Shown: positions 1-64,000 of the stretch, one piece after another
Position numbering within the stretch: the stretch's first letter is position 1
Layout: the number at the start of each line of letters is the position of its first letter
Assembly: GCA_945865755.1 (NCBI GenBank)
Contig: CAMBFS010000003.1
Span: 1 to 64,000 of the forward strand
Source of the DNA: Klebsiella pneumoniae
Lineage (GTDB): Bacteria > Desulfobacterota > Binatia > Bin18
Reading direction: 5' to 3'
Length of the DNA stretch: 64,000 bases
Notes under the pieces: model-generated
Database searches by the model: none
What the model saw: the letters and a program-made list of their open reading frames with translations, nothing else
What the model was told of the DNA's origin: nothing
Position numbers and translations under genes: made by a program

Positions 1-319
1 AAAAATTACCCCAAAAGACGTAAGGTCCGTGATCGAGAGTCTGTTACCCTGCGCATCCGTCGGAACAGGTTTCATAGCGACTGGAACTATGAGGTCTGGC
101 CTCGTCCGGCCACCCAAATGTGGTAGTTTATTGTTTTATGACTCCTTAGAAGGGGCTATCGATTTCAAAGGCAAGGTCTGTACGCCATAGGCTCAACTTG
201 CCCTCTGCTCTGACAACCACAAGCATAAAGTTTGGTGCGGGGGCAGAATCTATCAGACTCCGATTTCCTGGAGTGTCGTTGGAGAACATGAAAAAGCATC
301 AACCCTAAAGGAGCGCAAC

Positions 320-1096
320 GTGAAAGAGAATATGAAGAGTTGGCAGAGTGCGACAGTGCTGGTTGGAATGATTGTGGGAATGCTCGTCGTGTCCACGCCA
401 CGAGCGTGGGCGCACGTCATCCCCCCAGACGCCCATTCGTTTGGCAAGTCGTATGGAGAATGGACTGCGGAATGGTGGAAATGGCACCTCAGTTTATCTG
501 CGTCCAACCATCCTGCTTTTAGTGTGGATGGCGCGAACTGTGGCGCTGGGCAATCAGGCAAGGTATGGTTTCTTAACGGCACCTTTACCACCGAGGTGCC
601 GGAAAATGCCTTTGCGACAATCGTACGCGAGTCGTGTACCATTCCAACCGGGAAAGCACTTTTCTTCCCGATTTTGAACGTCGATTGTTCGACCTTAGAA
701 GGAGATCCTTTCCATTTAGTGGAAGACGGACCAGATGCGAATGTCGATACATGTGCGGCAAGTTTCTTTGACGGTCCCATTGCGGTGGCTCACGACCTGA
801 CTATGACAATCGATGGCCAATCGCTGATAAACCCAGAGGCGTACCGTTTTCAGTCACCGGTGTTCGACTTTGCATTTTCCAATCCTGCCGACAACATTCT
901 TGGGGTAGATTGTAATATAGCAGACTGTGATAACGCTCGGGCAGTTTCCGATGGCTATTGGGTCATGGTTCCGCCTCTCTCGGCTGGCACTCACACGATC
1001 CGGTTTACGGGAAGTTTCAGGGACCCACAAACGAATGATCTGATTTTTGGGTTGGACGTGACGTATGAGTTGGCAGTAGTCGGTGGCCGCAAATAA
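320..1096 (+). CDS. secreted hypothetical protein (N-terminal signal peptide)
   Basis: ORF with GTG start 6 nt after AAAGGAG SD; hydrophobic signal-like N-terminus (…VLVGMIVGMLVVSTPRAWA); no recognisable catalytic motif. Confidence 0.55.
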   Translation: MKENMKSWQSATVLVGMIVGMLVVSTPRAWAHVIPPDAHSFGKSYGEWTAEWWKWHLSLSASNHPAFSVDGANCGAGQSGKVWFLNGTFTTEVPENAFATIVRESCTIPTGKALFFPILNVDCSTLEGDPFHLVEDGPDANVDTCAASFFDGPIAVAHDLTMTIDGQSLINPEAYRFQSPVFDFAFSNPADNILGVDCNIADCDNARAVSDGYWVMVPPLSAGTHTIRFTGSFRDPQTNDLIFGLDVTYELAVVGGRK

Positions 1097-1157
1097 CCAG
1101 ACTCATAATCTTGTTCAGACTCTTGTTCCACATTACTCACCGAAGGAGGAGTTACCA

Positions 1158-2816
1158 ATGAGGAGACATCACAAGTTATTCGGCTTAGTGCTCTGCGGCT
1201 TGATAAACGTAGCCAGCACTATTCATGCGGATGCTGGAGCAGAGCGCGGACAAGGCAAGGTTCCGAACCCTGCAATCGTCACCGACAGTGGACCCTTGAA
1301 AGGGCTCACCTCCACAACCATCAACAAATTTCTTGGTATTCCGTATGCTGTGCCACCAGTGGGGGATCTACGTTGGACGCCACCACAACCCTATGGCCGT
1401 TGGCACGGGCTTTTTGATGCGACCAAATTGAGGAGTGAGTGTCCACAGCTTAGTGACACAGGCGATTACTTGGGCAATGAAGATTGCCTGTTCTTGAATG
1501 TGTATACACCGGGCCTGAAGAAGAATCAGCACAAGCATGATGGGCTGCCGGTCATGGTGTGGATTCATGGGGGTTCACTGACCGGAGGCGCTGGTGGACG
1601 GTACGACCCCACGCCGTTGGTGGAAAAAGGCAACGTGATTGTCGTGACGATCAACTATCGGCTCGGCTTATTGGGTTTCTTCGCCCATCCAGCGATCGAT
1701 GCCGAAGGTCATCTTAATGGCAACTATGGCTTCATGGACCAGCAATTCGCGTTGCAGTGGGTGCAGCGAAACATTAAGGCCTTTGGTGGTGACCCTAAGC
1801 ACGTGACGATTTTCGGTGAATCCGCTGGTGGGCTGAGCGTCTATTCCCAGCTTGCATCACCAACCGCGGCCGGATTGTTCCACGGCGCGATTGCCCAGAG
1901 TGGCGCGTATGCCAGTTTTCAGCCCTACCTGCAGCGGATCGTGCCGATAGCACAAGCTGAAGTCCAAGGCTCCGATCTTATCCCCGGAGGTACGACTTTT
2001 GCCTCCTTGGTGGGATGCAGCGACGGCACCGCGCAATGCCTGCGCCATACGTCGGCTGTGGCACTGGCCTCTATTCCACTCCCATTCGGCGTCTATCCGT
2101 TTGTAGACGGAACCGTGTTGCCCTTGCCCCCAGGTGCGGCTTTTTTCAGTGGCCAGTTTAATCGTGTGCCAGTGGTCACCGGCTCAAATCGTGACGAATG
2201 GCGCTTGTATGTGGCGATAGGCTACGACTATGCCGGAAACCCGTTGACCGATGCAGGGTATCCGCAAGCGGTTGCGGACTTCGCTCTACTCCCGGTTACT
2301 GATCCCACCGTGCAACTGCTGGTGAATTTCCTGTATCCATTGAGCAATTATCCCCCACCCCCAGGACTCGTGAGTGGGGCACCGTTTGCACTGGGCGCGT
2401 TAGGAACCGCGGCTTTTTTCGCGTGCCCGGCGCGGAACGCCGCGCTGTTATTGTCACAGCATGTGCCAACATATGCGTATGAGTTCAACGATCCCAATGC
2501 GCCGCTCAGTTTTGGACTGCCTCCCGCGAGCTTTCCCTTGGGTTCGTATCATGCCTCCGAGATTCAATATCTCCTCAATGTGTTTGGCATACCATCGCCT
2601 TTCTCGCCCGACCAACGGCGACTCTCCGACGCGATGATTCGCTACTGGTCGCAGTTCGCGAGAACCGGCAACCCGAATGCCTCCGGCACCCCCGCGTGGT
2701 CACCGTACGGGGCGACGGATCAGTTCCAATCTCTCGTCGCACCGACGCCGACAGTCGAAGGCAGCTTTGATACTGTTCATAAGTGTTCGTTATTCTGGAG
2801 CGCAGCCGTACCGTAA
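1158..2816 (+). CDS. carboxylesterase, type B family (secreted)
   Basis: ATG at 1158 preceded by GAAGGAGG SD; signal peptide; GESAGG nucleophile-elbow motif and overall COesterase architecture (~550 aa). Confidence 0.85.
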   Translation: MRRHHKLFGLVLCGLINVASTIHADAGAERGQGKVPNPAIVTDSGPLKGLTSTTINKFLGIPYAVPPVGDLRWTPPQPYGRWHGLFDATKLRSECPQLSDTGDYLGNEDCLFLNVYTPGLKKNQHKHDGLPVMVWIHGGSLTGGAGGRYDPTPLVEKGNVIVVTINYRLGLLGFFAHPAIDAEGHLNGNYGFMDQQFALQWVQRNIKAFGGDPKHVTIFGESAGGLSVYSQLASPTAAGLFHGAIAQSGAYASFQPYLQRIVPIAQAEVQGSDLIPGGTTFASLVGCSDGTAQCLRHTSAVALASIPLPFGVYPFVDGTVLPLPPGAAFFSGQFNRVPVVTGSNRDEWRLYVAIGYDYAGNPLTDAGYPQAVADFALLPVTDPTVQLLVNFLYPLSNYPPPPGLVSGAPFALGALGTAAFFACPARNAALLLSQHVPTYAYEFNDPNAPLSFGLPPASFPLGSYHASEIQYLLNVFGIPSPFSPDQRRLSDAMIRYWSQFARTGNPNASGTPAWSPYGATDQFQSLVAPTPTVEGSFDTVHKCSLFWSAAVP

Positions 2817-2850
2817 GAACGGAGAACGGAGGGCACGAGCGGTCGTGCCC

Positions 2851-5800
2851 TCACATGCGTAACTCCTCCAACAACGCCTTCGCCTCCCGCAAATCCGCGG
2901 TATCAAATCCCTCGGTGAACCAGTTATAGACCTCGGATAACATCTGGTGAGCCTCCTGCTGCTTGCCTTGTTGTTGCCACAAGCGAGCTAAACTCATCGT
3001 CGCACGGAGTTCCCAGGACTTGGCGCTTTGCTGGCGAGCAATGGCGATGGCTTTGTGGAAACACTCCTCTGCCTCCGCCTGGGTGTTGGGTGCTAGGGGC
3101 TGGGGGCTGGGGTTTTCTAATTTTCGACTTTTGCTTTCCTGCGCTAGCAGGAGCTCGCCTTTGAGTTGATACAACTCCGCATCAAGCCAGCAGTTGCCGG
3201 TTTCGCGTGACAGGGTAAGCGCTTCTTCGGCGAGATCCAACGCTTCGTCAATGCGTCCGGCTTTCTCGTGAATTTCGATGGATAATGCCAACGAATACGC
3301 GAGCGATTGTTCGGCTCCTGAGGCACGAACCATCGCTACGTCCCGACATATTTGCGTAACGCCCTGCTCTGCATACCCAGTCTTGGCCAATCTCCACGCG
3401 CGAAAATGATTAGCAAGGGTGATGAGAAAGGCAAATCCTTGCTCTGTGGCCAATCCCTGAAACTCTTCTGCTGTTTCGCGGAGCGCCAGCTCATCGCCCC
3501 GCCATCGATGAGCCATGGTCGCGCCAAGGAGAGCGAATCCGAGGGTGAAAAGGTGCCCCTGCTGACGGGCAAGCGCCACTGCCGCTTGTGCTTTTTTCCA
3601 TGCTTGTTCTGGGTAGCCAGCGATCCATAGGGCTGCGGATAAAAGGGTGAGACACAATCCCCCGGGATCTTGCCCGTACAGAAAAGCGTGGTGCCGGTGT
3701 TGCCGTGGATCGTAGAGAGTCAACGCCTGGTCAAAAGAATGTCGACTGCCCAAGAGTTCTCCCTGAAAAAGTAGGATTTGGCCCAGAAATTTGTAGGCTT
3801 CCAGTAGAAGAACCGGGTTCTGCGTCTGTTGTGCCAGAGGGAGACTTCGTTCAATCAGGGTACGTGCAGTGCCGAGCTTTGCGCGTACCACATAGAATAT
3901 GGCCAAGCCATGTAACACCGGGAACAGATGGGGAGTGTTGCCGAGTTGTTCGCAAAGCGTATGCGCGCGTGAATAGGCCCGCTCCATCTCCACGGCGGCG
4001 AACCCCTTGACGTTCATGAACGCAGCCCCCAACGGCATCAATAAGCTTAACTCGAGGTGAATACGTTCCGGGCTGTCCGGGAGCTGCGTGAGGAGGTCCA
4101 GTGCGGTGGTGAGATGTCCAATTGCTTCTTGAGCCGCACTCCGTCCCAACGCGGTACGCCCCGCTTGGCCGTGATACTGCACGGCACGGGGATAGTCGCG
4201 GGCTTGCTCAAAGTGCACCGCTAAGGCTGCCGCAATCTCTTCTGCTCGGTCCCCGTACCCTTGCTCTAACCGCGCGCCAATCTGTTGATGGACCTGTAGT
4301 CGCTGACTCGGCGTCACCCGTTCATACAGCACGTCGTGATACAACGCATGGCGAAAACTGTAGCGGGCACTGGTCGTGCCATCGGGCCACTGGGTTGTGC
4401 CGGTGGCGCGCACAAAGTGCTCGCGGCGGGCGAGGTTGGCACAGTGCTCTTCGACCGTGGTGACGGAGAGCGCAAGACTGGGCGCAATGGTTGCTGCCGC
4501 GAACTCCATCCCCACCGCACTGGCCGTGACGAGTAGCTGGTGCTCGTCGGTACTGAGCTGATCAATCTGCCGCTCAATCATTTGCCGAATCGTCGCGGGG
4601 ACACTGAGCGACGCGTGGCTCCCCTCCTCACTCGTCGTGGCGTGACGCAGCAGGAGATCCTCGACGACGTTGACCATGAACAAAGGGTTGCCACTGGTGC
4701 GGTGGTGAATCGTGCGGGCGAGCGGTTGTAGGGGCATGGCCCGGATCGCCAGATACTCCTCTACCGTAGCCTCGGTCAGGAGCGGCACTGGCAGTTCGAC
4801 ACTGTGGCGATGAAGGGCCAAGTCCTGGGTTAATGTCCGCAGGGGATGGCCATTGCCGAGCACTTCCATGGGCCGATAGGTGCCGAGCACCAAGAGCCGC
4901 GCGGGGTGTCGCCGCCGCGCCAGGAACGAGAGGGCATCCAGGGTCGAGGGATCACTCCAGTGCAAGTCTTCCAGCGTCAGGACCAGGACGGTGTCCCGCG
5001 TCAGGGCTTCGAGGCCCTCGGCCAACTCCCGGAGCATCCGCTCGCGGGTGGCCCCAAAGGTGTGGACCTGCAACGCCGCCCGATCCGCCGGAGTGGCTAA
5101 CGCGGACAACTGCATCAACCACGTCGGCGCGTACTGCCGCAACGTCGTCACCAGGCGGTCTTGCGCTGGGCCACGGCCGAGTTCCCCCAACGCCGCGAGC
5201 AGCGGCAGATAGGGTTCGCCAGGGCCGAACTGCTCGATGCACTGGCCCTGGGCAAGCCAGGGGTTGGGGGTCAGGGGTCGGGGATCGGGGGTTGGAGACA
5301 GTTCGGAGTTCGGGGTTCGGAGTTGAGGACCTGGAATCTTGGACTTTGGATTCGTGTTGACTCCGAACGGTTCATGACTCTGTACTCCGAACACAAAGGC
5401 ATCGAGGAGCGCGGTCTTGCCAATCCCCGGCTCGCCGGTGACGAAAACAATCTGGCGTTCACCGCTCCGGGCTTTCTCGAGGAGTTGGTGGAGGTGCGAG
5501 AGTTCGGCGGCTCGTCCGACCAGGGGAGGTGCTGGGTGTTGGGGGCTAGGGGCTGGTTCGAATGTTGGACCTTGGACCTTCGACCTTGGACCTTGGACTG
5601 GGCCGATAAACCGAAACCCGCGTCGATGCACCGTCTCGAGGTACTGCGGCGCACGGGCACTGTCACCGAACACACGACGCAGTTCGCGGATACACACGGT
5701 CAGGGCCGCTTCGCTCACAATCGTGCTCGGCCACACGCTCCGCAGGAGTTCCTCTTTGGTCACCACTTGCCCTGGGCGGGCAAGCAAGTACCGCAGCACG

Positions 5801-5904
5801 GCAAAGGCTTTGGGCGTGACCCGCAGCTCGTGGGCGTCGTTGTGGATGGTGTGATTGTCCCAATCCACGCGGAAGGGGCCAAAGTCGACTGTTTCTGAAG
5901 CCAT
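2851..5904 (-). CDS. transcriptional regulator paralog 1: OmpR/PhoB-type winged helix + STAND (NB-ARC/AAA_16) ATPase + TPR array
   Basis: N-terminal trans_reg_C-like wHTH (…LRVTPKAFAVLRYL…RRGFRF); Walker A GEPGIGKT; Walker B LVLEDLHWSD; long TPR region; conserved C-terminal cap …VYNWFTEGFDTADL…; ATG at 5904 7 nt after AAGGGAG SD (GTG at 5907 also possible). Confidence 0.85.
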   Translation of the reverse strand: MASETVDFGPFRVDWDNHTIHNDAHELRVTPKAFAVLRYLLARPGQVVTKEELLRSVWPSTIVSEAALTVCIRELRRVFGDSARAPQYLETVHRRGFRFIGPVQGPRSKVQGPTFEPAPSPQHPAPPLVGRAAELSHLHQLLEKARSGERQIVFVTGEPGIGKTALLDAFVFGVQSHEPFGVNTNPKSKIPGPQLRTPNSELSPTPDPRPLTPNPWLAQGQCIEQFGPGEPYLPLLAALGELGRGPAQDRLVTTLRQYAPTWLMQLSALATPADRAALQVHTFGATRERMLRELAEGLEALTRDTVLVLTLEDLHWSDPSTLDALSFLARRRHPARLLVLGTYRPMEVLGNGHPLRTLTQDLALHRHSVELPVPLLTEATVEEYLAIRAMPLQPLARTIHHRTSGNPLFMVNVVEDLLLRHATTSEEGSHASLSVPATIRQMIERQIDQLSTDEHQLLVTASAVGMEFAAATIAPSLALSVTTVEEHCANLARREHFVRATGTTQWPDGTTSARYSFRHALYHDVLYERVTPSQRLQVHQQIGARLEQGYGDRAEEIAAALAVHFEQARDYPRAVQYHGQAGRTALGRSAAQEAIGHLTTALDLLTQLPDSPERIHLELSLLMPLGAAFMNVKGFAAVEMERAYSRAHTLCEQLGNTPHLFPVLHGLAIFYVVRAKLGTARTLIERSLPLAQQTQNPVLLLEAYKFLGQILLFQGELLGSRHSFDQALTLYDPRQHRHHAFLYGQDPGGLCLTLLSAALWIAGYPEQAWKKAQAAVALARQQGHLFTLGFALLGATMAHRWRGDELALRETAEEFQGLATEQGFAFLITLANHFRAWRLAKTGYAEQGVTQICRDVAMVRASGAEQSLAYSLALSIEIHEKAGRIDEALDLAEEALTLSRETGNCWLDAELYQLKGELLLAQESKSRKLENPSPQPLAPNTQAEAEECFHKAIAIARQQSAKSWELRATMSLARLWQQQGKQQEAHQMLSEVYNWFTEGFDTADLREAKALLEELRM

Positions 5905-6282
5905 CACTGTGCTCCCTTAGAAAAATCTTAGAACTTCCTTAGAACTCTCTCAGGACTTCGACTGAGACTCGTGCTTATCTCACAGCATATTCTTGTCGGC
6001 AAGGGAGAAAGGGGGAGGTATGCAAGTGGGCCGAGATTGAATTCTTCGCGAATCGCGATGGGCAGTCAGAAGATGAGTTGGTGGTCGCCGCCTTCAGAGG
6101 AGGTGATGTCCTATGAAATAGCTGGAGCGAAAAGGCGAACGGCGCGAGGGGAATGAAACCAAGATCAACGGTCAGTTCACTAAGGTGTTCCTAGTGTGAT
6201 CAGCGTAGGGAAGGATAAGGATCACGCTTAGTTCTGAACGAAGACAAAATTTTTGCACTCATATTTATGAGAGGAGGACAAT

Positions 6283-7740
6283 ATGAAGCAATTGATGAGG
6301 AGTGTGGTACTCACGATCGGTTGTGGAACTGTGTTGTTGATAGGTGCCGACGGGTGGGCGGCGGAGGCTCTGTCTCCTGTGGTCTCATCGGCCACCCCAC
6401 CAGAGCCCATAGGCGACGTCCGCCAAGACATCGCCTGGGTGCAGGCGGTGGCGAATCACCCGACAGTGCCGGGCGATAAGACGTATTCCTTGCGCGATGC
6501 GACTACAGGCTTGGGGTGGGCCTTTCCTCCCCGTGTCGTGCAAGGGTTTCTGGAACAAGAAGTCGACCACCTCTTTGTTGCTCCACCAACGCGGTATGAG
6601 GCCACTCCAGCGTACCGAGCCGCGACAGAAACCAATAGTGGCCGCGCGCGCGTGCGGGTAGACAGTGAGCCATACGGCCAACTGGTGGAGGAGGTGGAGG
6701 GCAAATTGGTTCCTTACAAGCCAGAAGGGCTGCCGTTTCCAGACATTTCACCCACGGATCCCCAAGCCGCGCGGAAGATTATCCATAATTTCGTCCATGC
6801 CGATCGCGGTGGTGGACGGGCCGCGCTCGAGTTCTATGTCTATGTGCTAGGGGAGGGAAGCGGCGTCCTGGCGCAAGAGCAGACTGTCCCCAGCGGGTTT
6901 ACGCCAATCTGGACCGACCAGGCTCACGGGACGGTTGTGCGACGGCTCGGCATGGACATGGTGTACGCGCAGCTGGAGCGGGAAAAGAACGCGGCCGAGC
7001 TGTGGAAGTTTCGCTTTGACTTCTTCGATCCACCCGACATGAAAGACAATAAAATGGTGGCGATTCGGTTCGTCAATCCCGTGGAGCGGGAACGGGGGGT
7101 CATGTATATGCGAGAAACGCGCAAGGCAACGGCAGCGGCGATGCCCAAGAAGCATGAGTTGTTCGCAGGCACCCACTATCCGCTCGATGCGTTCTACGGC
7201 TGGGAGGGCCACGAATACTACTGGCGCTTTCAGCTCGTCGGTGAGGTGCTCGTGCCCACGGTCGCGGACAGCAAGCTGCTCCATCCGCGCTTTACCGGGC
7301 GGTGGGGGAGCATTCCCGACAACACGGACAACTGGGAACTGCGGCGGTCATTTGTCGTGCTCGCCCAATCGCGTGAGCCGGAGAACAGATGGCCCTATCG
7401 GCTGCTGTTTTTTGATGCGGAGATGCAGCTTGTGAACATGACCATGCTCTACGATAAGGACGGACAATTTTACGGGGTTCACCAACCGATTCATTTTCAG
7501 GACTCGGCGACAGGATTACCTTTGTTTGCTGGCATGACGTTGCGGCTGCGGAACAAACCGGAATCCACCGTAGTCGTCTGGCATCGCGAGCGGATGATGG
7601 TGACCGAGAATACGCCCGCCAAGCTGCATTTGTTTAGCACTGCCAGTTTGCTGGCCGGAGAAACTATTCGTGGGTATCTCGGGAGTGCTGGCTATCTCAC
7701 ACGTAACGCAACTGAGACAGCAACGATGTCGATAAAGTGA
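6283..7740 (+). CDS. secreted hypothetical protein
   Basis: GAGGAGG SD; signal peptide (MKQLMRSVVLTIGCGTVLLIGADGWAAEA); 485 aa, no motif I can name with confidence. Confidence 0.55.
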   Translation: MKQLMRSVVLTIGCGTVLLIGADGWAAEALSPVVSSATPPEPIGDVRQDIAWVQAVANHPTVPGDKTYSLRDATTGLGWAFPPRVVQGFLEQEVDHLFVAPPTRYEATPAYRAATETNSGRARVRVDSEPYGQLVEEVEGKLVPYKPEGLPFPDISPTDPQAARKIIHNFVHADRGGGRAALEFYVYVLGEGSGVLAQEQTVPSGFTPIWTDQAHGTVVRRLGMDMVYAQLEREKNAAELWKFRFDFFDPPDMKDNKMVAIRFVNPVERERGVMYMRETRKATAAAMPKKHELFAGTHYPLDAFYGWEGHEYYWRFQLVGEVLVPTVADSKLLHPRFTGRWGSIPDNTDNWELRRSFVVLAQSREPENRWPYRLLFFDAEMQLVNMTMLYDKDGQFYGVHQPIHFQDSATGLPLFAGMTLRLRNKPESTVVVWHRERMMVTENTPAKLHLFSTASLLAGETIRGYLGSAGYLTRNATETATMSIK

Positions 7741-7747
7741 GGAGGAC

Positions 7748-8087
7748 TCTATTGATCTCGGTGGCAATGCCGTCGGCATAGACACCAGTATTGCCACCGA
7801 CAGCAGTGGCCATGCCTACATTACCGGACTGACCCTATCGAGCAATTTTCCGCTCGTGGAAGTGCGCGACGGACTGGACAACGACTGCGATGGCCAGACC
7901 GACGAAGGGGGGCAGACCATTTTCTATCACGATGGCGATGGTGACGGGCATGGGGACTCCGCCAACTCAACCCAAGCGTGCCGTGCTCCGAATCAACACC
8001 AAGCCGCTGACGGTAGGTCACACGTATGTCTATCGGATCAGTCTGGACGATGGGTCGTTCAGTAACTTCCAGTTTGGCTTGAAGTAG
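7748..8087 (+). pseudogene. start-less remnant of a secreted beta-propeller (SBBP-like 'YITGLTLSSNFP') / MopE-like metal-binding-motif protein (DGLDNDCDGQTDEG…YHDGDGDGHGD), frame-disrupted
   Basis: protein-like translation begins immediately after stop of 6283..7740 without start codon; motif fragments only; two frames needed to reach stop at 8087. Confidence 0.3.
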
Positions 8088-8092
8088 CAGAA

Positions 8093-8128
8093 AGAGAGTC
8101 GGGTGGGTTATGACCCACCCGACTCTCT
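8093..8128 (+). terminator. 15-bp perfect-stem hairpin (AGAGAGTCGGGTGGG / CCCACCCGACTCTCT) after the remnant ORF
   Basis: perfect inverted repeat with 6-nt loop directly downstream of stop at 8087; no clear U-tract. Confidence 0.35.
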
Positions 8129-8160
8129 CTTGAGCCGCGGTAAACCCGGACTACGTCTGG

Positions 8161-8550
8161 TTATGGGGACCAAGGCAGTCTCATCTCGTCTTCCGCATGG
8201 AGTCGCCAAACCGAAAGGCCAACCTGCGAGACTTGCACGACATTCCCCAGGCGTTTCGCTTGAGTATGAAACAGTGGAGAGCGCAGAAAGCGGCGGACAA
8301 AAAGTGCTGCCTCGGTTTTTTTGACGGCAAGATAGACGAGGCAGTAGCGGGTGTGACATAGCCGACGATTGTAAAAATCCGCATCACGAGTGAAAAACGT
8401 GGGTCGTCGTAAGTGGAGGAGAAAGGGTATGATCTCTTCATCCGGCATGCCTCTTCTTCCTATATCATAGCCCACGTGACGAATAGGAATCCGCCAACCT
8501 CGTAAGAGCAGCCGCTGATCGGCGACAATGTTTTCATCCAAGACGTTCAC
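8161..8550 (-). CDS. DUF5615 / Mut7-C PIN-like domain protein (putative toxin partner of DUF433)
   Basis: N-terminal VLDENI…HVGYDIGRRGMPDEEI… pattern typical of DUF5615; 4-bp overlap with upstream DUF433 gene. Confidence 0.5.
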   Translation of the reverse strand: MNVLDENIVADQRLLLRGWRIPIRHVGYDIGRRGMPDEEIIPFLLHLRRPTFFTRDADFYNRRLCHTRYCLVYLAVKKTEAALFVRRFLRSPLFHTQAKRLGNVVQVSQVGLSVWRLHAEDEMRLPWSP

Positions 8551-8837
8551 GCGGCTGTCGATTCGATGACAAACTCATCGGCATGTTTGAGTAATGCGCG
8601 GGCAGCAAGTTGTACCGCCTCGGCGATCGCCTCCTCGGTAATGGCGCCGTCCCATTGCGTAATAATCGTTTCCCAGGCTAATCCTTCCGCTACTTGTTCT
8701 AATACGTCGGCAACAAAGATGCGTGTCCCGCGAAATGTCAGCTTCCCGTGACAGATGCGGGGATCAGCGACAATATAGCGCCCAACTTGATATGTGCTTG
8801 TCCGTTTTTTCATACGCTTTGCTCCAATACTGAGCAA
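8547..8837 (-). CDS. DUF433 domain protein (putative antitoxin-like partner)
   Basis: YQVGRYIVADPRICHGKLTFRGTRIFVADVLEQV matches DUF433 core; likely start at internal MKKRTS (8813). Confidence 0.6.
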   Translation of the reverse strand: MLSIGAKRMKKRTSTYQVGRYIVADPRICHGKLTFRGTRIFVADVLEQVAEGLAWETIITQWDGAITEEAIAEAVQLAARALLKHADEFVIESTAA

Positions 8838-8921
8838 AAAGCTTACGGCAAAAGTGCGCGGAAAGAAATCTGGTAATCATGGGCAGGTGTCAACCCGTCA
8901 CTCACTCGCTGACTCAATCTC

Positions 8922-11726
8922 TCACTGGCTCAATGCTACAAGCAACGCCTTCGCGTCCTGCAAATCCGCGGTATCAAATCCCTCGGTGAACCAGTTATAG
9001 GCCTCGGATAACATCAGGTGAGCCTCGTGCTGCTTGCCTTGTTGTTGCCACAAGCGAGCTAAACTCATCGTCGCGCGGAGTTCCCAGGACTTGGCGCTTT
9101 GCTGGCGGGCGATGGCGATGGCTTTGTGGAAACACTCCTCCGCTTCCGCCTGGGTGTTGGGTGCTAGGGGCTGGGGGCTGGGGTTTTCTAATTTTTGACT
9201 TTTGCTTTTTGACTTTTGACTTTTGCTTTCCTGCGCCAGTAGGAGTTCGCCTTTGAGTCGATACAACTCCGCCTCATACGACCGCTCTCCAGTCTGCTCT
9301 AAAGCAGCGAGCGCTTGCGTAATCGTTGTCAGTGCCTCCGAAATCTTCCCCGCCTTACTATACGCATCTGCCAGGAAAGAGAGCAGAACAGGTTCAAGGA
9401 CTCTAAACCCTACTGCCGAAAAGAGATCAAGCGCCTGACGAATCTGTGTGATGCCTTCTACGGTTTTCCCTTGTTGCGCGTCTAGCCATCCTTGATGCAG
9501 TGTTGCGACCGTGACATAGGCCGGGATGCTTTGTTCTTGGGCAACGGTAGTTAGTTCCCGTTGCCCCTCCTCTACCGCCTGCCCTTCTCTCCGAAAAATG
9601 GACAGGGTCATCGCCGTGCTTAACGTTCCAAGCAGTGAAAGGGCATGCGACGTTTCCCTGGCTAGGGAAAGGGCTTCTTGAGTTCTTTTGCTTGCTTGAT
9701 CTGGATATCCCAGAGTCCATAATACGGCAGCGGTATAGGTGAGGCAGAAGACGCCAGGTTCATGGCCATAGAGAAAGGTATGTCCACGGTGTTGTTGTGG
9801 GTTATAGAGACGGAGCCCACCCTCTAAATGAGTCTGAGCCGAATGTTGATCTCCGATATGATGGAGCACATGGCCCCTGGAGCGGTGCGCTTCGAGCAAG
9901 AGGCTAGGCTCCTGGAAGCGCACCGCGAGAGTGAGGCACTGCTCACTGAGTGATAACGCGACTGAGAATTGCCCTCGTACGACATGGTAGACGACCAAAC
10001 CCAGCAGGATGGGAAAGATGTGGGGCGAATCCTCTAGCTCTTCACACAATGTTCGGGCACGAAAATAAGCCCGTTCCACTTCAGGAACGCTGTAGCCTTT
10101 AGCGTTCATCACCGCGACGCCCAGTGCCATTTGCAGGGGCAATTCTTGTTGGTTGCGTTCAACCGAGGCTGGAAGATGGTTGAGGAGATCGAGCGCCGTC
10201 GTCAGATGTACGCTCGCCTCCTGTGACGCGTTACGACGTAAGGCGCTCTGTCCAGCCACCCCGTGATACCGCACGGCACGGGGATAGTCGCGGGCTTGCT
10301 CAAAGTGCCCGGCTAAGGCCGCGGCAATCTCTTCCGCGCGGTCCCCGTACCCTTGCTCTAATCGCTCGCCAATCTGTTGATGTACTTGGAGCCGCCGACT
10401 CGGCGTCACCCGTTCATAGAGCACGTCGTGATACAACGCATGGCGAAAACTGTAGCGGGCACTGGTCGTGCCATCGGGCCACTGCGTTGTACCGGTGGCG
10501 CGCACAAAGTGCTCGCGGCGGGCGAGGCTGGCACAGTGCTCTTCGACCGTGGTGACGGAGCGCGCAAGACTGGGCGCAATGGTGGCCGCCGCGAACTCCG
10601 TCCCCACCGCACTGGCCGTGACGAGTAGCTGGTGCTCGTCGGTACTGAGCTGATCAATCTGCCGTTCGAGCATCTGCCGAATCGTCGCGGGGACATTGAG
10701 CGGAGCCTGGGCTGGGCCGTCATTCGTGGCGGGACCATGCAGGAGTAAGTCCTCGACGACGTTGACCATAAACAGCGGATTGCCACTGGTGCGGTGGTGA
10801 ATCGTGCGAGCGAGCGGTTGCAGGGGCCTTGCCCGGATCGCCAGATACTCCGCTACCGCGGCCTCGGTCAGGAGCGGCACGGGCAGTTCAACACTGTGGC
10901 GATGAATGGCCAAGTCTTGGGTTAATGTCCGCAGGGGATGGCCATTGCCGAGCACTTCCGTGGGCCGATAGGTGCCGAGCACCAAGAGCCGCGCGGGGTG
11001 TCGCCGCCGCGCCAGGAACGAGAGGGCATCCTGGGTCGAAGGATCACTCCAGTGCAAGTCCTCCAGCGTCAGTATCAGGACGGTGTCCCGCGTCAGGGCT
11101 TCGAGGCCCTCGGCCAACTCCCGGAGCATCCGCTCGCGGGTGGCCCCAAAGGTGTGGACCTGCAACGCCGCCCGATCCGCCGGAGTGGCTAACGCGGACA
11201 ACTGCATTAACCACGTCGGCGCGTACTGCCGCAACGTCGTCACCAGGCGGTCTTGCGTTGGGCCACGGCCGAGTTCCCCGAACGCCGCGAGCAGCGGCAG
11301 ATAGGGTTCACCGGGGCCGAACTGCTCGATGCACTGGCCGTGCGCGATGAAGACCGGTGCGCGGGGCTGGGGGTTTGGGGCCGAAGAAGACAAGGACTGA
11401 GGACTGCGGGCTGAGGACTGCGGGCCGGAGACCTTTGCCTTTTGCGGGTCGCTTTTCTTCTCGGTCCCGGACTCCGGCCACAAAGACCTCAAGCAGGGAG
11501 GTCTTGCCGATCCCCGGCTCACCCGTGACAAAGACAATCTGGCGTTCGCCATCCAGGGCTTTCTCCAACCGGCCATGAAGTTGTTCCAGCTCGGACGCAC
11601 GCCCCACCAGATTGGGGGCGGGGTCAAATGTTGGACTTGGGACCTTCGACCTTGGACTTGGGACTGGGCCGATAAACCGAAACCCGCGCCGATGCACCGT
11701 CTCGATGTACCGCGGGGTACGGGCAC
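8922..11726 (-). CDS. regulator paralog 2 (wHTH+STAND+TPR), C-terminal reading frame; homologous sequence begins ~11354 (…VFIAHGQCIEQFGPGEPYLPLL…)
   Basis: ~95% nt identity to paralog 1 over the NB-ARC remainder and over the last ~330 bp; divergent TPR middle; first ~125 codons of this ORF overlap the other frame and are probably not translated. Confidence 0.6.
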   Translation of the reverse strand: MPVPRGTSRRCIGAGFGLSAQSQVQGRRSQVQHLTPPPIWWGVRPSWNNFMAGWRKPWMANARLSLSRVSRGSARPPCLRSLWPESGTEKKSDPQKAKVSGPQSSARSPQSLSSSAPNPQPRAPVFIAHGQCIEQFGPGEPYLPLLAAFGELGRGPTQDRLVTTLRQYAPTWLMQLSALATPADRAALQVHTFGATRERMLRELAEGLEALTRDTVLILTLEDLHWSDPSTQDALSFLARRRHPARLLVLGTYRPTEVLGNGHPLRTLTQDLAIHRHSVELPVPLLTEAAVAEYLAIRARPLQPLARTIHHRTSGNPLFMVNVVEDLLLHGPATNDGPAQAPLNVPATIRQMLERQIDQLSTDEHQLLVTASAVGTEFAAATIAPSLARSVTTVEEHCASLARREHFVRATGTTQWPDGTTSARYSFRHALYHDVLYERVTPSRRLQVHQQIGERLEQGYGDRAEEIAAALAGHFEQARDYPRAVRYHGVAGQSALRRNASQEASVHLTTALDLLNHLPASVERNQQELPLQMALGVAVMNAKGYSVPEVERAYFRARTLCEELEDSPHIFPILLGLVVYHVVRGQFSVALSLSEQCLTLAVRFQEPSLLLEAHRSRGHVLHHIGDQHSAQTHLEGGLRLYNPQQHRGHTFLYGHEPGVFCLTYTAAVLWTLGYPDQASKRTQEALSLARETSHALSLLGTLSTAMTLSIFRREGQAVEEGQRELTTVAQEQSIPAYVTVATLHQGWLDAQQGKTVEGITQIRQALDLFSAVGFRVLEPVLLSFLADAYSKAGKISEALTTITQALAALEQTGERSYEAELYRLKGELLLAQESKSQKSKSKSQKLENPSPQPLAPNTQAEAEECFHKAIAIARQQSAKSWELRATMSLARLWQQQGKQHEAHLMLSEAYNWFTEGFDTADLQDAKALLVALSQ

Positions 11727-11970
11727 TATCCCCCAAAACCCGGCGGAGTTCCCGGATACACACCGTCAACGCCGCGTCGCTCACAATCGTGCTCGGCCAC
11801 ACGGTGAGCAGGAGTTCCTCTTTGGTCGCCACTTGCCCTGGGCGGGCAAGCAGATACCGCAGCACGGCAAAGGCTTTGGGCGTGACCCGCAGCTCGTGGG
11901 CGTCGTCGCGGAGGGTGTGACTCTGGAGGTCGACGCGAAAATGTCCAAATGCGACCGTCTCTGGCGTCAT
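11308..11970 (-). CDS. regulator paralog 2, N-terminal reading frame (OmpR-type wHTH + Walker A GEPGIGKT), terminating inside repeat linker
   Basis: near-identical to N-terminus of paralog 1; ATG at 11970 after GAGGAAA SD; frame is lost relative to the downstream ORF in the GGACTGAGGACTGCGGGCT repeat tract (~11390-11445). Confidence 0.6.
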   Translation of the reverse strand: MTPETVAFGHFRVDLQSHTLRDDAHELRVTPKAFAVLRYLLARPGQVATKEELLLTVWPSTIVSDAALTVCIRELRRVLGDSARTPRYIETVHRRGFRFIGPVPSPRSKVPSPTFDPAPNLVGRASELEQLHGRLEKALDGERQIVFVTGEPGIGKTSLLEVFVAGVRDREEKRPAKGKGLRPAVLSPQSSVLVFFGPKPPAPRTGLHRARPVHRAVRPR

Positions 11971-12205
11971 CAGTTTCCTCACTCTTAGAGAAATCGTAAC
12001 CGTTCACGGGGATAAAAACCTTAATGAATTAGGATATTTACAAAATTGAAATTCGTAAAATTGGACATGTTTTGGCCAGTTTCGATAACGATTGATAGGC
12101 AAAAACAAGCAAATTCAGGTAGTTATACGTCTATGGCATCGATACCCCTCGTGAACGGTTACGCTTGGCTATGCCTACAAGTATGGAGCGGATCCGGCTC
12201 ATGGT

Positions 12206-12997
12206 GTGCCGAGCAACTTTCACTCCGAGTTGGCCTCCGCGTCACTGGCCTTAAGCGTGGCCTACTCTCTCACGTCGAAGCTCCATCTGGGTGTCGCACT
12301 GAACCCCGCGTATGGACGACTGCGACTGAAAACCCCTTCTCCAGCGGGACGCATCGATGTTGATGTCCGTGGTCCTGGTGTGTTCGGTACTATTGGCGTG
12401 CTGTACCAACCGACTACGCGGCTCAGCCTTGGTGTTACCTATAAGACACCTGGCACCTTATTTCTCTTTGGCAATGCCCGCGTGGCTGGGCGTGGCGATG
12501 ACGCAACCGCGGAGTATCAATTCCCACAGTCCGTGACTGTGGGTGCGGCATACCGTGTCACGTCACGCTTGACTGTTGTCGGACAAGGCCGCTGGACAGA
12601 GTTCTCCGCATTTGAAGATTCGCATGTCGATTTCGAGCAGCGCACGTTCCTCAACCAACCTGCTGCCTCGGGGGTCCACGATCGCTTCCGTTTAGGTGGC
12701 GGGGTGCAGTATGAAGTGTGGCCGGGGATCACTGCTCGTGCCGGGATTTCCTGGGAGCGGGCTGCGATCCGCTCGTCAGCAATGGCACCAGCATTATCTG
12801 ACTTCACCGACATCTTGTTTCCTTTTGGCCTCGGCTTTGAGCACAGACCGTGGCGGGTGAATGTACTCGGTGGGGTGTCGTCTGTCTCCAGCCGGAAGAT
12901 CTCACCGGCGCGGAATCAGTTCTTCCCCGGTCGTTATGAATTCAACATTTCTGCGATGGGGATTGAGGTGACGCGATTGTTGGGCGAGGCGAACTAA
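12206..12997 (+). pseudogene. 5'-truncated FadL/TodX-family outer-membrane beta-barrel (C-terminal ~260 aa only)
   Basis: beta-strand-rich alternating pattern, ends in aromatic-containing C-terminus; no signal peptide/hatch domain; AT-rich non-coding sequence upstream. Confidence 0.35.
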
Positions 12998-13057
12998 AGC
13001 AGACTGCGCATGGTACGTAGCCTTTCCGGAGCTTCTAGCTTCCTCGCGTCGTTCCAT

Positions 13058-13930
13058 TTACACCTGCTGTTGCTCACTCCTCCACCGCTCCTCGGTATAG
13101 GTGTGATATACAATCTGGCCGCGACACCGCATGCACACCACCCCGCGGCGACGGCGCTCCGCCGTCGCGACCCAACAGTGCCGTTCACAGGTGACAATGT
13201 AGCGGGGTGGGACAAACTGGAGATCATGACAGCGCCGCCCGGAGCAGCCAATCTCAATCGCTTTCGCGCGCCACACCTCGTCGTGATTGTGCACTTTCCC
13301 CACCAAGGCATGGGCGATTTCATGCAGGATCGTGTCCGTCAGCTCTTCCTCGGCTGCCTGTTTCGCGAAGGCATACGACAGTGAGATAACCTTCGTCCCG
13401 TACTGACAACAGCCCGCGCGCTTCCGGCCATTGTCAAACTGGAAGCTCCACCCGGCGAGGTGATGCTGTTCCAACAGCGACCGCGCCCGCAGCGCCAAGG
13501 CATCAAGGGCCGTGGGACCGCGCGCGGCGACGGCAACGGGTTGCTTGTCCTCATCGTGGCGCAGGAGTCCATACGCGACGCGATACTCCTGGCCATCATC
13601 GGTGGCGATGTGGCCGAGTGTGGGATTCACTCGCGCCAGCACGCCGGAGAGCACCGTCCCCCGATAGTCAAACTGTACCCGATCGCCAGGCGAGAAGCGG
13701 GCGCGCTGTTGTTCCGCGCGACTCTGAACAGCCCGTGGCGTGGCATCGGGAATCTTTGTGAGCCAGGCATACGGGACGTGCAGCTCGCGCTGGTCGTCGC
13801 ACACGACATGCGCACGGGTGCGACTTTTTTTCACCACAGTCCCGGTCCAGGTGCGCGCCTGATACGTGAACGTGACCCGGTCCGTCACGGCGATGTGGGA
13901 TGCCTCGGTCGTGCTGGTCTTGGTCTTCAT
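13058..13930 (-). CDS. SprT-like zinc metallopeptidase domain protein
   Basis: HEIAH (HExxH) followed by Cys-rich zinc-ribbon-like segment (CERHC…CMRC). Confidence 0.65.
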   Translation of the reverse strand: MKTKTSTTEASHIAVTDRVTFTYQARTWTGTVVKKSRTRAHVVCDDQRELHVPYAWLTKIPDATPRAVQSRAEQQRARFSPGDRVQFDYRGTVLSGVLARVNPTLGHIATDDGQEYRVAYGLLRHDEDKQPVAVAARGPTALDALALRARSLLEQHHLAGWSFQFDNGRKRAGCCQYGTKVISLSYAFAKQAAEEELTDTILHEIAHALVGKVHNHDEVWRAKAIEIGCSGRRCHDLQFVPPRYIVTCERHCWVATAERRRRGVVCMRCRGQIVYHTYTEERWRSEQQQV

Positions 13931-13976
13931 ACTGCCTCGGTACGCGTTCAGCCGTCAGCCGTCAGCTTTCAGCAAA

Positions 13977-14008
13977 AACAAGGAGTACGCACCTGGTCTC
14001 CTTGTTTT
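13977..14008 (-). terminator. rho-independent terminator after LLM gene (stem AACAAGGAG/CTCCTTGTT + T-run), nested in larger palindrome 13942..14081
   Basis: 9-bp stem, ~13-nt loop, followed by TTGTTTTT on minus strand; outer inverted repeats CGCGTTCAGCCGTCAGC…/…GCTGATAGCTGAACGCG. Confidence 0.5.
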
Positions 14009-14090
14009 GTGTGAGCAGTTGAGCAAAGTCCTCGGTATTTTCTCGTTTGGCTGACTGCTGAAAGCTGATAGCTGAACGCGTACATTCTCG

Positions 14091-14987
14091 TTAGCGCATG
14101 AGGGTGCGGGCCGCTTCCTCCATCTCCTTGAGCGTGTCATTCACCGTGGGACCCATCATAAACAGCAGGATTTCCGAGACGCCGAGTTCTTCGAGCGCGG
14201 CGATCTTCCCCCGATCTTGTTGCAAGTCGCGGGTCCCGCCAATCATGGAAATCGACAACTCCGACATCTTCCGCCCACGCTCCGCCATTAGGGTTTGCAA
14301 CTGGTCGCGCTTGGTGCGGAAGGTATCCACGGGAATCGGCCCAGGCTGCCAGCCATTGCCGAGGTCCGCGATGCGTTTGAGCGCGGGCATGCTCTCGCCG
14401 CCAAAGATGATCGGCGGATGCGGTCTTTGTACGGGGATCGGATTGGTGTGCAGGGTTGGAAAAGAAAAATACTTCCCCTGAAACGAGGCGGTCTCCCCGG
14501 CCCACATCGCCTTCATCACTTGCAGATATTCGCGCGTGCGGGCGGCGCGCTCACTGAACTGTTCTCCTAGCGCGTCAAACTCTTCTTTCAACCAGCCGAT
14601 GCCGACGCCGAACTGATAACGGCCATGCGAGGCAAGATCGACCGTCGCCACGGCTTTGGCCACGTGGAGCGGATTGCGATACGGGACGATGATGACACTG
14701 GTGCCGAGCAGAATGGTCTTGGTGGCCACGCCGACGGCGGCCAGCAGCACAAACGGGTCGGGCCACGGGGCATTGCGGGCGAACCCGACTGACCCGTCCT
14801 TCGTGTATGGGTAGGGAGCAACGATCTGCTCGGGAATCACAATATGGTCGCCCACCCAGACCGTGCGATAGCCGAGCGCTTCGGCTTGTTGGGCAACACG
14901 AATGTAATCGTCAATCGTGGGATTGGTTCCCACCCCCAGGGAATAGTGCAGGCCGAATTTCATAACGCGGGCTCCTCCTTTTGGCAT
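14091..14987 (-). CDS. LLM-class (luciferase-like) flavin/F420-dependent oxidoreductase
   Basis: MKFGLHYSLG… TIM-barrel LLM N-terminus, length ~300 aa, paralogous to 19480..20364 and 34187..35176. Confidence 0.8.
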   Translation of the reverse strand: MPKGGARVMKFGLHYSLGVGTNPTIDDYIRVAQQAEALGYRTVWVGDHIVIPEQIVAPYPYTKDGSVGFARNAPWPDPFVLLAAVGVATKTILLGTSVIIVPYRNPLHVAKAVATVDLASHGRYQFGVGIGWLKEEFDALGEQFSERAARTREYLQVMKAMWAGETASFQGKYFSFPTLHTNPIPVQRPHPPIIFGGESMPALKRIADLGNGWQPGPIPVDTFRTKRDQLQTLMAERGRKMSELSISMIGGTRDLQQDRGKIAALEELGVSEILLFMMGPTVNDTLKEMEEAARTLMR

Positions 14988-15153
14988 CTTCCGCCCGCGT
15001 TATATAGAAACCCCTCTTGAGGCGCAATCGTTCTGATCCCTGTCCGAGGATTCTTTATTGACCTCCTGGGTTTTCAGAACATATCGTCCCAGAGTATAAC
15101 CGGCGTCAAGCCGAGGCTGGTCACGCCTCGCCCGTAACGAAAGGAGACTGTTC

Positions 15154-16326
15154 ATGACATTGCCGCTCGCGCATATTCGTGTGATTGATCTCACCCGCGC
15201 CCGCTCTGGCCCTACCTGTGTCCGCCAACTCGCCGATATGGGAGCCGAGGTGATTAAAGTGGAACAAGCCGATGATGAAGAAGGCGTCAGTCGTCATAAT
15301 TCCGATTTCCAGAATCTCCATCGTAATAAACGGAGTATGGTACTGAACTTGAAGGACCCCCGTGGGGTAGCCATTCTCAAACAACTGGTGAAGAACGCCG
15401 ATGTGGTGGTCGAGAATTATCGCCCAGATGTGAAAAAGCGCTTGGGGATTGCATACGAGGACCTCCGCCCGCTCAATCCGCGCTTGGTGTATGCCAGCAT
15501 TTCAGGGTTTGGGCAGACGGGACCTTACCAGGATCGTCCTGGCTACGATCAGATCGCCCAGGGCATGGGTGGCCTTATGAGTATTACCGGCCAACCGGGG
15601 AGTGGGCCGTGGCGGGTGGGGATTCCCGTGGCGGACCTCAGTGCCGGGCTGTTCGCGGCCCAAGGGGTTCTCGTCGCTTTGCTGGAACGTGAACGTTCAG
15701 GTGAAGGACAGTGGGTGCGCACCTCGCTCTTGGAGGCGATGATCGCCATGCTCGATTTTCAAGCGACACGCTGGTTGATGGACAAGGAAGTCCCACCCCA
15801 AGCCGGGAACAATCATCCCACGAGCATTCCCACTGGCACGTTCCGCGCCAAGGATGGGTACCTCAATATCGCCGCCGGTGGACAACACATGTGGAAACGG
15901 GTGTGCGCGGCGCTGGAGATACCGGAACAGTATGAGGACCCACGCTTCGCCACGGCGGGGAAGCGCTCGAAGAACCGTGACGCGCTGACCGTGGTGCTCG
16001 AAGAAAAGCTCCACACGAAAACGGTTGCTGAATGGGTGGAGATTCTCAACGCCGCTGGGGTGCCTACGGGGCCGATTCTGAGCATTGACCAAGTCTTCGC
16101 CAATGAGCAGGTGCGGCATCTGGGTCTCGCGACGCGGCTCTCGCATCCCCAGCTTGGAATGATCGAGGTGTTAGGACTCCCAACGACACTCAGCCGTACC
16201 CCCGGAGCGGTGCGAACGCCAGCCCCGGAAAAGGGTGAGCATACGGAAGCGGTTCTGCGCGAGTTGGGCATGAGTGGAGAGGAGATTGAGCACCTGCGTG
16301 TCGCTGGAGTTGTCGCGGAACGGTAG
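15154..16326 (+). CDS. CoA-transferase family III (CaiB/BaiF/Frc-like)
   Basis: IRVIDLTRARSGPTCVRQLADMGAEVIKVE N-terminal signature; ~390 aa. Confidence 0.85.
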   Translation: MTLPLAHIRVIDLTRARSGPTCVRQLADMGAEVIKVEQADDEEGVSRHNSDFQNLHRNKRSMVLNLKDPRGVAILKQLVKNADVVVENYRPDVKKRLGIAYEDLRPLNPRLVYASISGFGQTGPYQDRPGYDQIAQGMGGLMSITGQPGSGPWRVGIPVADLSAGLFAAQGVLVALLERERSGEGQWVRTSLLEAMIAMLDFQATRWLMDKEVPPQAGNNHPTSIPTGTFRAKDGYLNIAAGGQHMWKRVCAALEIPEQYEDPRFATAGKRSKNRDALTVVLEEKLHTKTVAEWVEILNAAGVPTGPILSIDQVFANEQVRHLGLATRLSHPQLGMIEVLGLPTTLSRTPGAVRTPAPEKGEHTEAVLRELGMSGEEIEHLRVAGVVAER

Positions 16327-16396
16327 TGCTCCCGATGAGCAATGGTATGAAGTTGAGGCAGGTGCTGTCCTGGGAGTAGGGGCGTCCTGGGAGTAG

Positions 16397-16418
16397 GGGC
16401 GAAAAATTTTTCGCCCCT
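16397..16418. terminator. perfect palindrome GGGGCGAAAAATTTTTCGCCCC between convergent genes (bidirectional terminator)
   Basis: 11-bp perfect-stem palindrome with A/T tract on both sides; preceded by duplicated GTCCTGGGAGTAGGGGC. Confidence 0.6.
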
Positions 16419-16430
16419 ACAGCAGCACCC

Positions 16431-18053
16431 CTATTTCTTTAACGACCGCCTATACGCCGCTACTGCTTCTTTTGGAGCACCGTCGAATTGTAAGGTCCCG
16501 TTTTTCAGCCACACTGCCCGCGTACAGACCTGTTCGACAAACGCGAGATTATGCGTCACCACCATCACCGCTTTGGCGGCCTCAATCAGGTCGCGAATTT
16601 TCATGCTGGCTTTCTCATAAAAGGCGATGTCCCCGACATTGAGCGCTTCGTCGAGAATGAGCAGGTCCGGGTTGATCGCGGTGGCCACGCTGAACCCCAA
16701 CCGCACCCGCATCCCACGGGAATAATGTTTCACCGGCTCGTCAATGATGCGCTCCAGCCCGGAAAACTTCACGATCTCATCGTAGACTTCGTGTAGACGC
16801 CACTTGGGAATCCCCATCATCATGCCGTTGAGATACACATTGTCTCGGCCCGTGAGCTGTTCGTTAAAGCCGGTTCCGAACGTCAACAAGGCGGTGAGCG
16901 CTCCTCTGAGCACGACCTCTCCTTGGTCGGCTTGCAAGATGCCACTGAGCGCCTGACACAGCGTCGTTTTCCCTGCCCCATTGGGTCCAATGACCCCGAC
17001 CACTTCCCCTTCGTTAACGGTCAACGTCAGGTCGCGCAGTGTCCAAAACCGATCGTCGTCCGTTCGTCTGAGGATTGGGAGGAAAGCGGACGCACCCTTG
17101 GCGGACACGTCCGTGGTTGTCGGGGTTGTGCTCGCGCGTAAGGTGAACTGGACGCTGAGGTCTCGGACCTCAATGACCGGCGCTCCTGGCGACGGGGGGA
17201 TGATCTCGGGCATTGACGCGGTCACCGGGACCGTGGCTTTCTTTTGCGGACCTGCTTTGGGGATGGAGTCCGTGTAGGCACGGACCACTTCGGTCGCGTC
17301 TCCGTTCGCCTTGACCCTTCCGTTCGCGAGCCACAGTGCTCGCGAACAATAGCGTTCCACGAAGGAGAGTTGATGGGTGACAACGACGACCAGTTTGGCC
17401 TTCTCGGCCAGTTCCCGCATCTTGCGCCCGGCCTTTTCGCTAAACTCCAGGTCGCCCACACTCAAGGCTTCGTCGATTATCAGGATGTCGGGGTCGAGCG
17501 CCGTGGCCACGCTAAACCCCAACCGCGCCCGCATACCGCTCGAATAATGTTTGAGCGGCTGGTCAATAAAGCGCCCCAGACCGGCGAATTCGACAATGTC
17601 AGGCAGCGCGGTGGACAGCGCGCGCCGGGACACCCCTAACATCATGCCGTTCAACAGGATGTTGTCACGCCCGGACAGTTCCGCCTGAAATCCGACGCCA
17701 AGCGAGAGCAGGGTGGACACCGTCCCGGCAATGCGCAAACTGCCGGTATCGGGCCGCAGCAGACCACAGATCGTTCGACAGAGGGTGGTTTTGCCCGCCC
17801 CATTGCCCCCAATGATGCCGATGACCTCCCCTGCGGAAGCCGCCATATCGACCTCTTGGAGTGCCCAGCGCACTTCGGGCTTTCGCCGATGCCGACGGGA
17901 GAAGATGCCGTACGTCAGCGACTGCAGGTCTTCGCGTTTCGTGCCCAGCTCATATTTGATCCCGATATTCACCGCCTCCAGCAGCGATTTTCCCTGGGGG
18001 AGACCGACTTCTGGGACGGCCGCGAGCGGGGCAGGGATAAGACTCACGTTCAA
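16431..18053 (-). CDS. ABC transporter ATP-binding protein with two tandem NBDs (Wzt/KpsT/TagH-like)
   Basis: two Walker A motifs (GGNGAGKTTL, GPNGAGKTTL), two signature/Walker B sets; KpsT/Wzt-like context motifs. Confidence 0.85.
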   Translation of the reverse strand: MNVSLIPAPLAAVPEVGLPQGKSLLEAVNIGIKYELGTKREDLQSLTYGIFSRRHRRKPEVRWALQEVDMAASAGEVIGIIGGNGAGKTTLCRTICGLLRPDTGSLRIAGTVSTLLSLGVGFQAELSGRDNILLNGMMLGVSRRALSTALPDIVEFAGLGRFIDQPLKHYSSGMRARLGFSVATALDPDILIIDEALSVGDLEFSEKAGRKMRELAEKAKLVVVVTHQLSFVERYCSRALWLANGRVKANGDATEVVRAYTDSIPKAGPQKKATVPVTASMPEIIPPSPGAPVIEVRDLSVQFTLRASTTPTTTDVSAKGASAFLPILRRTDDDRFWTLRDLTLTVNEGEVVGVIGPNGAGKTTLCQALSGILQADQGEVVLRGALTALLTFGTGFNEQLTGRDNVYLNGMMMGIPKWRLHEVYDEIVKFSGLERIIDEPVKHYSRGMRVRLGFSVATAINPDLLILDEALNVGDIAFYEKASMKIRDLIEAAKAVMVVTHNLAFVEQVCTRAVWLKNGTLQFDGAPKEAVAAYRRSLKK

Positions 18054-18064
18054 AAGGTAGCTCC

Positions 18065-18850
18065 TTACAGGGCTTTCACAATCTCGTGCTCAAAGCGGCT
18101 GTAGTAGTAGGTCACGCCCGCGATCCACAGCAGGGACCCCAGCCCAATCTCCAACAGTGGTAAGCCATTCGGTCCGCTTTGGGCGAGAAACATCGTCCGA
18201 TAGCTCGCGAGAAAATGTGTCATGGGATTCAAATCGAGAATCCAGCGGTGCCCCTCTGTTACCATCTCTGCTCGCCAAATCACGGGCGAGGTAAAAAACC
18301 ACACGCGCAGCAGGGGACCCACCAGATTGTCAATGTCGCGGATGAAGACACACACATACGCGATCGTCACCGCGAGAGCGACTAAGAAGAGCAATTGCAT
18401 GAGAATCACATACGGCAGCCAGAAGAGGGCGGTGGTCGGAGCAATATGAAAAAACATCGAGCCCAGGGCCACCACCAGGAGGCCGAACCCAAAGTGAAAG
18501 AGTTGGGTCAGCGTCGCACTGAGGGGAAAAATCAGTTTCGGGAGGTAGACCTGACTGATGACGCCAGCTTGCGCGATAATCGAGCGTGCCGCGCTCGCTA
18601 TCGTGGAGCTTGCCCACCGCCACACAATCATCCCCAGAATGAGATACATGCCGTAGTCGTCCCCCCCCGCCCGGTGGAACACCAGCACCACGAGCACATA
18701 ATAGACCGCCACATCCAGAAGCGGGTCGAGCAGCCACCAAAAATAGCCGAGAAAACTGTTGCGGTGTTGCGCCTTTAACCCCGACGCGACCAGATAGACG
18801 AACAAGTCCCTGCGCTTGTACAACTCCTCCACATACCGGCCCATCGTCAC
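18065..18850 (-). CDS. ABC-2 type exporter permease (Wzm/KpsM/TagG-like)
   Basis: 6-TM ABC-2 pattern, conserved FLGYFWWLLDP segment; immediately upstream of tandem-NBD ATPase. Confidence 0.8.
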   Translation of the reverse strand: MTMGRYVEELYKRRDLFVYLVASGLKAQHRNSFLGYFWWLLDPLLDVAVYYVLVVLVFHRAGGDDYGMYLILGMIVWRWASSTIASAARSIIAQAGVISQVYLPKLIFPLSATLTQLFHFGFGLLVVALGSMFFHIAPTTALFWLPYVILMQLLFLVALAVTIAYVCVFIRDIDNLVGPLLRVWFFTSPVIWRAEMVTEGHRWILDLNPMTHFLASYRTMFLAQSGPNGLPLLEIGLGSLLWIAGVTYYYSRFEHEIVKAL

Positions 18851-19074
18851 GCGTGCTCCTTACCGTTCAACGCCGCTCTTGATCCGAAGCGTTTCCCTAT
18901 TCTTTTGTTTTCCCGCGTTTCTCGCCAAGAGCAGCCCACGGTACGCAACGCCGCTGACCTTAGCGAATGTGACCATAAAAGTCAGCAGGTGCTTACCGGC
19001 GAAGGAAAAATGGCATAACGTCAGCGGGCGGCATCATTCAGAAGGACGGACGAGAAAGCAACCCACACGAAGGA

Positions 19075-19476
19075 GTGCGTATGGACCAACCATCGGAAAA
19101 AAGCCTGCAACGCATGCGGACGTATGTGAAAAAATACTGGGAGAAGAGTGGGAGCTTTCCTCATCCAGACAAGGAAGTAACCGAAGCCGTGGTGTTGGGG
19201 CTCGCGGCCAATATCGATCAGGTGGGGCGTCCCCTGTGTCCGTGTAACTTTTACCCGGACAAGAAAGCCGAAGTCGAGCGCAGTCGTGAATGGGTATGCG
19301 CCTGTGACGAGATGAAGAAGTGGAAGTATTGTCACTGCCTGCTGTTCGTGGCGCCAGACGGCATGCCGATCACGGAGTATCTCCCGGAAGATCACGAAGG
19401 ACGACAAATCTATGGCCTCGTCAAAGACCCGATTCCCGGAAAAGGGCGAGAAGCATCAACAAAAGAGGAGGAGTAA
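19075..19476 (+). CDS. ferredoxin-thioredoxin reductase catalytic (beta) subunit homolog (FtrC-like)
   Basis: CPCNFYPDKKAEVE…WVCACDEM…KYCHCLLF matches FtrC CPC…CxC…CHC [4Fe-4S]/disulfide motif arrangement. Confidence 0.7.
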   Translation: MRMDQPSEKSLQRMRTYVKKYWEKSGSFPHPDKEVTEAVVLGLAANIDQVGRPLCPCNFYPDKKAEVERSREWVCACDEMKKWKYCHCLLFVAPDGMPITEYLPEDHEGRQIYGLVKDPIPGKGREASTKEEE

Positions 19477-19479
19477 CTC

Positions 19480-20364
19480 ATGAAAGTTGGATTTTTTGCT
19501 ATTGGTATTGGCCCCGCCGCCGAGCCCGATCTCATCGCGCTCACCGCGCAGACCGCGGAGCAGTGCGGATTTTATTCTCTCTGGGCTCCCGAACATGTGG
19601 TCTTGATTGACAACTATCTCTCGAAGTACCCGTATTCCAAGGATGGGCGGTTACCGATGCCGACCACCAAGATCGACATTCTCGATCCCTACATCGCGCT
19701 GACCTACGCGGCGGCACTGACCAAAACCATTCGCCTTGGCACCGGCATCAGCCTCATTCCCGAACGGAGCCCGGTGGTCACCGCCAAGGAGATTGCCAGT
19801 CTCGATAAGCTTTCCGGTGGACGGTTTGATCTCGGTGTTGGAGTGGGCTGGCTGGAAGAGGAGTTTGCCGCGGTGCAGGTGCCGTGGGATCGGCGTGGGG
19901 ACCGGACGCGTGAGTATCTCCAGGCGATGAAGAATCTGTGGACGGAAGAGATATCGGAGTTCAAGGGCGAGTTCTGTAGCTTCCCGAAAGTGCGGATGTA
20001 TCCCAAGCCGGTGCAGAAACCGTATCCGCCCATCGTGTTTGGTGGCGAGAGCACGCCAGCGCTCAAGCGGGTCGCGGAAATTGGCGATGGTTGGTTTGGC
20101 GTGAACGTGACCCCAGAAGATGCGGCGGCGAAAATCGCGCGGATCAAGCAGTATGCGCAAGCGGCGGGACGTGGCAGTGTGAAGTTCTCGTTCGCCATTT
20201 CACCGGGCATCGGCTCACCCATTGAAATGGATATGGTGAAACGCTACCGCGACGCGGGTGTGGATCAAGTGATCGCGGGTGGAATTCCCAGTGACCCGAC
20301 ACAGGCGAAAGCGGAGATCGAACGGCTCGCGGAGAAACTCGTGGTGCCGTCGGCGAAACTGTAG
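19480..20364 (+). CDS. LLM-class F420/flavin-dependent oxidoreductase
   Basis: luciferase-like TIM-barrel family; starts 4 nt after FtrC-like stop with GAGGAG SD. Confidence 0.8.
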   Translation: MKVGFFAIGIGPAAEPDLIALTAQTAEQCGFYSLWAPEHVVLIDNYLSKYPYSKDGRLPMPTTKIDILDPYIALTYAAALTKTIRLGTGISLIPERSPVVTAKEIASLDKLSGGRFDLGVGVGWLEEEFAAVQVPWDRRGDRTREYLQAMKNLWTEEISEFKGEFCSFPKVRMYPKPVQKPYPPIVFGGESTPALKRVAEIGDGWFGVNVTPEDAAAKIARIKQYAQAAGRGSVKFSFAISPGIGSPIEMDMVKRYRDAGVDQVIAGGIPSDPTQAKAEIERLAEKLVVPSAKL

Positions 20365-20638
20365 GAAGGGGAGTTGGGGGCAGTTGAAGGCAGTTGGGGA
20401 CAGTTTAGGGCAGTTGGGGACAGTTTAGGGCAGTTGGAGGCAGTTTAGGGCAGTTAGGGACAGTCGGGAACAGTGCTCAGTCCCTCAAGCCCTTGTTGTT
20501 CTAACTCCGAAATCCCAACTGCCTTCAACTGCCCTGAACTGTTTTCAACTGCCCCTAACTGCTTTCAACTGTCCCCAACTGTCCCCAACTGTCCCCAACT
20601 GCCCCCAACTGCCCCCAAGCCCCCAAGCCCCCAACTGT
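20365..20638. repeat. intergenic inverted tandem arrays: ~10 x GCAGTTGRRG then ~12 x CYYCAACTGC (reverse complements), filling the entire gap between two stop codons
   Basis: direct reading: cagttgggggcagttgaaggcagttgggga… then …caactgccttcaactgccctgaactg…ccccaactgtccccaactg. Confidence 0.8.
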
Positions 20639-21862
20639 CTACCTCCGTTCTTCCCGCAACACCCCATCCTCTCGTAGTTTCTGTATGTCCGCCGCAGTTC
20701 GCCCCAGGTAATGGGTCAGGACTTCTTCGTTATGCTGTCCCAGTGTCGGCGCGGTGAGCGGTAGCTCTTCGGGGAATTCCGAAAACTTCAACGGGAACCC
20801 CGGCACATCAAATTCTCCGTCATGGGTGGGATCGGAAATCGTCCGCACAGTGCCCCGCGCACGGAGATGTGGATGGCTCAGTGTGTCCTCGACCGACAGC
20901 ACGGGAGCCACCGGCACGTTGAACCGCTCCATCTGGGCCACCGCGCTCGGGACGTCAGGAAACGTGTGCAACCAATCTTCGATCAATTTGACGACTTCGT
21001 CGCGCCGTTCGAGGCGCACGAGATCGGTCTTATAACGCGGGTCCTCAATCAAGTCGGGCCGGTCCATCGCTCGACACAAGTCCGGCCAATGGTGGAAGAA
21101 ACTCATAATCACCACGTGTCCACCAGTCGCGCGAAACACACCACCTGGACACAAGTAGGTCATGTGGCGGCCCACGCGCGTCGGTTTGATCTTCCCGCCA
21201 CTGGCTTTGACCTGATGCACGTTCACTTCATGGAAGTTGTAGTAGACATCAAGGAGCGCCACATCGAGATGCTGCCCGCGCCCCGTGCGGTCGCGATGGC
21301 GTAGCGCGGCCAGCACCGCGAGCGCCCCATGCACGCCGGTACTCACATCCCCAAGCCCCACTAACGGAATATAGGGTGCCTCGTCTTTGTCCCCAATCAT
21401 TGAGGTGACCCCGGCGTAGGCTTGGGCGATGTAGTCATAACCAGGCTTGTGCGCCAGCGGGCCGGTCTGTCCCAACGCGGAAATGGAACAGAGAATGATA
21501 TTCGGCTTGAGGGCTTTGAGCCGCTCGTAATCCAGCCCCATTTCCGCCATTACGCCGGGCTTGAAGTTTTCCACCACGACATCGACTTGCTGCACCAGCT
21601 CAGCAATCAGCGCCATGCCACGCGGGTCGCGCAGATTCACGCAGACACTTTTCTTGCCACGATTGTGCTGCACGAAGAAGACACTACGTCGATTGCGAAA
21701 GACGGACGCGCCGCGACTCAAATCCCCATGCGGCGCGGATTCCACCTTAATCACGTCCGCCCCCATCTCGGCGAGCATTCGTGAACACGTCGGTCCCGCC
21801 AACGCCCGCGTGAAATCAAGGACGCGCAGGCCCGTCAGACAATGGTTCATTCCTTCATTCAT
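20639..21862 (-). CDS. CoA-transferase family III (CaiB/BaiF-like)
   Basis: LRVLDFTRALAGPTCSRMLAEMGADVIKVE signature; 407 aa. Confidence 0.85.
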   Translation of the reverse strand: MNEGMNHCLTGLRVLDFTRALAGPTCSRMLAEMGADVIKVESAPHGDLSRGASVFRNRRSVFFVQHNRGKKSVCVNLRDPRGMALIAELVQQVDVVVENFKPGVMAEMGLDYERLKALKPNIILCSISALGQTGPLAHKPGYDYIAQAYAGVTSMIGDKDEAPYIPLVGLGDVSTGVHGALAVLAALRHRDRTGRGQHLDVALLDVYYNFHEVNVHQVKASGGKIKPTRVGRHMTYLCPGGVFRATGGHVVIMSFFHHWPDLCRAMDRPDLIEDPRYKTDLVRLERRDEVVKLIEDWLHTFPDVPSAVAQMERFNVPVAPVLSVEDTLSHPHLRARGTVRTISDPTHDGEFDVPGFPLKFSEFPEELPLTAPTLGQHNEEVLTHYLGRTAADIQKLREDGVLREERR

Positions 21863-21894
21863 GGACTCCCTCCTTTGATCGCATGATCGGAAGA

Positions 21895-23115
21895 TTAAAT
21901 CTCTTTTTCCACCAATACCCCCGCGGCGCGCAACTGCTGTACCTCTTCTGGCGAGCGCCCCAAGTAGCGCGTGAGAATCTCCTCGTTATGTTGTCCGAGC
22001 GTCGCCGCTTCCAGTGGCAGGTCCTTGGGAAACCGCGAGAACTTGAGCGGCATGCCCGGTATGTCGAAATCGCCAGCCAGCCGATCATGCACCGTGCGCA
22101 CGGTGCCACGAGCACGGTGATGCGGGTGCTGCGTGGTTTCCACCACCGACAGCACCGGCGCGACGGGCACTTGGTGTGTTTCCATGTGGGCGATGGCGCT
22201 GGGCACATCAGGGAACGTCTGTAACCAGTCCTCGATGATTTTCACCACCTCCGCGCGTCGGGCGAGCCGGGCGAGGTCGGTGCTGAAGTTGGGATCATCG
22301 ACCAAGTCCAGCCGGCCCATTGCCGCGCACAGGTCCTTCCAGTGATGCAGGAACGACATGATGACCAGATAGCCACCCTTGCCGCGAAAGACACCGCCAG
22401 GACAGGCGTAGGTCATGTGACGACCCGCCCGCGTCGGCTTCACCGCGCCATCACTGCCACTGTACGCATGCACGTTCGCCTCGTGATAGTGGTAGTACAC
22501 ATCCAGCAACGCGATGTCCAAATGTTGCCCTTCGCCGGTGCGGTCGCGGTAACGAAGCGCGGACACGATCGCCAGCGCCGCGTGCACGCCCGTGCTCACA
22601 TCACCCATCCCCACCAGTGGAATATAGGGCGCATCATCCGGCTCGCCGATCATCGATGTGACGCCGGAGTAGGCTTGCGCGATGTAATCATAGCCGGGCT
22701 TACCGGAGAGTGGGCCCTTTTGTCCAAGCGCCGAGATCGAACAGAGGACGATGTCTTTCTTCATTTCACGCAGGCGCTCGTAGCCGAACCCCATGTCCGC
22801 GATGACGCCAGGCTTGAAATTCTCGACCACGACATCCATTTGCGGCACCAGTTCGGCGATCATGGCCAGGGCGCGGGGATCGCGGAGGTTCACACAGAGG
22901 CTTTTCTTGCCGAGGTTTTGCTGAACGTAATAGAGACTGCGATTGTTTTTATAGTTAGAGAAGCGGCGCGCGAGTTCGCCATTGGGCGACGCTTCCACTT
23001 TAATGACATCGGCCCCCATCTCCGCGAGCATGCGCGTACAACTGGGCCCAGCGAGCGCGCGGGAGAAATCCAACACCCGCAAATCACTCAAGACATGATC
23101 CGTTCCTTGGGACAT
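21895..23115 (-). CDS. CoA-transferase family III (CaiB/BaiF-like), tandem paralog
   Basis: LRVLDFSRALAGPSCTRMLAEMGADVIKVE; 406 aa; ~70% similar to neighbour. Confidence 0.85.
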   Translation of the reverse strand: MSQGTDHVLSDLRVLDFSRALAGPSCTRMLAEMGADVIKVEASPNGELARRFSNYKNNRSLYYVQQNLGKKSLCVNLRDPRALAMIAELVPQMDVVVENFKPGVIADMGFGYERLREMKKDIVLCSISALGQKGPLSGKPGYDYIAQAYSGVTSMIGEPDDAPYIPLVGMGDVSTGVHAALAIVSALRYRDRTGEGQHLDIALLDVYYHYHEANVHAYSGSDGAVKPTRAGRHMTYACPGGVFRGKGGYLVIMSFLHHWKDLCAAMGRLDLVDDPNFSTDLARLARRAEVVKIIEDWLQTFPDVPSAIAHMETHQVPVAPVLSVVETTQHPHHRARGTVRTVHDRLAGDFDIPGMPLKFSRFPKDLPLEAATLGQHNEEILTRYLGRSPEEVQQLRAAGVLVEKEI

Positions 23116-23206
23116 ACGACCTCCTTTTGATGAAGCCTGTGGTGCAGGGAGATCAGATGGTATAGCGCAGAATTGGGCGGGTTGGCGAGCGCCGGTGCCT
23201 ACAAGA

Positions 23207-23411
23207 GCAATGGCATTAAGTTAAGGAAGTTTTTGTCGCAGGGGAAATCACCCCCACGCCGCCCCTTGCCGGGGACTGAACTCCCCGGCTACCCTCATGG
23301 CCTCGCTCCGCGAGGCCAGAGACGCCGCAGAGCGGCGTATGAGGGTAGCCGGGGGTTTCAACCCCCGGTTTGCTGCGAGCGGCGACTTTCGGCTTAACTT
23401 AATGCCATTGC
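23207..23411. mobile_element. MITE-like element copy A (205 bp; TIR GCAATGGCATTAAGTTAAG / CTTAACTTAATGCCATTGC; flanked by ~ACAAGA duplication)
   Basis: terminal inverted repeats read directly; internal long self-complementary arms (CCGGGGGTTTCAACCCCCGG, GCTACCCTCA…TGAGGGTAGC); same element at 29821..30025. Confidence 0.7.
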
Positions 23412-23468
23412 CCACAAGAGGAGGTGCGCACCGTGCTGGGATTTCTGGTGGTCATCCTAGCCTATCGC

Positions 23469-25769
23469 CTAAATATCTTCCTCTCCCGCGCTCTTCGGTG
23501 TCGCCGCATCCTCGCTGGAGGCTTGGACGCGCACGGGTGCTGGCGGGAATTGATCCAGATGCTGGTGCACATGAGTAATTAGCCGATTGGCGACTTCCGT
23601 CGCGTCCTGCTCCGCGTATTCGTGCTCAAGCTGCTCCCACAACGCGTGCGCTTGGTGCGTGTCGTCTTCCTCAATCTGTCGCAGTACCGCGCTGAGCGCA
23701 TCGGGGGTTTCTGGTAGGCGTTTGTTGGGGAACACCGCCAGTGACTGTTCGATCCGAATTCTGGCTTGTGTCGCCCCAATCCGTTCCAAGCCAGCCAACA
23801 CCGTTGGGATTTTCTCGCCATCGTTCTCGAAGAATTGGTGAAACCCAACCACGAGGAATTTCGTATTGAACCAGTGCAAATCCCATAACAGCCGTTCATC
23901 TTCCGTCATCTGTGTCAGCACGTAGGTGTGCGACGCGGGATCGCAGGGCAGCTTCGCTTGAAGCTGTTGGACAATGTTCAGCACCGTGAACGTGGGATAT
24001 GGCGCTTCTTCGCTCAGGATTTCTTGAAGCGGTTTTTCCTTGACCCGAGACCGCGTGGTCACGCAGTGGGTGGGATCCATCGTGGCGACTGTTTCTTGAA
24101 AGTTTCCGATCGTGGTTTTCACCCCGATATACAGAGGCACCAGCAAAGAGACGGCGTACACCGTGCCACCAGCGAACATCGTGCGCCAGGTCGCTGGTCC
24201 AGTGGTCAGGTGGCGCAGCAGAGTCTTGGCGAGCTCGTAGCGAGTGGCGGACGGGTGTTGATGGAAGGGGGGGTGTGTCAACACTTGGAAAATCGCGTGC
24301 AGCCGCTCGGGGCGCGTCGTTGGTGTTGTTCCCAATTTGTGTAGTCGTCGTAGCGCGACGTTGACCCGCCATTGCGCGAGGAGTGTTGCTCCCACGGCGA
24401 TGGCGACACCAAGCATCAGACTCGATCCCGTCAGTCCGAGCAGCAACAAGATCACCACGCTGATTGATCCGAAAGCAAACCGTATCCACGGAAACCGACT
24501 CAAGAGCAACTCAACAACACGACCACCATCGAAAGGACTGATGGGGAGCAGGTTGAGATAGTTGAGCGAGACGGCCATCCACCCCACTTCGTTGAGCCAT
24601 GATGCGCTCTCTGGCGGAGCGAACTGCAAACAGACCATACCGAGCATCAGTCCTGGCACGGGGCCCAGCAGGAGGACGATGATCTGTTGCATCGGGGTCG
24701 CATCTTCTTTTTCCCCGGTCACCGCGGCTCCTAGAAAGGGGATGAAAAACATCTGGCGGTCACGATAGTCAAATATGCGCATCCCAAACCAATGTCCCAG
24801 TTCATGAAAGAACAGCACCCCGATCAGCACTGGGACGAAGGACCACGACCACATCAATCCGAAGGACACGGCTGCCACCGCGACACTCACGAGCAGGAGG
24901 GCACATTTGCCCAGCCAGCTCCATCCTGGAACCGACCGTTGAATTTCCTGCGTCCGCTCGAATGCCGCTACTTCACTCACAATCTGAGGGGAGGCTTCTC
25001 CCTGCGCGTTCATTGGAGCAAGTCGCGCGTCTGGCATTGTCTTGTGGGCTTTCTGCGTCGCCTTCATCACGCGAGTCCGCTTTTTCATGCCTTGGAGCAG
25101 GTCCCACACGAAACCGAGAGCGGGCAGCGGGCGCAGTCGCCACGAATTGCCGTCCGAAGCCGGAGTCAGGAGAGCGTTCTCAGTCATGTAATCTTGCATG
25201 AATGAATTATTGTACTCAATGAACGCGTCTGGTGAACACGGCATGGCCGTGCGATCTTCGAGCGCCTTCCCAATTCTCCGTTGGTGCTCCTGCCATTGGC
25301 GTTCGAGGTTGCCGACATAATAGTCAGCGAATCGGCACCAGTGTGGACATGGGGACATATCGTGCAGTTGACAGTCCACCGTCACCAGCGCGCGGCCATT
25401 CTTCAGCTCAGTGATGAAAGAGACATTGAATAGCACCCCAGCTTCGGGCGAGAGGGTGGGAGTCACTTCGGCGTAGGTGTGACAATCCTCATGGAGAAAG
25501 AGCTGCGCGGGTTGCGGTTTTTCGTCATGGACAAGGATATTCTCATGTATGCTCGAATGGGAGTAACGAAAACCGAGCGGTGTCAGTTGTTGTTCCGCTG
25601 ACTGAAAGACTCCTACCATTTCCGCGGGCAACGCCTCGCGCGCTGTCAGCGTACTGTGCGGTCTCCGAAAACGGCATCGTAAGAGGCGAGTCCAAACAAT
25701 GAAAACTTGGATGGCTTTAATCGCGATGAAAAAAGCAAAAAGGGTGAGAGCCAGTGTCAGCAGTTCCAT
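23469..25769 (-). CDS. membrane metalloprotease, peptidase M50 (site-2 protease) core with large extra N- and C-terminal domains
   Basis: HELGHW (HExxH) in TM helix and LNLLPISPFDGG (LDG-type) motif; N-terminal TM anchor + ~270-aa Cys/His-containing domain; ~270-aa C-terminal domain. Confidence 0.6.
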   Translation of the reverse strand: MELLTLALTLFAFFIAIKAIQVFIVWTRLLRCRFRRPHSTLTAREALPAEMVGVFQSAEQQLTPLGFRYSHSSIHENILVHDEKPQPAQLFLHEDCHTYAEVTPTLSPEAGVLFNVSFITELKNGRALVTVDCQLHDMSPCPHWCRFADYYVGNLERQWQEHQRRIGKALEDRTAMPCSPDAFIEYNNSFMQDYMTENALLTPASDGNSWRLRPLPALGFVWDLLQGMKKRTRVMKATQKAHKTMPDARLAPMNAQGEASPQIVSEVAAFERTQEIQRSVPGWSWLGKCALLLVSVAVAAVSFGLMWSWSFVPVLIGVLFFHELGHWFGMRIFDYRDRQMFFIPFLGAAVTGEKEDATPMQQIIVLLLGPVPGLMLGMVCLQFAPPESASWLNEVGWMAVSLNYLNLLPISPFDGGRVVELLLSRFPWIRFAFGSISVVILLLLGLTGSSLMLGVAIAVGATLLAQWRVNVALRRLHKLGTTPTTRPERLHAIFQVLTHPPFHQHPSATRYELAKTLLRHLTTGPATWRTMFAGGTVYAVSLLVPLYIGVKTTIGNFQETVATMDPTHCVTTRSRVKEKPLQEILSEEAPYPTFTVLNIVQQLQAKLPCDPASHTYVLTQMTEDERLLWDLHWFNTKFLVVGFHQFFENDGEKIPTVLAGLERIGATQARIRIEQSLAVFPNKRLPETPDALSAVLRQIEEDDTHQAHALWEQLEHEYAEQDATEVANRLITHVHQHLDQFPPAPVRVQASSEDAATPKSAGEEDI

Positions 25770-25988
25770 GAAGTATTCCCTCGATAATCCTGGGAGACTC
25801 CGGTTGTATCGGCGAGGAAGGGCGGAACTATAACCCCAGTCATGGAGGGCGACGCGGGATCAAAGCTACGTAGGGTGGGTCGAGCCCCACCCTACTACTC
25901 GATAGGTGTTGAGGAGTGGCCGGACTCTAGGACATTGCGTGGGGAGTTGCAAACAGCAGGAAAGCGGGTTGCGCATGAACATGCGGCT

Positions 25989-26417
25989 TTATGGCTGAAG
26001 CCAATCTTCCACCCGTAATCCCGGCACCTGTTGAAAATCGTTCATATTTCGAGACAACAAGATGCCACCAGAAACCAAAACAATCGTGGCGATTTTGAGG
26101 TCCATAGTCCCAATGCGAATCCCGTGTTGACGCAAACGTTTGAACTCGTCGGCAGCGTGCTGGTCAAATGACAAAATCCGCCAGTCAGCAAAGAACTCGA
26201 AGAGTCCGGTAAGACGTTCATAATAGGAGACTTGCCGATGAACATCGGGGTGGCGACGAATGAGTGCCAACCACCCTCGAGTTTGTTCTTCGAGGGTAAT
26301 CGCGGTGGTTGCCATCTCTTCTATTGGCTGGGCTTCCAATCGAGTTTGCAAAGCGAATGCGCGTGGCGCATCGCGATACTGAAGAGCGGAAATGTGATCG
26401 GTATCCAGGATAATCAT
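25989..26417 (-). CDS. vapC: PIN-domain toxin (VapC-like)
   Basis: MIILDTDHISALQY… PIN N-terminus with conserved acidic residues; 4-bp overlap with upstream small gene. Confidence 0.7.
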   Translation of the reverse strand: MIILDTDHISALQYRDAPRAFALQTRLEAQPIEEMATTAITLEEQTRGWLALIRRHPDVHRQVSYYERLTGLFEFFADWRILSFDQHAADEFKRLRQHGIRIGTMDLKIATIVLVSGGILLSRNMNDFQQVPGLRVEDWLQP

Positions 26418-26614
26418 GTCTCGATTTTGCGTCGATCTTCTTCGCGGAGGCGTTGCCCTTCCTCAATAATCTCTTTCATTAGTGGGTCATCATCAAACAT
26501 TCCCACTGTCCGCCGCCAATCTTTTTTTCGCGTGGACGAGTCTGGACGCTGCCGGAGTACGTCCACGAGTTGTTCGAGCTTGGCGACCCGCTCTTCAAGA
26601 GTTCCTTCTGGCAT
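26414..26614 (-). CDS. small antitoxin-like protein (66 aa) upstream of VapC
   Basis: ATG at 26614 8 nt after GGAGGA SD; charged helical 66-aa product; overlaps PIN gene start by 4 nt. Confidence 0.5.
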   Translation of the reverse strand: MPEGTLEERVAKLEQLVDVLRQRPDSSTRKKDWRRTVGMFDDDPLMKEIIEEGQRLREEDRRKIET

Positions 26615-26693
26615 CGCTCTTTCCTCCTGCTTGGTCGGGACCGTCTTCTCCCCAACCTTTTTAACCTGCCCACGTAAAAGGTCCCGTTCACCT

Positions 26694-27821
26694 CTACGCG
26701 GACAGGCCATAAAACGCGCACGCGTTGGCCCCTAAAATTCTCTCCACCGAAGAGGTTGGTAACGAGACGAGGACATTGCGCATCGCCTCTATCGGATGGG
26801 CAAAGCCCTCGGCGTGCGGGTAGTCCGACCCGACAAAAAACTTCTCATCCCCAACAAACTGCACGATCAGCGGGAGCAGCTTCTCGCTGGGATCGGCATT
26901 CACCCAAATGTTGCGGGCGAAATACTCACGAATCGGGCGCTTCATCTGTGAGGTGTGGCGCATGTACTGATAGCGATACTCGAACCGCTCGATCCACTCA
27001 CCCACCCAACTCCCCATCGACTCCACCGTCGCCACACGGAGCGCGGGGAACCGTTCGAACACCCCATCGTACACCATCGTGCTCAGTGACATGCGCGGGT
27101 CTTGGATCACGTTCATGGAGATGAACATGAACCCCGGATTGCGATCCCGATACCAGGCGCTGCCCAGATAGTCCTTATTGCCCGCGGGGTGAATGGTCAC
27201 CGCCAAGTTGAGGTCCTGTGCCGTGGCCCAGATCACGTCATAATCGGGCTGGCCGAAACTCTTGCCATGCACCGGCGCGGACCCGATCATCACGGAATGC
27301 CCGCCAAACTTGGCGATGCGCTCCATTTCCTGCACCGCCAGGGCGGGGTCGCGTAACGAAATGTGCGCGGCGGGAAAGAGCCGGTCGAGACGGCCCGCGC
27401 ACACCTCGAAAGCCCATGTGTTGTAGGCGCGACAATGCGCGGCGGCGAGTCCCGCATCGCGAATCTCCCCCTCCCAGAGCAACCCAAGGGTAGGAAAGAG
27501 AATCTGATAATCGAGCTCTTCGGTATCCAGATACTGCACGCGCTTCCCCATGTCTTGCCAGTCCGCGCTGGCAATCAGCGAGCGATCAAATTCGTTGAGC
27601 GCGTGCCCTTCTTCCTTCTGGCCGTGGCCAACAATGATACTGAGCATCTCTTCGGTATCACTGCCGAGACGCATCGGCTTCCCATCAACGATCATTTGTT
27701 GTTTGCCCGTCGTCGGGTCATTCACCATACACATGGCACGCTCGCGGTACGCGGGCTCCATGTAGCGAGTAAACAAATCGAGCGGTTCAATAAAGTGGCT
27801 GTCGCCGTCAACGATTTTCAT
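26694..27821 (-). CDS. amidohydrolase-2 family metal-dependent hydrolase (ACMSD/LigW-like TIM barrel)
   Basis: N-terminal VDGDSHFIEP… His pair and overall PF04909-like pattern. Confidence 0.7.
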   Translation of the reverse strand: MKIVDGDSHFIEPLDLFTRYMEPAYRERAMCMVNDPTTGKQQMIVDGKPMRLGSDTEEMLSIIVGHGQKEEGHALNEFDRSLIASADWQDMGKRVQYLDTEELDYQILFPTLGLLWEGEIRDAGLAAAHCRAYNTWAFEVCAGRLDRLFPAAHISLRDPALAVQEMERIAKFGGHSVMIGSAPVHGKSFGQPDYDVIWATAQDLNLAVTIHPAGNKDYLGSAWYRDRNPGFMFISMNVIQDPRMSLSTMVYDGVFERFPALRVATVESMGSWVGEWIERFEYRYQYMRHTSQMKRPIREYFARNIWVNADPSEKLLPLIVQFVGDEKFFVGSDYPHAEGFAHPIEAMRNVLVSLPTSSVERILGANACAFYGLSA

Positions 27822-27965
27822 GGGGTATCCTTTCTGTCTGGCGTTCTTTTACTGTCGTTCCAGTCGGAAGTACACCAGGTAGAGCACGCGCGGGACGGGC
27901 AAGACTGGATGGACCGCGGGAGACGGTGTACGATCCCGCCAGCGTGAGAGGGAGGCGCTCTAGCC

Positions 27966-28961
27966 ATGACGAATTTGCGAATTGACGGACCCACGAACAT
28001 TCTGGTGTTGCTCGGATTGACCTTACCCGAAGTGTCAGAAAGCGACTTGGCGAAGATCCGGGCGGCGGCGGCTCCCGGATCGACGATTCGGGTGGTCTCA
28101 AATACGCGCGACGCCATCGCCGCGGCGGCTGAGGTCGAGGTGATCCTGGGATTCATTCCCGAAGCGTTGTTCAACGCCGCGCCCCGGCTGCGCTGGGTGC
28201 ACGCGATCGCGTCGGGTGTGGACATGTTTCTCTACCCGGCCATGCGAGACTCACACGTGGTGCTGACAGGCGAGAAAGGACTCGTCGGTGGCCATCTGGC
28301 GGATACTGGATTTGGCTTACTCTTAGCACTGACTCGACAGATCGCTACGTCGATTCGTCTCGGCCCCGCGACCTGGGACGCACGCGAAGCCATGCGGCGT
28401 AAAGAGATTGAACTGGAAGGATTGACGATGGGCATCGTCGGCTTCGGCGGGACCGGGCGCGCGATGGCTCGGCGCGCGGTGGCGTTTGGCATGAACGTCT
28501 TAGCGCTTGATGAATGGCCGGTGCCGCCCTCGGACGGCGTTCGTGAAGTGTGGGGGCGTGATCGGCTCGCCGAATTACTGGCGGCCTCGGATGTGGTGGC
28601 CGTGGGGTGCCCGCTGACCGCGACGACCAGGAACCTCTTCAACGACACCACATTTTCACAAATGAAGCGTGGCGCCTTCATCATCAACGTGACCCGTGGC
28701 GAGATTATCGATGGGGATGCGCTGGTGCGCGCATTGAAAGACGGACGCTGTGGCGGCGCGGGCCTCGATGTTGCTCCGCTTGAGCCGTTGCCAGCCGACC
28801 ATCCCTTGTGGACGTTGGAGAACGTGGTGATGACCCCGCATACGGCGGGCGCGAGCCAACTGCGCGCGCCTCGCAATCTCGAACGCTTCTGCGAGAACTT
28901 GCAGCGTGTTCGCACGGGTGAACCGCTGGCGGGGGTCGTGGACAAGCAGTTGGGGTATTAA
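27966..28961 (+). CDS. D-isomer-specific 2-hydroxyacid dehydrogenase family (NAD-binding)
   Basis: GIVGFGGTGRAMARRA Rossmann motif and catalytic-domain pattern. Confidence 0.85.
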   Translation: MTNLRIDGPTNILVLLGLTLPEVSESDLAKIRAAAAPGSTIRVVSNTRDAIAAAAEVEVILGFIPEALFNAAPRLRWVHAIASGVDMFLYPAMRDSHVVLTGEKGLVGGHLADTGFGLLLALTRQIATSIRLGPATWDAREAMRRKEIELEGLTMGIVGFGGTGRAMARRAVAFGMNVLALDEWPVPPSDGVREVWGRDRLAELLAASDVVAVGCPLTATTRNLFNDTTFSQMKRGAFIINVTRGEIIDGDALVRALKDGRCGGAGLDVAPLEPLPADHPLWTLENVVMTPHTAGASQLRAPRNLERFCENLQRVRTGEPLAGVVDKQLGY

Positions 28962-29686
28962 CCGATTTTCTCCAGCACGGGGTCAATGGTCCGTAAGACC
29001 GCGTCAAGGCATTGGAGATGTTCTTGGCGCAGCGCTTCGACGGCGGTGGTGGCCCAGGCCACCACTTCGTGTTGGTCGGCCTTGGTGAGCGTGGTGAATC
29101 GGGGGTCAGCGGAAGCAATGTCTTCCCAGCCCAGGACCGCGCGTCCGAGATTCATGCCAATCGTCGCGGCCCGCTCTGCTAGGGGAGTTCCGGCCCACAA
29201 GATTTGGAGATACGCGGCCCATTGGCGACCAGCGATCCCGTCGGCAACCTCACAATACAACGGCGCGGTCCATTGCGAGGTGCGGAGTTCCACATCTTGG
29301 AGGCCCGCGCCGACAACAATGTCATGGGTCACCGCCGAGAGGACGGACTTTGGCAGGTCCATGTCCACCAGCAGGTGAAAGAACAGGTTTTGCAGCAGGA
29401 ACTGCGCGCACGGACCAATCCGGGTGGCATTGGAGAGATACGTGCAGTCGCCATCGCTGAGGTCATCACAAAGATTGACGGTGCAGTATTTAAGGTAAAT
29501 CGCCGCCGCACGGGCGAGCAGTGTGTGGCGCGGCAGCCCGGCTTCCGTGCCTGCGTCATAGAGCAGCGCGAGTGGTCCCGGCAACGCCGCTTCGAGCACC
29601 GCTAGCAGGTCGCCACGACTTTCCTCGGGGAATTGTTGCCGGTTCAGAATCCGTAACGCTTCTTGAAACACGACGCCCGCGCTCAT
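28958..29686 (-). CDS. hypothetical protein (contains DDLSD, a DDxxD-like motif)
   Basis: ORF only; single Asp-rich motif, cannot assign family. Confidence 0.4.
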   Translation of the reverse strand: MSAGVVFQEALRILNRQQFPEESRGDLLAVLEAALPGPLALLYDAGTEAGLPRHTLLARAAAIYLKYCTVNLCDDLSDGDCTYLSNATRIGPCAQFLLQNLFFHLLVDMDLPKSVLSAVTHDIVVGAGLQDVELRTSQWTAPLYCEVADGIAGRQWAAYLQILWAGTPLAERAATIGMNLGRAVLGWEDIASADPRFTTLTKADQHEVVAWATTAVEALRQEHLQCLDAVLRTIDPVLEKIG

Positions 29687-29820
29687 AGGTCATCCTTATG
29701 TCTTGTGAACAATATCGCCTTCTCGAAATACGCGAGGATTTAGCATGTTGTTGGTGTGAGGGGCCACCACCTCGTATCACGAAGCAGAGACGTTGTTTCC
29801 AGGTTCCCTCTCCCGGATGG

Positions 29821-30025
29821 GCAATGGCATTAAGTTAAGCCGAAGCGTCACTGCTCGCTGCGAGCCGGGGGTAAAACCCCCGGCTACCATCCACAGCCCC
29901 TCCGGGGCTGATCGACACACCCCAGCGGGGTGTTTGGAGGGTAGCCAGGGGTAGGACTCCTGGCGAATGGCGGCGAGGGGGCAGCTTCCAGCATAACAAA
30001 AACTCCCTTAACTTAATGCCATTGC
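29821..30025. mobile_element. MITE-like element copy B (205 bp) inserted in loop of a 40-bp palindromic element with perfect 8-bp TSD CCGGATGG
   Basis: same TIRs as copy A (opposite orientation); flanks …tccctctcccggatgg | element | ccggatgggagagggtcagggtgaggggg. Confidence 0.75.
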
Positions 30026-30027
30026 CC

Positions 30028-30057
30028 GGATGGGAGAGGGTCAGGGTGAGGGGGAGC
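30028..30057. repeat. right half of REP-like palindromic element R1 split by MITE copy B (left half 29803..29820)
   Basis: removing element plus one TSD copy restores TCCCTCTCCCGGATGGGAGAGGGTCAGGGTGAGGGGG. Confidence 0.65.
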
Positions 30058-30106
30058 TGAATGTGATTACCGAGCCACGCCCTACCGCTGGCCCGGGAAA
30101 AGACAA

Positions 30107-30466
30107 TCATGTGCTTGCCAAAAGTGCATACTCGGCATTTTTATTGATGGTGTTCGCTTCCGCGGTTGCGCGCGCTAACCGGCGGTCTAGTTCCGTGACA
30201 ATGTCGGCATTGCCCGCCTGCGCGATTTTAATTTCGACCGTTCCTCCCGCTAATACTTGGTGCAACGCTTCCAGGACTGGCTTGAGGTCGGGATTCACGG
30301 CGATATTGCCCAGTGCCCCTTCCAGAGCCCCCAACTGCAGCAATCGCATCTGGTAGGCATAGCCGTTCGCGGTGGTCTCGCGGGTCACCAGTTTTGGGAC
30401 TCCGACTTCAATAAGGTTCTCCTGAGCGATCTCCATATATTCCGTGTGGGCTGCTGCGTAACTCAT
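30107..30466 (-). CDS. hypothetical small protein (119 aa), divergent from regulator paralog 3
   Basis: ORF with good coding look; no assignable motif. Confidence 0.4.
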   Translation of the reverse strand: MSYAAAHTEYMEIAQENLIEVGVPKLVTRETTANGYAYQMRLLQLGALEGALGNIAVNPDLKPVLEALHQVLAGGTVEIKIAQAGNADIVTELDRRLARATAEANTINKNAEYALLAST

Positions 30467-30674
30467 GATGTGCTTCTCCTTTTCTGCGGTAAAATGTTTC
30501 TGCTTTCACAAACTCAGCGGCGATGATCTGTTGTCTCTTGTTGAAAAGCAGGGTAGGAGGAGCGGCGGTTCAATGGGAGGTGCGAAGCATTCGGATTTAT
30601 GTTCATATTGTTTAGCTTGTGTTCCCCTCGGGCCATTTCGGCGATATTGCCGACCGAGCACTGGAGGTTTAGCC

Positions 30675-33600
30675 ATGGATTTGGCAACCCATCTCATTTT
30701 CGGACCCTTTCGGGTCGATCCTTTCAACAATCAATTGTGGCGGGGGGAGGAACAGATCGTGCTCCGCCCCATGTCAGTGAAGGTTTTGCTCGTATTAGCG
30801 GAGTGCGCGGGGGAGGTGGTCACGAAAGAGGAGTTATTCAAACGCGTGTGGGCGGGGGTTCGCGTGACCGATACCGTCATTCGCGTCTGTATCCGCGAGA
30901 TTCGCCAGGCCTTGGTGGATTCCGCACAAACCCCGCAATATATCGAAACCGTCGGGCGGCGCGGCTATCGGTTTCTCGGCATTCCCAATGATGGACATCC
31001 GTCCGACGCCTTACCACGGAAGCCAGCCGCGGCACCCCTGATCGTGGGACGCACCCACGAGATCACGCGGCTGCAGCAGTGGTTTCGTCGCGTGGGACAA
31101 GGGGACCGGCAGATTCTCTTTATCACGGGAGAGCCAGGTATCGGAAAGACCACGACCGTTGATGTGTTCCTTGCGCGGGTGCGGGCCACGGGGTTGATCC
31201 GCATTGGGCGTGGCCACTGCGTGGAGCACTATGGCCAAGGGGAAGCCTATATGCCGATCCTGGAAGCCCTTGTCCGGTTGACGCGCGAGCCAGGGGGCGC
31301 GCGCCTGCTCGCGATCCTCAGTCGCCATGCCCCGACGTGGCTGATGCAAATGCCGTCACTGCTGAGTAGCGAAGAGTTCACCCAGCTTCAGCGCCGCACT
31401 CAAGATGCCACCCCGCAACGCATGCTGCGCGAAATGGCCGAGGTGCTCGAGGTGCTCACGGCGGAACGGCCGTTCATTCTCGTGCTCGAGGATTTGCACT
31501 GGAGTGACGAATCGACGATCGCCTTGCTGGCGACGCTGACGCAGCGACAAGAGCGCGCCCAGCTCATGGTCATTGGCACCTACCGCCCATCAGACGTGGC
31601 GAGCACCCATCCCTTGCGGGCCCTCAAGCAGGAATTGCAACTCCGTGATCATTGGAAAGAACTCGCTCTCGGTTTCTTGACCGAGCAAGAAGTGCAGGAG
31701 TACGTCGCCGGACAGTTGCCAGAACATGTGGTATCGGACACATTGGCCCACGCGATTTATCGCCGCACGGAGGGCAGCCCCTTATTCATGGCCAACGTGG
31801 TCACGGCGTTGGCGGAGCAATACCCCCAAGAAGCAGGGGCTGGTCGCCAGCACGACGCCTTCCATAGTCAGAAACTCAAGATTCCCGAAAATCTCCACCA
31901 GGCCATCGCGCAACGGGTCGCGCGGCTCGACCCCAACGAACGCGCCATCCTTGAAGCCGCCAGTGTGGTCGGCATGGAATTTACCGCAGCCGTGGTGGCC
32001 GCAGCCGTCGGGAAAACCCTGATTGACGTCGAAGAGCATTGCGGGGAACTGGCCCGACGTAAACATTTCATTCAGGCAAAAGAGACGGTCGAGTGGCCGG
32101 ACGGGACGGTCACCGCCTGCTACGAGTTCATTCATGCGTTGTACCAAGAGGCATTGTATGAGCGGGTCACTGGCGGGAAACGCGTTGAACTGCATCAGCG
32201 TGTCGGGGAATCTCTTGCGCACGGCTACCGCGACCGCAGTCACGAGATCGCCGCGGAATTGGCCGTGCATTTCGAACAGGGCCGAGATTTTCATCGTACG
32301 GTTCAGTATTTGGGACACGCCGCGGACAACGCGAACCAACGCTGCGCCTACCCTGAAGCACTCCTGCTCCTCAGGAGAGCGCTGGATACCCTCAAAAAGC
32401 TCGCGGACAATCCAGAGCGAGCACAGCGGGAGATTACGCTGCAGACTGCTCTCGGTATGTCACTCATGGCAACCAAAGGCTATGCGGCTCCCGAAGTGAA
32501 GTCAGCCTATGATCGTGCACGAGAACTCTGCCTTCAGGTCGGGGAGACCCCACAACTTGTCTCGGTTCTACGCGGATTAGCCATGTTTTATTACGTTCGC
32601 GCGGAGTTGCAAACCGCGAGAGCTATCGCGGAGCAGCTCCTTGATCTTGTCCAGTCGCAACAAGACCGAGCCCTACTCATCCAAGCCTCTTACGGTATGG
32701 GAGGAACCCTATTTAACCTTGGAGAATTGCCCATTGCTTATCATTATCTGCAACGAACAATGCTCTTTTACCATTCCTATAAGTCCGAATCTCCCACTTA
32801 TCTTTCTGCTCAGGATACGGCGATATATTGTCTAACTCGCATGTCGTACGTTTTGTGGGTTCTTGGCTATCCCGATCAAGCCCTTGTCAAAAGCCAAGAG
32901 GGAATCTCTTTATCTCAAGAATTGGCTCTCCCACATAACCTGGCCTACACATCGACCTTTGCCGCCGGCCTCCGCATGTTCTACCGGGAAGATCAGGTCG
33001 CCCAGCAGTGCGCGGAGGAAGCAAAGCGACTCGCCACGGAGCACGCGTTTCCCATTTGGGCTGCTATGGGACGGATTCTTGGTGGCGGGGCGCTTGTCCA
33101 CCAAGGCATGACCGAACAAGGCATCCAGCAGATCGAAAGCGGGATCGCGACCTGGCGGGCGATTGGGGCACGAATCTCGATGCCCTATTTCCTCACCCTT
33201 CTCGCGGAGGCCTACGGCAAAAGTGGGCATCCGGAAAAAGGGCTACGGCTCCTCACGGAATCCCTAGCGCTCACCAACAGCACGGAGGAGCGCTGGTGGG
33301 AGGCGGAACTCCACCGTCTCAAAGGCATGCTCACGCTTGAGGCGAGCGGCTGGCGGCTCGAGCATCGGCCCTCTTCCCACGTCTCACGTCTCAAGCCTCC
33401 AGTCTCTAGTGTGGTGGCGCACGAGGCGGAGCAGCATTTCCTGAAGGCCCTGGAGGTTGCCCGACGACAAGAGGCGAAATCCCTTGAGCTCCGGGCGGCT
33501 ATGAGCCTCGCGCGGCTGAAGCAGCGACAACAAAAATCGAGTGAAGCACTCGCCCTTCTGGAAGGCGTATACAACTGGTTCACGGAAGGATTCGAGACCG

Positions 33601-33764
33601 CTGACCTCCAAGACGCCAAGCATCTGCTCGAGGAACTACGCGTACCGAGAAGTCCCATGCCTGTCACCACGGTGCCGCGGGCCAAAACTAAACGGAAATC
33701 CACGAGCACCCGCCAACCGGAAGCCGAAGCGGAGTCGCGCGCGGCACGGTCTGAGCGGGGATAA
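30675..33764 (+). CDS. transcriptional regulator paralog 3: OmpR-type winged helix + STAND ATPase + TPR
   Basis: ATG at 30675; same architecture (GEPGIGKT, LVLEDLHWSD, TPRs, C-terminal …VYNWFTEGFETADLQDAKHLLEEL); ~40-50% identity to paralogs 1/2. Confidence 0.85.
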   Translation: MDLATHLIFGPFRVDPFNNQLWRGEEQIVLRPMSVKVLLVLAECAGEVVTKEELFKRVWAGVRVTDTVIRVCIREIRQALVDSAQTPQYIETVGRRGYRFLGIPNDGHPSDALPRKPAAAPLIVGRTHEITRLQQWFRRVGQGDRQILFITGEPGIGKTTTVDVFLARVRATGLIRIGRGHCVEHYGQGEAYMPILEALVRLTREPGGARLLAILSRHAPTWLMQMPSLLSSEEFTQLQRRTQDATPQRMLREMAEVLEVLTAERPFILVLEDLHWSDESTIALLATLTQRQERAQLMVIGTYRPSDVASTHPLRALKQELQLRDHWKELALGFLTEQEVQEYVAGQLPEHVVSDTLAHAIYRRTEGSPLFMANVVTALAEQYPQEAGAGRQHDAFHSQKLKIPENLHQAIAQRVARLDPNERAILEAASVVGMEFTAAVVAAAVGKTLIDVEEHCGELARRKHFIQAKETVEWPDGTVTACYEFIHALYQEALYERVTGGKRVELHQRVGESLAHGYRDRSHEIAAELAVHFEQGRDFHRTVQYLGHAADNANQRCAYPEALLLLRRALDTLKKLADNPERAQREITLQTALGMSLMATKGYAAPEVKSAYDRARELCLQVGETPQLVSVLRGLAMFYYVRAELQTARAIAEQLLDLVQSQQDRALLIQASYGMGGTLFNLGELPIAYHYLQRTMLFYHSYKSESPTYLSAQDTAIYCLTRMSYVLWVLGYPDQALVKSQEGISLSQELALPHNLAYTSTFAAGLRMFYREDQVAQQCAEEAKRLATEHAFPIWAAMGRILGGGALVHQGMTEQGIQQIESGIATWRAIGARISMPYFLTLLAEAYGKSGHPEKGLRLLTESLALTNSTEERWWEAELHRLKGMLTLEASGWRLEHRPSSHVSRLKPPVSSVVAHEAEQHFLKALEVARRQEAKSLELRAAMSLARLKQRQQKSSEALALLEGVYNWFTEGFETADLQDAKHLLEELRVPRSPMPVTTVPRAKTKRKSTSTRQPEAEAESRAARSERG

Positions 33765-33857
33765 AAAGGTCGGGGAATCGGGGAGTCGGAAGAAATGTAG
33801 GACTGTGGATTGCGCAAGTTGCTTTCTACAATTTTTGCCTGTTGATTTGCTGATTCC

Positions 33858-34190
33858 TCACTCCGCCCGAATCTCCACGACCCGCCGATCCACGAACGTC
33901 AGGGTGCCCAGTGGGCGGAGGGACGCGCGATAGGTCCACTCTTCGCGCTGCGCGCCCGCGTCACTGGTAACGAGACGCTGCGTCGCCGGGGCGCCAAGAA
34001 TTTTCATGACTTCCCCCGGCGACATGCCTAACCGGATCGATTGAAATCGCTGGTCGCGCTCCTCTTCATATCTCACTAGCTCGTCCGCCAGACGCCGCAA
34101 ATCCTGAGCGGCCCGCATGGTGGGGTCTTGGTGATAATAACACGCGGTGACAAACAGTGGCAGGAGCGCCACCAGCGCCCGGCATTTCAT
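33858..34190 (-). CDS. small lipoprotein, BamE/SmpA-OmlA-like
   Basis: lipoprotein signal with lipobox …LFVTAC; ~110 aa; C-terminal beta-rich segment. Confidence 0.45.
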   Translation of the reverse strand: MKCRALVALLPLFVTACYYHQDPTMRAAQDLRRLADELVRYEEERDQRFQSIRLGMSPGEVMKILGAPATQRLVTSDAGAQREEWTYRASLRPLGTLTFVDRRVVEIRAE

Positions 34191-35176
34191 TGGGCGAAGG
34201 TATCCACCAGCCGAGCAAACGCATCTTCCGGCATGCGGCTTGATGGAGGGACGGCCACCACCGGCAGTTGAATCCCGGCATCGCGAAAGCGCTCAATGTG
34301 CGCGCGACATTCGTCCGCCGTTCCGAACACATACAGCTCCTCGATCATGCGCTCGGAGATCGCGGCCTCCGCTCTTGGGCGATCTCCCGCTTTCCAGTGA
34401 TGGTGCACTTCTTCAAGGATGTCCCCGTACCCGAAGTGCCGGAACCCTTGGATATAGGTGTTCGCCTGACAGTAGCCGACCAACACCCGTCGCAGTTGTT
34501 GGAGCGTCTGCTCGCGATCGCTGGTGACAGCCGTGTGAATGTAACAGCCAATATCAATATCCGCTAACGAGCGGCCCGCGCGGGCGGCCCCCTTGGCGAT
34601 TTCGGCCAGCGAGGCCGGGACTTGGCGCGCGGGTACCCAGGCCAGCAGTACCCCATCGGCGATCTCGCCAGCCAGTTGCAACATCTTGGGATTCACCGCC
34701 GCGAGATAGATGGGCATCCGTTTCGGCGGAGCCATGCTGAGTTGAAATCCGCGTGGGCGATAAAATTTCCCGTCGTAGGTGACCCGTTCCCCAGCGAGGA
34801 CCCGTCGCAGAATAGCGACATACTCACGGGTGCGAGAGACCGGATGATCCCAGGGCACACCATGAAAAGCGTTGATGTTTTGCGTACTCACGCCCAAGCC
34901 CAGACGCGCCCGTCCTGGAGCGATGAGGTCCAGGGTCGCCGCTTGCATGGCGGTGAGGGTCGGTGGCCGCAGATACAAGGAGACGATGCCCGTGCTGATA
35001 TGTATGCGTTGCGTCCGTGCCAGCAACGCGCCCACCATCGTGCAGGTTTCGATGCCCCACGCTTCGCCAACGGAGATCGCTTCAAATCCTCGGTCCTCCG
35101 CGCGCCGCACGACCTCCGTGCAGAAGTCCATCGGTAAGCCGAGCGGTGGAATTCCTAATGCAATACGCTGAGTCAT
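34187..35176 (-). CDS. LLM-class F420/flavin-dependent oxidoreductase
   Basis: luciferase-like TIM-barrel pattern; third LLM paralog in window. Confidence 0.8.
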   Translation of the reverse strand: MTQRIALGIPPLGLPMDFCTEVVRRAEDRGFEAISVGEAWGIETCTMVGALLARTQRIHISTGIVSLYLRPPTLTAMQAATLDLIAPGRARLGLGVSTQNINAFHGVPWDHPVSRTREYVAILRRVLAGERVTYDGKFYRPRGFQLSMAPPKRMPIYLAAVNPKMLQLAGEIADGVLLAWVPARQVPASLAEIAKGAARAGRSLADIDIGCYIHTAVTSDREQTLQQLRRVLVGYCQANTYIQGFRHFGYGDILEEVHHHWKAGDRPRAEAAISERMIEELYVFGTADECRAHIERFRDAGIQLPVVAVPPSSRMPEDAFARLVDTFAQ

Positions 35177-35192
35177 AGTTCCTCACTCCTCC

Positions 35193-37217
35193 CTATGCTT
35201 CCATTTCCTCGGCCACGGTGGACCAGGCCCGATATTGCGCTTCCAGTGTCTGTTTGAGTGACTCGTACTCCGCCGCGATGACGCGGGCTTGTTGTGGGTC
35301 ACGAAAGGCCGAACCATCGCCCATCATCGTTTCGATGGCGGTTTTCCGCGCTTCAAGGGGCGCGATCTCGCGCTCGATCTCCGCTAACCGTTTTCCTCGT
35401 TTCTGTTGCTCCGCGCGTGAGGCTTTCTGCTGCGCGTACCGCTGCTTCCCACGCTTCGCGTCCTGAATCGCCGCCAACGTTCCATTGACCCCGGCCAGGA
35501 GCGGCTCACGTTCGGAAGCAATCGAGCCCTTGGATTGTGGGCCTTGGCCGTTGGCTCCGGGACCTGGGACTTTGGACTTTGGACTTTGGACCTCGGCAGG
35601 CCCCCGCACCTCGCGTTCCTTCCACTCAAGAAACTCCTCAAACGTGCCAGGATAGACGACCAAATGGCCATCCCGCATTTCCAACACTTTCGTCACCAGC
35701 CCTTTGAGAAAATAGCGATCATGCGAAACGATGACAAAGGTGCCGCTGTATTGCAGCAAGGCTTCACGCAGCACGTCCTTGGTGCGCATATCGAGATGGT
35801 TGGTCGGCTCGTCGAGGAGGAGTACGTTTGACGGTTGCAGCAGCATTTTGGCCAGCGCCAAGCGGCTCTTCTCTCCACCACTAAGCACGACGACTTTCTT
35901 ATTGACGGCATCACCGGAAAACAAGAAGGCGCCCAACAAGGTCCGTAGCTCCGGGACCACTTCAAAGCGTGCCCCCCGCGCGATTTCCTCGTACACCGTG
36001 CTGTCACTTTGCAACCGGTCGGCCTGCTGCTGGGCATAGTAATCAAGCTCAACTTGATGGCCAAGCTGTCGCGTCCCCGAGGTTGGTGGTTCGACCCCGG
36101 CCAAAATGCGGCTCAGCGTGGATTTCCCCGCGCCGTTGACACCGACCAGCGCGACCCGATCCCCGCGTTCGAGAATCAGATTGAGTCCGCTAAAGACCTC
36201 AAGCGAGTCATATCGTTTGCTCACGTCGCGCAATTCGAGCACGACACGGCCGCCACGCGGTGCCGCCGGGAAATGGAATTTGACCCCCTTGGGCACGTGT
36301 TGCGGTGGTTCCAGGCGTTCCAATTTTTCGAGTTGCTTGACCCGACTCTGCACCTGCGAGGATTTCCGGGCATTGTAGCGGAAGGTGTCAATGAAGCGCT
36401 GCACACGGGCGATCTCTTCTTGCTGCTCCTCGTAGGCTTTCTGGTGCGCGGCGATGGCTTCCTCGAATTGTCGCTCAAACGCCGAGTAATTGCCCGTATA
36501 CTCCATGAGCGTTTGCCGGTGCAGCGCGGCGATGCGATTGACGATCCGGTCCAGAAACTCGCGGTCATGCGAAATGATGACGATGCTCCCGGCATACATG
36601 CGCAAATAGTTTTCGAGCCAGAGTAACGATTCGAGATCAAGATGGTTGGTGGGCTCGTCGAGAAGGAGGACATCGGGTTGTTGCAAGAGCAACTTGGCGA
36701 GCGCGATGCGCATTTGCCAGCCGCCACTGAAGGTCGCGGTGGGCAGGTCGAATTGGGTGTCATGAAACCCCAGGCCGGTGAGCACCTTGGCGACTTCCGC
36801 GTCCGCGCGAAATCCTCCCAGCTCCTCGAAGCGATGTTGCAGGTCCCCATAGCGCGCGATCAGTTCGTCGTGTTCTTCGCCTTCAAGGGGATTCTGCTCC
36901 AACGCTTCATGAATGACGGTGAGTTCTCGCTGAATTTCGGCGAGTTGCGGAAGGGCGGCCCGCACTTCCGCGAACAGACTGCGTCCAGCGACCTCAATCC
37001 CTTCTTGCGGCAGATAGCCAATGGTGACTTCACGCCCACGCTGGATGGAGCCGGTATCAGGTTCCACTTGGCCGGTGATGAGTCGAAACAAGGTCGTTTT
37101 GCCAGCTCCATTCGGACCCACCAGGCCGACGCGATCCCCTTTGCGCAGATACCAATTGAGGTTGCGGAACAGGTCTTGCCCGCCAAAAGACAATGAAAGA
37201 TTGATGAGTTGCAGCAT
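35193..37217 (-). CDS. ABC-F family ATPase (two NBDs, no TMD; EttA/Uup-like)
   Basis: start MLQLINLSLSF… at 37217; two Walker A (GPNGAGKTTL, GVNGAGKSTL), inter-domain linker and C-terminal coiled coil. Confidence 0.85.
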   Translation of the reverse strand: MLQLINLSLSFGGQDLFRNLNWYLRKGDRVGLVGPNGAGKTTLFRLITGQVEPDTGSIQRGREVTIGYLPQEGIEVAGRSLFAEVRAALPQLAEIQRELTVIHEALEQNPLEGEEHDELIARYGDLQHRFEELGGFRADAEVAKVLTGLGFHDTQFDLPTATFSGGWQMRIALAKLLLQQPDVLLLDEPTNHLDLESLLWLENYLRMYAGSIVIISHDREFLDRIVNRIAALHRQTLMEYTGNYSAFERQFEEAIAAHQKAYEEQQEEIARVQRFIDTFRYNARKSSQVQSRVKQLEKLERLEPPQHVPKGVKFHFPAAPRGGRVVLELRDVSKRYDSLEVFSGLNLILERGDRVALVGVNGAGKSTLSRILAGVEPPTSGTRQLGHQVELDYYAQQQADRLQSDSTVYEEIARGARFEVVPELRTLLGAFLFSGDAVNKKVVVLSGGEKSRLALAKMLLQPSNVLLLDEPTNHLDMRTKDVLREALLQYSGTFVIVSHDRYFLKGLVTKVLEMRDGHLVVYPGTFEEFLEWKEREVRGPAEVQSPKSKVPGPGANGQGPQSKGSIASEREPLLAGVNGTLAAIQDAKRGKQRYAQQKASRAEQQKRGKRLAEIEREIAPLEARKTAIETMMGDGSAFRDPQQARVIAAEYESLKQTLEAQYRAWSTVAEEMEA

Positions 37218-37309
37218 GAATATGAATCTACTTTTACTTGCGGAAATGTGTCGGGCGGGATTGTACCAAGGATACCAATACCGGGCTACCGCGATGGGAT
37301 GACCGGATG

Positions 37310-37337
37310 AAGTCAAAAGTCAAAAGTCAAAAGTCAA
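37310..37337. repeat. (AAGTCAA)4 heptamer microsatellite in ABC-F upstream region
   Basis: read directly. Confidence 0.8.
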
Positions 37338-37445
37338 AAATAAGAAACAGCGCTGTAGCCCGGATGGAACGGAGTGGAATCCGGGGTCCTGCCGCTTTCC
37401 CCCGCGCCTTCCTGGATTACGCTTCGCTTCATCCAGGCTACTCGC

Positions 37446-37545
37446 TGACTACTGACTACTGACTACTGACTACTGACTACTGACTACTGACTACTGACTA
37501 CTGACTACTGACTACTGACTACTGACTACTGACTACTGACTACTG
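37446..37545. repeat. (TGACTAC)14 perfect heptamer microsatellite
   Basis: 14 perfect units read directly, 80 bp upstream of 37628 start. Confidence 0.9.
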
Positions 37546-37627
37546 TTCCCCTATCTTTGCCTTTTGCCTTCTGATTTTCCCTTGAGAGCCTTGTGCGAAC
37601 ACCGAGGATTTCCTACACTGCGCGGCC

Positions 37628-38203
37628 ATGATTACTTTCGCTCAATATCGTGCGCGGTATGACGCCGAACGGGAACGACTGGAAGACGCATTCTCGCATC
37701 TGTCCATGCAAGAAAAAAGTCGGCGCGGCCTCGGACGTGACAATCCGCTACTCTATTCGTCTCGTGCCGTGGCCGACACCTTAGGCGCTCAACAACTCTC
37801 GTCGCACGCGCTCACCCAGAATCTTGACCGACAGACCGGACAACTGGAACATCTTGCTCACCAGACGTTAGTGCTCGCTCCGCTGCGACGCTTGCCGTTA
37901 CCGGATGCGCGCTGGATTTTTCTCGATTTCACCGGACAAACCGGTGGCTGGCGTTATAAACGGTCGGCAGCGGTGACCAAGTTTTGTGAAACGATCGCGG
38001 GACGGTCGCCTGAGAGCGCCTGTCGATTCTTGAGTGGTGGCGTGGCCAGCGCCGAGATGCTCGACCGTTTGCTGTGGGAAGAGTTTTCTCGCCCCGACGC
38101 GCCCTTTCGCACCACCGCGAAGCAGATTCACGCGCGGTTTCATCTCTGGGTCGCGCGGGCCCAGAGCGATATCCCTCAGGGCGACTGTATTCCCATCGTG
38201 TAG
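37628..38203 (+). CDS. hypothetical protein (191 aa)
   Basis: ORF only. Confidence 0.4.
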   Translation: MITFAQYRARYDAERERLEDAFSHLSMQEKSRRGLGRDNPLLYSSRAVADTLGAQQLSSHALTQNLDRQTGQLEHLAHQTLVLAPLRRLPLPDARWIFLDFTGQTGGWRYKRSAAVTKFCETIAGRSPESACRFLSGGVASAEMLDRLLWEEFSRPDAPFRTTAKQIHARFHLWVARAQSDIPQGDCIPIV

Positions 38204-38288
38204 CGCGCGACAGAAAAAGAAAAAGGCCCTGTTGCCAGAGCCTTTTTCTCGCAGGAGCCTATCGTTTCGAGTGTACTGGGCGGGGACG

Positions 38289-38390
38289 TTACTTCTTTTT
38301 CGCGGGCGCTTTTTTTGCCGCCGCTTTCGGCGCGGCCTTACTCACGGGTGCTGCTTTCTTTGCTGGTGCTTTCTTCTTTGCTGCTGCCAT
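38289..38390 (-). CDS. 33-aa Lys/Ala/Pro-rich basic microprotein (MAAAKKKAPAKKAAPVSKAAPKAAAKKAPAKKK), histone H1-tail-like
   Basis: ATG 5 nt after GGAGG SD; TTGACA-like hexamer upstream; not in ORF track because <60 aa. Confidence 0.4.
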   Translation of the reverse strand: MAAAKKKAPAKKAAPVSKAAPKAAAKKAPAKKK

Positions 38391-38499
38391 AGAGACCTCC
38401 TAACTAAATGCTAGCGAGTTGTGGGAACCCCTAGTGTTGTCAAAGTAAGAAAACGATAGCTCCATGCGCTGTTCTTTCTAGCAGAACAATTCTGGTCTC

Positions 38500-39876
<1,377 letters not shown>

Positions 39877-39900
39877 TCAGTAAGATCACGCCATCAATTT

Positions 39901-40221
39901 ATGCGGATCTTCAAACGTTTATGGTTACCGGTCCTGGTTGGAGGCTATGTGCTGCTCGCGCTATCGGTGAGTATTGGGAAGCATGGCTTGCTCCATCTCT
40001 GGCAGTTGCGCCAAGAGCAACGTGCCCTTGAGGGCAGGGCATTCGATCTTTCGCGGGAGAACGAAGACTTCCGTGACCGCCTTGAGCGGATCACCAAGGA
40101 CGATGAATTTTTCGAGAAGATTGTCCGCGAAGAGCTGACATTCGTTAAAAAAGGGGAAGTTGTCTATGTATTTCGCGGGTCGACGGACACCGCCGACCCG
40201 TCAGAAGTCACCGCCCCGTAG
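39901..40221 (+). CDS. ftsB: septum formation initiator FtsB/DivIC-like protein
   Basis: ATG at 39901; N-terminal TM helix then coiled coil (LWQLRQEQRALEG…) typical of FtsB. Confidence 0.6.
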   Translation: MRIFKRLWLPVLVGGYVLLALSVSIGKHGLLHLWQLRQEQRALEGRAFDLSRENEDFRDRLERITKDDEFFEKIVREELTFVKKGEVVYVFRGSTDTADPSEVTAP

Positions 40222-40292
40222 GAGGGCGAGGCTTTTGCAAGGAAACCCGCCCCCTGTAGGTCGAGGGCGAAGCCAATCCGAGAATCCCCCGG

Positions 40293-40682
40293 TTATTCTT
40301 CCTCCGAGCCACCGGCGGTCATGTCCTCGTACTCATCCGGTTCCATCAACTCCTCCAGTTCGGTCTTGTCACTCAGCTCGATCTCCAACAGCCAGCCCTC
40401 ATGATACGGGTCTTCGTTCACGAGGGAGGGGGTATCATCCAGCTCACCGTTGGTGGCGGAAATCGTGCCACTCACTGGGGCGAGCAAATCGGTCACGGTC
40501 GTCACCGATTCGATCTCGCCAAAACTCTCGCCGCGCTCGACGACATCGCCAACGTCGGGCAGTTCGACGGTCAGAATTTCTCCGAGTTCACCTTGAAAAT
40601 AGTCCGAAATGCCCACTTGGACGCGTTTGCCCGAGACCCGCACCCACAAGTGGTCTTCGGTAAACTTCAGATTCTCTGCCAT
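40293..40682 (-). CDS. gcvH: glycine cleavage system H protein
   Basis: lipoyl-attachment context …ESVKAASD-like (ESFGEIESVTTVTDLLAPVSG); 129 aa. Confidence 0.9.
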   Translation of the reverse strand: MAENLKFTEDHLWVRVSGKRVQVGISDYFQGELGEILTVELPDVGDVVERGESFGEIESVTTVTDLLAPVSGTISATNGELDDTPSLVNEDPYHEGWLLEIELSDKTELEELMEPDEYEDMTAGGSEEE

Positions 40683-40751
40683 GATTCTTTTCTTTCCTCC
40701 TCGGCCCAGTTGTTAGCGATCTCGTTTTCGTCTGTCAAGGAAAATCGCGCG

Positions 40752-41552
40752 TCACGCGACAGCGGCGCGACGCACGGACGCGGCGGGACGTTGAGGCGAC
40801 ACCAGTCCCCGCGCCATCTCTTGCACGATCTGTCGTGCCGCCACGCGGGGATCGCGGGCCTCACGAATCGGTTTGCCAATGACTAGATAACTCGCCCCAG
40901 CCCGGATCGCTTCTTCTGGGGTCAGGACACGCTTCTGGTCATCCCACGCTTCCCCTTGCGAGCGCACGCCAGGAACCACAAGCACAAACTTGCTTCCACA
41001 TTCACTCCGCAACCGCGCGATTTCCAGTGGCGAGGCCACGACTCCGTCCATGCCCGCATCGCGCGCGAGCGTGGCCAGTCGCGCCACTTGGTTCTCGACA
41101 GTCGCTCCGACGCCGATGCTTTTGAGGTCGCCTTTATCAAGACTGGTGAGCACGGTGACGGCCAGCAATGTCGGTCGTTGTAATCGTTCAGTCTTACACA
41201 TCTTGGTCACGGCGGAGACCGTCTCTCGCATCATGCTCGCGCCACCAGCGGCGTGGAGATTCACCATGCGCACCCCAAGCCGCGCGGCTTCCATACTCGC
41301 GTTGGCCACGGTCCGTGGGATGTCGTGAAATTTGAGGTCGAGAAAAACCTGTCCGCCTTTTTGTTGAATCGAACGCACCACTTGCGGCCCCCCGTGGAGA
41401 AACAATTGCTTGCCTACCTTGAAGAGCCCAACCTCATCTTTCAATAGCGCGACATACTCCTTGACCTCGGCTAGCGAGGCCACATCAAGCGCGAAGATGA
41501 GTCGTTGTTTCGCCTCGGACAGATGCCGAGAAGAAGGGAGCGATTCACTCAT
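40752..41552 (-). CDS. pyrF: orotidine-5'-phosphate decarboxylase
   Basis: LIFALDV…K…FKVG pattern (DxK…KxGxxL) of OMP decarboxylase. Confidence 0.85.
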   Translation of the reverse strand: MSESLPSSRHLSEAKQRLIFALDVASLAEVKEYVALLKDEVGLFKVGKQLFLHGGPQVVRSIQQKGGQVFLDLKFHDIPRTVANASMEAARLGVRMVNLHAAGGASMMRETVSAVTKMCKTERLQRPTLLAVTVLTSLDKGDLKSIGVGATVENQVARLATLARDAGMDGVVASPLEIARLRSECGSKFVLVVPGVRSQGEAWDDQKRVLTPEEAIRAGASYLVIGKPIREARDPRVAARQIVQEMARGLVSPQRPAASVRRAAVA

Positions 41553-43297
41553 GGCACGGAGTCTCCGCGACTGAGAGACACCAGGGTCGCGGCCGCGGCA
41601 TCAATTGGCACTTCGGTGCTTTGCGTCTCGGTTCGGCGTTTCAACTCGACCATGCCGCGCGCCAGGGATTTCGGTCCAATGGTCACGCGCAAGGGGATAC
41701 CGATCAGGTCCGCGTCCTTGAACTTCACGCCCGGACGTTCATCGCGATCATCCAGCATCACATCAACTCCCGCGGCCAGCAGGGTCGTGTACAATTTTTC
41801 TCCGGTCTGGCGTATCGTCTCATCGTTCGAGTTCACTGGGATGATGGTGACCGTCGCCGGTGCGAGCGCCAGCGGCCACTGAATGCCATTGGCATCGTGA
41901 TTTTGTTCAATGGCGGCGGCCACGGTGCGGGTGATGCCAATGCCGTAGCAGCCCATTTCAATCACATGATCTTGCCCTTGCGCGTCTTGATAGGTCGCGC
42001 CTAACTTTTTGCTATATTTCGTGCCCAGATAAAAAGTTTGGCCGACTTCAATGCCACGATGGGACGTGAACGTGCCGTCCGGGCAGCGTGGGCACGCATC
42101 GCCGGCGCGGGCTTGGCGAAGGTCCACGAACTTGAGGGCCGATACATCGCGGCCAAGGTCCAGACCAGTCAAATGATAATCGCGTTCGTTGGCACCGCAA
42201 ATCAGGTTCGCTCCACCACGCAATGCCCAATCACTGAGGATGGTGGCCTTGATGCCAATGGGACCAGCGAACCCCGTCGGGGCGTTGGTGGCTTTGACCA
42301 CGGTGTCTTCGTCCGCCATCGCCACCCACTGACAGCCGAGCGCGGTTTTGAGTTTCGCTTCGCTCAGTTCGTGATCGCCACGCACCAACGCGGCCACCAC
42401 GGTCCCGGTGTCGGTGACATAGACTAATGTCTTGATGCAGTGGCTCGGCGCTGCGCCCAAAAATGCCGCGACCTCGTCAATCGTACGTTGGTCAGGTGTG
42501 TGGACCTTTTTCAAGGACTGAGGACTGAGGGCCGTGGACTGAGCAGACTCCGAACTCCGAACTCCGAACTCCGAACCGCTTGGCAGTTCGGCTTTTTCGA
42601 CGTTGGCGGCGTAGGTGCATTTGTTGCAACTGACAATGGCATCTTCGCCAGACGCAGCCAGCACCTGGAATTCGTGCGAGAGCGTTCCACCAATCGCGCC
42701 GGTGTCCGCTTCGACGGGACGATAGGTCAAGCCACAGCGGTCGAAAATGCGACGGTAGGTGTCGAACATGTTCTGATATTCGCGCTGACAGTCGGCGAAA
42801 TCGGTGTGGAAGGAATAGGCATCCTTCATAATGAACTCGCGTCCGCGCATCAAGCCAAAGCGAGGACGGACTTCATCTCGGAACTTGGTCTGAATCTGAT
42901 AGAGGTTTAGCGGCAAGTCGCGATACGAGCGAATATCGCGGCGCACGATGTCGGTGACGACTTCTTCATGCGTCGGGCCGAAACAAAACTCTCGATCATG
43001 GCGGTCTTTGAGCCGCAGCAGCTCCTTGCCGTATTGTTCCCAGCGTCCGCTTTCTTGCCACAGTTCGGCGGGACAGACCGCGGGCATGAGGATTTCTTGC
43101 GCGCCGGCGCGGTTCAGCTCGTCGCGGACAATCGCTTCGACCTTGCGCACGACGCGGAGACCAAGTGGGAGAAAGTCATAAATGCCGCGCGCCACCTGGC
43201 GAATCATGCCAGCGCGAACGAGCAACTTGTGACTAATGACTTCCGCCTCGGCGGGATCGTGGCGAAGCGTGGGAATGAACGTGTGACGGTAGCGCAT
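41549..43297 (-). CDS. proS: proline--tRNA ligase (bacterial type with INS editing domain)
   Basis: MRYRHTFIPTLRHDPAEAEVISHKLLVRAGMIRQ… class II motifs and full-length match to bacterial ProRS. Confidence 0.95.
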   Translation of the reverse strand: MRYRHTFIPTLRHDPAEAEVISHKLLVRAGMIRQVARGIYDFLPLGLRVVRKVEAIVRDELNRAGAQEILMPAVCPAELWQESGRWEQYGKELLRLKDRHDREFCFGPTHEEVVTDIVRRDIRSYRDLPLNLYQIQTKFRDEVRPRFGLMRGREFIMKDAYSFHTDFADCQREYQNMFDTYRRIFDRCGLTYRPVEADTGAIGGTLSHEFQVLAASGEDAIVSCNKCTYAANVEKAELPSGSEFGVRSSESAQSTALSPQSLKKVHTPDQRTIDEVAAFLGAAPSHCIKTLVYVTDTGTVVAALVRGDHELSEAKLKTALGCQWVAMADEDTVVKATNAPTGFAGPIGIKATILSDWALRGGANLICGANERDYHLTGLDLGRDVSALKFVDLRQARAGDACPRCPDGTFTSHRGIEVGQTFYLGTKYSKKLGATYQDAQGQDHVIEMGCYGIGITRTVAAAIEQNHDANGIQWPLALAPATVTIIPVNSNDETIRQTGEKLYTTLLAAGVDVMLDDRDERPGVKFKDADLIGIPLRVTIGPKSLARGMVELKRRTETQSTEVPIDAAAATLVSLSRGDSVP

Positions 43298-43412
43298 GAA
43301 AGTATCGCTTCAGGAGAGTGTGTAAATTTGCCCGCACCTAAACAGTGCCAAAGAAAGGTGTCAAGAAGGGCGATTGGCTCATCATCAGTTGTGATACGCA
43401 CAACAAGAAGCA

Positions 43413-43555
43413 CACCGGGGGTTGAAACCCCCGGCTACCCTCAAATGCCGCTCTGCGGCATGTTTGACCTCGCGGAGCGAGGCCATGAGGGTAGACGGGG
43501 AGTTCAGTCCCCGGCGCGAGGTGGCGTGGGGGCTTCCTTCACTTCATGCCATTGC
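43413..43555. mobile_element. MITE-like element copy C, 5'-truncated (right TIR CTTCACTTCATGCCATTGC retained), again abutting R1 right half
   Basis: aligns to reverse complement of copy A from CCGGGGGTTGAAACCCCC to right TIR. Confidence 0.6.
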
Positions 43556-43592
43556 CCGGCTGGGAGAGGGTCAGGGTGAGGGGGATCGAGTG
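43556..43592. repeat. R1 REP-like element right half (CCGGCTGGGAGAGGGTCAGGGTGAGGGGGAT)
   Basis: read directly; same as 30026..30057. Confidence 0.6.
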
Positions 43593-43601
43593 AACCGTTC
43601 C

Positions 43602-45371
43602 TTATTTGTTCTCCGGCAAGGCGAACACAATCAGCGCGCTTCCTTTGCTTGAGATCGGCGGTTCCCCCGCGAGTGGGGCCATGATCCCGCCGCCACCAGA
43701 AGGAACCGCCACATACTGCTGCCCATCAATCTTATAGGTGGCCGGTTGCCCACGCAGGGACGCGCCGGTCTGGAATTTCCACAGCACCTTGCCTGTGGTG
43801 TCATCAAAAGCCATCACATGCCCTTCTTGATTCCCCGTGAACACCAGTCCTCCCGCCGTGGTCAGAGTGCCGCCAAGGAGCGGGTACTCTTCCTTATGTC
43901 GCCACTTCACGGCACCAGTGGTCGGATCAATGGCCGACAAGTGCCCGTAAGAGGATTGATCGTCACCCTGAGTTTTATCCCAGCCACCACCCCAATACGG
44001 AATGCCTTGCACGAACATGGCCTCGGCCTTCTTCATTTGCATACAGCTCTCGATCACCGGCACGTACATCAACTTAGTTGTCTGACTGTAAGAGGCCGTG
44101 TACGCGCTATTCTTCCCACCTGGCGCGCCTGGACAAATCCACTCTTTCGCTTCGGACTGTGGGACAAACTTGGGGTCCACGATCGGACGCCCTTTTTCAT
44201 CCAGCCCTTTGGCCCAGTTCAACTGTTCGACATACGGCGAGCCGTGGAGAAATTGCCCGGTGGTGCGATCCAACACATACATGAAGCCGTTACGGTTCGG
44301 CTGCGCGAGCGCTTTGACGTTCTGCCCGTTCCGCACCACGTTGACGAGAAAGAGATCGGTATTGCCGTCGTAATCCCACACATCGTGCGGCGTGAACTGG
44401 AAATGCCACTTGATCGCGCCGGTATCGGGATTCATCGCGAGCACGGAGTCGGTGTACAAATTGTCTCCCGCGCGCATATCCCCATTCCAATCCGGGGCCG
44501 CGTTGCCCGCCGCCCAGAACAGCACATCTTGTTCGGCATCATACGAACCAGTGACCCAGGTGGGGCCGCCGCCATATTTCCAGGAGTCGCCCGCCCAGGT
44601 CTCGACGCCCTTTTCTCCTGCTCCTGGAACGGTATAGGTGCGCCACTTGCGCGCACCCGTTTTGACATCGTAGGCATCGATATACCCGCGAACGCCATAT
44701 TCCCCACCTGACATGCCGACAATCACTTTATCCTTGACCACGAGCGGCGCGACGGTGGAGCTAAAGCCGTCGGCATATTTATCCATCTCCACGTTCCACA
44801 CCACTTTGCCGGTCCTCCGGTCGAGGGCGACCACGCGGGCATCCAGCGTGCCCATGAACACCTTGTCATCGGCGATCGCCACGCCTCGATTCGTTGGTCC
44901 GCAGCAAACCCGTAAATCGTCGGGCAGCGGATGGTCATATTTCCACAACGGGTCGCCGGTCACCGCATCCAGCGCGAAGACATGGTTGTAAGACGTGGTG
45001 ATATACATCATGCCGTCGGCGATGACTGGGGACGTTTCAAACTGCGTGGGGATACCGGTTTGGAACATCCACGCGACGCGGAGCTTTTTCACATTCTCGC
45101 GATTGATGTCGGTGAGCGGACTAAAGCGCCAGCTCTCGTAATTGCCGCCATACATCAACCACGCGGACGGATCGTCCGTTCCCTTGAGCAACCGCTCGGC
45201 GGTGACGGGTTTGAGATCGTAGGTTTTCTTGCCATCTTGCGCGTGCCCAGAGAGGGGCAACGCCATCAGCAGGCCGCCCACCAGTACAGTCACACCTCGT
45301 TGCCATGTTCGTTGCATAGTGTCTCCTTTTTTTTCACGAATCAGACGTGCCGGATTGTCTGTCCGCCGCAC
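43602..45371 (-). CDS. xoxF: PQQ-dependent dehydrogenase, methanol/ethanol family, XoxF-type (lanthanide-type D-Y-D signature)
   Basis: 8-bladed quinoprotein W-motif propeller, ~590 aa, signal peptide (likely start at MQRTWQ…, ~45317); …HDVWDYDGN… carries the extra Asp two residues after the catalytic Asp. Confidence 0.8.
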   Translation of the reverse strand: MRRTDNPARLIREKKGDTMQRTWQRGVTVLVGGLLMALPLSGHAQDGKKTYDLKPVTAERLLKGTDDPSAWLMYGGNYESWRFSPLTDINRENVKKLRVAWMFQTGIPTQFETSPVIADGMMYITTSYNHVFALDAVTGDPLWKYDHPLPDDLRVCCGPTNRGVAIADDKVFMGTLDARVVALDRRTGKVVWNVEMDKYADGFSSTVAPLVVKDKVIVGMSGGEYGVRGYIDAYDVKTGARKWRTYTVPGAGEKGVETWAGDSWKYGGGPTWVTGSYDAEQDVLFWAAGNAAPDWNGDMRAGDNLYTDSVLAMNPDTGAIKWHFQFTPHDVWDYDGNTDLFLVNVVRNGQNVKALAQPNRNGFMYVLDRTTGQFLHGSPYVEQLNWAKGLDEKGRPIVDPKFVPQSEAKEWICPGAPGGKNSAYTASYSQTTKLMYVPVIESCMQMKKAEAMFVQGIPYWGGGWDKTQGDDQSSYGHLSAIDPTTGAVKWRHKEEYPLLGGTLTTAGGLVFTGNQEGHVMAFDDTTGKVLWKFQTGASLRGQPATYKIDGQQYVAVPSGGGGIMAPLAGEPPISSKGSALIVFALPENK

Positions 45372-45477
45372 CCTACTGATTTTTGCTCAGCCGAGCAAGG
45401 GAACGAAGGCGGGAGTCAAAGGCGAAAGAGCGTCGATAAACAAGAGGATTTCGTGGGAAGACAGAGGGGTCTGAAAG

Positions 45478-45521
45478 TTCCCTCTCCCGGCTGGGAGAGG
45501 GCTAGGGTGAGGGGGATCAAG
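45478..45521. repeat. R1 REP-like palindromic element, intact copy (TTCCCTCTCCCGGCTGGGAGAGGGCTAGGGTGAGGGGGATCAAG)
   Basis: 8-bp stem CCCTCTCC/GGAGAGGG with 6-nt loop plus G-rich tail. Confidence 0.65.
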
Positions 45522-45545
45522 AAGTGAGTGTCCACGACATTCTCT

Positions 45546-46568
45546 TCAGTTCCCTTGGATATGATTCCCCAGGTACATGACGCTCCAAACCTGGCTACCA
45601 TCTGGGGTAGGAATCGAGGTCCACGTGTCTCCGGCATCGGTGGACCAGTAAAGCGACCCGTCATCAAGGCTCATTACTGCTTGTCCGGTTGGTGAGAGCG
45701 CGATTGAGCTGACAACTTTGTAGTTGCCTGGATAATCGCGAAAAACAAGACGCCAACTCGCTCCGTTGTCAGTGGATTTCCATACGCCAGAATCAGGCAA
45801 GCCTGGTGAAGAAGACCCGTCACAATCCAACCTCATGCCCCCTGTGAGGAGCACACTGCCGGGTCCTTCGACTTGGTTCCACGTCATCGCCCAGGGCAGC
45901 CAGAACATGATCCAGTGGGGAAGGATAGTGAACCGCGTCCAACTGATCCCCTTGTCCGTGGAACGGTAGAGCCCTTGTGATTGCTCCTCTAATGGGATTA
46001 GAGCCGAAGCGTAAGCTTTTCCAGATCGTAGCAGTGTGCCGTTGCCAATATACCATGGGCCTTCGGCAAGATTGATGTGGTAGCTCGGCCCATGAGCATA
46101 CAGTGTCGCACTGGCTCCTAAGTCTGGAGAATAGAGAACGCCGCACTCTGTGTAGATGTCGGTATAGCCCGCAAGGCAGCCATCGACGACCAATTCGGTC
46201 CCTCCCAGATAGGCAAGGTTACCTTTTATAACGAACCCGGGAATGGTGAACTCCCCAAAAGTGCGTCCGCCGTCGGTCGATTTCATGCCCTCGGAGTCAA
46301 GCAAGAGGTGGTCGTGCACATAGAACCCCGTCCCCCAAAATCCCCACCCACCATCGCCCAATCTCTCCCAGCCATCTGCGCCCAAAGGTGTTCCACTCGT
46401 GGTAGGGGCGAGGACGGTAAGTGCCCAGGCTGGTGTACAAGAGAAAGGACGTGGGGAGATTGATTTTCCGAGCCGCCACGGCAATCGCCTTCTCCTCCCC
46501 CATATCGCCCTGAAAGACCAGCATATACTCGCCGGGCGTTTTGGGAGCGGGCACCGAAGGTGGAGCAA
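45546..46568 (-). CDS. BNR/Asp-box repeat beta-propeller protein (start uncertain: ATG at 46286 or fused by frameshift to upstream gene)
   Basis: repeated S-x-D-x-G-x-T-W motifs (STDGGRTF, STDKGISW, STDNGASW, STDAGDTW); ORF overlaps 3' end of 46297..47928 in another frame. Confidence 0.55.
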   Translation of the reverse strand: MLHLRCPLPKRPASICWSFRAIWGRRRRLPWRLGKSISPRPFSCTPAWALTVLAPTTSGTPLGADGWERLGDGGWGFWGTGFYVHDHLLLDSEGMKSTDGGRTFGEFTIPGFVIKGNLAYLGGTELVVDGCLAGYTDIYTECGVLYSPDLGASATLYAHGPSYHINLAEGPWYIGNGTLLRSGKAYASALIPLEEQSQGLYRSTDKGISWTRFTILPHWIMFWLPWAMTWNQVEGPGSVLLTGGMRLDCDGSSSPGLPDSGVWKSTDNGASWRLVFRDYPGNYKVVSSIALSPTGQAVMSLDDGSLYWSTDAGDTWTSIPTPDGSQVWSVMYLGNHIQGN

Positions 46569-47928
46569 GGGCGGGCAGAGGCATAGTTTGATCTTTGGCT
46601 AACCCAGCCTCCGGCGTCGGCCACGGCTTGGCCTTGGTGCTGTCATTGGGGTCCGGGTCGACGGGATGACGCTTGCCGTCCACATCGTCGTAGTACAACG
46701 TGAAGGTCCCTTTCAGTAATTCGCTGCCTTCGTTCTTGATGACGCGCGAACCTGGGTTTTGGCTGTCGTCCACGACCGCAATCTTGCCGCGAAAGAAGTA
46801 GTTGATGAGGCCCGCGCTGTAGCCCACCGCGCGGGGCAGGAGTTTTCTTGCATACCCTTCATGGACTTTATTCGTGAGAACGTAGCCCCCACGTAGCGGG
46901 GGTGTTTGATTTTGCTCAAGCCGTTCATACCATACCCCTTCCGCGACAAAGCGCTGAACCGGTTCTCCGTCCGTGGCCAGCTTTGGGAAATACCGCCGAT
47001 AGCCTCCCTCTTCAGGCTCAAAAGTGCCAGCTCCCAGCCCTTCGGTTCGTGGTAACGGAAAATCGGTAAAAATAGTATCGGCGCTGACAAAGTTCGCGTT
47101 CGAATATTCCGCAAGGCCAATGTTGAACCCGGTCAACAGACTTGGGACCAATGCGCCCGTATAGGTGTCGCTATCAATAAGCCGTGCGATGGGGACTGGG
47201 GCGAGGGAGTTGGCATACGGCGCGGTTAGCAGCTCCTCGGCAGGATAATCTGGCGACTGGTTGAGAAACGCGAAAAAACAATGAAGTCCACCGGTACTGC
47301 AAATATCTGTCTCTTCTCCCAGCCGAGCATATTCCGCCCACCGTTCGTAGGGATCCTTGTCCGGCCCCACGACTATGTGCGCGTCATCACGCGTATGGGC
47401 GGGGACCGAAGCGTCTTGGATCAAATGCACTGCGTTCCCGAGCGTTCGAAAGGTTTCGGCAAACCACTGTTCCCGGTCGGTTGGCGCGCCCGCAGTCAAC
47501 GCTTGCTCGTAGTAACGGCGCGCACTCGGCCAGCCACGCTCTAAGCCTACTCCCCAGGCGTCCAGACTACTGAGCTGCTCTGCGCTCTGCTGCCAGACGA
47601 TGGAAGACTGCGACCCCAGCAGGAGCGTTTTCCCGGCCGACTCCCAAGGCATGAAAGGATTATGGAAATGATGGGTTACCCGACTGGGAGGCCAATCTTC
47701 GAGTGCCGCCCCTTCGCCAAGCCACTTTTGTAGGGTCTTTTCCTTGAAGATTGAATCAATACCGTCGGGTATTCCTAACTCGTCTTTCAATATCTGATCA
47801 ACATGTGACACCTCAGGCTTTGCTGCCTGTTCGGCTATAGCTCGGTGTGTATCTGGTCTATATGCGTGTCCCGTTTCATAAGCCCCAACACACAGAAGGA
47901 AGAGAAGCAATTTTATGGCTTGTTTCAT
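46297..47928 (-). CDS. secreted zinc-dependent phospholipase C / S1-P1 nuclease superfamily protein
   Basis: signal peptide; H-x3-D-x3-P-x-H zinc-binding motif (HLIQDASVPAH) as in PLC/P1 nuclease. Confidence 0.55.
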   Translation of the reverse strand: MKQAIKLLLFLLCVGAYETGHAYRPDTHRAIAEQAAKPEVSHVDQILKDELGIPDGIDSIFKEKTLQKWLGEGAALEDWPPSRVTHHFHNPFMPWESAGKTLLLGSQSSIVWQQSAEQLSSLDAWGVGLERGWPSARRYYEQALTAGAPTDREQWFAETFRTLGNAVHLIQDASVPAHTRDDAHIVVGPDKDPYERWAEYARLGEETDICSTGGLHCFFAFLNQSPDYPAEELLTAPYANSLAPVPIARLIDSDTYTGALVPSLLTGFNIGLAEYSNANFVSADTIFTDFPLPRTEGLGAGTFEPEEGGYRRYFPKLATDGEPVQRFVAEGVWYERLEQNQTPPLRGGYVLTNKVHEGYARKLLPRAVGYSAGLINYFFRGKIAVVDDSQNPGSRVIKNEGSELLKGTFTLYYDDVDGKRHPVDPDPNDSTKAKPWPTPEAGLAKDQTMPLPALAPPSVPAPKTPGEYMLVFQGDMGEEKAIAVAARKINLPTSFLLYTSLGTYRPRPYHEWNTFGRRWLGEIGRWWVGILGDGVLCARPPLA

Positions 47929-47930
47929 AA

Positions 47931-48587
47931 CTATCTCCTGAAGCCAAGAAAGGCACGTTCAGCCATTTCGGCTTCCTTGAGGTGCTGCTTTTGCTGCAAT
48001 GGAACTGCAGAGGCCTCATTGAATTCGTGATAAAAATCTAACCGCTCTTCTTTCGTCTTGAGCGGCGGCAACTCGATCACCGCACCCTCGCCCTCAAAGC
48101 GAGCCCATTGCTCGTGATACCATTGCTCAAGGATTGGTCTGTGTTGCTCCACTTGGCGACGCTGCTCCGCGGGTGGCAGCTTTTCCCGGAGTTTTTCCAG
48201 CGGATGCCTCTGGAAAGACCAGAGTCCGTACCCCGGCTTGAAGATCACTCGCTCTGGGCCTTCGTAGTGGGTTAGGAAAGGCAACAGCGGGACCAGGGAG
48301 CGACGCGCCGCGATGACAAACCGCCCATCTACTCCGGTCACGACCTCCTCGGAGTCATAATAGGTGCCCACACAGTGCGCATCGCCCAAGTAACAGCGCC
48401 TCCACCAAAACAACACGACGACACCTTCTAGTGGATGTCCCGTTTCAGCATCCACCACTTGCGCTCTCCACGGCCCTTTCCATGGTTTCGCGATGAGATT
48501 GTCAGTCCAAATAATCAGCCACCACACCCCAAGCAAGGTCAGATACGTCCCTACCAGCCACTTACAGGTACGTGTCCCAAGTCGCAT
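47931..48587 (-). CDS. membrane-anchored protein with carboxypeptidase-regulatory-like domain
   Basis: N-terminal TM helix; RAQVVDAETGHPLEGVVV…VDGRF pattern. Confidence 0.45.
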   Translation of the reverse strand: MRLGTRTCKWLVGTYLTLLGVWWLIIWTDNLIAKPWKGPWRAQVVDAETGHPLEGVVVLFWWRRCYLGDAHCVGTYYDSEEVVTGVDGRFVIAARRSLVPLLPFLTHYEGPERVIFKPGYGLWSFQRHPLEKLREKLPPAEQRRQVEQHRPILEQWYHEQWARFEGEGAVIELPPLKTKEERLDFYHEFNEASAVPLQQKQHLKEAEMAERAFLGFRR

Positions 48588-48605
48588 GTGTTCCTCCCCT
48601 GCGGT

Positions 48606-50246
48606 TTAGAAGCTCGTTAGCCGCCAGATTCCGTCGTCATCAATATGAAAGCGCACCTCAAAAGATTTGGTCATGGCGCCCGCAGGCCGGAGCATTTCAT
48701 AGCGCGCCTCACCGTCCCGAATCTCCTGGAGGCGAATCGTGGTTAAAATGGTGTCAATGTCTGGAAACGGCGGGGTCAGGGTCTGGAAGACCTCTTGATA
48801 CCGAGCACGCGACCTGCTCCCAATGTGGGTCAGCGCTTGCGCAATGTCTTCCCGCTGTAAGGCGTCTTTGAGCGCGTGCCACTTTGCTTGCAACAGTGCG
48901 TCCAGTGCGTTTGCGTCGAACACTTGGACAATAGTGCGCACTGTGCGTTTCCCTTGTGTCGTGGTAACGCTCGCGGTTGGGAAGTAAAGCCCAGGTTGCG
49001 AATAGGTAAAGGACTGTTCCTCCAAGGTTGCGCCCTCGAAGTCGGTGTGCCCGTCTCCATCTGCATCAAGTGCCACATGCGTGGGCAGCGCACTCACGGA
49101 ACCGAGGGCAATCAGGGTAAAGGTTGTGCGCAAGGGGGCTTGCCCGCTTTCCGCGCTCGCACTCAGAAAAAGGGCGACATTGTCAGCAGGGAGAGTCGGG
49201 GTAATCGTGATCTCATCGTTCACTGCACTCACTCCCGCCCTCGTCGCTTGCGCGGTTAAGGTTGTTGTAACAGTGGTCACGGGAACGAGCAGCGCGAAAT
49301 TCTCCCCTTGTACAGCAGCAACAACACCGTTGACGGTCACTCCCATATCAGGGCCGCCTCCGGTCACTATTCCGCGCACCATTACCATGCCGGTGGGAAC
49401 GCTGCTGCCGTTCGTTGGCGCAGTAATCTGGACGTTGAGCGCTCTGGCAACTTGAAGCGTGATTCCCGGACCAGCATTCCCCGCCGCATCTTGCACAATC
49501 ACCGAAAATGAGTCTCCCGCTTGCGCTGCCACTGTCGCGGTAAAACTCCCATCACCAGCCGCCGTCACCGTCGAGACCTGTCCTGTGCGCGCGTTGGTGA
49601 TCCGCACCTGACTACCACCTTCCACACTGCCCGCCGTGCCACTGACCGTCACCTGTCCGTTGCTCACCGTCCCCACGGTGATGCGCCCGCTCTGTGGGGC
49701 CGCCGGCGGTGTCGTGTCAATCGTGACCTGTCGCGTCGCCGGGAGCGACACATTGCCCGCGAAGTCCGCGACCGTCGCGCTCAGCGCCACCGCCCCTTCC
49801 GGTAACGCGCTGCCTGGGCGGCAGGCCAACTCTGGCGGCGTGATCGTGCAGGGGCTGGGAAACACCACCGTATTCGCCCGCAGTTGCAGCGTGCTGGGGT
49901 CCACTCCTTGGCCGCGATCACTCGCGCTCAGCGTCAACGGCGGACGATTCGTGTTCAGCACCGCGCCCGCCGCTGGCGTGAGAAAACTCAGCGTCGGCGG
50001 CAACAAATCGGTGTACAGCACCAGCGCCCGCAACCGGGTCGTGCCAAAAGTGCGCGTGTGGACGACTTGGCCGGTGAGACGGTAATGGCGTAGCGTCGCA
50101 TCCCGCGCCACCCACGCCGTGTGATCCACCGGGTCCGCCGCCAGCGCGACCACACTCGAACTGTCGTCATCATCTCCGCCACTATTGGGCAGCGAGTAGC
50201 CTGGATGAAGCGGAGCGAAATCCAGGGAGGTGGGTGGGAAATCCAC
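48606..50246 (-). CDS. surface protein with bacterial Ig-like (Big) domains and a PKD-like domain
   Basis: repeated …VTVSGTAG…VRITNARTG…DGSFTATV… Ig-like strands; PKD-like FTYSQPGLY…VTTTQG; no obvious signal peptide at annotated start. Confidence 0.55.
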   Translation of the reverse strand: MDFPPTSLDFAPLHPGYSLPNSGGDDDDSSSVVALAADPVDHTAWVARDATLRHYRLTGQVVHTRTFGTTRLRALVLYTDLLPPTLSFLTPAAGAVLNTNRPPLTLSASDRGQGVDPSTLQLRANTVVFPSPCTITPPELACRPGSALPEGAVALSATVADFAGNVSLPATRQVTIDTTPPAAPQSGRITVGTVSNGQVTVSGTAGSVEGGSQVRITNARTGQVSTVTAAGDGSFTATVAAQAGDSFSVIVQDAAGNAGPGITLQVARALNVQITAPTNGSSVPTGMVMVRGIVTGGGPDMGVTVNGVVAAVQGENFALLVPVTTVTTTLTAQATRAGVSAVNDEITITPTLPADNVALFLSASAESGQAPLRTTFTLIALGSVSALPTHVALDADGDGHTDFEGATLEEQSFTYSQPGLYFPTASVTTTQGKRTVRTIVQVFDANALDALLQAKWHALKDALQREDIAQALTHIGSRSRARYQEVFQTLTPPFPDIDTILTTIRLQEIRDGEARYEMLRPAGAMTKSFEVRFHIDDDGIWRLTSF

Positions 50247-50317
50247 GGAGCATCCCGGATTCCACTCCGTTCCATCCGGGCTACGGGACTTGAGACTTGG
50301 ACCTTGGACGGTCTGCG

Positions 50318-51175
50318 TTATGCCGCCGCGAACGCCGGAGCCTTCCCCGCGAGAAATGTCCCTAGTTCTTTTGCCGGGAACTGTAACCCCACGTAGAACG
50401 TGCCGAACAACCCATACACCGCGCTCGCTTCATCAAAGCGCATTTCGTAGACCAGTTTCTTGAACACCAACGGGTCATCGGCGAACAGATCGACACCCCA
50501 CTCCCAGTCGTCGAAACCAATCGAGCCGGAAATAATCTGCGTCACCTGACCAGCATATTTGCGTCCGATCATCCCGTGGTCGCGCATCATCAGGTGTCGA
50601 TCAGTAATCGGGGCTTGATACCAGTTCTTGTGTTCGCCTCGCTTCTTATCCATTGGATAGAAGCAGAGATAGCGGCGCGCGGGGATTTTCGGCCATAGGC
50701 GCGGTGTGGCGGCACGGCGCTGCTGGGTCAATTCCGCATCAATCGCCTGTTGCCATTCCGCCGTGCCTGGTTGAATCCCTTTCTCTTGCAAGGAAAGGTA
50801 CAGCCGCGTGCTCGCGTCGTATAACCCAAGCTCGACAACGGATAAGTACGATGTCGTCGGTTCGAGAAATTCCGCCAGTCGCAGTTGGGCAAGTTGGAGT
50901 TCGGCGGCGTTCAGATCATCAAAGGTCCTACGGAAATGCAGGACTAAGAGATCGCCCTTATGCCCAACCATGGAGAAGAGCGCACTTGGTCCCTCCCCTT
51001 GCTCCATCTTTGTGAACGTGGCCGTCGCGTCTTCGAGCGCACGTTGCTGTTCCGTGGCGGAAAGCGCCTTCCACGCGGGCCAGCGCACGCGAAACATTTG
51101 GTGAAGGATGCTCCAGCCTTCGAGCGCAAGCGGGACGGCGGGCAGATTGGCGTTGTGGGGCGGCGTGTGTTCCAT
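50318..51175 (-). CDS. hemQ: chlorite-dismutase-family coproheme decarboxylase (HemQ/ChdC-like)
   Basis: family-typical segments …YLSVVELGLY… and …KNWYQAP…RHLMMRDHGMIGRKYAG…. Confidence 0.75.
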   Translation of the reverse strand: MEHTPPHNANLPAVPLALEGWSILHQMFRVRWPAWKALSATEQQRALEDATATFTKMEQGEGPSALFSMVGHKGDLLVLHFRRTFDDLNAAELQLAQLRLAEFLEPTTSYLSVVELGLYDASTRLYLSLQEKGIQPGTAEWQQAIDAELTQQRRAATPRLWPKIPARRYLCFYPMDKKRGEHKNWYQAPITDRHLMMRDHGMIGRKYAGQVTQIISGSIGFDDWEWGVDLFADDPLVFKKLVYEMRFDEASAVYGLFGTFYVGLQFPAKELGTFLAGKAPAFAAA

Positions 51176-51210
51176 GTCATGTTCCTCAAAACACCGGGAA
51201 CCGGGGAAAG

Positions 51211-51244
51211 GGGTAAACGGTTAAAAGGGTAAACGGTTAAAAGG
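51211..51244. promoter_or_regulatory. perfect 16-bp tandem direct repeat GGTAAACGGTTAAAAG x2 upstream of hemQ
   Basis: read directly ~40 bp upstream of hemQ start codon. Confidence 0.3.
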
Positions 51245-51347
51245 AAAAATATATTTGAGAATCTTTCTTCTCCCATTTCCCCTTTGACCCATTTCCCCTT
51301 TTCCCCCGATTCCTCGTTTCCCTGGCTTGTTACTGAATTTTTGTTTT

Positions 51348-52700
51348 CTACATTGCCTGATTCAGCGCGGCGAGCAACTCCCGCAGGTTGCCACAGGGGA
51401 GGACCTCATTACTCGCGCGGGCGTAGAGACCGATCACACTGTCTCCGGTATTCCACCGCTCCTGCGCTTCAGGATTGAGCCAAACCAGTGTCTTCACCTG
51501 GGCACGCATGCGGGTGAGCAAATCTGGTCGTGGTGGACGACGATTATTGCGCGCATCACCGAGAATCAGCACGACCGTGTGCGGAGTCAGCACCTGTTCG
51601 CCAATATCCCGCCAAAAATGTTGCAGTACTTGGCCAAAGTCCGAGCGTGCATAGAGGTCCATTTCGGCATGCGGCACGACATGCCCATGCTCAAATGACA
51701 CTTCACATAAACGATCCACGTAGGCGAAGGTCCGCACCCGGCGAAAAAACGCGGAGGCTGGAGACAACAAGGCCAAGAGGAAATCGCTTACGAGCGCGAC
51801 CGAGCCGGAGAGATCGCACAGCGCGAGGAGGTCCGGCTTTCCAGGGCGGCGTCCACGAAATCGCAAGTCGATGGCGACTCCACCGCGTGGAATCGCGGCA
51901 CGGATGGTACGACGAAAGTCGAGCCGCCCGCGTTTCTTCCGTTTGTAACGACGACTCAAACGACCCCGAAACTGTCGCGCGAGCTGCTCCACTAACTCTT
52001 TGCTTGCTTCCACATCCCGCGCATCAAATGCGCTGAATGGTTTGTCCAGCAAGGCTTTCTGACGTGCGCGTCGCGCTTTGAAGCCGTTTTGGTCTTGTTC
52101 TGCTTGGTGTCCAGTCGTGGACTCTTCCTCGGCCACCTCTGCCTGCGCGGATTGAGGTGTGGGTTGTTGTTGGGCGGGTCGTTCCGCGTGCCGCGATGAT
52201 GACGATAGAGGTTTTTGGCTTGGGCGCGGTTGCTGTTGTGGCTGTTCTTGTTGTGGCTGTTCTTGAGGGCGCCCCCCGACTCCCTCTGTTTTCGCCTGTC
52301 GTTTTTCGCCTTGCTCACCACCGTGTTCGTGGTGCTTCCCACGCTGTTGCGCGGCAGGCCCGGCGAAAAAGCGAACGAAGGTCTCGTCAAAGACACCGCG
52401 GTCGTCCTCTTCCTTGACCAAACAGGCGGCGAGTGATTCGCGGAACATGTCGCGTTCGATCCCAATGGCCGCGACCGCGCGCAGGGCATCCATGCTTTCG
52501 CTGATGGAAATACGCAGACCGGCGGTACGGAGTTCCTTGATGAAACGGAGAGTGAGGTCGCGCATATTGCAATTCTCGCTTACTCGTAAGGGCTGATGCA
52601 ACTCGCGAATTTTGACGCCCAAGTTCGGTAATACCCTCAGCGTAGAGAGGCCCCGGCGGGACGTCTCTGCAAGACCCCGATTACCGATTTTGTTCGTCAA
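51348..52700 (-). CDS. VWA-domain protein, CoxE-like, with long low-complexity Q/P/E-rich central region
   Basis: C-terminal …DLLALCDLSGSVALVSDFLL… vWA MIDAS-like segment. Confidence 0.6.
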   Translation of the reverse strand: MTNKIGNRGLAETSRRGLSTLRVLPNLGVKIRELHQPLRVSENCNMRDLTLRFIKELRTAGLRISISESMDALRAVAAIGIERDMFRESLAACLVKEEDDRGVFDETFVRFFAGPAAQQRGKHHEHGGEQGEKRQAKTEGVGGRPQEQPQQEQPQQQPRPSQKPLSSSSRHAERPAQQQPTPQSAQAEVAEEESTTGHQAEQDQNGFKARRARQKALLDKPFSAFDARDVEASKELVEQLARQFRGRLSRRYKRKKRGRLDFRRTIRAAIPRGGVAIDLRFRGRRPGKPDLLALCDLSGSVALVSDFLLALLSPASAFFRRVRTFAYVDRLCEVSFEHGHVVPHAEMDLYARSDFGQVLQHFWRDIGEQVLTPHTVVLILGDARNNRRPPRPDLLTRMRAQVKTLVWLNPEAQERWNTGDSVIGLYARASNEVLPCGNLRELLAALNQAM

Positions 52701-52802
52701 AATTTTTTTGCAGGCGGATACGACAGATACGACATGACTACCTGCCGCTGGATTTCAAGTCCTTGCCCAATGTCTTACTAACGAGAGTGACCGTATTGAC
52801 CG

Positions 52803-53258
52803 TTAGGGGCTTGCCATCAGTGGGACAACGGTGATGTATCCGGCAAACCGCTTAAAGTCGTCGGTGTTGTGGGTAAGCAAGCTCGGAATGTTGTAGGTTA
52901 ACATCGTCGCCACGATGTTGGCGTCGTGGATTTGTTTCCCGCCAAGGGGGATCGTCCGTAAGAACTCGGCTAAGAAAGCCAATCCGGATTTTGTTTCCTC
53001 GACAACGGTAAAGTCCGTTTGGAAAGTCCGAAAATTTTCCAGTATTTTTGGTAAGGAAAGGGTCCCGGTTTTGGCGGGCCGGGTCGCCGCCGCGAGATAT
53101 TCCCGGAGAATCTGGGGACTGAGAATCAAGTCAACGCCGCGTTGCCGGGCCGTCTGGAGGGCGGTGTTGGCTACCTCGTGCCAGGGCGAGGCCTCATTCG
53201 TGGCATAGATCAGGATGTTGGTATCAACAAACAGCCGATCAACGTCCGTAGTCTCCAT
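52803..53258 (-). CDS. vapC: PIN-domain toxin VapC
   Basis: DRLFVDTNILIYA… PIN signature; overlaps upstream antitoxin gene. Confidence 0.8.
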   Translation of the reverse strand: METTDVDRLFVDTNILIYATNEASPWHEVANTALQTARQRGVDLILSPQILREYLAAATRPAKTGTLSLPKILENFRTFQTDFTVVEETKSGLAFLAEFLRTIPLGGKQIHDANIVATMLTYNIPSLLTHNTDDFKRFAGYITVVPLMASP

Positions 53259-53478
53259 ACAGGTCCTCCCGTTGGAACGTGCATTCTTCAGGCCACGCTT
53301 CCCACTTCCAAGTGGCCAGTTTCAGCGGAGGCTTGAGAAGCCGTTCAGGAGAGAGCCTCGTGTGTGTCGTATCAATGACGACAACAACCCGATGCTCGCC
53401 TGGTGCTATGTTCGTGGGTAAACTGATGGTGAGTTTTCCGTCTCCTGTCACCACTGCTGTCGTTTCTATCGTTCGCAT
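53239..53478 (-). CDS. vapB: AbrB/MazE (SpoVT-AbrB) type antitoxin VapB
   Basis: swapped-hairpin N-terminus (…TTAVVTGDGKLTISLPTNIAPGEHRVVVVI), 79 aa, overlaps vapC. Confidence 0.65.
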   Translation of the reverse strand: MRTIETTAVVTGDGKLTISLPTNIAPGEHRVVVVIDTTHTRLSPERLLKPPLKLATWKWEAWPEECTFQREDLYGDYGR

Positions 53479-53567
53479 AGCTCCCTCTTGTTGCTAATGG
53501 ATGGAGATAAACCGTAACGACAAAGTATTTTCCTGTCTAGGCGCTTTGCGTTGTGGCGCTGCTGGAG

Positions 53568-54344
53568 TTACACCCGTGGCTTGCGCTGCTCGCGATAGAC
53601 GTGCATCGATTCGGAAAACTCGCCAGTGGACACTGAAATGGCGCGAGCCTGTTCAATCTCGCGGGTGAGGGTCTCCGTGTCGAGGTCCCAAGTGCGGGTG
53701 AGCAGATGTTTCGCGCAGGCCGCCGCTTTGCTCCCCAGTTTCAGGCAGCGGTCGGCGAGTTTCTGCGTTTCCGCGCCCAACTGATCGAGCGCGACCAGGC
53801 GCGTGAGCAATCCTAAATGCTCCGCTTGGGTGGCATCGAACCGTTCGCCAAGGATGACAAGCTCCTTGGCTTTCGCCAGGCCAATCAGTTGTGGCAACCG
53901 ATAGATCGGTTCAGTATCGGGAGGTGCGCCGTATAACACCTGGGGGATGGCGAAAAAGGCATTGGTGGCCGCGACACGAAAATCGCACGCCAAAAAGAGT
54001 TCCATGCCCGCCCCAAGACACGGCCCTTGCACCGACGCAATGGTCAGTTGGTCCAGATGCGTGAAGAGGTCGAGCGCGCGTTGCCACGGGCTCCACGTCG
54101 CATTCATCGCTTCCGCAGTCGCCGGACGATTGGCCGCCGCTTGCAGGTCCATCCCCGAACAAAACGCGCGCCCTTCTCCCTTGAGGATAATCACGCGAGT
54201 CTCCGTATCCGCCCGAATCGTGTTGCACGCTTCCTCAAAGTCGAGAATCAGTTGACCATTGACGGCATTCAGCGATGCCGGACGATCAAGCGTCAAAAAG
54301 CCAATCGGCCCTTCCTTCTCAAAACGCAACGTATCCCATTCCAT
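53568..54344 (-). CDS. enoyl-CoA hydratase/isomerase (crotonase) family
   Basis: ILKGEGRAFCSGMDL oxyanion-hole motif; start at MEWDTLRF (54344) after GAGGGGG SD. Confidence 0.8.
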   Translation of the reverse strand: MEWDTLRFEKEGPIGFLTLDRPASLNAVNGQLILDFEEACNTIRADTETRVIILKGEGRAFCSGMDLQAAANRPATAEAMNATWSPWQRALDLFTHLDQLTIASVQGPCLGAGMELFLACDFRVAATNAFFAIPQVLYGAPPDTEPIYRLPQLIGLAKAKELVILGERFDATQAEHLGLLTRLVALDQLGAETQKLADRCLKLGSKAAACAKHLLTRTWDLDTETLTREIEQARAISVSTGEFSESMHVYREQRKPRV

Positions 54345-54546
54345 ACTGCCCCCTCGAAACCCGAAACCCAAAACTTTCCGTATCCCTATAGCAAACCTCC
54401 GCGGCATTGACACGATCGGCCTCCCTTAAGGAAGCGCCAGTTGTCTGCTAGGAGAGGGGCGGTGCTGAAAGCAAGGGACTGGTGGGAACGGAAGCAAACG
54501 GTTACGAACTACCAACCCCCAGAGACAAGGAGATGCCGCAACCCAC

Positions 54547-55530
54547 ATGGCTATTACACTGACACAACTGTTGGACAAGATGTTCGCCGGTGATGAGGTC
54601 GCGTTGGCCCGCCTGATGACGTTAATGGAACGGGAAGGCAAAGAGGTCGGCCCCATTCTGGAAGCGCTGGCCCCACGGCTGGGGAAAGCCTTCACCATTG
54701 GGATCACCGGCCCGCCTGGAGCGGGCAAGTCGAGTTTAGTGGACCACCTCGCCGCGCTCATGCGGAAGGCGGGCAAAACAGTCGGCGTGGTGGCGATTGA
54801 TCCCTCCAGTCCGTTCACCGGCGGTGCGTTGTTGGGCGACCGCATCCGCATGTCCCAACATTATCTCGATAAGGGCGTCTTTATCCGCAGCATGGCCACC
54901 CGCGGAAGCCACGGCGGACTCGCCCGCGCCACCAAGGATGTCATCAAGCTGCTCGACGCCTTTGGGCGCGATTATGTGCTCGTGGAGACCGTCGGCGTCG
55001 GTCAGACCGAACTGGATGTCATGGGGACGACGGACACGGTCTTGGTCGCGGTCGTCCCGGAAGCGGGTGACGGGGTGCAGGTGATGAAAGCCGGGTTGAT
55101 GGAAATCGCCGACATCTTCGTGGTGAACAAAGCGGATCGTGATGGCGCGGCGCGGATGCAGACCGAACTGAGCCTCATGCTCGAACTCAAATATAGTAAT
55201 CGCCCCACATCCGAAGCCGACCGACCACAATGGCGCATTCCGGTGCTCCCCACGCAAGCGCTCACCGGAGTGGGGCTCAAGGAGCTGTTCCAAGCGATCG
55301 AGACGCATCATCAGTTCCTCACTGACAGTGGGGAATTGATCCGGCGACGGAAAGAGCGACGCCGCGAGGAATTGCTGTGGCGGGTTGAGTACGAAGTCCG
55401 ACGACGCCTCACGATCAAATCCCGCACGGACGCCGCCTTCGCCCATTTCCTGGAGGAAGTCAGCGAGGGCAAAATTGATCCGCAGACCGCGTCAACGAAA
55501 ATTCTCGAAAGCTCGGTGCTGAGGGAATGA
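54547..55530 (+). CDS. meaB: methylmalonyl-CoA mutase-associated GTPase MeaB (ArgK family)
   Basis: GITGPPGAGKSSL P-loop and MeaB-typical …VNKADRDGA…. Confidence 0.9.
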   Translation: MAITLTQLLDKMFAGDEVALARLMTLMEREGKEVGPILEALAPRLGKAFTIGITGPPGAGKSSLVDHLAALMRKAGKTVGVVAIDPSSPFTGGALLGDRIRMSQHYLDKGVFIRSMATRGSHGGLARATKDVIKLLDAFGRDYVLVETVGVGQTELDVMGTTDTVLVAVVPEAGDGVQVMKAGLMEIADIFVVNKADRDGAARMQTELSLMLELKYSNRPTSEADRPQWRIPVLPTQALTGVGLKELFQAIETHHQFLTDSGELIRRRKERRREELLWRVEYEVRRRLTIKSRTDAAFAHFLEEVSEGKIDPQTASTKILESSVLRE

Positions 55531-55579
55531 AGAATGAAGAATTCAAAATGAAGAATTTTAGGAATAGGGAGGATTCGCG

Positions 55580-56674
55580 ATGAAAGCAGCCGTCTTGTAC
55601 GAACTGAAAACCCCATTGAAAGTCGAAGATGTCGATCTCGATAACCCCAAGAGTGGTGAGGTCCGCGTCAAAGTAGTCGCTAACGGCGTGTGCCACAGCG
55701 ACTACTCGGTCATTCATGGCGTATTGCGTTCCCCGTTGCCGGTGGTGCCTGGGCACGAGGGCGCGGGGATTGTCGAGGAGATTGGACCTGGCGTGACGAT
55801 GGTCAAACCTGGCGATCACGTCGTGTTATCGTTCGCTCCCTACTGTGGCCATTGCTTTTACTGCTCGGTTGGCAGCCCGGTGCTGTGCGACAACATGCGC
55901 ATGACGATGGGCAAAGGGACGCTGCTGGATGGGACCACGCGGCTCAAGAAGAACGGCAAACCGATTCATCACATGGCGGGCCTGTCGAGCTTCGCGCAGT
56001 ATGTTGTGGTCGCGGAATCGTCCTGTATCAAAATAGCCAACGATGTACCGCTGGAAAAAGCCTGTTTGGTGGGCTGTGCGGTAATGACCGGCGTGGGCGC
56101 GGCCATCAATACCGCCAAGGTGCAACCGGGCACGAGCTGCGTGGTCATCGGCTGCGGCGGTGTCGGGCTGAATACGATTCAAGGTTGCGGGTTGGCCGGC
56201 GCGGCGACGATCATCGGTGTTGATCTCATGGACAGCAAGCTGGAGTACGCGAAACAGTTTGGCGCGACCCATACGATCAATCCCGGCAAACAAGATTTAG
56301 TCAAGACCGTGCGAAGCCTGACCGAAGGGCGCGGCGCCGATTACGCCTTTGAGGTGATTGGGCTCGGGAAAACCATTGAGCAAGCCTATGCCTGCTCGCG
56401 CCAAGGTGGGACGACCATCGTGGTTGGCGCTCCATCACGCGAGGACACGGTTACGATTCCCGCGTCGAGTCTGTTGACGGAAAAGATCATCAAGGGGTCA
56501 GTGTATGGCTCCTGCCATCCGCACGTGGACATGCCGCGACTGATTGATCTGTACATGAAGAAGAAACTCAAGATTGATGAGCTGGTGTCCCGGACGTATA
56601 CGCTTGATGAAGTCAACGTGGCGATGACGGCGCTCGAAAAAGGCGAAGTCGCGCGGAGCGTGGTGGTGATGTAG
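55580..56674 (+). CDS. zinc-dependent alcohol dehydrogenase (MDR superfamily)
   Basis: GVCHSDYSV catalytic-Zn motif, structural-Zn Cys cluster, GxGxxG Rossmann. Confidence 0.9.
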   Translation: MKAAVLYELKTPLKVEDVDLDNPKSGEVRVKVVANGVCHSDYSVIHGVLRSPLPVVPGHEGAGIVEEIGPGVTMVKPGDHVVLSFAPYCGHCFYCSVGSPVLCDNMRMTMGKGTLLDGTTRLKKNGKPIHHMAGLSSFAQYVVVAESSCIKIANDVPLEKACLVGCAVMTGVGAAINTAKVQPGTSCVVIGCGGVGLNTIQGCGLAGAATIIGVDLMDSKLEYAKQFGATHTINPGKQDLVKTVRSLTEGRGADYAFEVIGLGKTIEQAYACSRQGGTTIVVGAPSREDTVTIPASSLLTEKIIKGSVYGSCHPHVDMPRLIDLYMKKKLKIDELVSRTYTLDEVNVAMTALEKGEVARSVVVM

Positions 56675-56701
56675 GGGGCGGAAGGGAGCGAAGTTGACGA
56701 G

Positions 56702-58024
56702 ATGAATAGTTTTAGCCAGCTCGACCTTTTTGGAGGTCCCCGCTTTCTCCTCGACCGAGAAAGAGCCCCCACACAACGGCAGGAAAGCCGGTCCGGTACG
56801 TTTACCGATAACATGCGATTACCAATCCATCGCTGGTTTCGGTATTCCGCTGGATTCTCCGCCGAATGGGTGGAACAGACGATCAAGGATTTTCCATCAT
56901 CGAAGCCGCCAGTGGTGCTTGATCCGTTCGCCGGGTCAGGCACGACACTCCTTGCGGCGGAGAAAGCGGGCGCTGTCGTACATGGATACGAGAGCCACCC
57001 ATTTGTTTATCGCATCGCCGCCGCGAAGTTATTGTGGCACCTTGACGAACAGCGCTTGCTGAAGGACGCGACGCTCTTTCTCAGTCGAGCGAAAGCAAGA
57101 AAGCCGCGCGTCCCCCCCCAACTTTCGGACCTCCTGACCAAGTGTTTTACTCCGGAAACGATTGAGCGGCTTATTGCCTTGCGAGACTGCTACGTGGAGA
57201 CTCGACAAGACTCCGCCGAGTGGCAGCTCATCTGGCTTGCGATGACCGCTATCCTGCGCTCGTGTAGTCACGTCGGCACCGCCCAATGGCAGTACGTTCT
57301 GCCCAATAAACGGAAAGCGACTTTCCTTGATCCTTTTCATGCGTTTGAGGCCAAAGTCTCGGAGCTGATCGCCGACATGGATTTCGCGAAACGGGCGGGA
57401 TTCCGCCAAACGGCCACGATGTCTTTACAGGATGCGAGGGAACCCGCTCCGATTGCCGCTCACTCTGTCGACTTGGTTATCACCTCACCGCCATACCCGA
57501 ATAACTATGATTACGCCGATGCGACACGACTGGAGATGACCTTTTGGGGGGAGGTTTCTTCCTGGGGCGACCTCCAACACGCGGTACGGCGGTTCATTAT
57601 TCGGTCGTGTTCTCAGCATACCGCCGCCGAACGGGCCAATCTCGCGGAGCTGCTGGAAGATGTGTCCCTCGCGCCAATTCGGGGAGAGTTGGCCACCGTG
57701 TGTGGCCAACTGGAAACCATCAGGATGACGAAAGGAGGAAAAAAGACCTACCACACGATGGTGGCCGCGTATTTCGTGGATATGGCGAAGATACTGAGGC
57801 AACTCCGTGCGGCCTGCAAACCCGGAGCGCAACTGTGCTTCGTGGTCGGCGACTCCGCTCCTTATGGGATCTATGTGCCAGCCGATGTTTGGCTCGGTCG
57901 TCTTGCGGTCGCCGCGGGGTTTGAGACCTTCTCGTTTGAGAAGGTCAGAGATCGGAACGTGAAGTGGAAGAACCGCAAACATCGAGTTCCGCTTCATGAA
58001 GGCCGCCTATGGATCAAGGGCTAA
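56702..58024 (+). CDS. DNA methyltransferase (N4-C/N6-A class; SAM motif I LDPFAGSGTT, catalytic SPPY)
   Basis: motif I at ~aa 72 and SPPY at ~aa 262; 440 aa. Confidence 0.65.
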   Translation: MNSFSQLDLFGGPRFLLDRERAPTQRQESRSGTFTDNMRLPIHRWFRYSAGFSAEWVEQTIKDFPSSKPPVVLDPFAGSGTTLLAAEKAGAVVHGYESHPFVYRIAAAKLLWHLDEQRLLKDATLFLSRAKARKPRVPPQLSDLLTKCFTPETIERLIALRDCYVETRQDSAEWQLIWLAMTAILRSCSHVGTAQWQYVLPNKRKATFLDPFHAFEAKVSELIADMDFAKRAGFRQTATMSLQDAREPAPIAAHSVDLVITSPPYPNNYDYADATRLEMTFWGEVSSWGDLQHAVRRFIIRSCSQHTAAERANLAELLEDVSLAPIRGELATVCGQLETIRMTKGGKKTYHTMVAAYFVDMAKILRQLRAACKPGAQLCFVVGDSAPYGIYVPADVWLGRLAVAAGFETFSFEKVRDRNVKWKNRKHRVPLHEGRLWIKG

Positions 58025-58030
58025 CCACAA

Positions 58031-58912
58031 GTGGCAGGTTCGCCCTCGCATAAGTTTGGACAAATTATCGGAGACCTCCTTGAGGAGATCATCGGTCCGC
58101 AACTCCAAGACTTTTGCGATCAACGAGGTCTCTATCTCGATAGCAAAGGCGAACGAGGGGCAGCCCGTGAGGGGAAGAAGGTCAGTTGGCAAGACAAGTT
58201 TGGCAACGCTCACGATCTCGATTTTGTGATTGAGAAAGGCGGGACCAAGGAAAAACGGGGTCGCCCCTTGGCTTTTATAGAAGCGGCATGGCGACGTTAC
58301 ACAAAACACTCAAGGAATAAAGCCCAGGAGATTCAAGGCGCTATCCTCCCCGTTGCCGAAAGGTACGCATGGGACAAACCCTTCCTTGGTGCGATCCTGG
58401 CGGGAGTCTTCACGGAAGGCGCTTTGACGCAAATGCGCTCTTCCGGATTTGAGGTCACATTATTTCCATACAGTAGCCTTGTCGAAGCGTTTGCCTCCAT
58501 CGGGCTCAATGCCGCGTTTGACGAAGAAACCCCAGATGCCGATTTCAAGAAAACAATCAAAAAAATCGAGAGGCTCACTCGCCAAAAAAGAGCTGCCCTC
58601 AAGCAGCATCTTATCCGCGGTAACCAAGCATTGATGGATCGATTTTTCACGGAGCTGCAAGCCACGCTCGACCGAACAGTCGACCGGGTTATCGTGATTC
58701 CACTCCACGGCCACCAGAGCGAGTTCACAAGCATGGAAGAGGCGGTCAGTTTCATCCGAGGATATGATGAAGTTACACCACGGCATGGTGTATTCCGGGA
58801 ATACGAAGTCATTGTCCGATATAGCAACGGCGATGAGATCGAAGCTGTTTTCAAGGACAAACAGCAAGCACTTGGTTTCCTGCACTATGTGTCAGGCACC
58901 GAAACGGTCTAA
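58031..58912 (+). CDS. hypothetical protein, candidate restriction endonuclease partner (contains …AHDLDFVIEKGG… acidic/Lys segment)
   Basis: 6-bp spacing after methyltransferase; no family match I can name; PD-(D/E)xK assignment tentative. Confidence 0.3.
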   Translation: MAGSPSHKFGQIIGDLLEEIIGPQLQDFCDQRGLYLDSKGERGAAREGKKVSWQDKFGNAHDLDFVIEKGGTKEKRGRPLAFIEAAWRRYTKHSRNKAQEIQGAILPVAERYAWDKPFLGAILAGVFTEGALTQMRSSGFEVTLFPYSSLVEAFASIGLNAAFDEETPDADFKKTIKKIERLTRQKRAALKQHLIRGNQALMDRFFTELQATLDRTVDRVIVIPLHGHQSEFTSMEEAVSFIRGYDEVTPRHGVFREYEVIVRYSNGDEIEAVFKDKQQALGFLHYVSGTETV

Positions 58913-59039
58913 CCCACAGCGCGAAGGACGACCGCCGCCCGATTGCGGTTCGGGGTGAATGCGCCCAGGATTCGGTTGAATGGCAAACAGCGACTGAGCG
59001 TGTTAAGCCCTTGACCACTATGCGCCTGGTCTGCCTTAA

Positions 59040-59595
<556 letters not shown>

Positions 59596-59676
59596 TCTGG
59601 CCCCATAAGCACTGACGAGGCCACACGGCGAGAGAAAGACGGAAACCTATCTTGAATCGCCAACTCAGGAGGAAAC

Positions 59677-60477
59677 ATGCTCCAACAAGCCATAGACTTT
59701 CGCGAGGAAAGTGACGCACTCTTCGCGCTCCTTGATCCGTTAGTGGATCAGGACTGGGACCGAAAAACCCAATTCAAGGAGTGGACGATGCACGATGTGG
59801 TCGCGCACCTTCATTTTGGCAACTATCTCGCCGATTTGTCACTGCGAGATAGCGATGCCTTCACGGCGTTCCTGCGGCGCTGGATGGAGGAAATCAAACA
59901 ACGCGGTACCAATAGAGCGGCGACCAACGCCTGGCTTGATGGCACCAAGAACCGCGCCCTGTTACAGCGCTGGCGTGAGTTCTACCAGGAGATGACCGAG
60001 CGATTCCTTGTCGCCGATCCGAAAAAGCGCGTCAAATGGGCGGGTCCTGACATGAGCGTGCGCTCCAGTATTACCGCCCGACTCATGGAAACCTGGGCGC
60101 ATGGCCAAGCCGTTTACGATCTACTTGGCCAAGTGCGCAACGAAGAAGATCGTATCCAAAACATCGCCGTCTTGGGGGTCAACACCTTTGGTTGGACGTT
60201 TACCAATCGGGGTCAACCCGTGCCGACCGATCCACCGTACCTCCGACTGACGGCGCCATCAGGAGCAATTTGGGAGTGGAACCTCCCGGCGCAATCAGAG
60301 AACCGGATCGAGGGGAAAGCCGCTGAATTCTGTCAGGTCGTGACTCAGGTACGGAACATCGCTGATACCACATTGCAAGTGACGGGTGCGACGGCGACCA
60401 CGTGGATGTCCATTGCCCAGTGTTTCGCTGGGCCACCGGAAAATCCGCCAGCACCGGGCAAGCGATTTCGGCAATAA
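59677..60477 (+). CDS. maleylpyruvate-isomerase N-terminal (DinB_2) domain protein, TIGR03084-like
   Basis: N-terminal …WTMHDVVAHL… metal-binding His pattern; 266 aa. Confidence 0.55.
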   Translation: MLQQAIDFREESDALFALLDPLVDQDWDRKTQFKEWTMHDVVAHLHFGNYLADLSLRDSDAFTAFLRRWMEEIKQRGTNRAATNAWLDGTKNRALLQRWREFYQEMTERFLVADPKKRVKWAGPDMSVRSSITARLMETWAHGQAVYDLLGQVRNEEDRIQNIAVLGVNTFGWTFTNRGQPVPTDPPYLRLTAPSGAIWEWNLPAQSENRIEGKAAEFCQVVTQVRNIADTTLQVTGATATTWMSIAQCFAGPPENPPAPGKRFRQ

Positions 60478-60495
60478 ATAAGGAAGGGATCACTT

Positions 60496-60541
60496 CAATC
60501 CCCCTCACCCTAGCCCTCTCCCAGCCGGGAGAGGGAATTTT
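60496..60541. repeat. R1 REP-like palindromic element, intact copy in reverse orientation
   Basis: CCCCCTCACCCTAGCCCTCTCCCAGCCGGGAGAGGGAATTT = reverse complement of 45478..45521. Confidence 0.65.
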
Positions 60542-60678
60542 CGGAGCCCTCGAACTTCATACCATTGCCCAGCCGAGAGAGGGCCTTTCGGACTCCACAC
60601 GCTGAGTCCCGTTGCCCTCTCCGAGACTGGCCTGAGACTTGTCCTAGACTTGTTTGGGACTGGCCTGAGACTATCTCC

Positions 60679-61608
60679 CTATCCGCGCGGATGGAACTTT
60701 TTGTGCACTTCGCGCAGCCGTTCACTGGTGAGATGCGTATAAATCTGCGTCGTGGTGATATCCACATGTCCGAGCATCGCTTGGACGGCACGGAGGTCCG
60801 CGCCGCCGTCGAGGAGGTGCGTGGCGAACGCATGGCGCATGGCGTGCGGGTTGAATTTACCGCCTTCCGGGCTTTGCAGCGCGTAGTCCCTCAACAGTTT
60901 CCAAAAGGTCTGGCGGGAGAGTGGCTTGGCCACGCGTGAGAGAAAGACATACGCGCTGGTCCGCCCTTTCAATAATTGTGGCCTCGCCGCCGAGAAATAC
61001 TGCTCCAATTTGTCCTTCGCGCTCGACCCTACCGGCACCACCCGTTCCCGTCCCCCTTTGCCCCGCACCCGCACGAACCCCGCTTCGAGATGGAGTTGCT
61101 TGACCTCCAGCCCCACGAGTTCCGACACGCGCAATCCCGTCGCATAGAGCAATTCTAGCATCGCATGATCGCGGACCCCGGTCGGTGTGGATTCATCTGG
61201 CCGGTCCAACACGGCATCGACTTGCTGACGCGACGGGACTTGCGGCAGGTGTCGTCCAATCTTTGGTAAGAGTAAGTGAGAAGTTGGGTTACTGCCCGGC
61301 AGTGCCTCTTCTCGTTCGAGAAAGCGGTAGAACCGTCGCAGGGTCGTTAGGATGCGGGATTGACTCCGGGCGGAGAGTCCACGATCTCGTAACGTGCCAA
61401 GGAATCCCACCAGGTGGCGAGACCCGGCGGTCCGCAGTGTCGGTTCCGCCTGGGTCGCCATATAGCGACAGAACTCGGCGAGATCCCGGTAATAGGCTTC
61501 AATGGTGTTCCGCGAGAGTCCACGCTCGACGGTAAGATACGCGAGAAACTGGTCTACTTGCGTATCGTGCGCGGATGGCGAAGAGCCTGGCGATTGTTGA
61601 TCCCTCAT
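60679..61608 (-). CDS. xerD: site-specific tyrosine recombinase XerD
   Basis: …RDHAMLELLYATGLRVSELVGL…HAMRHAFATHLLDGGADLRAVQAMLGHVDITTTQIYTHLTSERLREVHKKFHPRG closely tracks E. coli XerD including C-terminal tail. Confidence 0.8.
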   Translation of the reverse strand: MRDQQSPGSSPSAHDTQVDQFLAYLTVERGLSRNTIEAYYRDLAEFCRYMATQAEPTLRTAGSRHLVGFLGTLRDRGLSARSQSRILTTLRRFYRFLEREEALPGSNPTSHLLLPKIGRHLPQVPSRQQVDAVLDRPDESTPTGVRDHAMLELLYATGLRVSELVGLEVKQLHLEAGFVRVRGKGGRERVVPVGSSAKDKLEQYFSAARPQLLKGRTSAYVFLSRVAKPLSRQTFWKLLRDYALQSPEGGKFNPHAMRHAFATHLLDGGADLRAVQAMLGHVDITTTQIYTHLTSERLREVHKKFHPRG

Positions 61609-63968
61609 TACGCGGCTCCCCGAACAACCTGGAGCTGCTCACGCAGTTGACCCGCAAGCTGGTCCGGGTTGGCGACTTTCCCACCGTTGCGCTCCGTCAC
61701 ATAAAAGACGTCCAACACATGGTCCACATTCGTGTTGATCTTGGCCAAGTGAATCACCAGTCCCAGCGTGAACAGCGTATGGGTCACCGAGAAGAGCAGT
61801 CCCATGCGATCCGGCGCGGTAATGTCGATCACGGTGTAATTGGCGGAACTGGTGTTATCGACTTCCACGTCCGTGCCATAGCGGGATGCGCGCTTATGGA
61901 GAAAGGGTGAGGAGCGGTTTGAGCGGACAAGATCTTCGAGCGTCCGTTTTCCGCGCAGCACCTCCTCTAGGCGCGCATAAATCAGCGTCCACGTATCGGC
62001 ATCCAGCACCATTTCTTGTCGGTCGGCATGCGAAATCTGGAAGACATCCAACGCCAGCCCGTCGTGACTGGTGGTGATCCGCGCTCCGCCAATACTCAAT
62101 CCCGCAGTGGCGAGGACGCCGGTGAGCATCGCAAACAGACCAGGGCGGTCCTGCGTCACGATCGTCAACTCGCTGTATTCCCGTTCGGGGAAATGGAGCA
62201 GCGTGGCCCGGTAGGGCTCGGCGCTGCCATTCTCGGATTGGGTGAAGCGGGTCACAAGCTGAAAATGACGGGGAATCGCTTCCTCTGGTGTCGATAACAA
62301 ATAGCTCTCTGGCATCGCGCCGAGAAACGTGGAGATGGCGTCGGGGGAAGCCGTGGCGCGCAGCGCGTGGAGCAGCCGATCCTTGCGACGAGCGAGTCGC
62401 GCGTCACGGTTCTCCTCGATCGGCTCACCAGTTTCAAGCCATTCGAGGGTGCGCAGATAGAGTTCATCAAGCAGCCCCCCTTTCCACGGATTCCAGACCT
62501 TGGGGCCGACCGCTTTCATGTCGGCGAAGGTCAAGAGATAGAGCTTCTTGAGCAGCGCGGGGGTTTCCACCATGCGGGCAAATTCCGCGATCACGGTTTC
62601 GTCGGAGAGGTCCTTCCGTTGAGCGATAGCGGACATGTGTAAATGGTGTTGGACGAGGAAGTGCCATTCATACGCCTCGTCTTGCGGCAGTTGCCAGCGC
62701 GCCGCGGTGGCTTGGGTCATCGCGGCGCCTCGTTTATCATGGTCATGGCCGTGGCCTTTGCCGACATCGTGGTAGAGCATGGAGAGGAACAGAAATTCAA
62801 TTTTATCAATTTCGCGAATGACCTGCGTTAACAGCGGATGGTCCGCTTTATACTCGCCATTGCGCAACCGCTCTAGTTCGACGATGCCACGCAACGAGTG
62901 CTCATCGACCGTGAAGAAATGGTACATGTCGCGTTGCGTTTGCCAGCGCAGCCGACCAAATTCCGGTAAGAGCCAGCCGAGCACGCCCAGATTGTGCATG
63001 GTCGTGAGAGTGGAGGACACTCGCTGCTTCCAAGCGAGGACGGCAAAGAGCGCCGCACGTGCTTCTGGCGTATCACCCAAGGCTGGGGGCAGTTGTTGAA
63101 CGTGGTCCGCGAGTAGACGTTGCGTGTCACGCGCGATCCGCACCTCATGCCGTTGCGCATCGTGAAAAACGGTAATGGTATTGAGCGGGTCTGTCGTCAG
63201 GATTGCGGCATCTGACACGACCAAGGTGCCATCAAGAATACGTACGCCGTTACGGATTTCTCGTCCTCCTGGCCGACTGAAAAACCCAGAGAACCGTGGA
63301 GTGGGTCGGCACCGTTCAAGCAGGACCTCCGAGAAGGTGGAGATCGTCGTCGCGTGGCGATAGTATTCCCGCATAAAGCTGGGGACAGTGGCGAAGCCTA
63401 ACGCGGGAGCAAGGGTATCCTGCCGCTCAAAGGTGAGCAGGTCTTGCTCCGCGTGCTCGGACAGATGCAGGGCATTGCGGACCCACCACAGAAAATCGCG
63501 CGCGGCTTCCACTTCCTTGAGCGTGGCGGCCGCGAGCACTCCTTTGGGAATGAGTTCGCGGAAGTCGCGAATTTTGAACTTCACTTTCGCCAACCACCCG
63601 GCGGTGTGCAAATCGCGGAGTCCGCCTTTGCCTTCCTTGAGGTGGGGCTCCAGAGTGTAAATCGAGTCCCCATAACGCCGATGTCGATCTTGGCTTTCCT
63701 GGGCTTTTTCTTGAAAGAACCGGTCGGCATTTTTATTGACGATCTCTCGCTCCAGCGCGGTGGTAAACTCGCCCACTAATGGTTCATCGCCACATAAATA
63801 GCGGTAGTCGATCAAGGAGGTTTTGACCTGGAAGTCTTGGTTGGCCAGACGGACGCATTCCCGGATGTTCCGCACGGCATGCCCCACCACGAATCCGGCG
63901 TCAAGCAAGCTATAATAGAGAGTCTCACAGATGGTTTCGACGTAAGGCGTGATTTTCCAGTGGTACAA
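61608..63968 (-). CDS. glnD: [protein-PII] uridylyltransferase/uridylyl-removing enzyme GlnD (3' portion; N-terminus probably beyond window end)
   Basis: HD domain (…LYHDVGKGHGHDHDKRGA…) and two C-terminal ACT domains; first in-window Met at 63968 but the nucleotidyltransferase domain is missing, so the gene likely continues past 64000. Confidence 0.8.
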   Translation of the reverse strand: MYHWKITPYVETICETLYYSLLDAGFVVGHAVRNIRECVRLANQDFQVKTSLIDYRYLCGDEPLVGEFTTALEREIVNKNADRFFQEKAQESQDRHRRYGDSIYTLEPHLKEGKGGLRDLHTAGWLAKVKFKIRDFRELIPKGVLAAATLKEVEAARDFLWWVRNALHLSEHAEQDLLTFERQDTLAPALGFATVPSFMREYYRHATTISTFSEVLLERCRPTPRFSGFFSRPGGREIRNGVRILDGTLVVSDAAILTTDPLNTITVFHDAQRHEVRIARDTQRLLADHVQQLPPALGDTPEARAALFAVLAWKQRVSSTLTTMHNLGVLGWLLPEFGRLRWQTQRDMYHFFTVDEHSLRGIVELERLRNGEYKADHPLLTQVIREIDKIEFLFLSMLYHDVGKGHGHDHDKRGAAMTQATAARWQLPQDEAYEWHFLVQHHLHMSAIAQRKDLSDETVIAEFARMVETPALLKKLYLLTFADMKAVGPKVWNPWKGGLLDELYLRTLEWLETGEPIEENRDARLARRKDRLLHALRATASPDAISTFLGAMPESYLLSTPEEAIPRHFQLVTRFTQSENGSAEPYRATLLHFPEREYSELTIVTQDRPGLFAMLTGVLATAGLSIGGARITTSHDGLALDVFQISHADRQEMVLDADTWTLIYARLEEVLRGKRTLEDLVRSNRSSPFLHKRASRYGTDVEVDNTSSANYTVIDITAPDRMGLLFSVTHTLFTLGLVIHLAKINTNVDHVLDVFYVTERNGGKVANPDQLAGQLREQLQVVRGAA

Positions 63969-64000
63969 GAAGAGCAGATCGATGTCGGAATAGGGGTTCA

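Follow-up and report, generated by a model that had tools for sequence, protein, structure and literature searches.

Patchwork similarity between two neighbouring wHTH-STAND-TPR regulator genes, probably the result of gene conversion outside the TPR sensor block

Results

The regulator genes and their domains

Two neighbouring paralogs on the minus strand, P1 and P2, and a third, more distant one, P3, were analysed in the window (the whole 64,000-nucleotide stretch of DNA). P1 and P2 are wHTH-STAND-TPR regulators. P1 (2851..5904, minus strand; alternative GTG start at 5907) is an intact gene of 1017 codons, whose translated ORF includes an OmpR-type wHTH, a STAND NTPase of the AAA_16 type and a TPR region (Pfam scores: Trans_reg_C, 68.9 bits, cut-off 26.2; AAA_16, 72.1 bits over aa 128-340, cut-off 32.6; TPR_12, 45.9 bits). 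The NTPase had been called NB-ARC in the preliminary description, a label that has to be replaced by AAA_16, since P1 scores 17.7 bits against the NB-ARC cut-off of 23.5. The wHTH domain (5605..5826, minus; aa 27-100) matches several PDB sequences, including 1p2f, 5ju7 (CadC), 8b4b (ToxR) and PhoB; outside this domain no PDB sequence match was found for P1. The NTPase domain (4885..5523, minus) carries a Walker A motif (GEPGIGKT) and a Walker B-like motif (LVLTLEDLHWSD), and residues G157-T164 (GEPGIGKT) and E312-D313 do not vary across 68 homologs. It is interrupted by a low-complexity insert encoded by heptanucleotide repeats (5254..5376, minus; aa 177-217), which is predicted to be disordered (pLDDT below 50 at residues 179-210 of the AlphaFold model). 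The TPR sensor block (3160..4170, minus; aa 579-915, 337 codons) is followed by the C-terminal capping helices (2866..3184, minus).

The AlphaFold model of P1 has a pLDDT of 87.7, and its top Foldseek match in the PDB is 6mfv_A (E-value 1.4e-10, 804 aligned columns; TM-score 0.55 normalised on the target, sequence identity about 12%). This is PH0952 from Pyrococcus horikoshii, a STAND protein whose sensor is a TPR, and P1 resembles the PH0952/MalT clade in its P-loop NTPase, helical arm and C-terminal TPR superhelix. Unlike MalT, whose effector is a C-terminal LuxR HTH, P1 has its effector at the N-terminus, as an OmpR-type wHTH. Membership of the MalT/LAL group was rejected (no LuxR HTH; TPR_MalT 34.6 bits, cut-off 45). 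The domain order, OmpR-type wHTH, then STAND NTPase, then TPR, is that of AfsR and the large SARP regulators of actinomycetes, from which P1 differs in that its NTPase matches AAA_16 and not NB-ARC; SARP/AfsR membership was also rejected (no BTAD in Pfam; NCBIfam AfsR 28.7 bits, cut-off 1430). The ATPase and TPR body is homologous to that of the TOMM system kinase/cyclase fusion proteins (TIGR03903) and of cyclase-AAA_16-TPR proteins (276 bits, profile positions 601-1266), but this score is far under the cut-off of 706 and the kinase/cyclase domain is missing here; some matches of the family bear a cyclase where the wHTH would be. A search for anti-phage STAND proteins (Avs and other families) with PADLOC assigned neither P1 nor P3 to any family.

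P2 (8922..11970, minus) is broken by one frameshift, the only lesion in its approximately 1,016 codons, and is split into an ORF encoding the wHTH and Walker A (11308-11982) and a longer ORF encoding the rest (P0002, 8922-11726). The frame is lost in a heptanucleotide repeat tract (11390..11425, minus; AGGACTG x4, or a 14-mer x2.1 according to TRF) and comes back when 7 nt are deleted or 14 nt inserted there, giving an ORF of 1013 or 1020 codons from 11970 to 8922. The sole other copy of the tract, in the sibling assembly L003, is base-for-base identical, so that no length variation was seen. Two further indels between P1 and P2 measure exactly 21 nt each, that is, three repeat units. Similar heptamer tracts lie in frame within ProRS and other housekeeping genes; they are a habit of the whole genome rather than a device specific to the P2 locus. 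The recognition helix (EAALTVCIRELRR) is the same in P1, P2 and P0003, a homolog from another organism.

P3 (30675..33764, plus strand; ORF 30465-33764, likely start 30675) shares 36-52% amino acid identity with P1 and P2, which bears out its earlier identification as a more distant paralog; no similarity to them was found at the nucleotide level. P3 has neither a heptamer insert nor the upstream TTCTAAG element described below. The TPR block is exactly 337 codons long, without gaps, in P1, P2 and P3.

Upstream elements and neighbouring genes

An operator-like element (5916..5955, minus) lies 13 nt upstream of the P1 start codon and consists of TTCTAAG heptads in an 11-nt phase (3 phased matches, compared with 0.05 expected). 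The element is kept upstream of P0003 (contig L015) and P0004 (contig L016), homologs from other organisms, and P1 carries the same four-heptad element (95% identity over 44 nt). Upstream of P2 a remnant is found (11984..11995, minus), in which only the last heptad (GATTTCTCTAAG) remains. SARPs bind heptameric direct repeats with an 11-nt spacing, and the TTCTAAG repeats share this phase.

Divergent from P2 there is a 5'-truncated gene for a TodX/FadL outer-membrane transporter (12164..12982, plus), a neighbour that P2 has in common with P0004; its match covers no more than residues 123-395 of the L016 protein, which has 399 aa (89% identity), and no more than positions 135-369 of the Pfam profile Toluene_X. 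P2 is probably decaying, because both its upstream TTCTAAG element and this neighbour are truncated. Downstream of P2 (8161..8837, minus) lie a DUF433 gene (8547-8837) and a weakly DUF5615-like gene (8161-8550; 17 bits, under the cut-off), a pair that is toxin-antitoxin-like. The space between the two paralogs also holds a gene for a DUF1329 protein (6283..7740, plus), divergent from P1. On its other side P1 is convergent with a carboxylesterase gene (1083..2816, plus), whose ortholog in L015 (81% amino acid identity) is divergent from P0003, a gene with a P2-type TPR block.

The mosaic of identity between P1 and P2

The identity profile of the two paralogs (2851-5907 and 8922-11982) is sharply mosaic, as it had been described, with abrupt drops at the TPR boundaries. 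The two-breakpoint maximum chi-square test places the breakpoints at P1 positions 4171 and 3179; differing sites amount to 49.4% inside the TPR segment and 12.9% outside, and the statistic (476, compared with a permutation maximum of 19) shows that divergence is not uniform. In 10,000 permutations identical runs reached at most 59 nt, whereas the longest one between P1 and P2 measures 132 nt. The nucleotide identity of about 95% previously given to the N-terminal half holds for its best blocks (codons 218-395, 96%; codons 441-578, 94%), but this half is a patchwork whose other blocks reach only 53-90% (codons 18-103, the wHTH, 90%; 104-176, 73%; 177-217, the low-complexity insert, 53%; 396-440, 79%). 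The 3' block, homogenised with P2 8936-9276, is indeed conserved, over about 290 nt (2866-3137 plus a 59-nt piece) at 92-95% rather than over the last 330 bp or so at about 95%. The TPR blocks are diverged, as had been proposed, with identities of about 50% (nucleotides) and 43% (amino acids) in place of some 40%. Similarity is confined to 2866-5854, inside the coding sequence (from about codon 18 to 5 codons before the stop), and only about 1.9 kb of each copy is repeated, instead of direct repeats of about 3 kb; the flanks of P1 and P2 are unrelated.

With a pS of 0.82, the TPR block is saturated at its synonymous sites. Elsewhere dS varies from block to block: 0.095 (codons 218-395), 0.21 (441-578), 0.26 (wHTH), 0.22 (C-terminus), 0.49 (396-440) and 0.93 (104-176), which indicates segments of different ages. 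The conversion tracts end at the most conserved stretches of the family.

Relatives in other organisms and sibling assemblies

Neighbour-joining trees with bootstrap were compared for the NTPase and TPR parts, a comparison suggested in the preliminary description, and are discordant. The NTPase tree groups P1 with P2 (100%) and this pair with P0003 and P0004 (100%); the TPR tree groups P2, P0003 and P0004 (100%) to the exclusion of P1, which is the sister of that clade (97%). Consistently with the trees, the P2 TPR block (9252..10262, minus; 337 codons) is closest to those of P0003 (66% identity) and P0004 (65%), versus 43% to P1. P0003 and P0004 are full-length collinear relatives of P2, with 65-70% identity in every domain. 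For the P1 block, no protein more than 47% identical was found among 1.84 billion cluster representatives. A gene with a P1-type TPR is present in L004, in another genomic context, and comparison with it gives a dN/dS of 0.26 for the P1 TPR block, indicating purifying selection. Together with the shared gapless length, this suggests that the TPR blocks are functional and homologous.

The family contains many mosaic pairs: in 403 pairs among 120 homologs the NTPase identity exceeds the TPR identity by more than 0.2 (family medians, 54% and 42%). An outgroup polarity test detected neither an asymmetry between P1 and P2 nor an excess of derived amino acid changes in P2. Among the homologs, no ortholog combining a P1-type TPR with a distinct N-terminus of its own was found, a combination that would have pointed directly to overwriting of the P1 N-terminus rather than to replacement of its TPR.

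All the close sequences come from metagenome assemblies. P1 is reproduced at 100% identity in another assembly (L097), and the identity remains 100% when 1 kb of sequence to either side is included (29,951-nt contig). In two siblings the P1 locus contains clean P2-type blocks (56/56 informative sites in L001, 144/144 in L003), and the switch from P1-type to P2-type falls exactly at the longest identical runs (132, 65, 52 and 49 nt); these blocks may be either ongoing conversion or assembly chimeras.

Discussion

The reading that we favour, with a probability of roughly 0.6, is that P1 and P2 are old neighbouring paralogs whose non-sensor parts have been repeatedly homogenised by gene conversion. 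Saturated synonymous sites in the TPR block, unrelated flanks and the collinear relatives of P2 in other organisms all indicate that the pair is old and the likeness later; the same observations set aside the recent segmental duplication assumed in the preliminary description, whose other proposal, recombination between the copies by gene conversion rather than uniform divergence, does account for the mosaic. Several conversion events of different ages would have copied the wHTH, most of the NTPase and helical arm, and the C-terminal capping helices between the two genes, while the 337-codon TPR sensor block would never have been overwritten, or overwritten copies would not have been kept. Conversion that spares the TPR block would yield the combination of a near-identical DNA-binding and ATPase scaffold with long-diverged sensors.

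The main competing account, which we regard as unlikely, is that a P2-type gene was recently copied, after which the copy acquired a new TPR through recombination with an unsampled, distant paralog. Both genes have a scaffold of the P2/P0003/P0004 lineage, the relatives of the P1 TPR block in the 1.84 billion cluster representatives are all at or below 47% identity, and a P1-type TPR sits in another context in L004; moreover, P1 shares the four-heptad upstream element and adjoins a carboxylesterase gene whose ortholog adjoins P0003, a placement that a TPR replacement in P1 fits equally well. Nothing is shared outside the coding sequence, however, so that no duplicated flank is visible, and a single duplication should give one age rather than a non-TPR dS of 0.095 to 0.93. 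The replacement would also take two crossovers with a donor only about 45% identical, and the P1 TPR block branches immediately outside the P2 clade (97%), where an old local duplicate is expected. The swapped sensor module of the earlier account is at best a rival, because P1, P2 and P3 have collinear TPR blocks and that of P1, sister to the P2 clade, is not a different kind of module. That the whole gene was recently duplicated and the TPR sensor alone then diverged very fast by adaptation is extremely improbable, even though no other part of the family varies as much as the TPR: it is refuted by the synonymous sites, since protein-level selection cannot produce a TPR pS of 0.82 beside a flanking dS of 0.1-0.25, and the closer relatives of the P2 TPR are proteins of other organisms, not P1, whose own block is under purifying selection.

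That the mosaic, the frameshift or both arose when two similar loci or strains were assembled from a metagenome is very improbable. The source contig belongs to a MAG, its siblings are MEGAHIT k141 contigs, graph chimeras would also switch at the longest identical runs, as L001 and L003 do, and repeat tracts are error-prone; but a single 65-kb contig holds both copies, separated and surrounded by unique sequence, they share no exact run of at least 141 nt, P1 with its flanks recurs at 100% in a second assembly, the frameshifted tract is the same in L003, and chimerism may shuffle blocks but cannot produce a contrast of 43% versus 92%. It also seems doubtful that P2 is a phase-variable or silent copy, switched by slippage of the heptanucleotide and donating sequence to P1 in the way of a contingency locus. 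Such loci are known, for instance with heptanucleotide repeats at Haemophilus HMW1A (PMC8262952), and as in these the length of the P2 tandem unit is not divisible by three, so that one-unit slippage would alter expression; the sole lesion is curable by one repeat-unit step, the two 21-nt indels are whole numbers of units, P2-type blocks occur in the P1 locus of L001 and L003, and derived amino acid changes are not in excess. The P2 tract differs from contingency loci in being short (about 4 units), imperfect and identical in length in its one other copy, its counterparts in ProRS and other housekeeping genes weaken the argument further, and the truncated upstream element and TodX gene suggest decay, not regulation.

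Under the favoured reading of old paralogs homogenised by conversion, a slip of one repeat unit in the in-gene repeat would have shifted the P2 frame. To judge by its sequence, P2, earlier taken for an intact gene, is now most likely non-functional; the frameshift and the degraded locus weaken the idea of two working regulators. Though probably dead, P2 may still exchange sequence with P1 by recombination. If the mechanism resembles that of MalT and PH0952-type STAND proteins, ligand binding to the TPR would probably lift autoinhibition, the NTPase would then oligomerise, and the wHTH domains would attach to the TTCTAAG repeats that precede the regulator genes in an 11-nt phase. That the DNA-binding output has been kept, as first suggested, is plausible from the identical recognition helices.

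Domain-restricted gene conversion among paralogs is found in plant and fungal NLR clusters, the Treponema tpr genes and duplicated tuf genes. As in these, conversion at the present locus would keep part of the paralogs alike while the recognition region stays diverse. Gene conversion between Treponema tpr paralogs and the diversity-enhancing evolution of fungal NLRs are documented (PMC3656149, PMC13449251). The present case differs from the NLR, tpr and tuf examples in that the genes are bacterial STAND-TPR transcription regulators, the sensor is under purifying and not diversifying selection, and one partner is broken. The pair would represent a clear but fairly ordinary instance of gene conversion between paralogs.

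Mosaic identity of the neighbouring regulator paralogs

The neighbouring wHTH-STAND-TPR regulator genes P1 and P2 lie on the reverse strand. P1 (2851-5904, or to 5907 from the other start) is an intact ORF of 1017 codons; P2 (8922-11970 or 11982), taken for a whole gene in the preliminary description, is broken into a pair of overlapping ORFs (11308-11982 and 8922-11726). Their global alignment, profiled in 100-nt windows, gave identities of 83-94% at gene nucleotides 50-300, 50-70% at 300-650, 90-99% at 650-1200, ~74% around 1250, 87-97% at 1300-1700, 34-61% at 1750-2750, and 94-97% in the last ~290 nt of the gene. A two-breakpoint maximum chi-square scan placed the breaks at 4171 and 3179 in P1 (49.4% differing sites inside, 12.9% outside; maximum chi-square 476 vs a permutation maximum of 19), and the longest identical run was 132 nt, vs a permutation maximum of 59 (10,000 permutations). 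The mosaic is real, statistically solid and far beyond chance, and the abrupt drop in identity over the TPR region noticed previously is confirmed; the N-terminal half, described as uniformly ~95% identical, is actually a patchwork of 50-70% to 90-99% stretches. Similarity of P1 to P2 was restricted to 2866-5854 in a self-BLAST of the window, which found no common sequence on the promoter side or in the 3' flank.

Blocks of unequal age

Nei-Gojobori estimates of synonymous divergence between P1 and P2 (P1 codon numbering) differed widely between blocks: dS was 0.26 for codons 18-103 (wHTH), 0.93 for 104-176, 0.095 for 218-395, 0.49 for 396-440, 0.21 for 441-578 and 0.22 for 916-1017, and synonymous divergence was saturated in the insert (codons 177-217) and in the TPR block (codons 579-915, pS 0.82). 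Since the saturated TPR block stands beside blocks with dS 0.1-0.25, the segments differ in age and protein-level selection is ruled out as the cause; the same saturation rules out a recent duplication followed by fast adaptive divergence of the TPR. The TPR blocks of P1, P2 and the third paralog P3 (30675-33764, forward strand) are each exactly 337 codons long and align without gaps, with 43% amino acid identity between P1 and P2 and 36-37% of either to P3; they are one module that diverged anciently. The P1 TPR is 96% identical at the nucleotide level to a gene of the related MAG S-RSF-IL-11 (L002, on the same contig as locus L004), and the dN/dS of 0.26 between both genomes indicates that purifying selection acts on a functional P1 sensor. 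GC3 of P1 and P2 falls from 0.76-0.78 in the homogenised parts to 0.54-0.57 in the TPR blocks. The difference of 0.19-0.22 is about double the 0.10-0.12 of P3 and of the homologs P0003 and P0004, a weak hint of GC-biased conversion.

Relatives and discordant phylogenies

In a family alignment of 120 members (P0003-P0120 among them), P0003 and P0004, two P2-like homologs from other metagenomes (loci L015 and L016), share with P2 65-70% identity in the wHTH, 67-69% in the NTPase and 65-66% in the TPR, and only 42-43% with P1 in the TPR block. The bootstrapped neighbour-joining phylogenies of the two halves, whose comparison the preliminary description had proposed, are discordant: the NTPase and arm tree groups P1 with P2 (bootstrap 100) and this pair with P0003 and P0004 (100), and the TPR tree unites P2, P0003 and P0004 without P1 (100), P1 being sister to that clade (97). 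P2 and P0004 also have in common a divergent TodX/FadL neighbour (amino acid identity of the window fragment to its L016 counterpart, 89%). The discordance, the identities to P0003 and P0004 and this neighbour indicate that P1 and P2 split before P2 separated from P0003 and P0004, so that the near-identity of the non-TPR parts would be secondary. The recent segmental duplication proposed earlier is contradicted by the synonymous saturation of the TPR, the unlike ages of the blocks, the discordant trees and the lack of common flanks. When P0003 and P0004 served as outgroups in a polarity test, neither P1 nor P2 showed an excess of derived changes.

Searched exhaustively with HMMER, 1.84 billion cluster representatives contained no relative of the P1 TPR above 47% identity, P2 being its ninth-ranked match (43%). 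A word-indexed search with the P2 TPR, which missed P0003 and P0004, found only partial proteins (at most 48% identity), a scan of JGI metagenomes with the same query found nothing closer than 48%, and neither P1 (either start) nor P0002, the long ORF of the frameshifted P2, had an exact-sequence database match. The window belongs to a 65,385-nt MAG contig, and the only close relative in the genome scan was the species representative, 'Deltaproteobacteria bacterium S-RSF-IL-11'.

Mosaicism was not restricted to P1 and P2, the most extreme pair among the 120 homologs: NTPase identity exceeded TPR identity by more than 0.2 in 403 pairs. Examples are P0008/P0043 (NTPase 97%, TPR 56%, wHTH 60%) and P0031/P0116 (NTPase 86%, TPR 47%, wHTH 92%). 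Mosaicism is habitual in this family, and module-wise exchange may be general; no prior description of it for these regulators was found in the literature searched.

State of P2

The frame of P2 is lost in a low-complexity insert of the NTPase domain, at a heptanucleotide tract (11393-11425) readable as four copies of AGGACTG or 2.1 copies of a perfect 14-mer. Removing 7 nt or adding one 14-mer yields a complete ORF from the ATG at 11970 to the stop at 8922, without any second lesion in the ORF. Upstream of P2, the conserved TTCTAAG element is reduced to its last heptad (11984-11995), and the adjoining TodX/FadL gene (12164-12982, forward strand) lacks its first ~122 codons compared with its 399-aa, 89% identical counterpart in L016; a deletion probably took out the promoter region common to both genes. 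Judging by the frameshift, the truncated upstream element and the truncated TodX gene together, P2 was most likely inactivated recently. A reversible switch by repeat slippage is an unsupported possibility: the tract is identical in the one further copy, that of the sibling assembly L003.

Probable gene conversion and alternative origins of the mosaic

The best explanation of the mosaic is gene conversion limited to certain domains of two old, neighbouring paralogs, one of which would now be decaying. Conversion would have occurred repeatedly between P1 and P2, confined to the wHTH, the NTPase and arm, and the C-terminal cap; it is favoured by the limits of similarity inside the CDS, the several block ages and the discordance of the trees. 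The breakpoints fall within nearly invariant family motifs (around Y577-A594 and E908-L920), where diverged paralogs keep enough identity for recombination to begin or end. The main rival is the swapped sensor of the preliminary description, in which P1 is a copy of a P2-type gene with its TPR replaced. Its recombinational origin of the mosaic holds and the recency of the duplication does not; the swap itself is retained as a less probable rival to gene conversion. It would account for the carboxylesterase beside P1 (1083-2816, forward strand, convergent with P1), whose ortholog (L015 3283-5052, 81% amino acid identity) neighbours P0003, and for the same four-heptad upstream element in P1 and on the P0003 side (95% identity over 44 nt). 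Against it, the flanks show no sign of duplication, and the non-TPR blocks are heterogeneous in age. The carboxylesterase ortholog is divergent from P0003; the relative arrangement of the regulator and its putative target has changed.

The P1 locus is present in three sibling MEGAHIT assemblies. L097 (ERZ27280224) is 100% identical to window positions 1851-6904. L001 (ERZ27280310) equals the window everywhere but at ~4350-4999 of P1, where it is P2-type at 56/56 informative sites, and L003 (ERZ27280297) is P2-type at all 144 informative sites over ~5150-5799, frameshifted tract included. Both assemblies change from one type to the other at the longest stretches of identity between P1 and P2 (132, 65, 52 and 49 nt), as would be seen in very recent conversion tracts and equally in chimeras of the assembly graph; the absence of any P1/P2 run of at least 141 nt argues somewhat against chimerism at the final k. 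Were P2 a silent, slippage-switchable copy that frequently traded blocks with an expressed P1 through gene conversion, the P2-type blocks of L001 and L003 would be snapshots of a population with varied combinations of scaffold and sensor, that is, of a programmed variation in the signal specificity of a regulator. Such a system, analogous to pilE/pilS with an intracellular STAND receptor instead, we consider very improbable.

S-RSF-IL-11 provides more signs of exchange within the family. At locus L004 its P1-type TPR gene is followed by quite different genes (a PIN toxin-antitoxin pair, one for an amidohydrolase, and HpaB), the C-terminal 100 codons of this gene are unusually diverged from P1 (dS 0.39), and there is a 132-nt island (L004 3210-3341, 92% identical to window 7992-8123). 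The island begins with a perfect hairpin, GTCGGGTGGGT-CATA-ACCCACCCGAC, and follows both P2 in the window and the P1-type gene in S-RSF-IL-11 at a distance of 800 nt, with a different toxin-antitoxin pair between gene and island in each genome. A simple deletion product of recombination between P2 and P1 was rejected as the origin of L004, neither the carboxylesterase nor the toxin-antitoxin pair of the window being found downstream.

Protein class and candidate operator

P1 and P2 belong to a family of uncharacterised wHTH-STAND-TPR regulators. Pfam matches of P1 were Trans_reg_C (OmpR-type winged helix, 69 bits), AAA_16 (72 bits) and TPR_12, with NB-ARC, NACHT and TPR_MalT all below cut-offs; a PDB sequence search matched only the wHTH (OmpR, PhoB, CadC, ToxR). 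The AlphaFold model is confident (pLDDT 87.7; 68 homologs), and its best match among solved structures is 6mfv, a STAND ATPase with a TPR sensor and a similar fold (E 1.4e-10, 804 columns). The best NCBIfam match of the protein body was the ATPase and TPR part of a TOMM kinase/cyclase fusion protein, below cut-off; the AfsR model scored far below its own, and PADLOC gave no defence-system match. With 6,565 matches at E <1e-10 among the scored candidates, the family is very large; many of the matches belong to MAGs that bear a Deltaproteobacteria or Binatia label, and in some a cyclase replaces the wHTH.

The heptad TTCTAAG occurs three times, perfect or nearly so and in an 11-nt phase, 13 nt upstream of the P1 start (5916-5955, reverse strand; 3 phased matches observed vs 0.05 expected). 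The element recurs ~20 nt upstream of P0004 (L016 4984-5012) and at three sites of L015 (5202-5241, 5505-5533 and 10612-10640), one of them just upstream of P0003. P1, P2 and P0003 share one and the same recognition helix, EAALTVCIRELRR, in the wHTH; in P3 this helix differs and the TTCTAAG element is absent. As OmpR-family and SARP regulators prefer phased direct repeats, we infer that the repeats may be a binding site, a candidate operator; a sigma-70 scan upstream of P1 found nothing. Candidate targets would be TodX/FadL, DUF1329 (6283-7740, forward strand, divergent from P1) and the carboxylesterase, a set of genes with which hydrophobic compounds would be taken up or hydrolysed. We regard the phased element as a side lead.

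Heptanucleotide and other repeats

Period-7 arrays dominate the tandem repeats of the window, with four perfect arrays of at least three copies vs none expected. Heptamer tracts were located at 11393-11425, 5260-5324, 5528-5598, 9150-9229, 3079-3112, 35567-35591, 42514-42576, 37310-37339 and 37445-37545. Those of P1 and P2 encode the wHTH-NTPase linker, the NTPase insert and the insert before the C-terminal cap, all three predicted to be disordered in the AlphaFold model (residues 106-125, 179-210 and ~930-940); two indels between the paralogs are of exactly 21 nt, three repeat units. In-frame tracts also occur in prolyl-tRNA synthetase (42514-42576) and an ABC-F protein (35567-35591), and a homolog from another MAG carries one (L006 466-497) in the same linker. 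The heptamer tracts are genome-wide and not peculiar to the P1/P2 locus; heptamers that build disordered linkers within genes and may break them by one-unit slips constitute a separate lead. A CTGACTA x14 array is intergenic. The cyanobacterial origin at which the heptamers hinted was rejected, the nearest genome being labelled as a Deltaproteobacteria MAG.

Other repeated features were observed in the window. Tandem family III CoA-transferase genes (20639-21862 and 21895-23115, reverse strand) are 71.6% identical over 947 nt with roughly uniform divergence, and a third CoA-transferase gene lies at 15154-16326. Inverted arrays of a 10/20-nt tandem repeat (AGGGCAGTTG...) at 20367-20464 and 20514-20637 form a long imperfect intergenic palindrome. 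Interspersed repeats of 30-120 nt (87-97% identity) occupy several intergenic sites (23251-23374/43409-43532; 45464-45527/60490-60551; 29996-30055, 43533-43610) and recur in contigs of the related MAG (L004, L012).

Significance for the regulator family

Gene conversion is a known kind of process, and the wHTH-STAND-TPR family is a new setting for it. If the favoured reading holds, P1 and P2 would illustrate cleanly, in bacteria, how concerted evolution of a receptor-like regulator can be restricted to some of its domains: output and engine modules stay interchangeable and sensor modules stay distinct, in parallel to what is described for eukaryotic NLR clusters. For annotators it is a caution that '95% identical paralogs' may conceal ancient sensor divergence, with one copy possibly dead, and for this uncharacterised and very large family (>6,500 database matches) it would provide testable predictions.

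Follow-up and report, generated by a model that had tools for sequence, protein, structure and literature searches.

The 203-bp repeat that occurs three times in the 64,000-nt stretch of DNA analysed here (the window) is very probably a MITE of the IS4 family, IS4 subgroup, which would depend on a transposase acting in trans, which targets a host hairpin repeat and which carries a REP-like interior. At the level of sequence it has every feature of such an element that could be tested, and from these we infer that it is mobilised in trans. A first-pass annotation had described three copies of a non-autonomous MITE with terminal inverted repeats (TIRs) and target duplications, and alignment, a 19-mer scan and shuffled controls all upheld this core reading. 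The measures given for the element (205 bp, 19-bp TIRs and 8-bp duplications) did not hold and are replaced here by 203 bp, 18 bp and 10 bp.

Three copies of a 203-bp element lie between genes

The copies and their target-site duplications are located as follows:

23198..23207, no strand: left 10-bp target-site duplication of copy A, CCTACAAGAG, matching 23411-23420 at 9/10 positions
23208..23410, minus strand: copy A of the MITE, 203 bp, reversed relative to copy B, with the TIR CAATGGCATTAAGTTAAG at 23208-23225 and 23393-23410 (alignment to copies B and C; single-stranded DNA fold)
23411..23420, no strand: right 10-bp target-site duplication of copy A, CCCACAAGAG
29812..29821, no strand: CCCGGATGGG, the 10-bp target-site duplication to the left of copy B; these bases double as the loop and stem top of a host hairpin repeat
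29822..30024, plus strand: copy B of the MITE, 203 bp, subfamily 2, with TIRs at 29822-29839 and 30007-30024
30025..30034, no strand: right 10-bp target-site duplication of copy B, CCCGGATGGG, matching 29812-29821 at 10/10 positions
43409..43554, plus strand: copy C of the MITE, truncated at its 5' end, with a right TIR at 43537-43554 that has 2 mismatches; 90% identical to copy A over 124 nt

By the earlier boundaries, copies A (23207-23411) and B (29821-30025) were 205 bp each, with the termini GCAATGGCATTAAGTTAAG...CTTAACTTAATGCCATTGC. The two copies are in opposite orientations, and the reverse complement of copy A aligns to copy B over its whole length. The 19-mer GCAATGGCATTAAGTTAAG has four exact occurrences in the window, which are the two ends of each of these copies, and a fifth with 2 mismatches at 43537-43555 in copy C; the mean expected by chance was 0.00 (100 dinucleotide-preserving shuffles). 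The 18-bp TIR CAATGGCATTAAGTTAAG is perfect (18/18) in copies A and B. Copy C is missing approximately 40 nt on the left; the TIR and the duplication on that side are gone, as is the left arm of the host repeat, and the copy has an internal deletion of about 20 nt near its right end. This copy had been placed at 43413..43555; its existence and its truncation are real, but its extent is corrected to 43409-43554. The 8-bp direct repeats reported before, CCGGATGG at copy B and ctACAAGA/ccACAAGA at copy A, are also present, but they are merely the inner 8 bp of 10-bp duplications, that of copy A being CC[T/C]ACAAGAG with one mismatch.

As had been proposed, all three copies are intergenic and lie between genes with clear Pfam assignments. 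Copy A is flanked by two co-directional genes, its neighbours being a DMP19/M50 protein and a family III CoA-transferase. Copy B lies beside a 242-aa ORF and a 1099-aa AAA_16/Trans_reg_C regulator, and copy C beside a class II aminoacyl-tRNA synthetase with an editing domain and a PQQ dehydrogenase. The only ORFs that overlap the element (23297-23578 and 29835-30110) begin or end within its palindrome and are conserved in no second copy. At 203 bp, the element is thus within the size range of MITEs (less than about 300 bp) and, like them, has no coding capacity.

The same end bounds unrelated elements in many phyla and sets the boundary

A GTDB scan for the 19-mer, with one genome per species, returned at least 102 stretches. 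Hosts among the matches listed are Acidobacteriota (Pyrinomonadaceae and Blastocatellia), MAGs labelled 'Deltaproteobacteria', Firmicutes, Bacteroidota, Ignavibacteria, Cyanobacteriota, Chloroflexota, Proteobacteria and two archaeal MAGs. The elements that the 19-mer bounds among these matches form a short class of 63-400 bp with unrelated interiors and a long class of 1398-1631 bp, and dozens of unrelated MITE families from many phyla have this end. The element had been called novel: this is right at the level of the 203-bp family, but not for its TIR, which is widespread. No paper in the library searched contains the TIR sequence. The 203-bp family appears to be undescribed, and the kind of element it belongs to is an ordinary one that is already known.

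To place the ends, duplications were surveyed in 49 TIR-bounded elements among the matches listed, with the terminus set at 5'-CA and one mismatch allowed. Duplications flank 34 of the 49, with lengths of 10 bp (n = 19), 11 bp (n = 11), 12 bp (n = 3) and 13 bp (n = 1); a clean duplication is absent in the other 15. The base preceding CAATGG in 46 other elements can be any of the four (A, C, G or T) and is part of the duplication; at atypical targets this outer base is A, C or T and is likewise duplicated, as in L060 (CCCGGCTGGGA), L021 (CCCTCGCCCC), L059 (CGTTTAAGGGT) and L076 (GCCACTACGG). Because this base varies and is duplicated, it belongs to the target and not to the element. An 8-bp duplication with a 19-bp TIR is thereby ruled out (L076, L060, L021, L059). 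A 21-bp TIR (GGGCAATGG...) with a 4-bp duplication was also considered, and is ruled out by the variable outer base together with the 12-13 bp duplications in L072 and L095.

The ends and the partner transposases are of the IS4 type

Members of the IS4 subgroup have ends of the form -AATR--------WTW----, direct repeats of 10-13 bp and marked target specificity (De Palmenaer et al. 2008, PMC2266710). The TIR CAATGGCATTAAGTTAAG agrees with this consensus, reading AATG at positions 2-5 and TTA at 14-16, but only when the first base of the element is taken to be the C of CAATGG, one position inward of the earlier boundary. Compared with the E. coli IS4 end TAATGCCGATCAGTTAAG, 14/18 positions are alike; the ends of IS4 in E. 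coli K-12 are TAATGCCAGTCAGTTAAGC and TAATGCCGATCAGTTAAGG, and the duplication of that copy is 12 bp. The ISPepr1 subgroup, with direct repeats of 7-8 bp, was tried and rejected, since its end consensus YT-AA-YTT does not fit.

The first-pass annotation had suggested looking for an IS with matching TIRs, and the long class (1398-1631 bp) consists of such IS4-family elements. Each of the long TIR-bounded elements (L072, L076, L095, L055 and L035) has one ORF, which encodes 414-462 aa (293 aa in L035). The transposases of three representatives score 150-186 bits with the NCBIfam model NF033592 (IS4 family; cutoff 115), and both of the two proteins tested against Pfam match DDE_Tnp_1. The long-element proteins have a Y-2-R-3-E-6-K motif, visible as YGWRWGVETYFDRLK and YSMRWGIETSFRDLK, and are homologous to InsG of E. 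coli IS4 through the catalytic region (E = 4e-17 and 1e-15). Among plasmid records, their closest annotated relatives bear the names 'IS4 family' and 'IS4-like element ISPa1635 family' transposase.

A MAG that holds several relatives of the 203-bp element also holds a gene of this kind. In JANMSE01, a transposase gene (L086) that is 48% identical to that of L095 is preceded by an exact TIR, the right TIR being missing, and the 203-bp family is found in L063, L075, L038, L080, L058 and L098. Further members are in JABFSC01 (L079 and L012) and on one metagenome contig (L128). The relatives are 75-92% identical to the 203-bp family over longer matches, with 84-92% recorded for the family in JANMSE01 and JABFSC01, and a 65-nt fragment in L098 is 97% identical. 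Within the 64-kb window, tblastn with two transposases (E <= 1e-5) found no IS4-type transposase, in agreement, as far as the IS4 type is concerned, with the earlier statement that the window has no transposase.

The transposases proposed earlier to act in trans were those of IS256, IS66, IS1 and IS4. With the boundaries corrected and the duplication set at 10 bp, IS256, IS66 and IS1 are dropped and the IS4 family (IS4 subgroup) is left, a choice that the TIR consensus and the IS4-family genes with the same TIR also favour. The element resembles E. coli IS4 and the IS4 subgroup in its homologous terminal sequence, in the end consensus, in repeats of 10-13 bp and in having partner transposases homologous to InsG. 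It differs in having no transposase gene, in being 203 bp rather than about 1.4 kb and in its CCC-N4-5-GGG target, and its partner transposases are about 23% identical to InsG. MITEs and mobile insertion cassettes derived from the IS4 family, such as the MIC231 derivatives of IS231, are non-autonomous, keep nothing of the IS except its ends and depend on mobilisation in trans. The 203-bp element is like MIC231 in being non-autonomous with IS ends alone; unlike MIC231, it has a REP-like doublet inside in place of passenger genes or a deleted transposase gene, and it belongs to a different IS4 subgroup.

The element inserts into the loop of a host hairpin repeat

Target preference was read from the 34 duplications in TIR-bounded elements among the matches listed. 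Of these, 20 have CCC at the start and 17 have GGG at the end, which gives a preferred target of CCC-N4-5-GGG, often at the top of a small GC hairpin. The copy A target, CCYACAAGAG, is a partial fit to this preference. A host hairpin repeat of about 60 nt, GTTCCCTCTCCCGGCTGGGAGAGGG[CT/TC]AGGGTGAGGGGGA plus a conserved tail, is present in the window in four places:

29803..29821, plus strand: host hairpin repeat interrupted by copy B, left arm GTTCCCTCTCCCGGATGGG; beyond the copy, its right arm and tail are at 30025-30055 (compare the intact GTTCCCTCTCCCGGCTGGGAGAGGGCTAGGGTGAGGGGGA)
43555..43585, plus strand: right half of the host hairpin repeat, CCCGGCTGGGAGAGGGTCAGGGTGAGGGGGA, adjoining copy C, with the left half absent (repeat comparison)
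45477..45516, plus strand: intact, unoccupied host hairpin repeat, a paralogous empty site
60498..60540, minus strand: second intact host hairpin repeat, a paralogous empty site, beside a solo variant TIR remnant at 60550-60567

Copy B splits the repeat exactly in its loop, with the 10-mer CCCGGATGGG on either side. Apart from the host repeat, the flanks of the copies are unrelated. The same host repeat is present in the MAGs JANMSE01 and JABFSC01, where it is often occupied by MITEs with this TIR. The empty sites that the first-pass annotation had hoped for were thus found as paralogues; an orthologous empty site was not found, the best homologue of the flanking 766-aa protein being 57% identical and not syntenic. 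The paralogous empty sites and the duplications are the main evidence for insertion.

Insertion into repeated extragenic hairpins has precedents in IS1397 and ISKpn1, which are IS3-family elements that insert into REP/BIME hairpins and produce duplications of 3-4 bp. The loop of such a hairpin is the insertion site here as well; the present element differs from them in belonging to the IS4 family and in its 10-bp duplication.

The interior is an inverted doublet of hairpin-CTAC modules

Between its ends, the element carries the following structure, given for copy A:

23269..23368, minus strand: inverted doublet of hairpin-CTACC modules, H1-CTACCCTCA-H2-H3-TGAGGGTAG-H1' (hairpin-CTAC scan, stem analysis and Rfam match)

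Both subfamilies share this design, in which H1 (CCGGGGGT-loop-ACCCCCGG) is followed by CTACC..., the small hairpins H2 and H3, ...GGTAG and H1'. Every copy has CCGGGGGTTGAAACCCCCGG-CTAC and its inverted partner, that is, a GC-rich hairpin abutting GTAG/CTAC, and the two inverted REP-like units fold into one long hairpin. The long self-complementary arms noted earlier were confirmed: as single-stranded DNA, copy A (reverse complement) has a folding energy of -78.7 kcal/mol (z = -13.0) and copy B one of -65.8 kcal/mol (z = -9.5).

Two known classes resemble this interior. GTAG-tagged REPs consist of a hairpin abutted by CTAC/GTAG and often form inverted pairs; their mobilisation by RAYT transposases is a hypothesis, and GTAG dimers (GTAG-15) lie within longer palindromes in Anabaena variabilis (PMC3733652). 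Acido-Lenti-1 is listed by Weinberg et al. 2010 (PMC2864571), with 89 instances, as a probable non-coding RNA whose function is unknown. The Rfam model of the latter (RF01687) matches copy A at 23323-23368(-) with 36.0 bits over the full model (1-46), below the gathering score of 37, and copy B at 29865-29909(+) with 24.2 bits; no match was reported for copy C or for the second halves of the copies. At the gathering threshold, Rfam gave no match over the whole window. A TIR-less relative from a metagenome (L127) scores 42.8 bits. The two hairpins and the GCUAC-containing linker that characterise Acido-Lenti-1 are present here, as seen in the alignment and the seed sequences.

In the window and in the GTDB loci of related MAGs, the hairpin-CTAC module is found solely inside TIR-bounded elements. 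Among the matches listed, 4/46 complete TIR-bounded MITEs carry it, and all four are of this family. Since the module is TIR-bounded only and confined to this family, we read the element as IS4 ends around a REP-like doublet that was probably captured. Metagenomes give a different distribution. A scan with the H1-CTACC pattern, with a gap setting that covered the B-type module only, returned at least 120 stretches, and IS4-type TIRs are on two or three of the 144 matches listed. Among the 128 unique matches listed, a second hairpin follows within 9 nt in 88, mostly with the loop TCC, and an inverted partner (GGTAG plus hairpin) lies within 250 nt in 16. One TIR-less relative, in L180, is about 35 nt from an ORF containing a gene of the Y1_Tnp type (RAYT-like; 35.6 bits, cutoff 23), and this gene is also flanked by a different GTAG REP type. 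A tblastn search of about 120 loci with the L180 RAYT-like protein found no further RAYT, and a motif scan of the window found no HUH/Y1 motif ORF.

The interior misses one defining test of each class, the Rfam threshold in the case of Acido-Lenti-1 and TIR-free dispersal in the case of REPINs. It has in common with REPINs and GTAG REP dimers (PMC3733652) the two GC-rich hairpins with GTAG/CTAC, their inverted arrangement, the single long hairpin and the embedding in a palindrome. Unlike them, the doublet is never free of IS4-type TIRs in the window and the GTDB loci, has 10-bp duplications, and no RAYT was found in the window. The likeness to Acido-Lenti-1 extends to half of copy A spanning the full model; the differences are the score below threshold, the position as an inverted doublet inside a transposon and a host that, judged by the NCBI labels of related MAGs, is neither Acidobacterium nor Lentisphaera.

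The stems are conserved without a favoured strand

Nine copies, six from subfamily 1 and three from subfamily 2, were aligned with anchors set by hand. In this alignment 94.6% of the 351 stem cells are canonical pairs, and 11/39 stem pairs are changed on both sides. When the 3' partner was shifted by 1-3 positions as a control, pairing was 37-46% and both-sided changes appeared in 0-2 pairs. These numbers are suggestive of stems kept by compensatory changes but not decisive, because there are few independent lineages among the nine copies and because the structure was drawn from the same sequences. G-T cells (3) are not above A-C cells (5), and so neither strand is favoured.

The strongly structured interior had also been put forward as a possible small RNA or terminator. 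The terminator idea is not supported, as no T-tail was found behind any stem. The small-RNA idea draws only indirect support from the near-threshold Acido-Lenti-1 score, but there is no bias of strand or orientation and the REP-doublet reading accounts for the interior equally well. Scans found no promoter-like or terminator-like sites.

Alternative explanations

Two alternatives concern the interior. It could be the mobile unit itself, a REPIN that a Y1/HUH transposase of the RAYT type moves in single-stranded form, with the TIRs incidental. The architecture of hairpin plus CTAC and GTAG plus hairpin in inverted arrangement is what such a unit would have, GTAG REP dimers do occur inside longer palindromes in Anabaena variabilis (PMC3733652), and TIR-less modules and doublets are common in metagenomes, one of them close to a RAYT-like gene. 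However, in the window and the loci of related MAGs the module is confined to TIR-bounded elements, and the similarity between copies does not stop at the doublet but runs through the subterminal regions up to the TIRs. The duplications lie outside the TIRs, whereas RAYT/IS200-type transposition yields none. The window has no HUH/Y1 motif ORF, and the RAYT-like gene in L180 is flanked by another GTAG REP type and stands alone among about 120 loci. We regard this explanation as very improbable. The element could also be mainly a structured RNA gene or cis-acting RNA, related to Acido-Lenti-1 and retained because it serves the host, for instance in stabilising or processing mRNA within the intergenic transcript. 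The Rfam match over the full model, the level of canonical pairing and the both-sided changes that shifted controls lack would all be expected of such an RNA, and copy A, between co-directional genes, would be co-transcribed. Against this, the A-type strand runs along transcription at copy A but against it at copy C, the G-T count favours no strand, and no promoter-like or terminator-like sites are present. Moreover, compensatory change in DNA palindromes can also come from selection for recognition as single-stranded DNA or from template-switch correction, and the nine copies represent two subfamilies and therefore few independent events. An RNA role of this kind is improbable.

That the copies are not mobile DNA at all, but Rho-independent terminators or simple segmental duplications, is suggested by their GC-rich hairpins downstream of genes. 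This reading is already contradicted: no stem has a T-tail, the flanks are unrelated outside the host repeat, the TIR boundaries are precise and have duplications, and the same ends bound transposase genes elsewhere. We give it almost no weight. An IS4-subgroup MITE remains the best explanation. It could be extended to a chimera of two tiers, in which a REPIN-type RAYT substrate was caught between IS4-type ends and is now spread by a DDE transposase, and in which Acido-Lenti-1 would be a family of GTAG-tagged REPs and not an RNA gene. This extension is tentative and, on present evidence, rather unlikely. If it were true, the covariation of Acido-Lenti-1 would reflect recognition as single-stranded DNA hairpins.

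Proposed mechanism

Starting from the TIRs, the duplications, the paralogous empty sites, the presence of the TIR on IS4 transposase genes, the target consensus and the conserved stems, we propose that transposition proceeds as follows. An IS4-type DDE transposase is predicted to bind and cleave at the 18-bp TIRs CAATGGCATTAAGTTAAG; this enzyme would be supplied in trans from a full-length IS elsewhere in the genome or in its recent past. Target strands would be cut in a staggered manner about 10 bp apart, and repair would leave the 10-bp duplications. By analogy with other IS4-family elements, transposition is probably of the cut-and-paste type. The transposase is expected to prefer CCC-N4-5-GGG, which in this lineage is offered by the loop of the host repeat of about 60 nt (TTCCCTCTCCCGGCTGGGAGAGGG...); because the loop offers the preferred target, the MITE would accumulate inside the host repeat. 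The interior is an inverted doublet of the hairpin-CTAC module that was probably captured, and does not derive from transposase-gene sequence. Empty alleles at sites A and B are predicted to read ...GGTGCCYACAAGAGGAGG... or ...TTCCCTCTCCCGGATGGGAGAGGG..., with a single 10-mer.

Implications

The 18-bp IS4-type end, a duplication of 10-13 bp and the CCC-N4-5-GGG target together provide a rule for annotating unannotated repeats in poorly known MAG lineages. With this rule, hundreds of short repeats from many phyla, which also break MAG assemblies, can be classed as IS4-derived MITEs. The nesting seen here, in which a MITE with a REP-like doublet inside it targets another repeat, indicates how new MITE families can arise from captured intergenic hairpins. 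The Acido-Lenti-1 motif of Rfam may deserve re-examination as a REP-type DNA element. The element leaves the general understanding of transposition unchanged; it stands out from the routine for its nested repeats, for how very widely a single 19-mer end has spread and for the possibility that Acido-Lenti-1 could be reinterpreted.

Other features of the window

One further IS4-type end and one recombinase gene were observed in the window. The former is a remnant of a different MITE:

16340..16357, plus strand: solo diverged IS4-type end, CAATGGTATGAAGTTGAG, followed by a GTAG-hairpin-CTAC palindrome, with no matching right end

The latter is a XerC/D-like tyrosine recombinase, located at 60679-61608.

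The loop of a host hairpin repeat is the preferred landing site for MITEs with this TIR

The window and the related MAGs JANMSE01 and JABFSC01 have in common a hairpin repeat of ~60 nt (TTCCCTCTCCCGGCTGGGAGAGGG-CTAGGGTGAGGGGGATCAAG..CTTTCCTTATTT) with a stem of 7 bp, a loop of 8 nt and no T-tail. The loop of this host hairpin repeat is the preferred landing site for MITEs that carry the 18-bp TIR. The repeat, which may be a REP-like element, a binding site for a protein or something else, was found at the following positions.

Occurrences of the host hairpin repeat
Window 45457-45517: host hairpin repeat
Window 60498-60558, minus strand: host hairpin repeat
Window 29803-29821 with 30025-30055: host hairpin repeat in two parts, its loop split by MITE copy B
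Window 43555-43585: host hairpin repeat, right half, adjoining MITE copy C
Outside the window: L017, L034, L060, L075, L079 and L092

Many MAG contigs stop ~100-140 nt from a TIR (L005, L012, L039, L052, L058, L070, L092, L098 and others). Evidently, MITEs with this TIR break short-read assemblies, which implies that they are present in high copy number in those genomes.

Conservation of the ends and of the transposases

The 19-mer end (the TIR plus one outer base) served as an exact query against GTDB. Among the matches listed (L002-L103), the identical 19-mer was found across many bacterial phyla as well as in at least two archaeal MAGs (Jordarchaeia and Methanoperedens), while the transposases that it flanks share only 21-48% identity with one another; the transposase of L095, for example, is 21.5% identical to that of L055 and 29.6% identical to that of L076. 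The ends are far more strongly conserved than the transposase proteins, the extent of this conservation being biased upward because an exact match to the 19-mer was required. The right TIR contains the stop codon of the transposase.

Solo IS4-type ends

Two solo, diverged IS4-type ends (CAATGGTATGAAGTT...) lie at 16340-16430 and 60550-60600 (minus strand) of the window. A tandem duplication and a GTAG-GGGGCGAAAAATTTTTCGCCCC-CTAC palindrome follow the former, which is located between convergent genes. The latter has beside it a ~25-nt direct repeat that includes the host hairpin repeat's left half. Both resemble what deletion would leave of other MITE families. Directly adjoining the TIR remnant and host-repeat cluster is a gene for an XerC/D-like tyrosine recombinase (60679-61608, minus strand; Phage_integrase, 159 bits, plus a SAM-like N-terminal domain).

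A TIR-less repeat related in architecture to REPs

Metagenome contigs L106-L225 contain a widespread repeat that lacks the TIR and consists of a hairpin (CCGGNGGT..ACCNCCGG), CTACC, 4-5 nt and a small hairpin whose loop is usually TCC (for example L119 7252-7370, L121, L127, L132 and L142). A second small hairpin often precedes it, and inverted doublets are sometimes formed. This is the same architecture as that of GTAG-tagged REPs. Among the matches listed (L106-L225), just one instance reaches the Rfam threshold for Acido-Lenti-1 (37 bits); therefore, the class is probably under-represented in Rfam.

L180 (locus 3300-4500) contains a Y1_Tnp-type (RAYT-like) gene, with a coding region at ~3739-4272, and around it at least three distinct kinds of hairpin repeat tagged GTAG/CTAC. 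One of these repeats, an Acido-Lenti-1-like doublet, lies between an ~85-nt block (3353-3440) and its second copy (3655-3720).

Other repeats in the window

A perfect palindrome, GTAGTAGGGTGGGGCTCGACCCACCCTACGT, with GTAG/CTAC-like ends stands isolated at 25873-25895, between 23469-25769 and 25989-26417. A direct duplication of ~3 kb (2850-5848 and 8921-11914; offset ~6.07-6.09 kb), with ~60-93% identity by block (families D2-D6, D8 and D11), is probably a paralogous gene cluster. The large inverted repeat at 20368-20624, intergenic and following 19480-20364, has arms of ~100 nt with 78-83% complementarity; one side is made up of tandem units of 10 nt (GGGGCAGTTG-like), and the other side of the complement of these units. 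Short tandem arrays recur in several intergenic regions (37431-37549, 37310-37347, 9185-9235, 5327-5350 and others), their repeat units being the heptamer CTGACTA (~14 times), TTTTGAC, GTCAAAA and GGACYTTGGA. Finally, an inverted-orientation repeat family at 37355-37447 and 50190-50284 (88-94% complementary; pairs I11 and I17) is unrelated to the MITE.

Follow-up and report, generated by a model that had tools for sequence, protein, structure and literature searches.

A short palindromic repeat, R1, that has been split in its hairpin loop by a MITE raises the question of whether such hairpins are a preferred target of that MITE family and, if so, which property of the repeat is being recognised. 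Here, we describe one such locus (site B) together with its relatives in a 64-kb stretch of DNA, referred to as the window. At 29804-30056, an R1 of about 40 bp is cut at the hairpin tip by a 203-bp MITE (copy B), and reading of the sequence bears out the initial annotation, which had placed the break in the loop of R1. The parts of site B are as follows:

29804-29821, + strand: left part of R1, TTCCCTCTCCCGGATGGG, made up of the C-stem TTCCCTCTC and the left copy of the target duplication, CCCGGATGGG, at 29812-29821
29822-30024, + strand: MITE copy B, a 'B-type' variant of type 1, 203 bp, with ends CAATGGCATTAAGTTAAG and CTTAACTTAATGCCATTG
30025-30056, + strand: right part of R1, CCCGGATGGGAGAGGGTCAGGGTGAGGGGGAG, made up of the right duplication copy (30025-30034), the G-stem GGGAGAGGG, the loop TCA and the third strand GGGTGAGGG

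The terminal inverted repeats (TIRs) of copy B are perfect (18/19 nt), and the two copies of its target duplication are exact over 10 bp. Removing copy B and one duplication copy in silico regains R1, as had been claimed; the 8-bp duplication length given with that claim gives way to 10 bp once 40 complete copies are compared. The staggered cut spanned the loop and, to either side of it, the inner 3 bp of the stem, and was exactly centred on the hairpin. Two relatives, L282 (93%) and L283 (86%), have at this site neither the MITE nor a segment of about 113 bp that bears R1; R1 was gained here (or lost elsewhere) prior to MITE entry. Site B is a MITE, the non-coding relic of an IS4-family transposon, within the tip of a BoxC/triplex motif.

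Further copies of both elements are found in the window:

45478-45517, + strand: intact, unoccupied R1, CCCTCTCCC GGCT GGGAGAGGG CTA GGGTGAGGG, with the published pattern discussed below at 45480-45513
60498-60537, - strand: intact R1 within a truncated type-2 MITE, matching in hairpin and tail
60538-60567, + strand: end of the type-2 MITE, ...CGAACTTCATACCATTG, with its TIR at 60550-60567
60568-60583, + strand: half of a second R1, CCCAGCCGAGAGAGGG, without a tail, beside the type-2 MITE end, which marks another insertion into an R1 tip
23208-23410, - strand: MITE copy A, type 1, outside R1, with the duplication CC[T/C]ACAAGAG (9/10) at 23198-23207 and 23411-23420
43413-43554, + strand: MITE copy C, type 1, without its far TIR, right end at 43533-43554; a complementary remnant lies in relative L285
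43555-43586, + strand: right part of R1, CCCGGCTGGGAGAGGGTCAGGGTGAGGGGGAT, adjoining MITE C, made up of the duplication-equivalent CCCGGCTGGG, the G-stem and the tail
16340-16358, + strand: variant TIR on its own, CAATGGTATGAAGTTGAGG, immediately following a stop codon, with no clear R1 flank

Both intact R1 copies of the initial annotation are thus present, on opposite strands, as is its contact between MITE C and an R1 right half (junction 43554/43555); the MITE end at 60550-60567, which adjoins the R1 half at 60568-60583, is a fourth R1-MITE association that it had not listed. Copy A, like copy B, has perfect inverted repeats. None of these elements is expected by chance: the R1 hairpin occurs twice (0.00 expected from shuffles), its G-rich tail four times (0.01 expected) and the MITE TIR six times (0.00 expected). 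All four R1 tails and the one extra half lie between long ORFs, and the stop codon of a PQQ-dehydrogenase gene is found 19 nt past the tail of the R1 half at 43555-43586. The window also contains heptamer tandem repeats, for which a cyanobacterial source was considered; it was rejected, as HIP1 is rare in the window and the ProRS homologues (below) point to Binatia and 'Deltaproteobacteria'.

R1 is built of a 9-bp C-stem (CCCTCTCCC), a 4-nt loop, a 9-bp G-stem (GGGAGAGGG), a 3-nt loop and a second G-block; the palindrome of about 40 bp and the G-rich tail in the initial annotation hold, and its 8-bp stem does not. This build matches exactly, position for position, the TMECO pattern CCCTCNCCC-N3-6-GGGNGAGGG-N3-GGGNGAGGG (membership tested with one mismatch allowed), and the pattern is matched equally well by the R1 at 60498-60537 and by site B once reconstructed. 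On this exact fit, R1 is a local family of the known, widespread BoxC/PIT/TMECO triplex motif (TM) and no new REP. The earlier label 'REP-like' captures a generic resemblance only, in that R1, like the classical RAYT-associated REP/BIME elements, is a 20-40-bp imperfect palindrome that is extragenic and of high copy number; as an unnamed REP it does not stand, the pattern match giving it the name BoxC/PIT/TMECO. BoxC and PIT are earlier names of the TMECO motif, the literature on which includes work by Bachellier in the 1990s and by Hoyne/Maher in 2000 and of which there are 23 copies in E. coli K-12 and 3610 in 262 proteobacterial genomes (Holder et al., 2015; PMC4666352). Loci with this motif show raised rearrangement, and the same survey is explicit that it found the motif associated with neither transposons nor phages nor plasmids (PMC4666352).

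Like the motif as described, R1 is intergenic and multi-copy, and its presence varies between close relatives. It differs as follows: R1 resides in a Binatia-like MAG and the 2015 survey covered proteobacterial genomes; its orientation is biased relative to the upstream gene, whereas E. coli copies are unbiased; its local flanks are conserved; and it is physically linked to a transposon family, while the motif is also present in viral contigs, both being types of link that the 2015 authors sought and did not find. A related MAG, JANMSE01, has nine further R1 copies in 74 kb. Scans recovered the triplex motif in 56 IMG/VR viral contigs and, with one tail variant, at no fewer than 120 metagenome loci; 96 of the 120 listed loci, which are mostly from other taxa than the window's lineage, are plainly intact hairpins. 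With hundreds of contigs from metagenomes, genomes and viruses containing it, the motif is far more widespread than the 2015 survey found. Folding predicts the R1 hairpin, with unremarkable z-scores (-1.6).

The true ends of the MITE are CAATGG...CCATTG, with an 18-bp TIR (CAATGGCATTAAGTTAAG). When 40 complete copies of the family from other genomes were compared for ends and duplication, 32 had a duplication of at least 9 bp with at most one mismatch, of 10 bp (range 9-12); the 10-bp boundary is unambiguous at non-palindromic targets such as CTGTGGTGGG and CCCTCGCCCC, both from MITEs of other genomes. Published IS4-subgroup elements have the end signature -AATR--------WTW----, direct repeats of 10-13 bp and a size of 1400-1650 bp (De Palmenaer et al., 2008; PMC2266710), and CAATGGCATTAAGTTAAG fits that signature, with AATG at positions 2-5 and TTA at positions 14-16. 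A scan for the terminus CTTMACTTMATRCCATTGC (one genome per species) returned at least 102 loci, part of which are noise, chance matches being estimated at a few tens. The listed loci are from Acidobacteriota, Firmicutes, Bacteroidota, Binatia-like 'Deltaproteobacteria' MAGs, Patescibacteria and one archaeon, and most are non-coding elements of 65-240 bp with both ends. One of them, L140 (Agathobacter), a Firmicutes element from outside the window's lineage, is a full-length relative of 1620 bp, whose 445-aa ORF matches NF033592 (NCBIfam transpos_IS4_1; 185.9 bits against a cut-off of 115, E=1e-54) and Pfam DDE_Tnp_1 (PF01609); a Y(2)R(3)E(6)K motif is present at Y324. Another full-length relative, L107 (Hungatella; 1631 bp), has this transposase in decayed form and the 10-bp duplication CGTT[C/T]TAATG.

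The end signature, the 10-bp duplications and the full-length relatives with a DDE/YREK transposase together identify the window MITEs as non-autonomous derivatives of the IS4 family, subgroup IS4. They share with that subgroup the end signature, repeats of about 10 bp and 1.6-kb relatives with a single DDE/YREK transposase; target arms are strongly conserved in some members. They differ in being 100-230-bp non-coding derivatives, with no autonomous copy sampled in the lineage; tblastn found no IS4-type transposase gene in the window or in the Binatia-like related loci (about 150 kb of such DNA). The ISPepr1 subgroup, a guess from the 8-bp duplication, was rejected on the 10-bp duplication and the 5'-CA ends, as ISPepr1 elements terminate in CT, have repeats of 7-8 bp and insert into AT-rich targets (PMC2266710).

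At least four subfamilies of these MITEs can be told apart: type 1 (203 bp), type 2 (about 160 bp), type 3 (122 bp) and a 103-bp element in L286. Type-2 MITEs (L105, L154 and the partial copy at 60498-60567 of the window) contain a full R1 and are themselves within another R1. Half of the type-1 core aligns over the full 46-nt model of Rfam Acido-Lenti-1 (RF01687; Weinberg et al., 2010), with scores of 36.0 (copy A, the best), 30.5 and 24.2 bits, all below the gathering score of 37; at gathering thresholds, Rfam had no matches in the whole window or in 18 related loci. The Acido-Lenti-1 model comprises two hairpins and a GGCUA linker; in the MITE, this module is internal to a transposon relic, and a mirror-image second half lies on the other strand. 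Compensatory changes in the type-1 MITE were assessed by inspection, the automatic alignment being shifted by 1 nt in one arm.

The duplications reveal what the insertions have in common. Of 32 duplications, 25, 21 and 25 have C at positions 1, 2 and 3, respectively, and 21, 23 and 26 have G at positions 8, 9 and 10, which gives the target consensus CCC-N4-GGG, two-fold symmetric across the staggered cut. The tip of R1 (CCC-GGCT/GGAT/AGCC-GGG; CCC-GGMT-GGG) matches this consensus perfectly. Members of this MITE family in a Pyrinomonadaceae MAG are inserted in CCC-TGAC-GGG and CCC-TAAC-GGG, neither of which is a triplex motif; together with the Hungatella duplication, these sites indicate that the consensus varies among subfamilies and that R1 is not required. 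The preference for R1 is largely explained by the symmetric consensus. A symmetric consensus across the staggered cut is usual for IS4-family transposases, and IS10, for example, uses GCTNAGC. Another IS4-family element, IS231A, was reportedly found by Hallet et al. in 1994 to use the target GGG(N)5CCC with a 10-12-bp duplication; this would be a similar symmetric G/C-clamp spanning the duplicated segment, of opposite polarity (GGG...CCC rather than CCC...GGG), with a spacer of 5 rather than 4, and in a different subgroup. The rule CCC-N4-GGG with a 10-bp duplication is new here, having been derived in the present analysis and not taken from the IS4-subgroup literature.

R1 tips received three of the five MITE insertion events in the window. 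In JANMSE01 ('Deltaproteobacteria bacterium SOY_29_metabat_500'), which has the MITEs closest to those of the window, R1 or TM-like hairpins hold nine of 14 MITE ends, or seven of 11 events, and in MAG JABFSC01, one of two events is in R1; the loci from related MAGs were chosen by MITE end, which makes them unbiased for the whereabouts of MITEs and biased for the occupancy of R1. Insertions into R1 face either way relative to the G-tail, involve at least four MITE subfamilies and have different duplications (CCCGGATGGG, CCCGGCTGGG, CCCAGCYGGG and CCCTCAAGGG), and are therefore independent events. These observations support R1 hairpin tips as recurrent insertion sites of the MITE family. MITE A and several copies in the related MAG are outside R1, at weaker consensus sites.

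The association is lineage-specific: among the 120 listed metagenome matches to the triplex motif, one is occupied (L223, with the same duplication as copy B). E. coli genomes searched with the MITE/TM junction of a MAG labelled Enterobacteriaceae gave no match. Within the window there are about 20 distinct CCC-N4-GGG sites, of which those in R1 are occupied in 2-3 of 4-5 cases and the other 16 or so never (Fisher p = 0.03 to 0.008). All of the latter lie within long ORFs, so the enrichment at R1 is not separable from purifying selection; survivorship contributes, and R1 as such may not be what is recognised. The nucleotide-exact central position is beyond the reach of selection and follows from the consensus. 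Of the proposal that the MITE targets the loop of R1, recurrent insertion is retained, and recognition specific to R1 may give way to consensus and survivorship.

Recurrence can also be followed at one orthologous position. The spacer that separates the PQQ-dehydrogenase gene from proS has four states in four relatives, the window included: in L281 (ProRS 90% identical) it holds an intact R1 and no MITE; in the window, the R1 tail half and most of MITE C; in L285 (97%), a remnant complementary to that of the window, in which 33 nt of MITE end precede tCCCGCCGGGAGAGGGcacctggaag; and in L286 (92%), another MITE, of 103 bp, in a TM-like hairpin with the perfect duplication CCCTCAAGGG at 1177-1186 and 1290-1299. 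These states represent an empty site, an old shared insertion that has decayed differently in the window and in L285, and an independent second insertion in L286. The nearest named homologues of the window's ProRS are in 'Candidatus Binatia' and 'Deltaproteobacteria bacterium' MAGs, and the protein is 100% identical to one on the ENA metagenome contigs ERZ27280224 and ERZ27280310. A 1099-aa regulator had no match in an exact-protein look-up.

The reading that we consider probable is that IS4-subgroup MITEs insert at R1 tips through a preference for CCC-N4-GGG combined with the dispensability of the DNA immediately downstream of stop codons. Acting in trans, a DDE/YREK transposase would bind the MITE at its 18-bp ends, excise it by cut-and-paste and join it to a target cut with a stagger of 10 bp (one helical turn), which would leave the 10-bp duplication. 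The transposase subfamily of this lineage would favour CCC-N4-GGG, to which the R1 tip is a perfect match, and R1 tips, lying in dispensable DNA just after stop codons, would both collect and retain insertions. The ends, the length of the duplication, the consensus, the repeated independent insertions and the empty and filled orthologous sites are seen directly in the sequences; we infer such a transposase partner in the window's genome, the chemistry of these steps and how much target choice and selection each contribute.

Recognition of a structure, be it the extruded hairpin, a cruciform or an intrastrand triplex of R1, in place of the linear sequence would account for insertions that always fall exactly at the symmetric centre of the hairpin. 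It would also suit target arms that, outside the duplication, show a mild excess of C on the left and of G on the right, the 'spectacular' arm conservation described for some IS4-subgroup members (PMC2266710) and the stable triplex that a TM oligonucleotide forms in vitro (PMC4666352). Against it, no stable triplex was found in vivo (PMC4666352), the CCC-TGAC-GGG sites in Pyrinomonadaceae have little or no extended palindrome, and some targets are not palindromic at all (CTGTGGTGGG, CCCTCGCCCC and CCYACAAGAG). The complementarity of the arms beyond the duplication averages 4.4 of 10, slightly above the control value of 3.1. We see no need to invoke structure recognition, which we regard as rather unlikely.

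Pure survivorship, in which insertion is unselective or follows a loose consensus, genic insertions are purged and R1 simply marks neutral 3' spacers, draws on the position of R1 19-54 nt after stop codons and on the location of every non-R1 consensus site of the window inside a long ORF. Neutrality alone would scatter insertions over the spacers, however, and the same nucleotide of R1 is hit each time, with the duplication centred on the loop; in addition, the CCC/GGG consensus holds across phyla and at non-R1 sites. As a full explanation, survivorship is very unlikely, and we retain it as the selective component of the probable reading above.

Two further explanations deny that the insertions were separate or that R1 is a target. 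That the R1-MITE composites are duplicated or recombined copies of one ancestral composite could be read from R1 flanks that are themselves conserved over about 20-30 nt and from the duplication shared by copy B and L223, but it is highly improbable in view of the different subfamilies (203-bp type 1, about 160-bp type 2, 122-bp type 3 and the 103-bp element of L286), the two orientations, the different loop and duplication sequences noted above and the unrelated flanking genes. That the R1 halves belong to the MITE, with intact R1 copies as excision footprints or solo ends, is largely refuted despite flanks (CCCTCT.../...AGAGGG) that form inverted repeats adjoining the TIRs and despite the internal R1 of type-2 MITEs, because R1 flanks are absent from MITE A and from most of the family in other genomes, the 10 bp beside the ends are direct and not inverted repeats, the G-rich tail is one-sided, MITEs occur in both orientations relative to it, and the motif is intact without any MITE in 96 of the 120 listed metagenome loci and in E. 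coli.

IS homing to palindromic intergenic repeats has been documented for five IS families, with IS1397/ISKpn1 (IS3), IS621, ISPa11 and ISPpu9/10 (IS110), and ISRm22 (IS4 family) inserting into REP/BIME sequences (Tobes and Pareja, 2006; PMC1525189). ISRm22 inserts only into REPs, at palindromic sites with G/C at the duplication ends (PMC1525189). The initial annotation's analogy to this targeting is apt, given the recurrent R1-tip insertions and the IS4-family precedent: here too the insertion position is fixed within a short palindromic intergenic repeat, and the MITEs share with ISRm22 the IS4 family, palindromic sites and G/C at the duplication ends. The differences are that the target is a triplex motif and no classical REP, that the inserting elements are MITEs, and that occupancy of R1 is partial and not 100%. 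Already known, then, are the R1 motif, the IS subgroup of the MITE and IS targeting of REPs, including that by ISRm22; new are the link between the triplex motif and MITEs of the IS4 subgroup, the CCC-N4-GGG rule and the type-2 MITEs that carry R1 inside.

The understanding of how ISs target palindromic repeats is left unchanged by what is a fairly ordinary case. Its interest lies with the motif, which is among the most widely conserved short non-coding repeats of bacteria and has no accepted function: in at least one lineage, IS4-family MITEs have inserted into its tip repeatedly and with nucleotide precision, and they can carry the motif within themselves. Such traffic offers a concrete, testable route to the reported instability of TM loci. 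A broader proposal, that TM hairpins are landing pads for a pan-bacterial IS4-subgroup family, partly recognised by structure and giving rise to the 'genomic instability' of TM loci, with R1-bearing type-2 MITEs spreading the pad such that motif and transposon propagate each other, seems to us quite unlikely. The CCC-N4-GGG rule, in a very widespread IS4 subgroup, aids the annotation of MITEs and the reading of breaks in metagenome assemblies.

The initial annotation had further placed R1 at 3' intergenic positions, consistent with a role as terminator or mRNA stabiliser, and had called for its position to be compared with stop codons. The sequence after the R1 hairpin is AAUUUUC, AACUUUC or AACCUGG, none of which is a U-tract (at least 5 T in 8), a terminator scan of 43000-62000 reported no R1, and PIT/BoxC showed neither promoter nor terminator activity in E. 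coli (earlier study cited in PMC4666352). A terminator or mRNA-stabiliser role is not supported, and any 3'-end role of R1 is speculation. The 3' position itself is upheld: eight of 13 R1 tails follow the stop codon of a long ORF at a distance of 19-54 nt, their C-rich strand being the sense strand, and one has the opposite orientation (binomial p = 0.04). The conserved flank of R1, ...AAATAAGGAARGGTCACTYGATCCCCC, often provides the stop codon itself, a feature that sets the local family apart from BoxC/PIT/TMECO copies described elsewhere.

Counterparts of window positions 29687-30106, which include copy B of the 203-bp type-1 MITE, were compared in two relatives, together with other loci carrying R1, the ~40-bp triplex motif.

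Loci bearing R1, its flank or their counterparts
L282 2903-3001, relative's counterpart of window 29687-30106 (93% protein identity)
L283 2863-3001, relative's counterpart of window 29687-30106 (86% protein identity)
Window 43587-43604 and 60475-60497, also L084, L116, L154 and L105, conserved flank of R1 tail
L105 1725-1886, type-2 MITE
L154 ~1260-1420, type-2 MITE
Window 60498-60567, type-2 MITE

Both the MITE and an R1-bearing segment of ~113 bp, with a weak direct repeat at its junctions (GTCTTTTCC / GTCTCTGCTTCG), are absent from the two relatives; because the whole segment is missing, R1 itself is an insertion/deletion polymorphism. The flank adjoining the R1 tail is retained across copies (GGGGGATCRAGTGAYCYTTCCTTATTT; reverse complement AAATAAGGAARGGTCACTYGATCCCCC), and in several of them the upstream gene uses the TAA of this flank as its stop codon. 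All three type-2 MITEs have IS4-type ends in common with the other MITEs described here, contain R1 in full along with its conserved flanks, and are inserted at the tip of a further R1. Since they hold the full motif internally, the transposon can move its own target.

In the core of the type-1 MITE, one half gives an end-to-end alignment to the Rfam model of the Acido-Lenti-1 sRNA (RF01687), and the second half mirrors the first on the opposite strand.

Acido-Lenti-1 matches in type-1 MITE copies (gathering score 37)
Window 23323-23368, minus strand, copy A, 36.0 bits
Window 43415-43460, plus strand, copy C, 30.5 bits
Window 29865-29909, plus strand, copy B, 24.2 bits

Inspection revealed compensatory changes between copies A/C and copy B in 4/4 hairpins (e.g., GCCGC/GCGGC versus GCCCC/GGGGC), and type-1 copies fold far more strongly than shuffled sequences (z = -9 and -12). 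These features suggest that IS4-type MITEs may include the Acido-Lenti-1 "RNA" as a module.

The triplex-motif tail GGAGAGGGNNAGGGTGAGGGGG is also carried by 56 IMG/VR viral contigs (L001-L056), and the C-stem partner lies upstream of it in nearly every case. No phage association was reported in the main survey of the motif (Holder et al., 2015; PMC4666352).

Other placements of MITE ends were observed. At window 16340-16440, a solo terminal inverted repeat comes first, then two tandem copies of a 17-nt sequence (GTCCTGGGAGTAGGGGC) and a clean hairpin (GGGGCGAAAAATTTTTCGCCCC), in what looks like the remnant of one more MITE subfamily. In metagenome locus L233 (~6600), a diverged IS4-type end (GGCTTAACTTAATGGCAGTG) comes 4 nt after a triplex-motif tail, possibly a different mode of association in which the end lies beside the motif instead of within it. 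In an Ignavibacteriae MAG (L065, L114, L121), a long perfect palindrome (CCCCCGACCCCCTCTCC...GGAGAGGGGGTCGGGGG) follows the MITE end, and the MITE is next to a C/G-block hairpin, not inside it.

The window holds further repeats. Copies of one dispersed family (37355-37447 and 50190-50284), inverted to each other, share blocks of 36 nt (94% complementary) and 52 nt (88%) and resemble classical REP, with hairpins CCGGAT...ATCCGG and CCTGGAT...ATCCAGG preceded by GTAGCC. A heptamer tandem array, (CTGACTA)n, lies at 37431-37577, and a 10-nt periodic, GGGCAGTTTA-like array (20367-20476 / 20513-20624) has its inverted partner 43 nt away, with 102-nt arms that are 78% complementary. Other short G/T-rich tandem repeats (GGACCTTGGA, AGTCAAA) are scattered elsewhere. 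Two large minus-strand paralogues (2850-5907, 1018 aa; 8921-11726, 934 aa), spaced about 6.07-6.09 kb apart, have common blocks of 89-93% nucleotide identity, and their 3' ends are connected by a single pair of inverted repeats to the 3' end (33567-33641) of the gene for the 1099-aa regulator.
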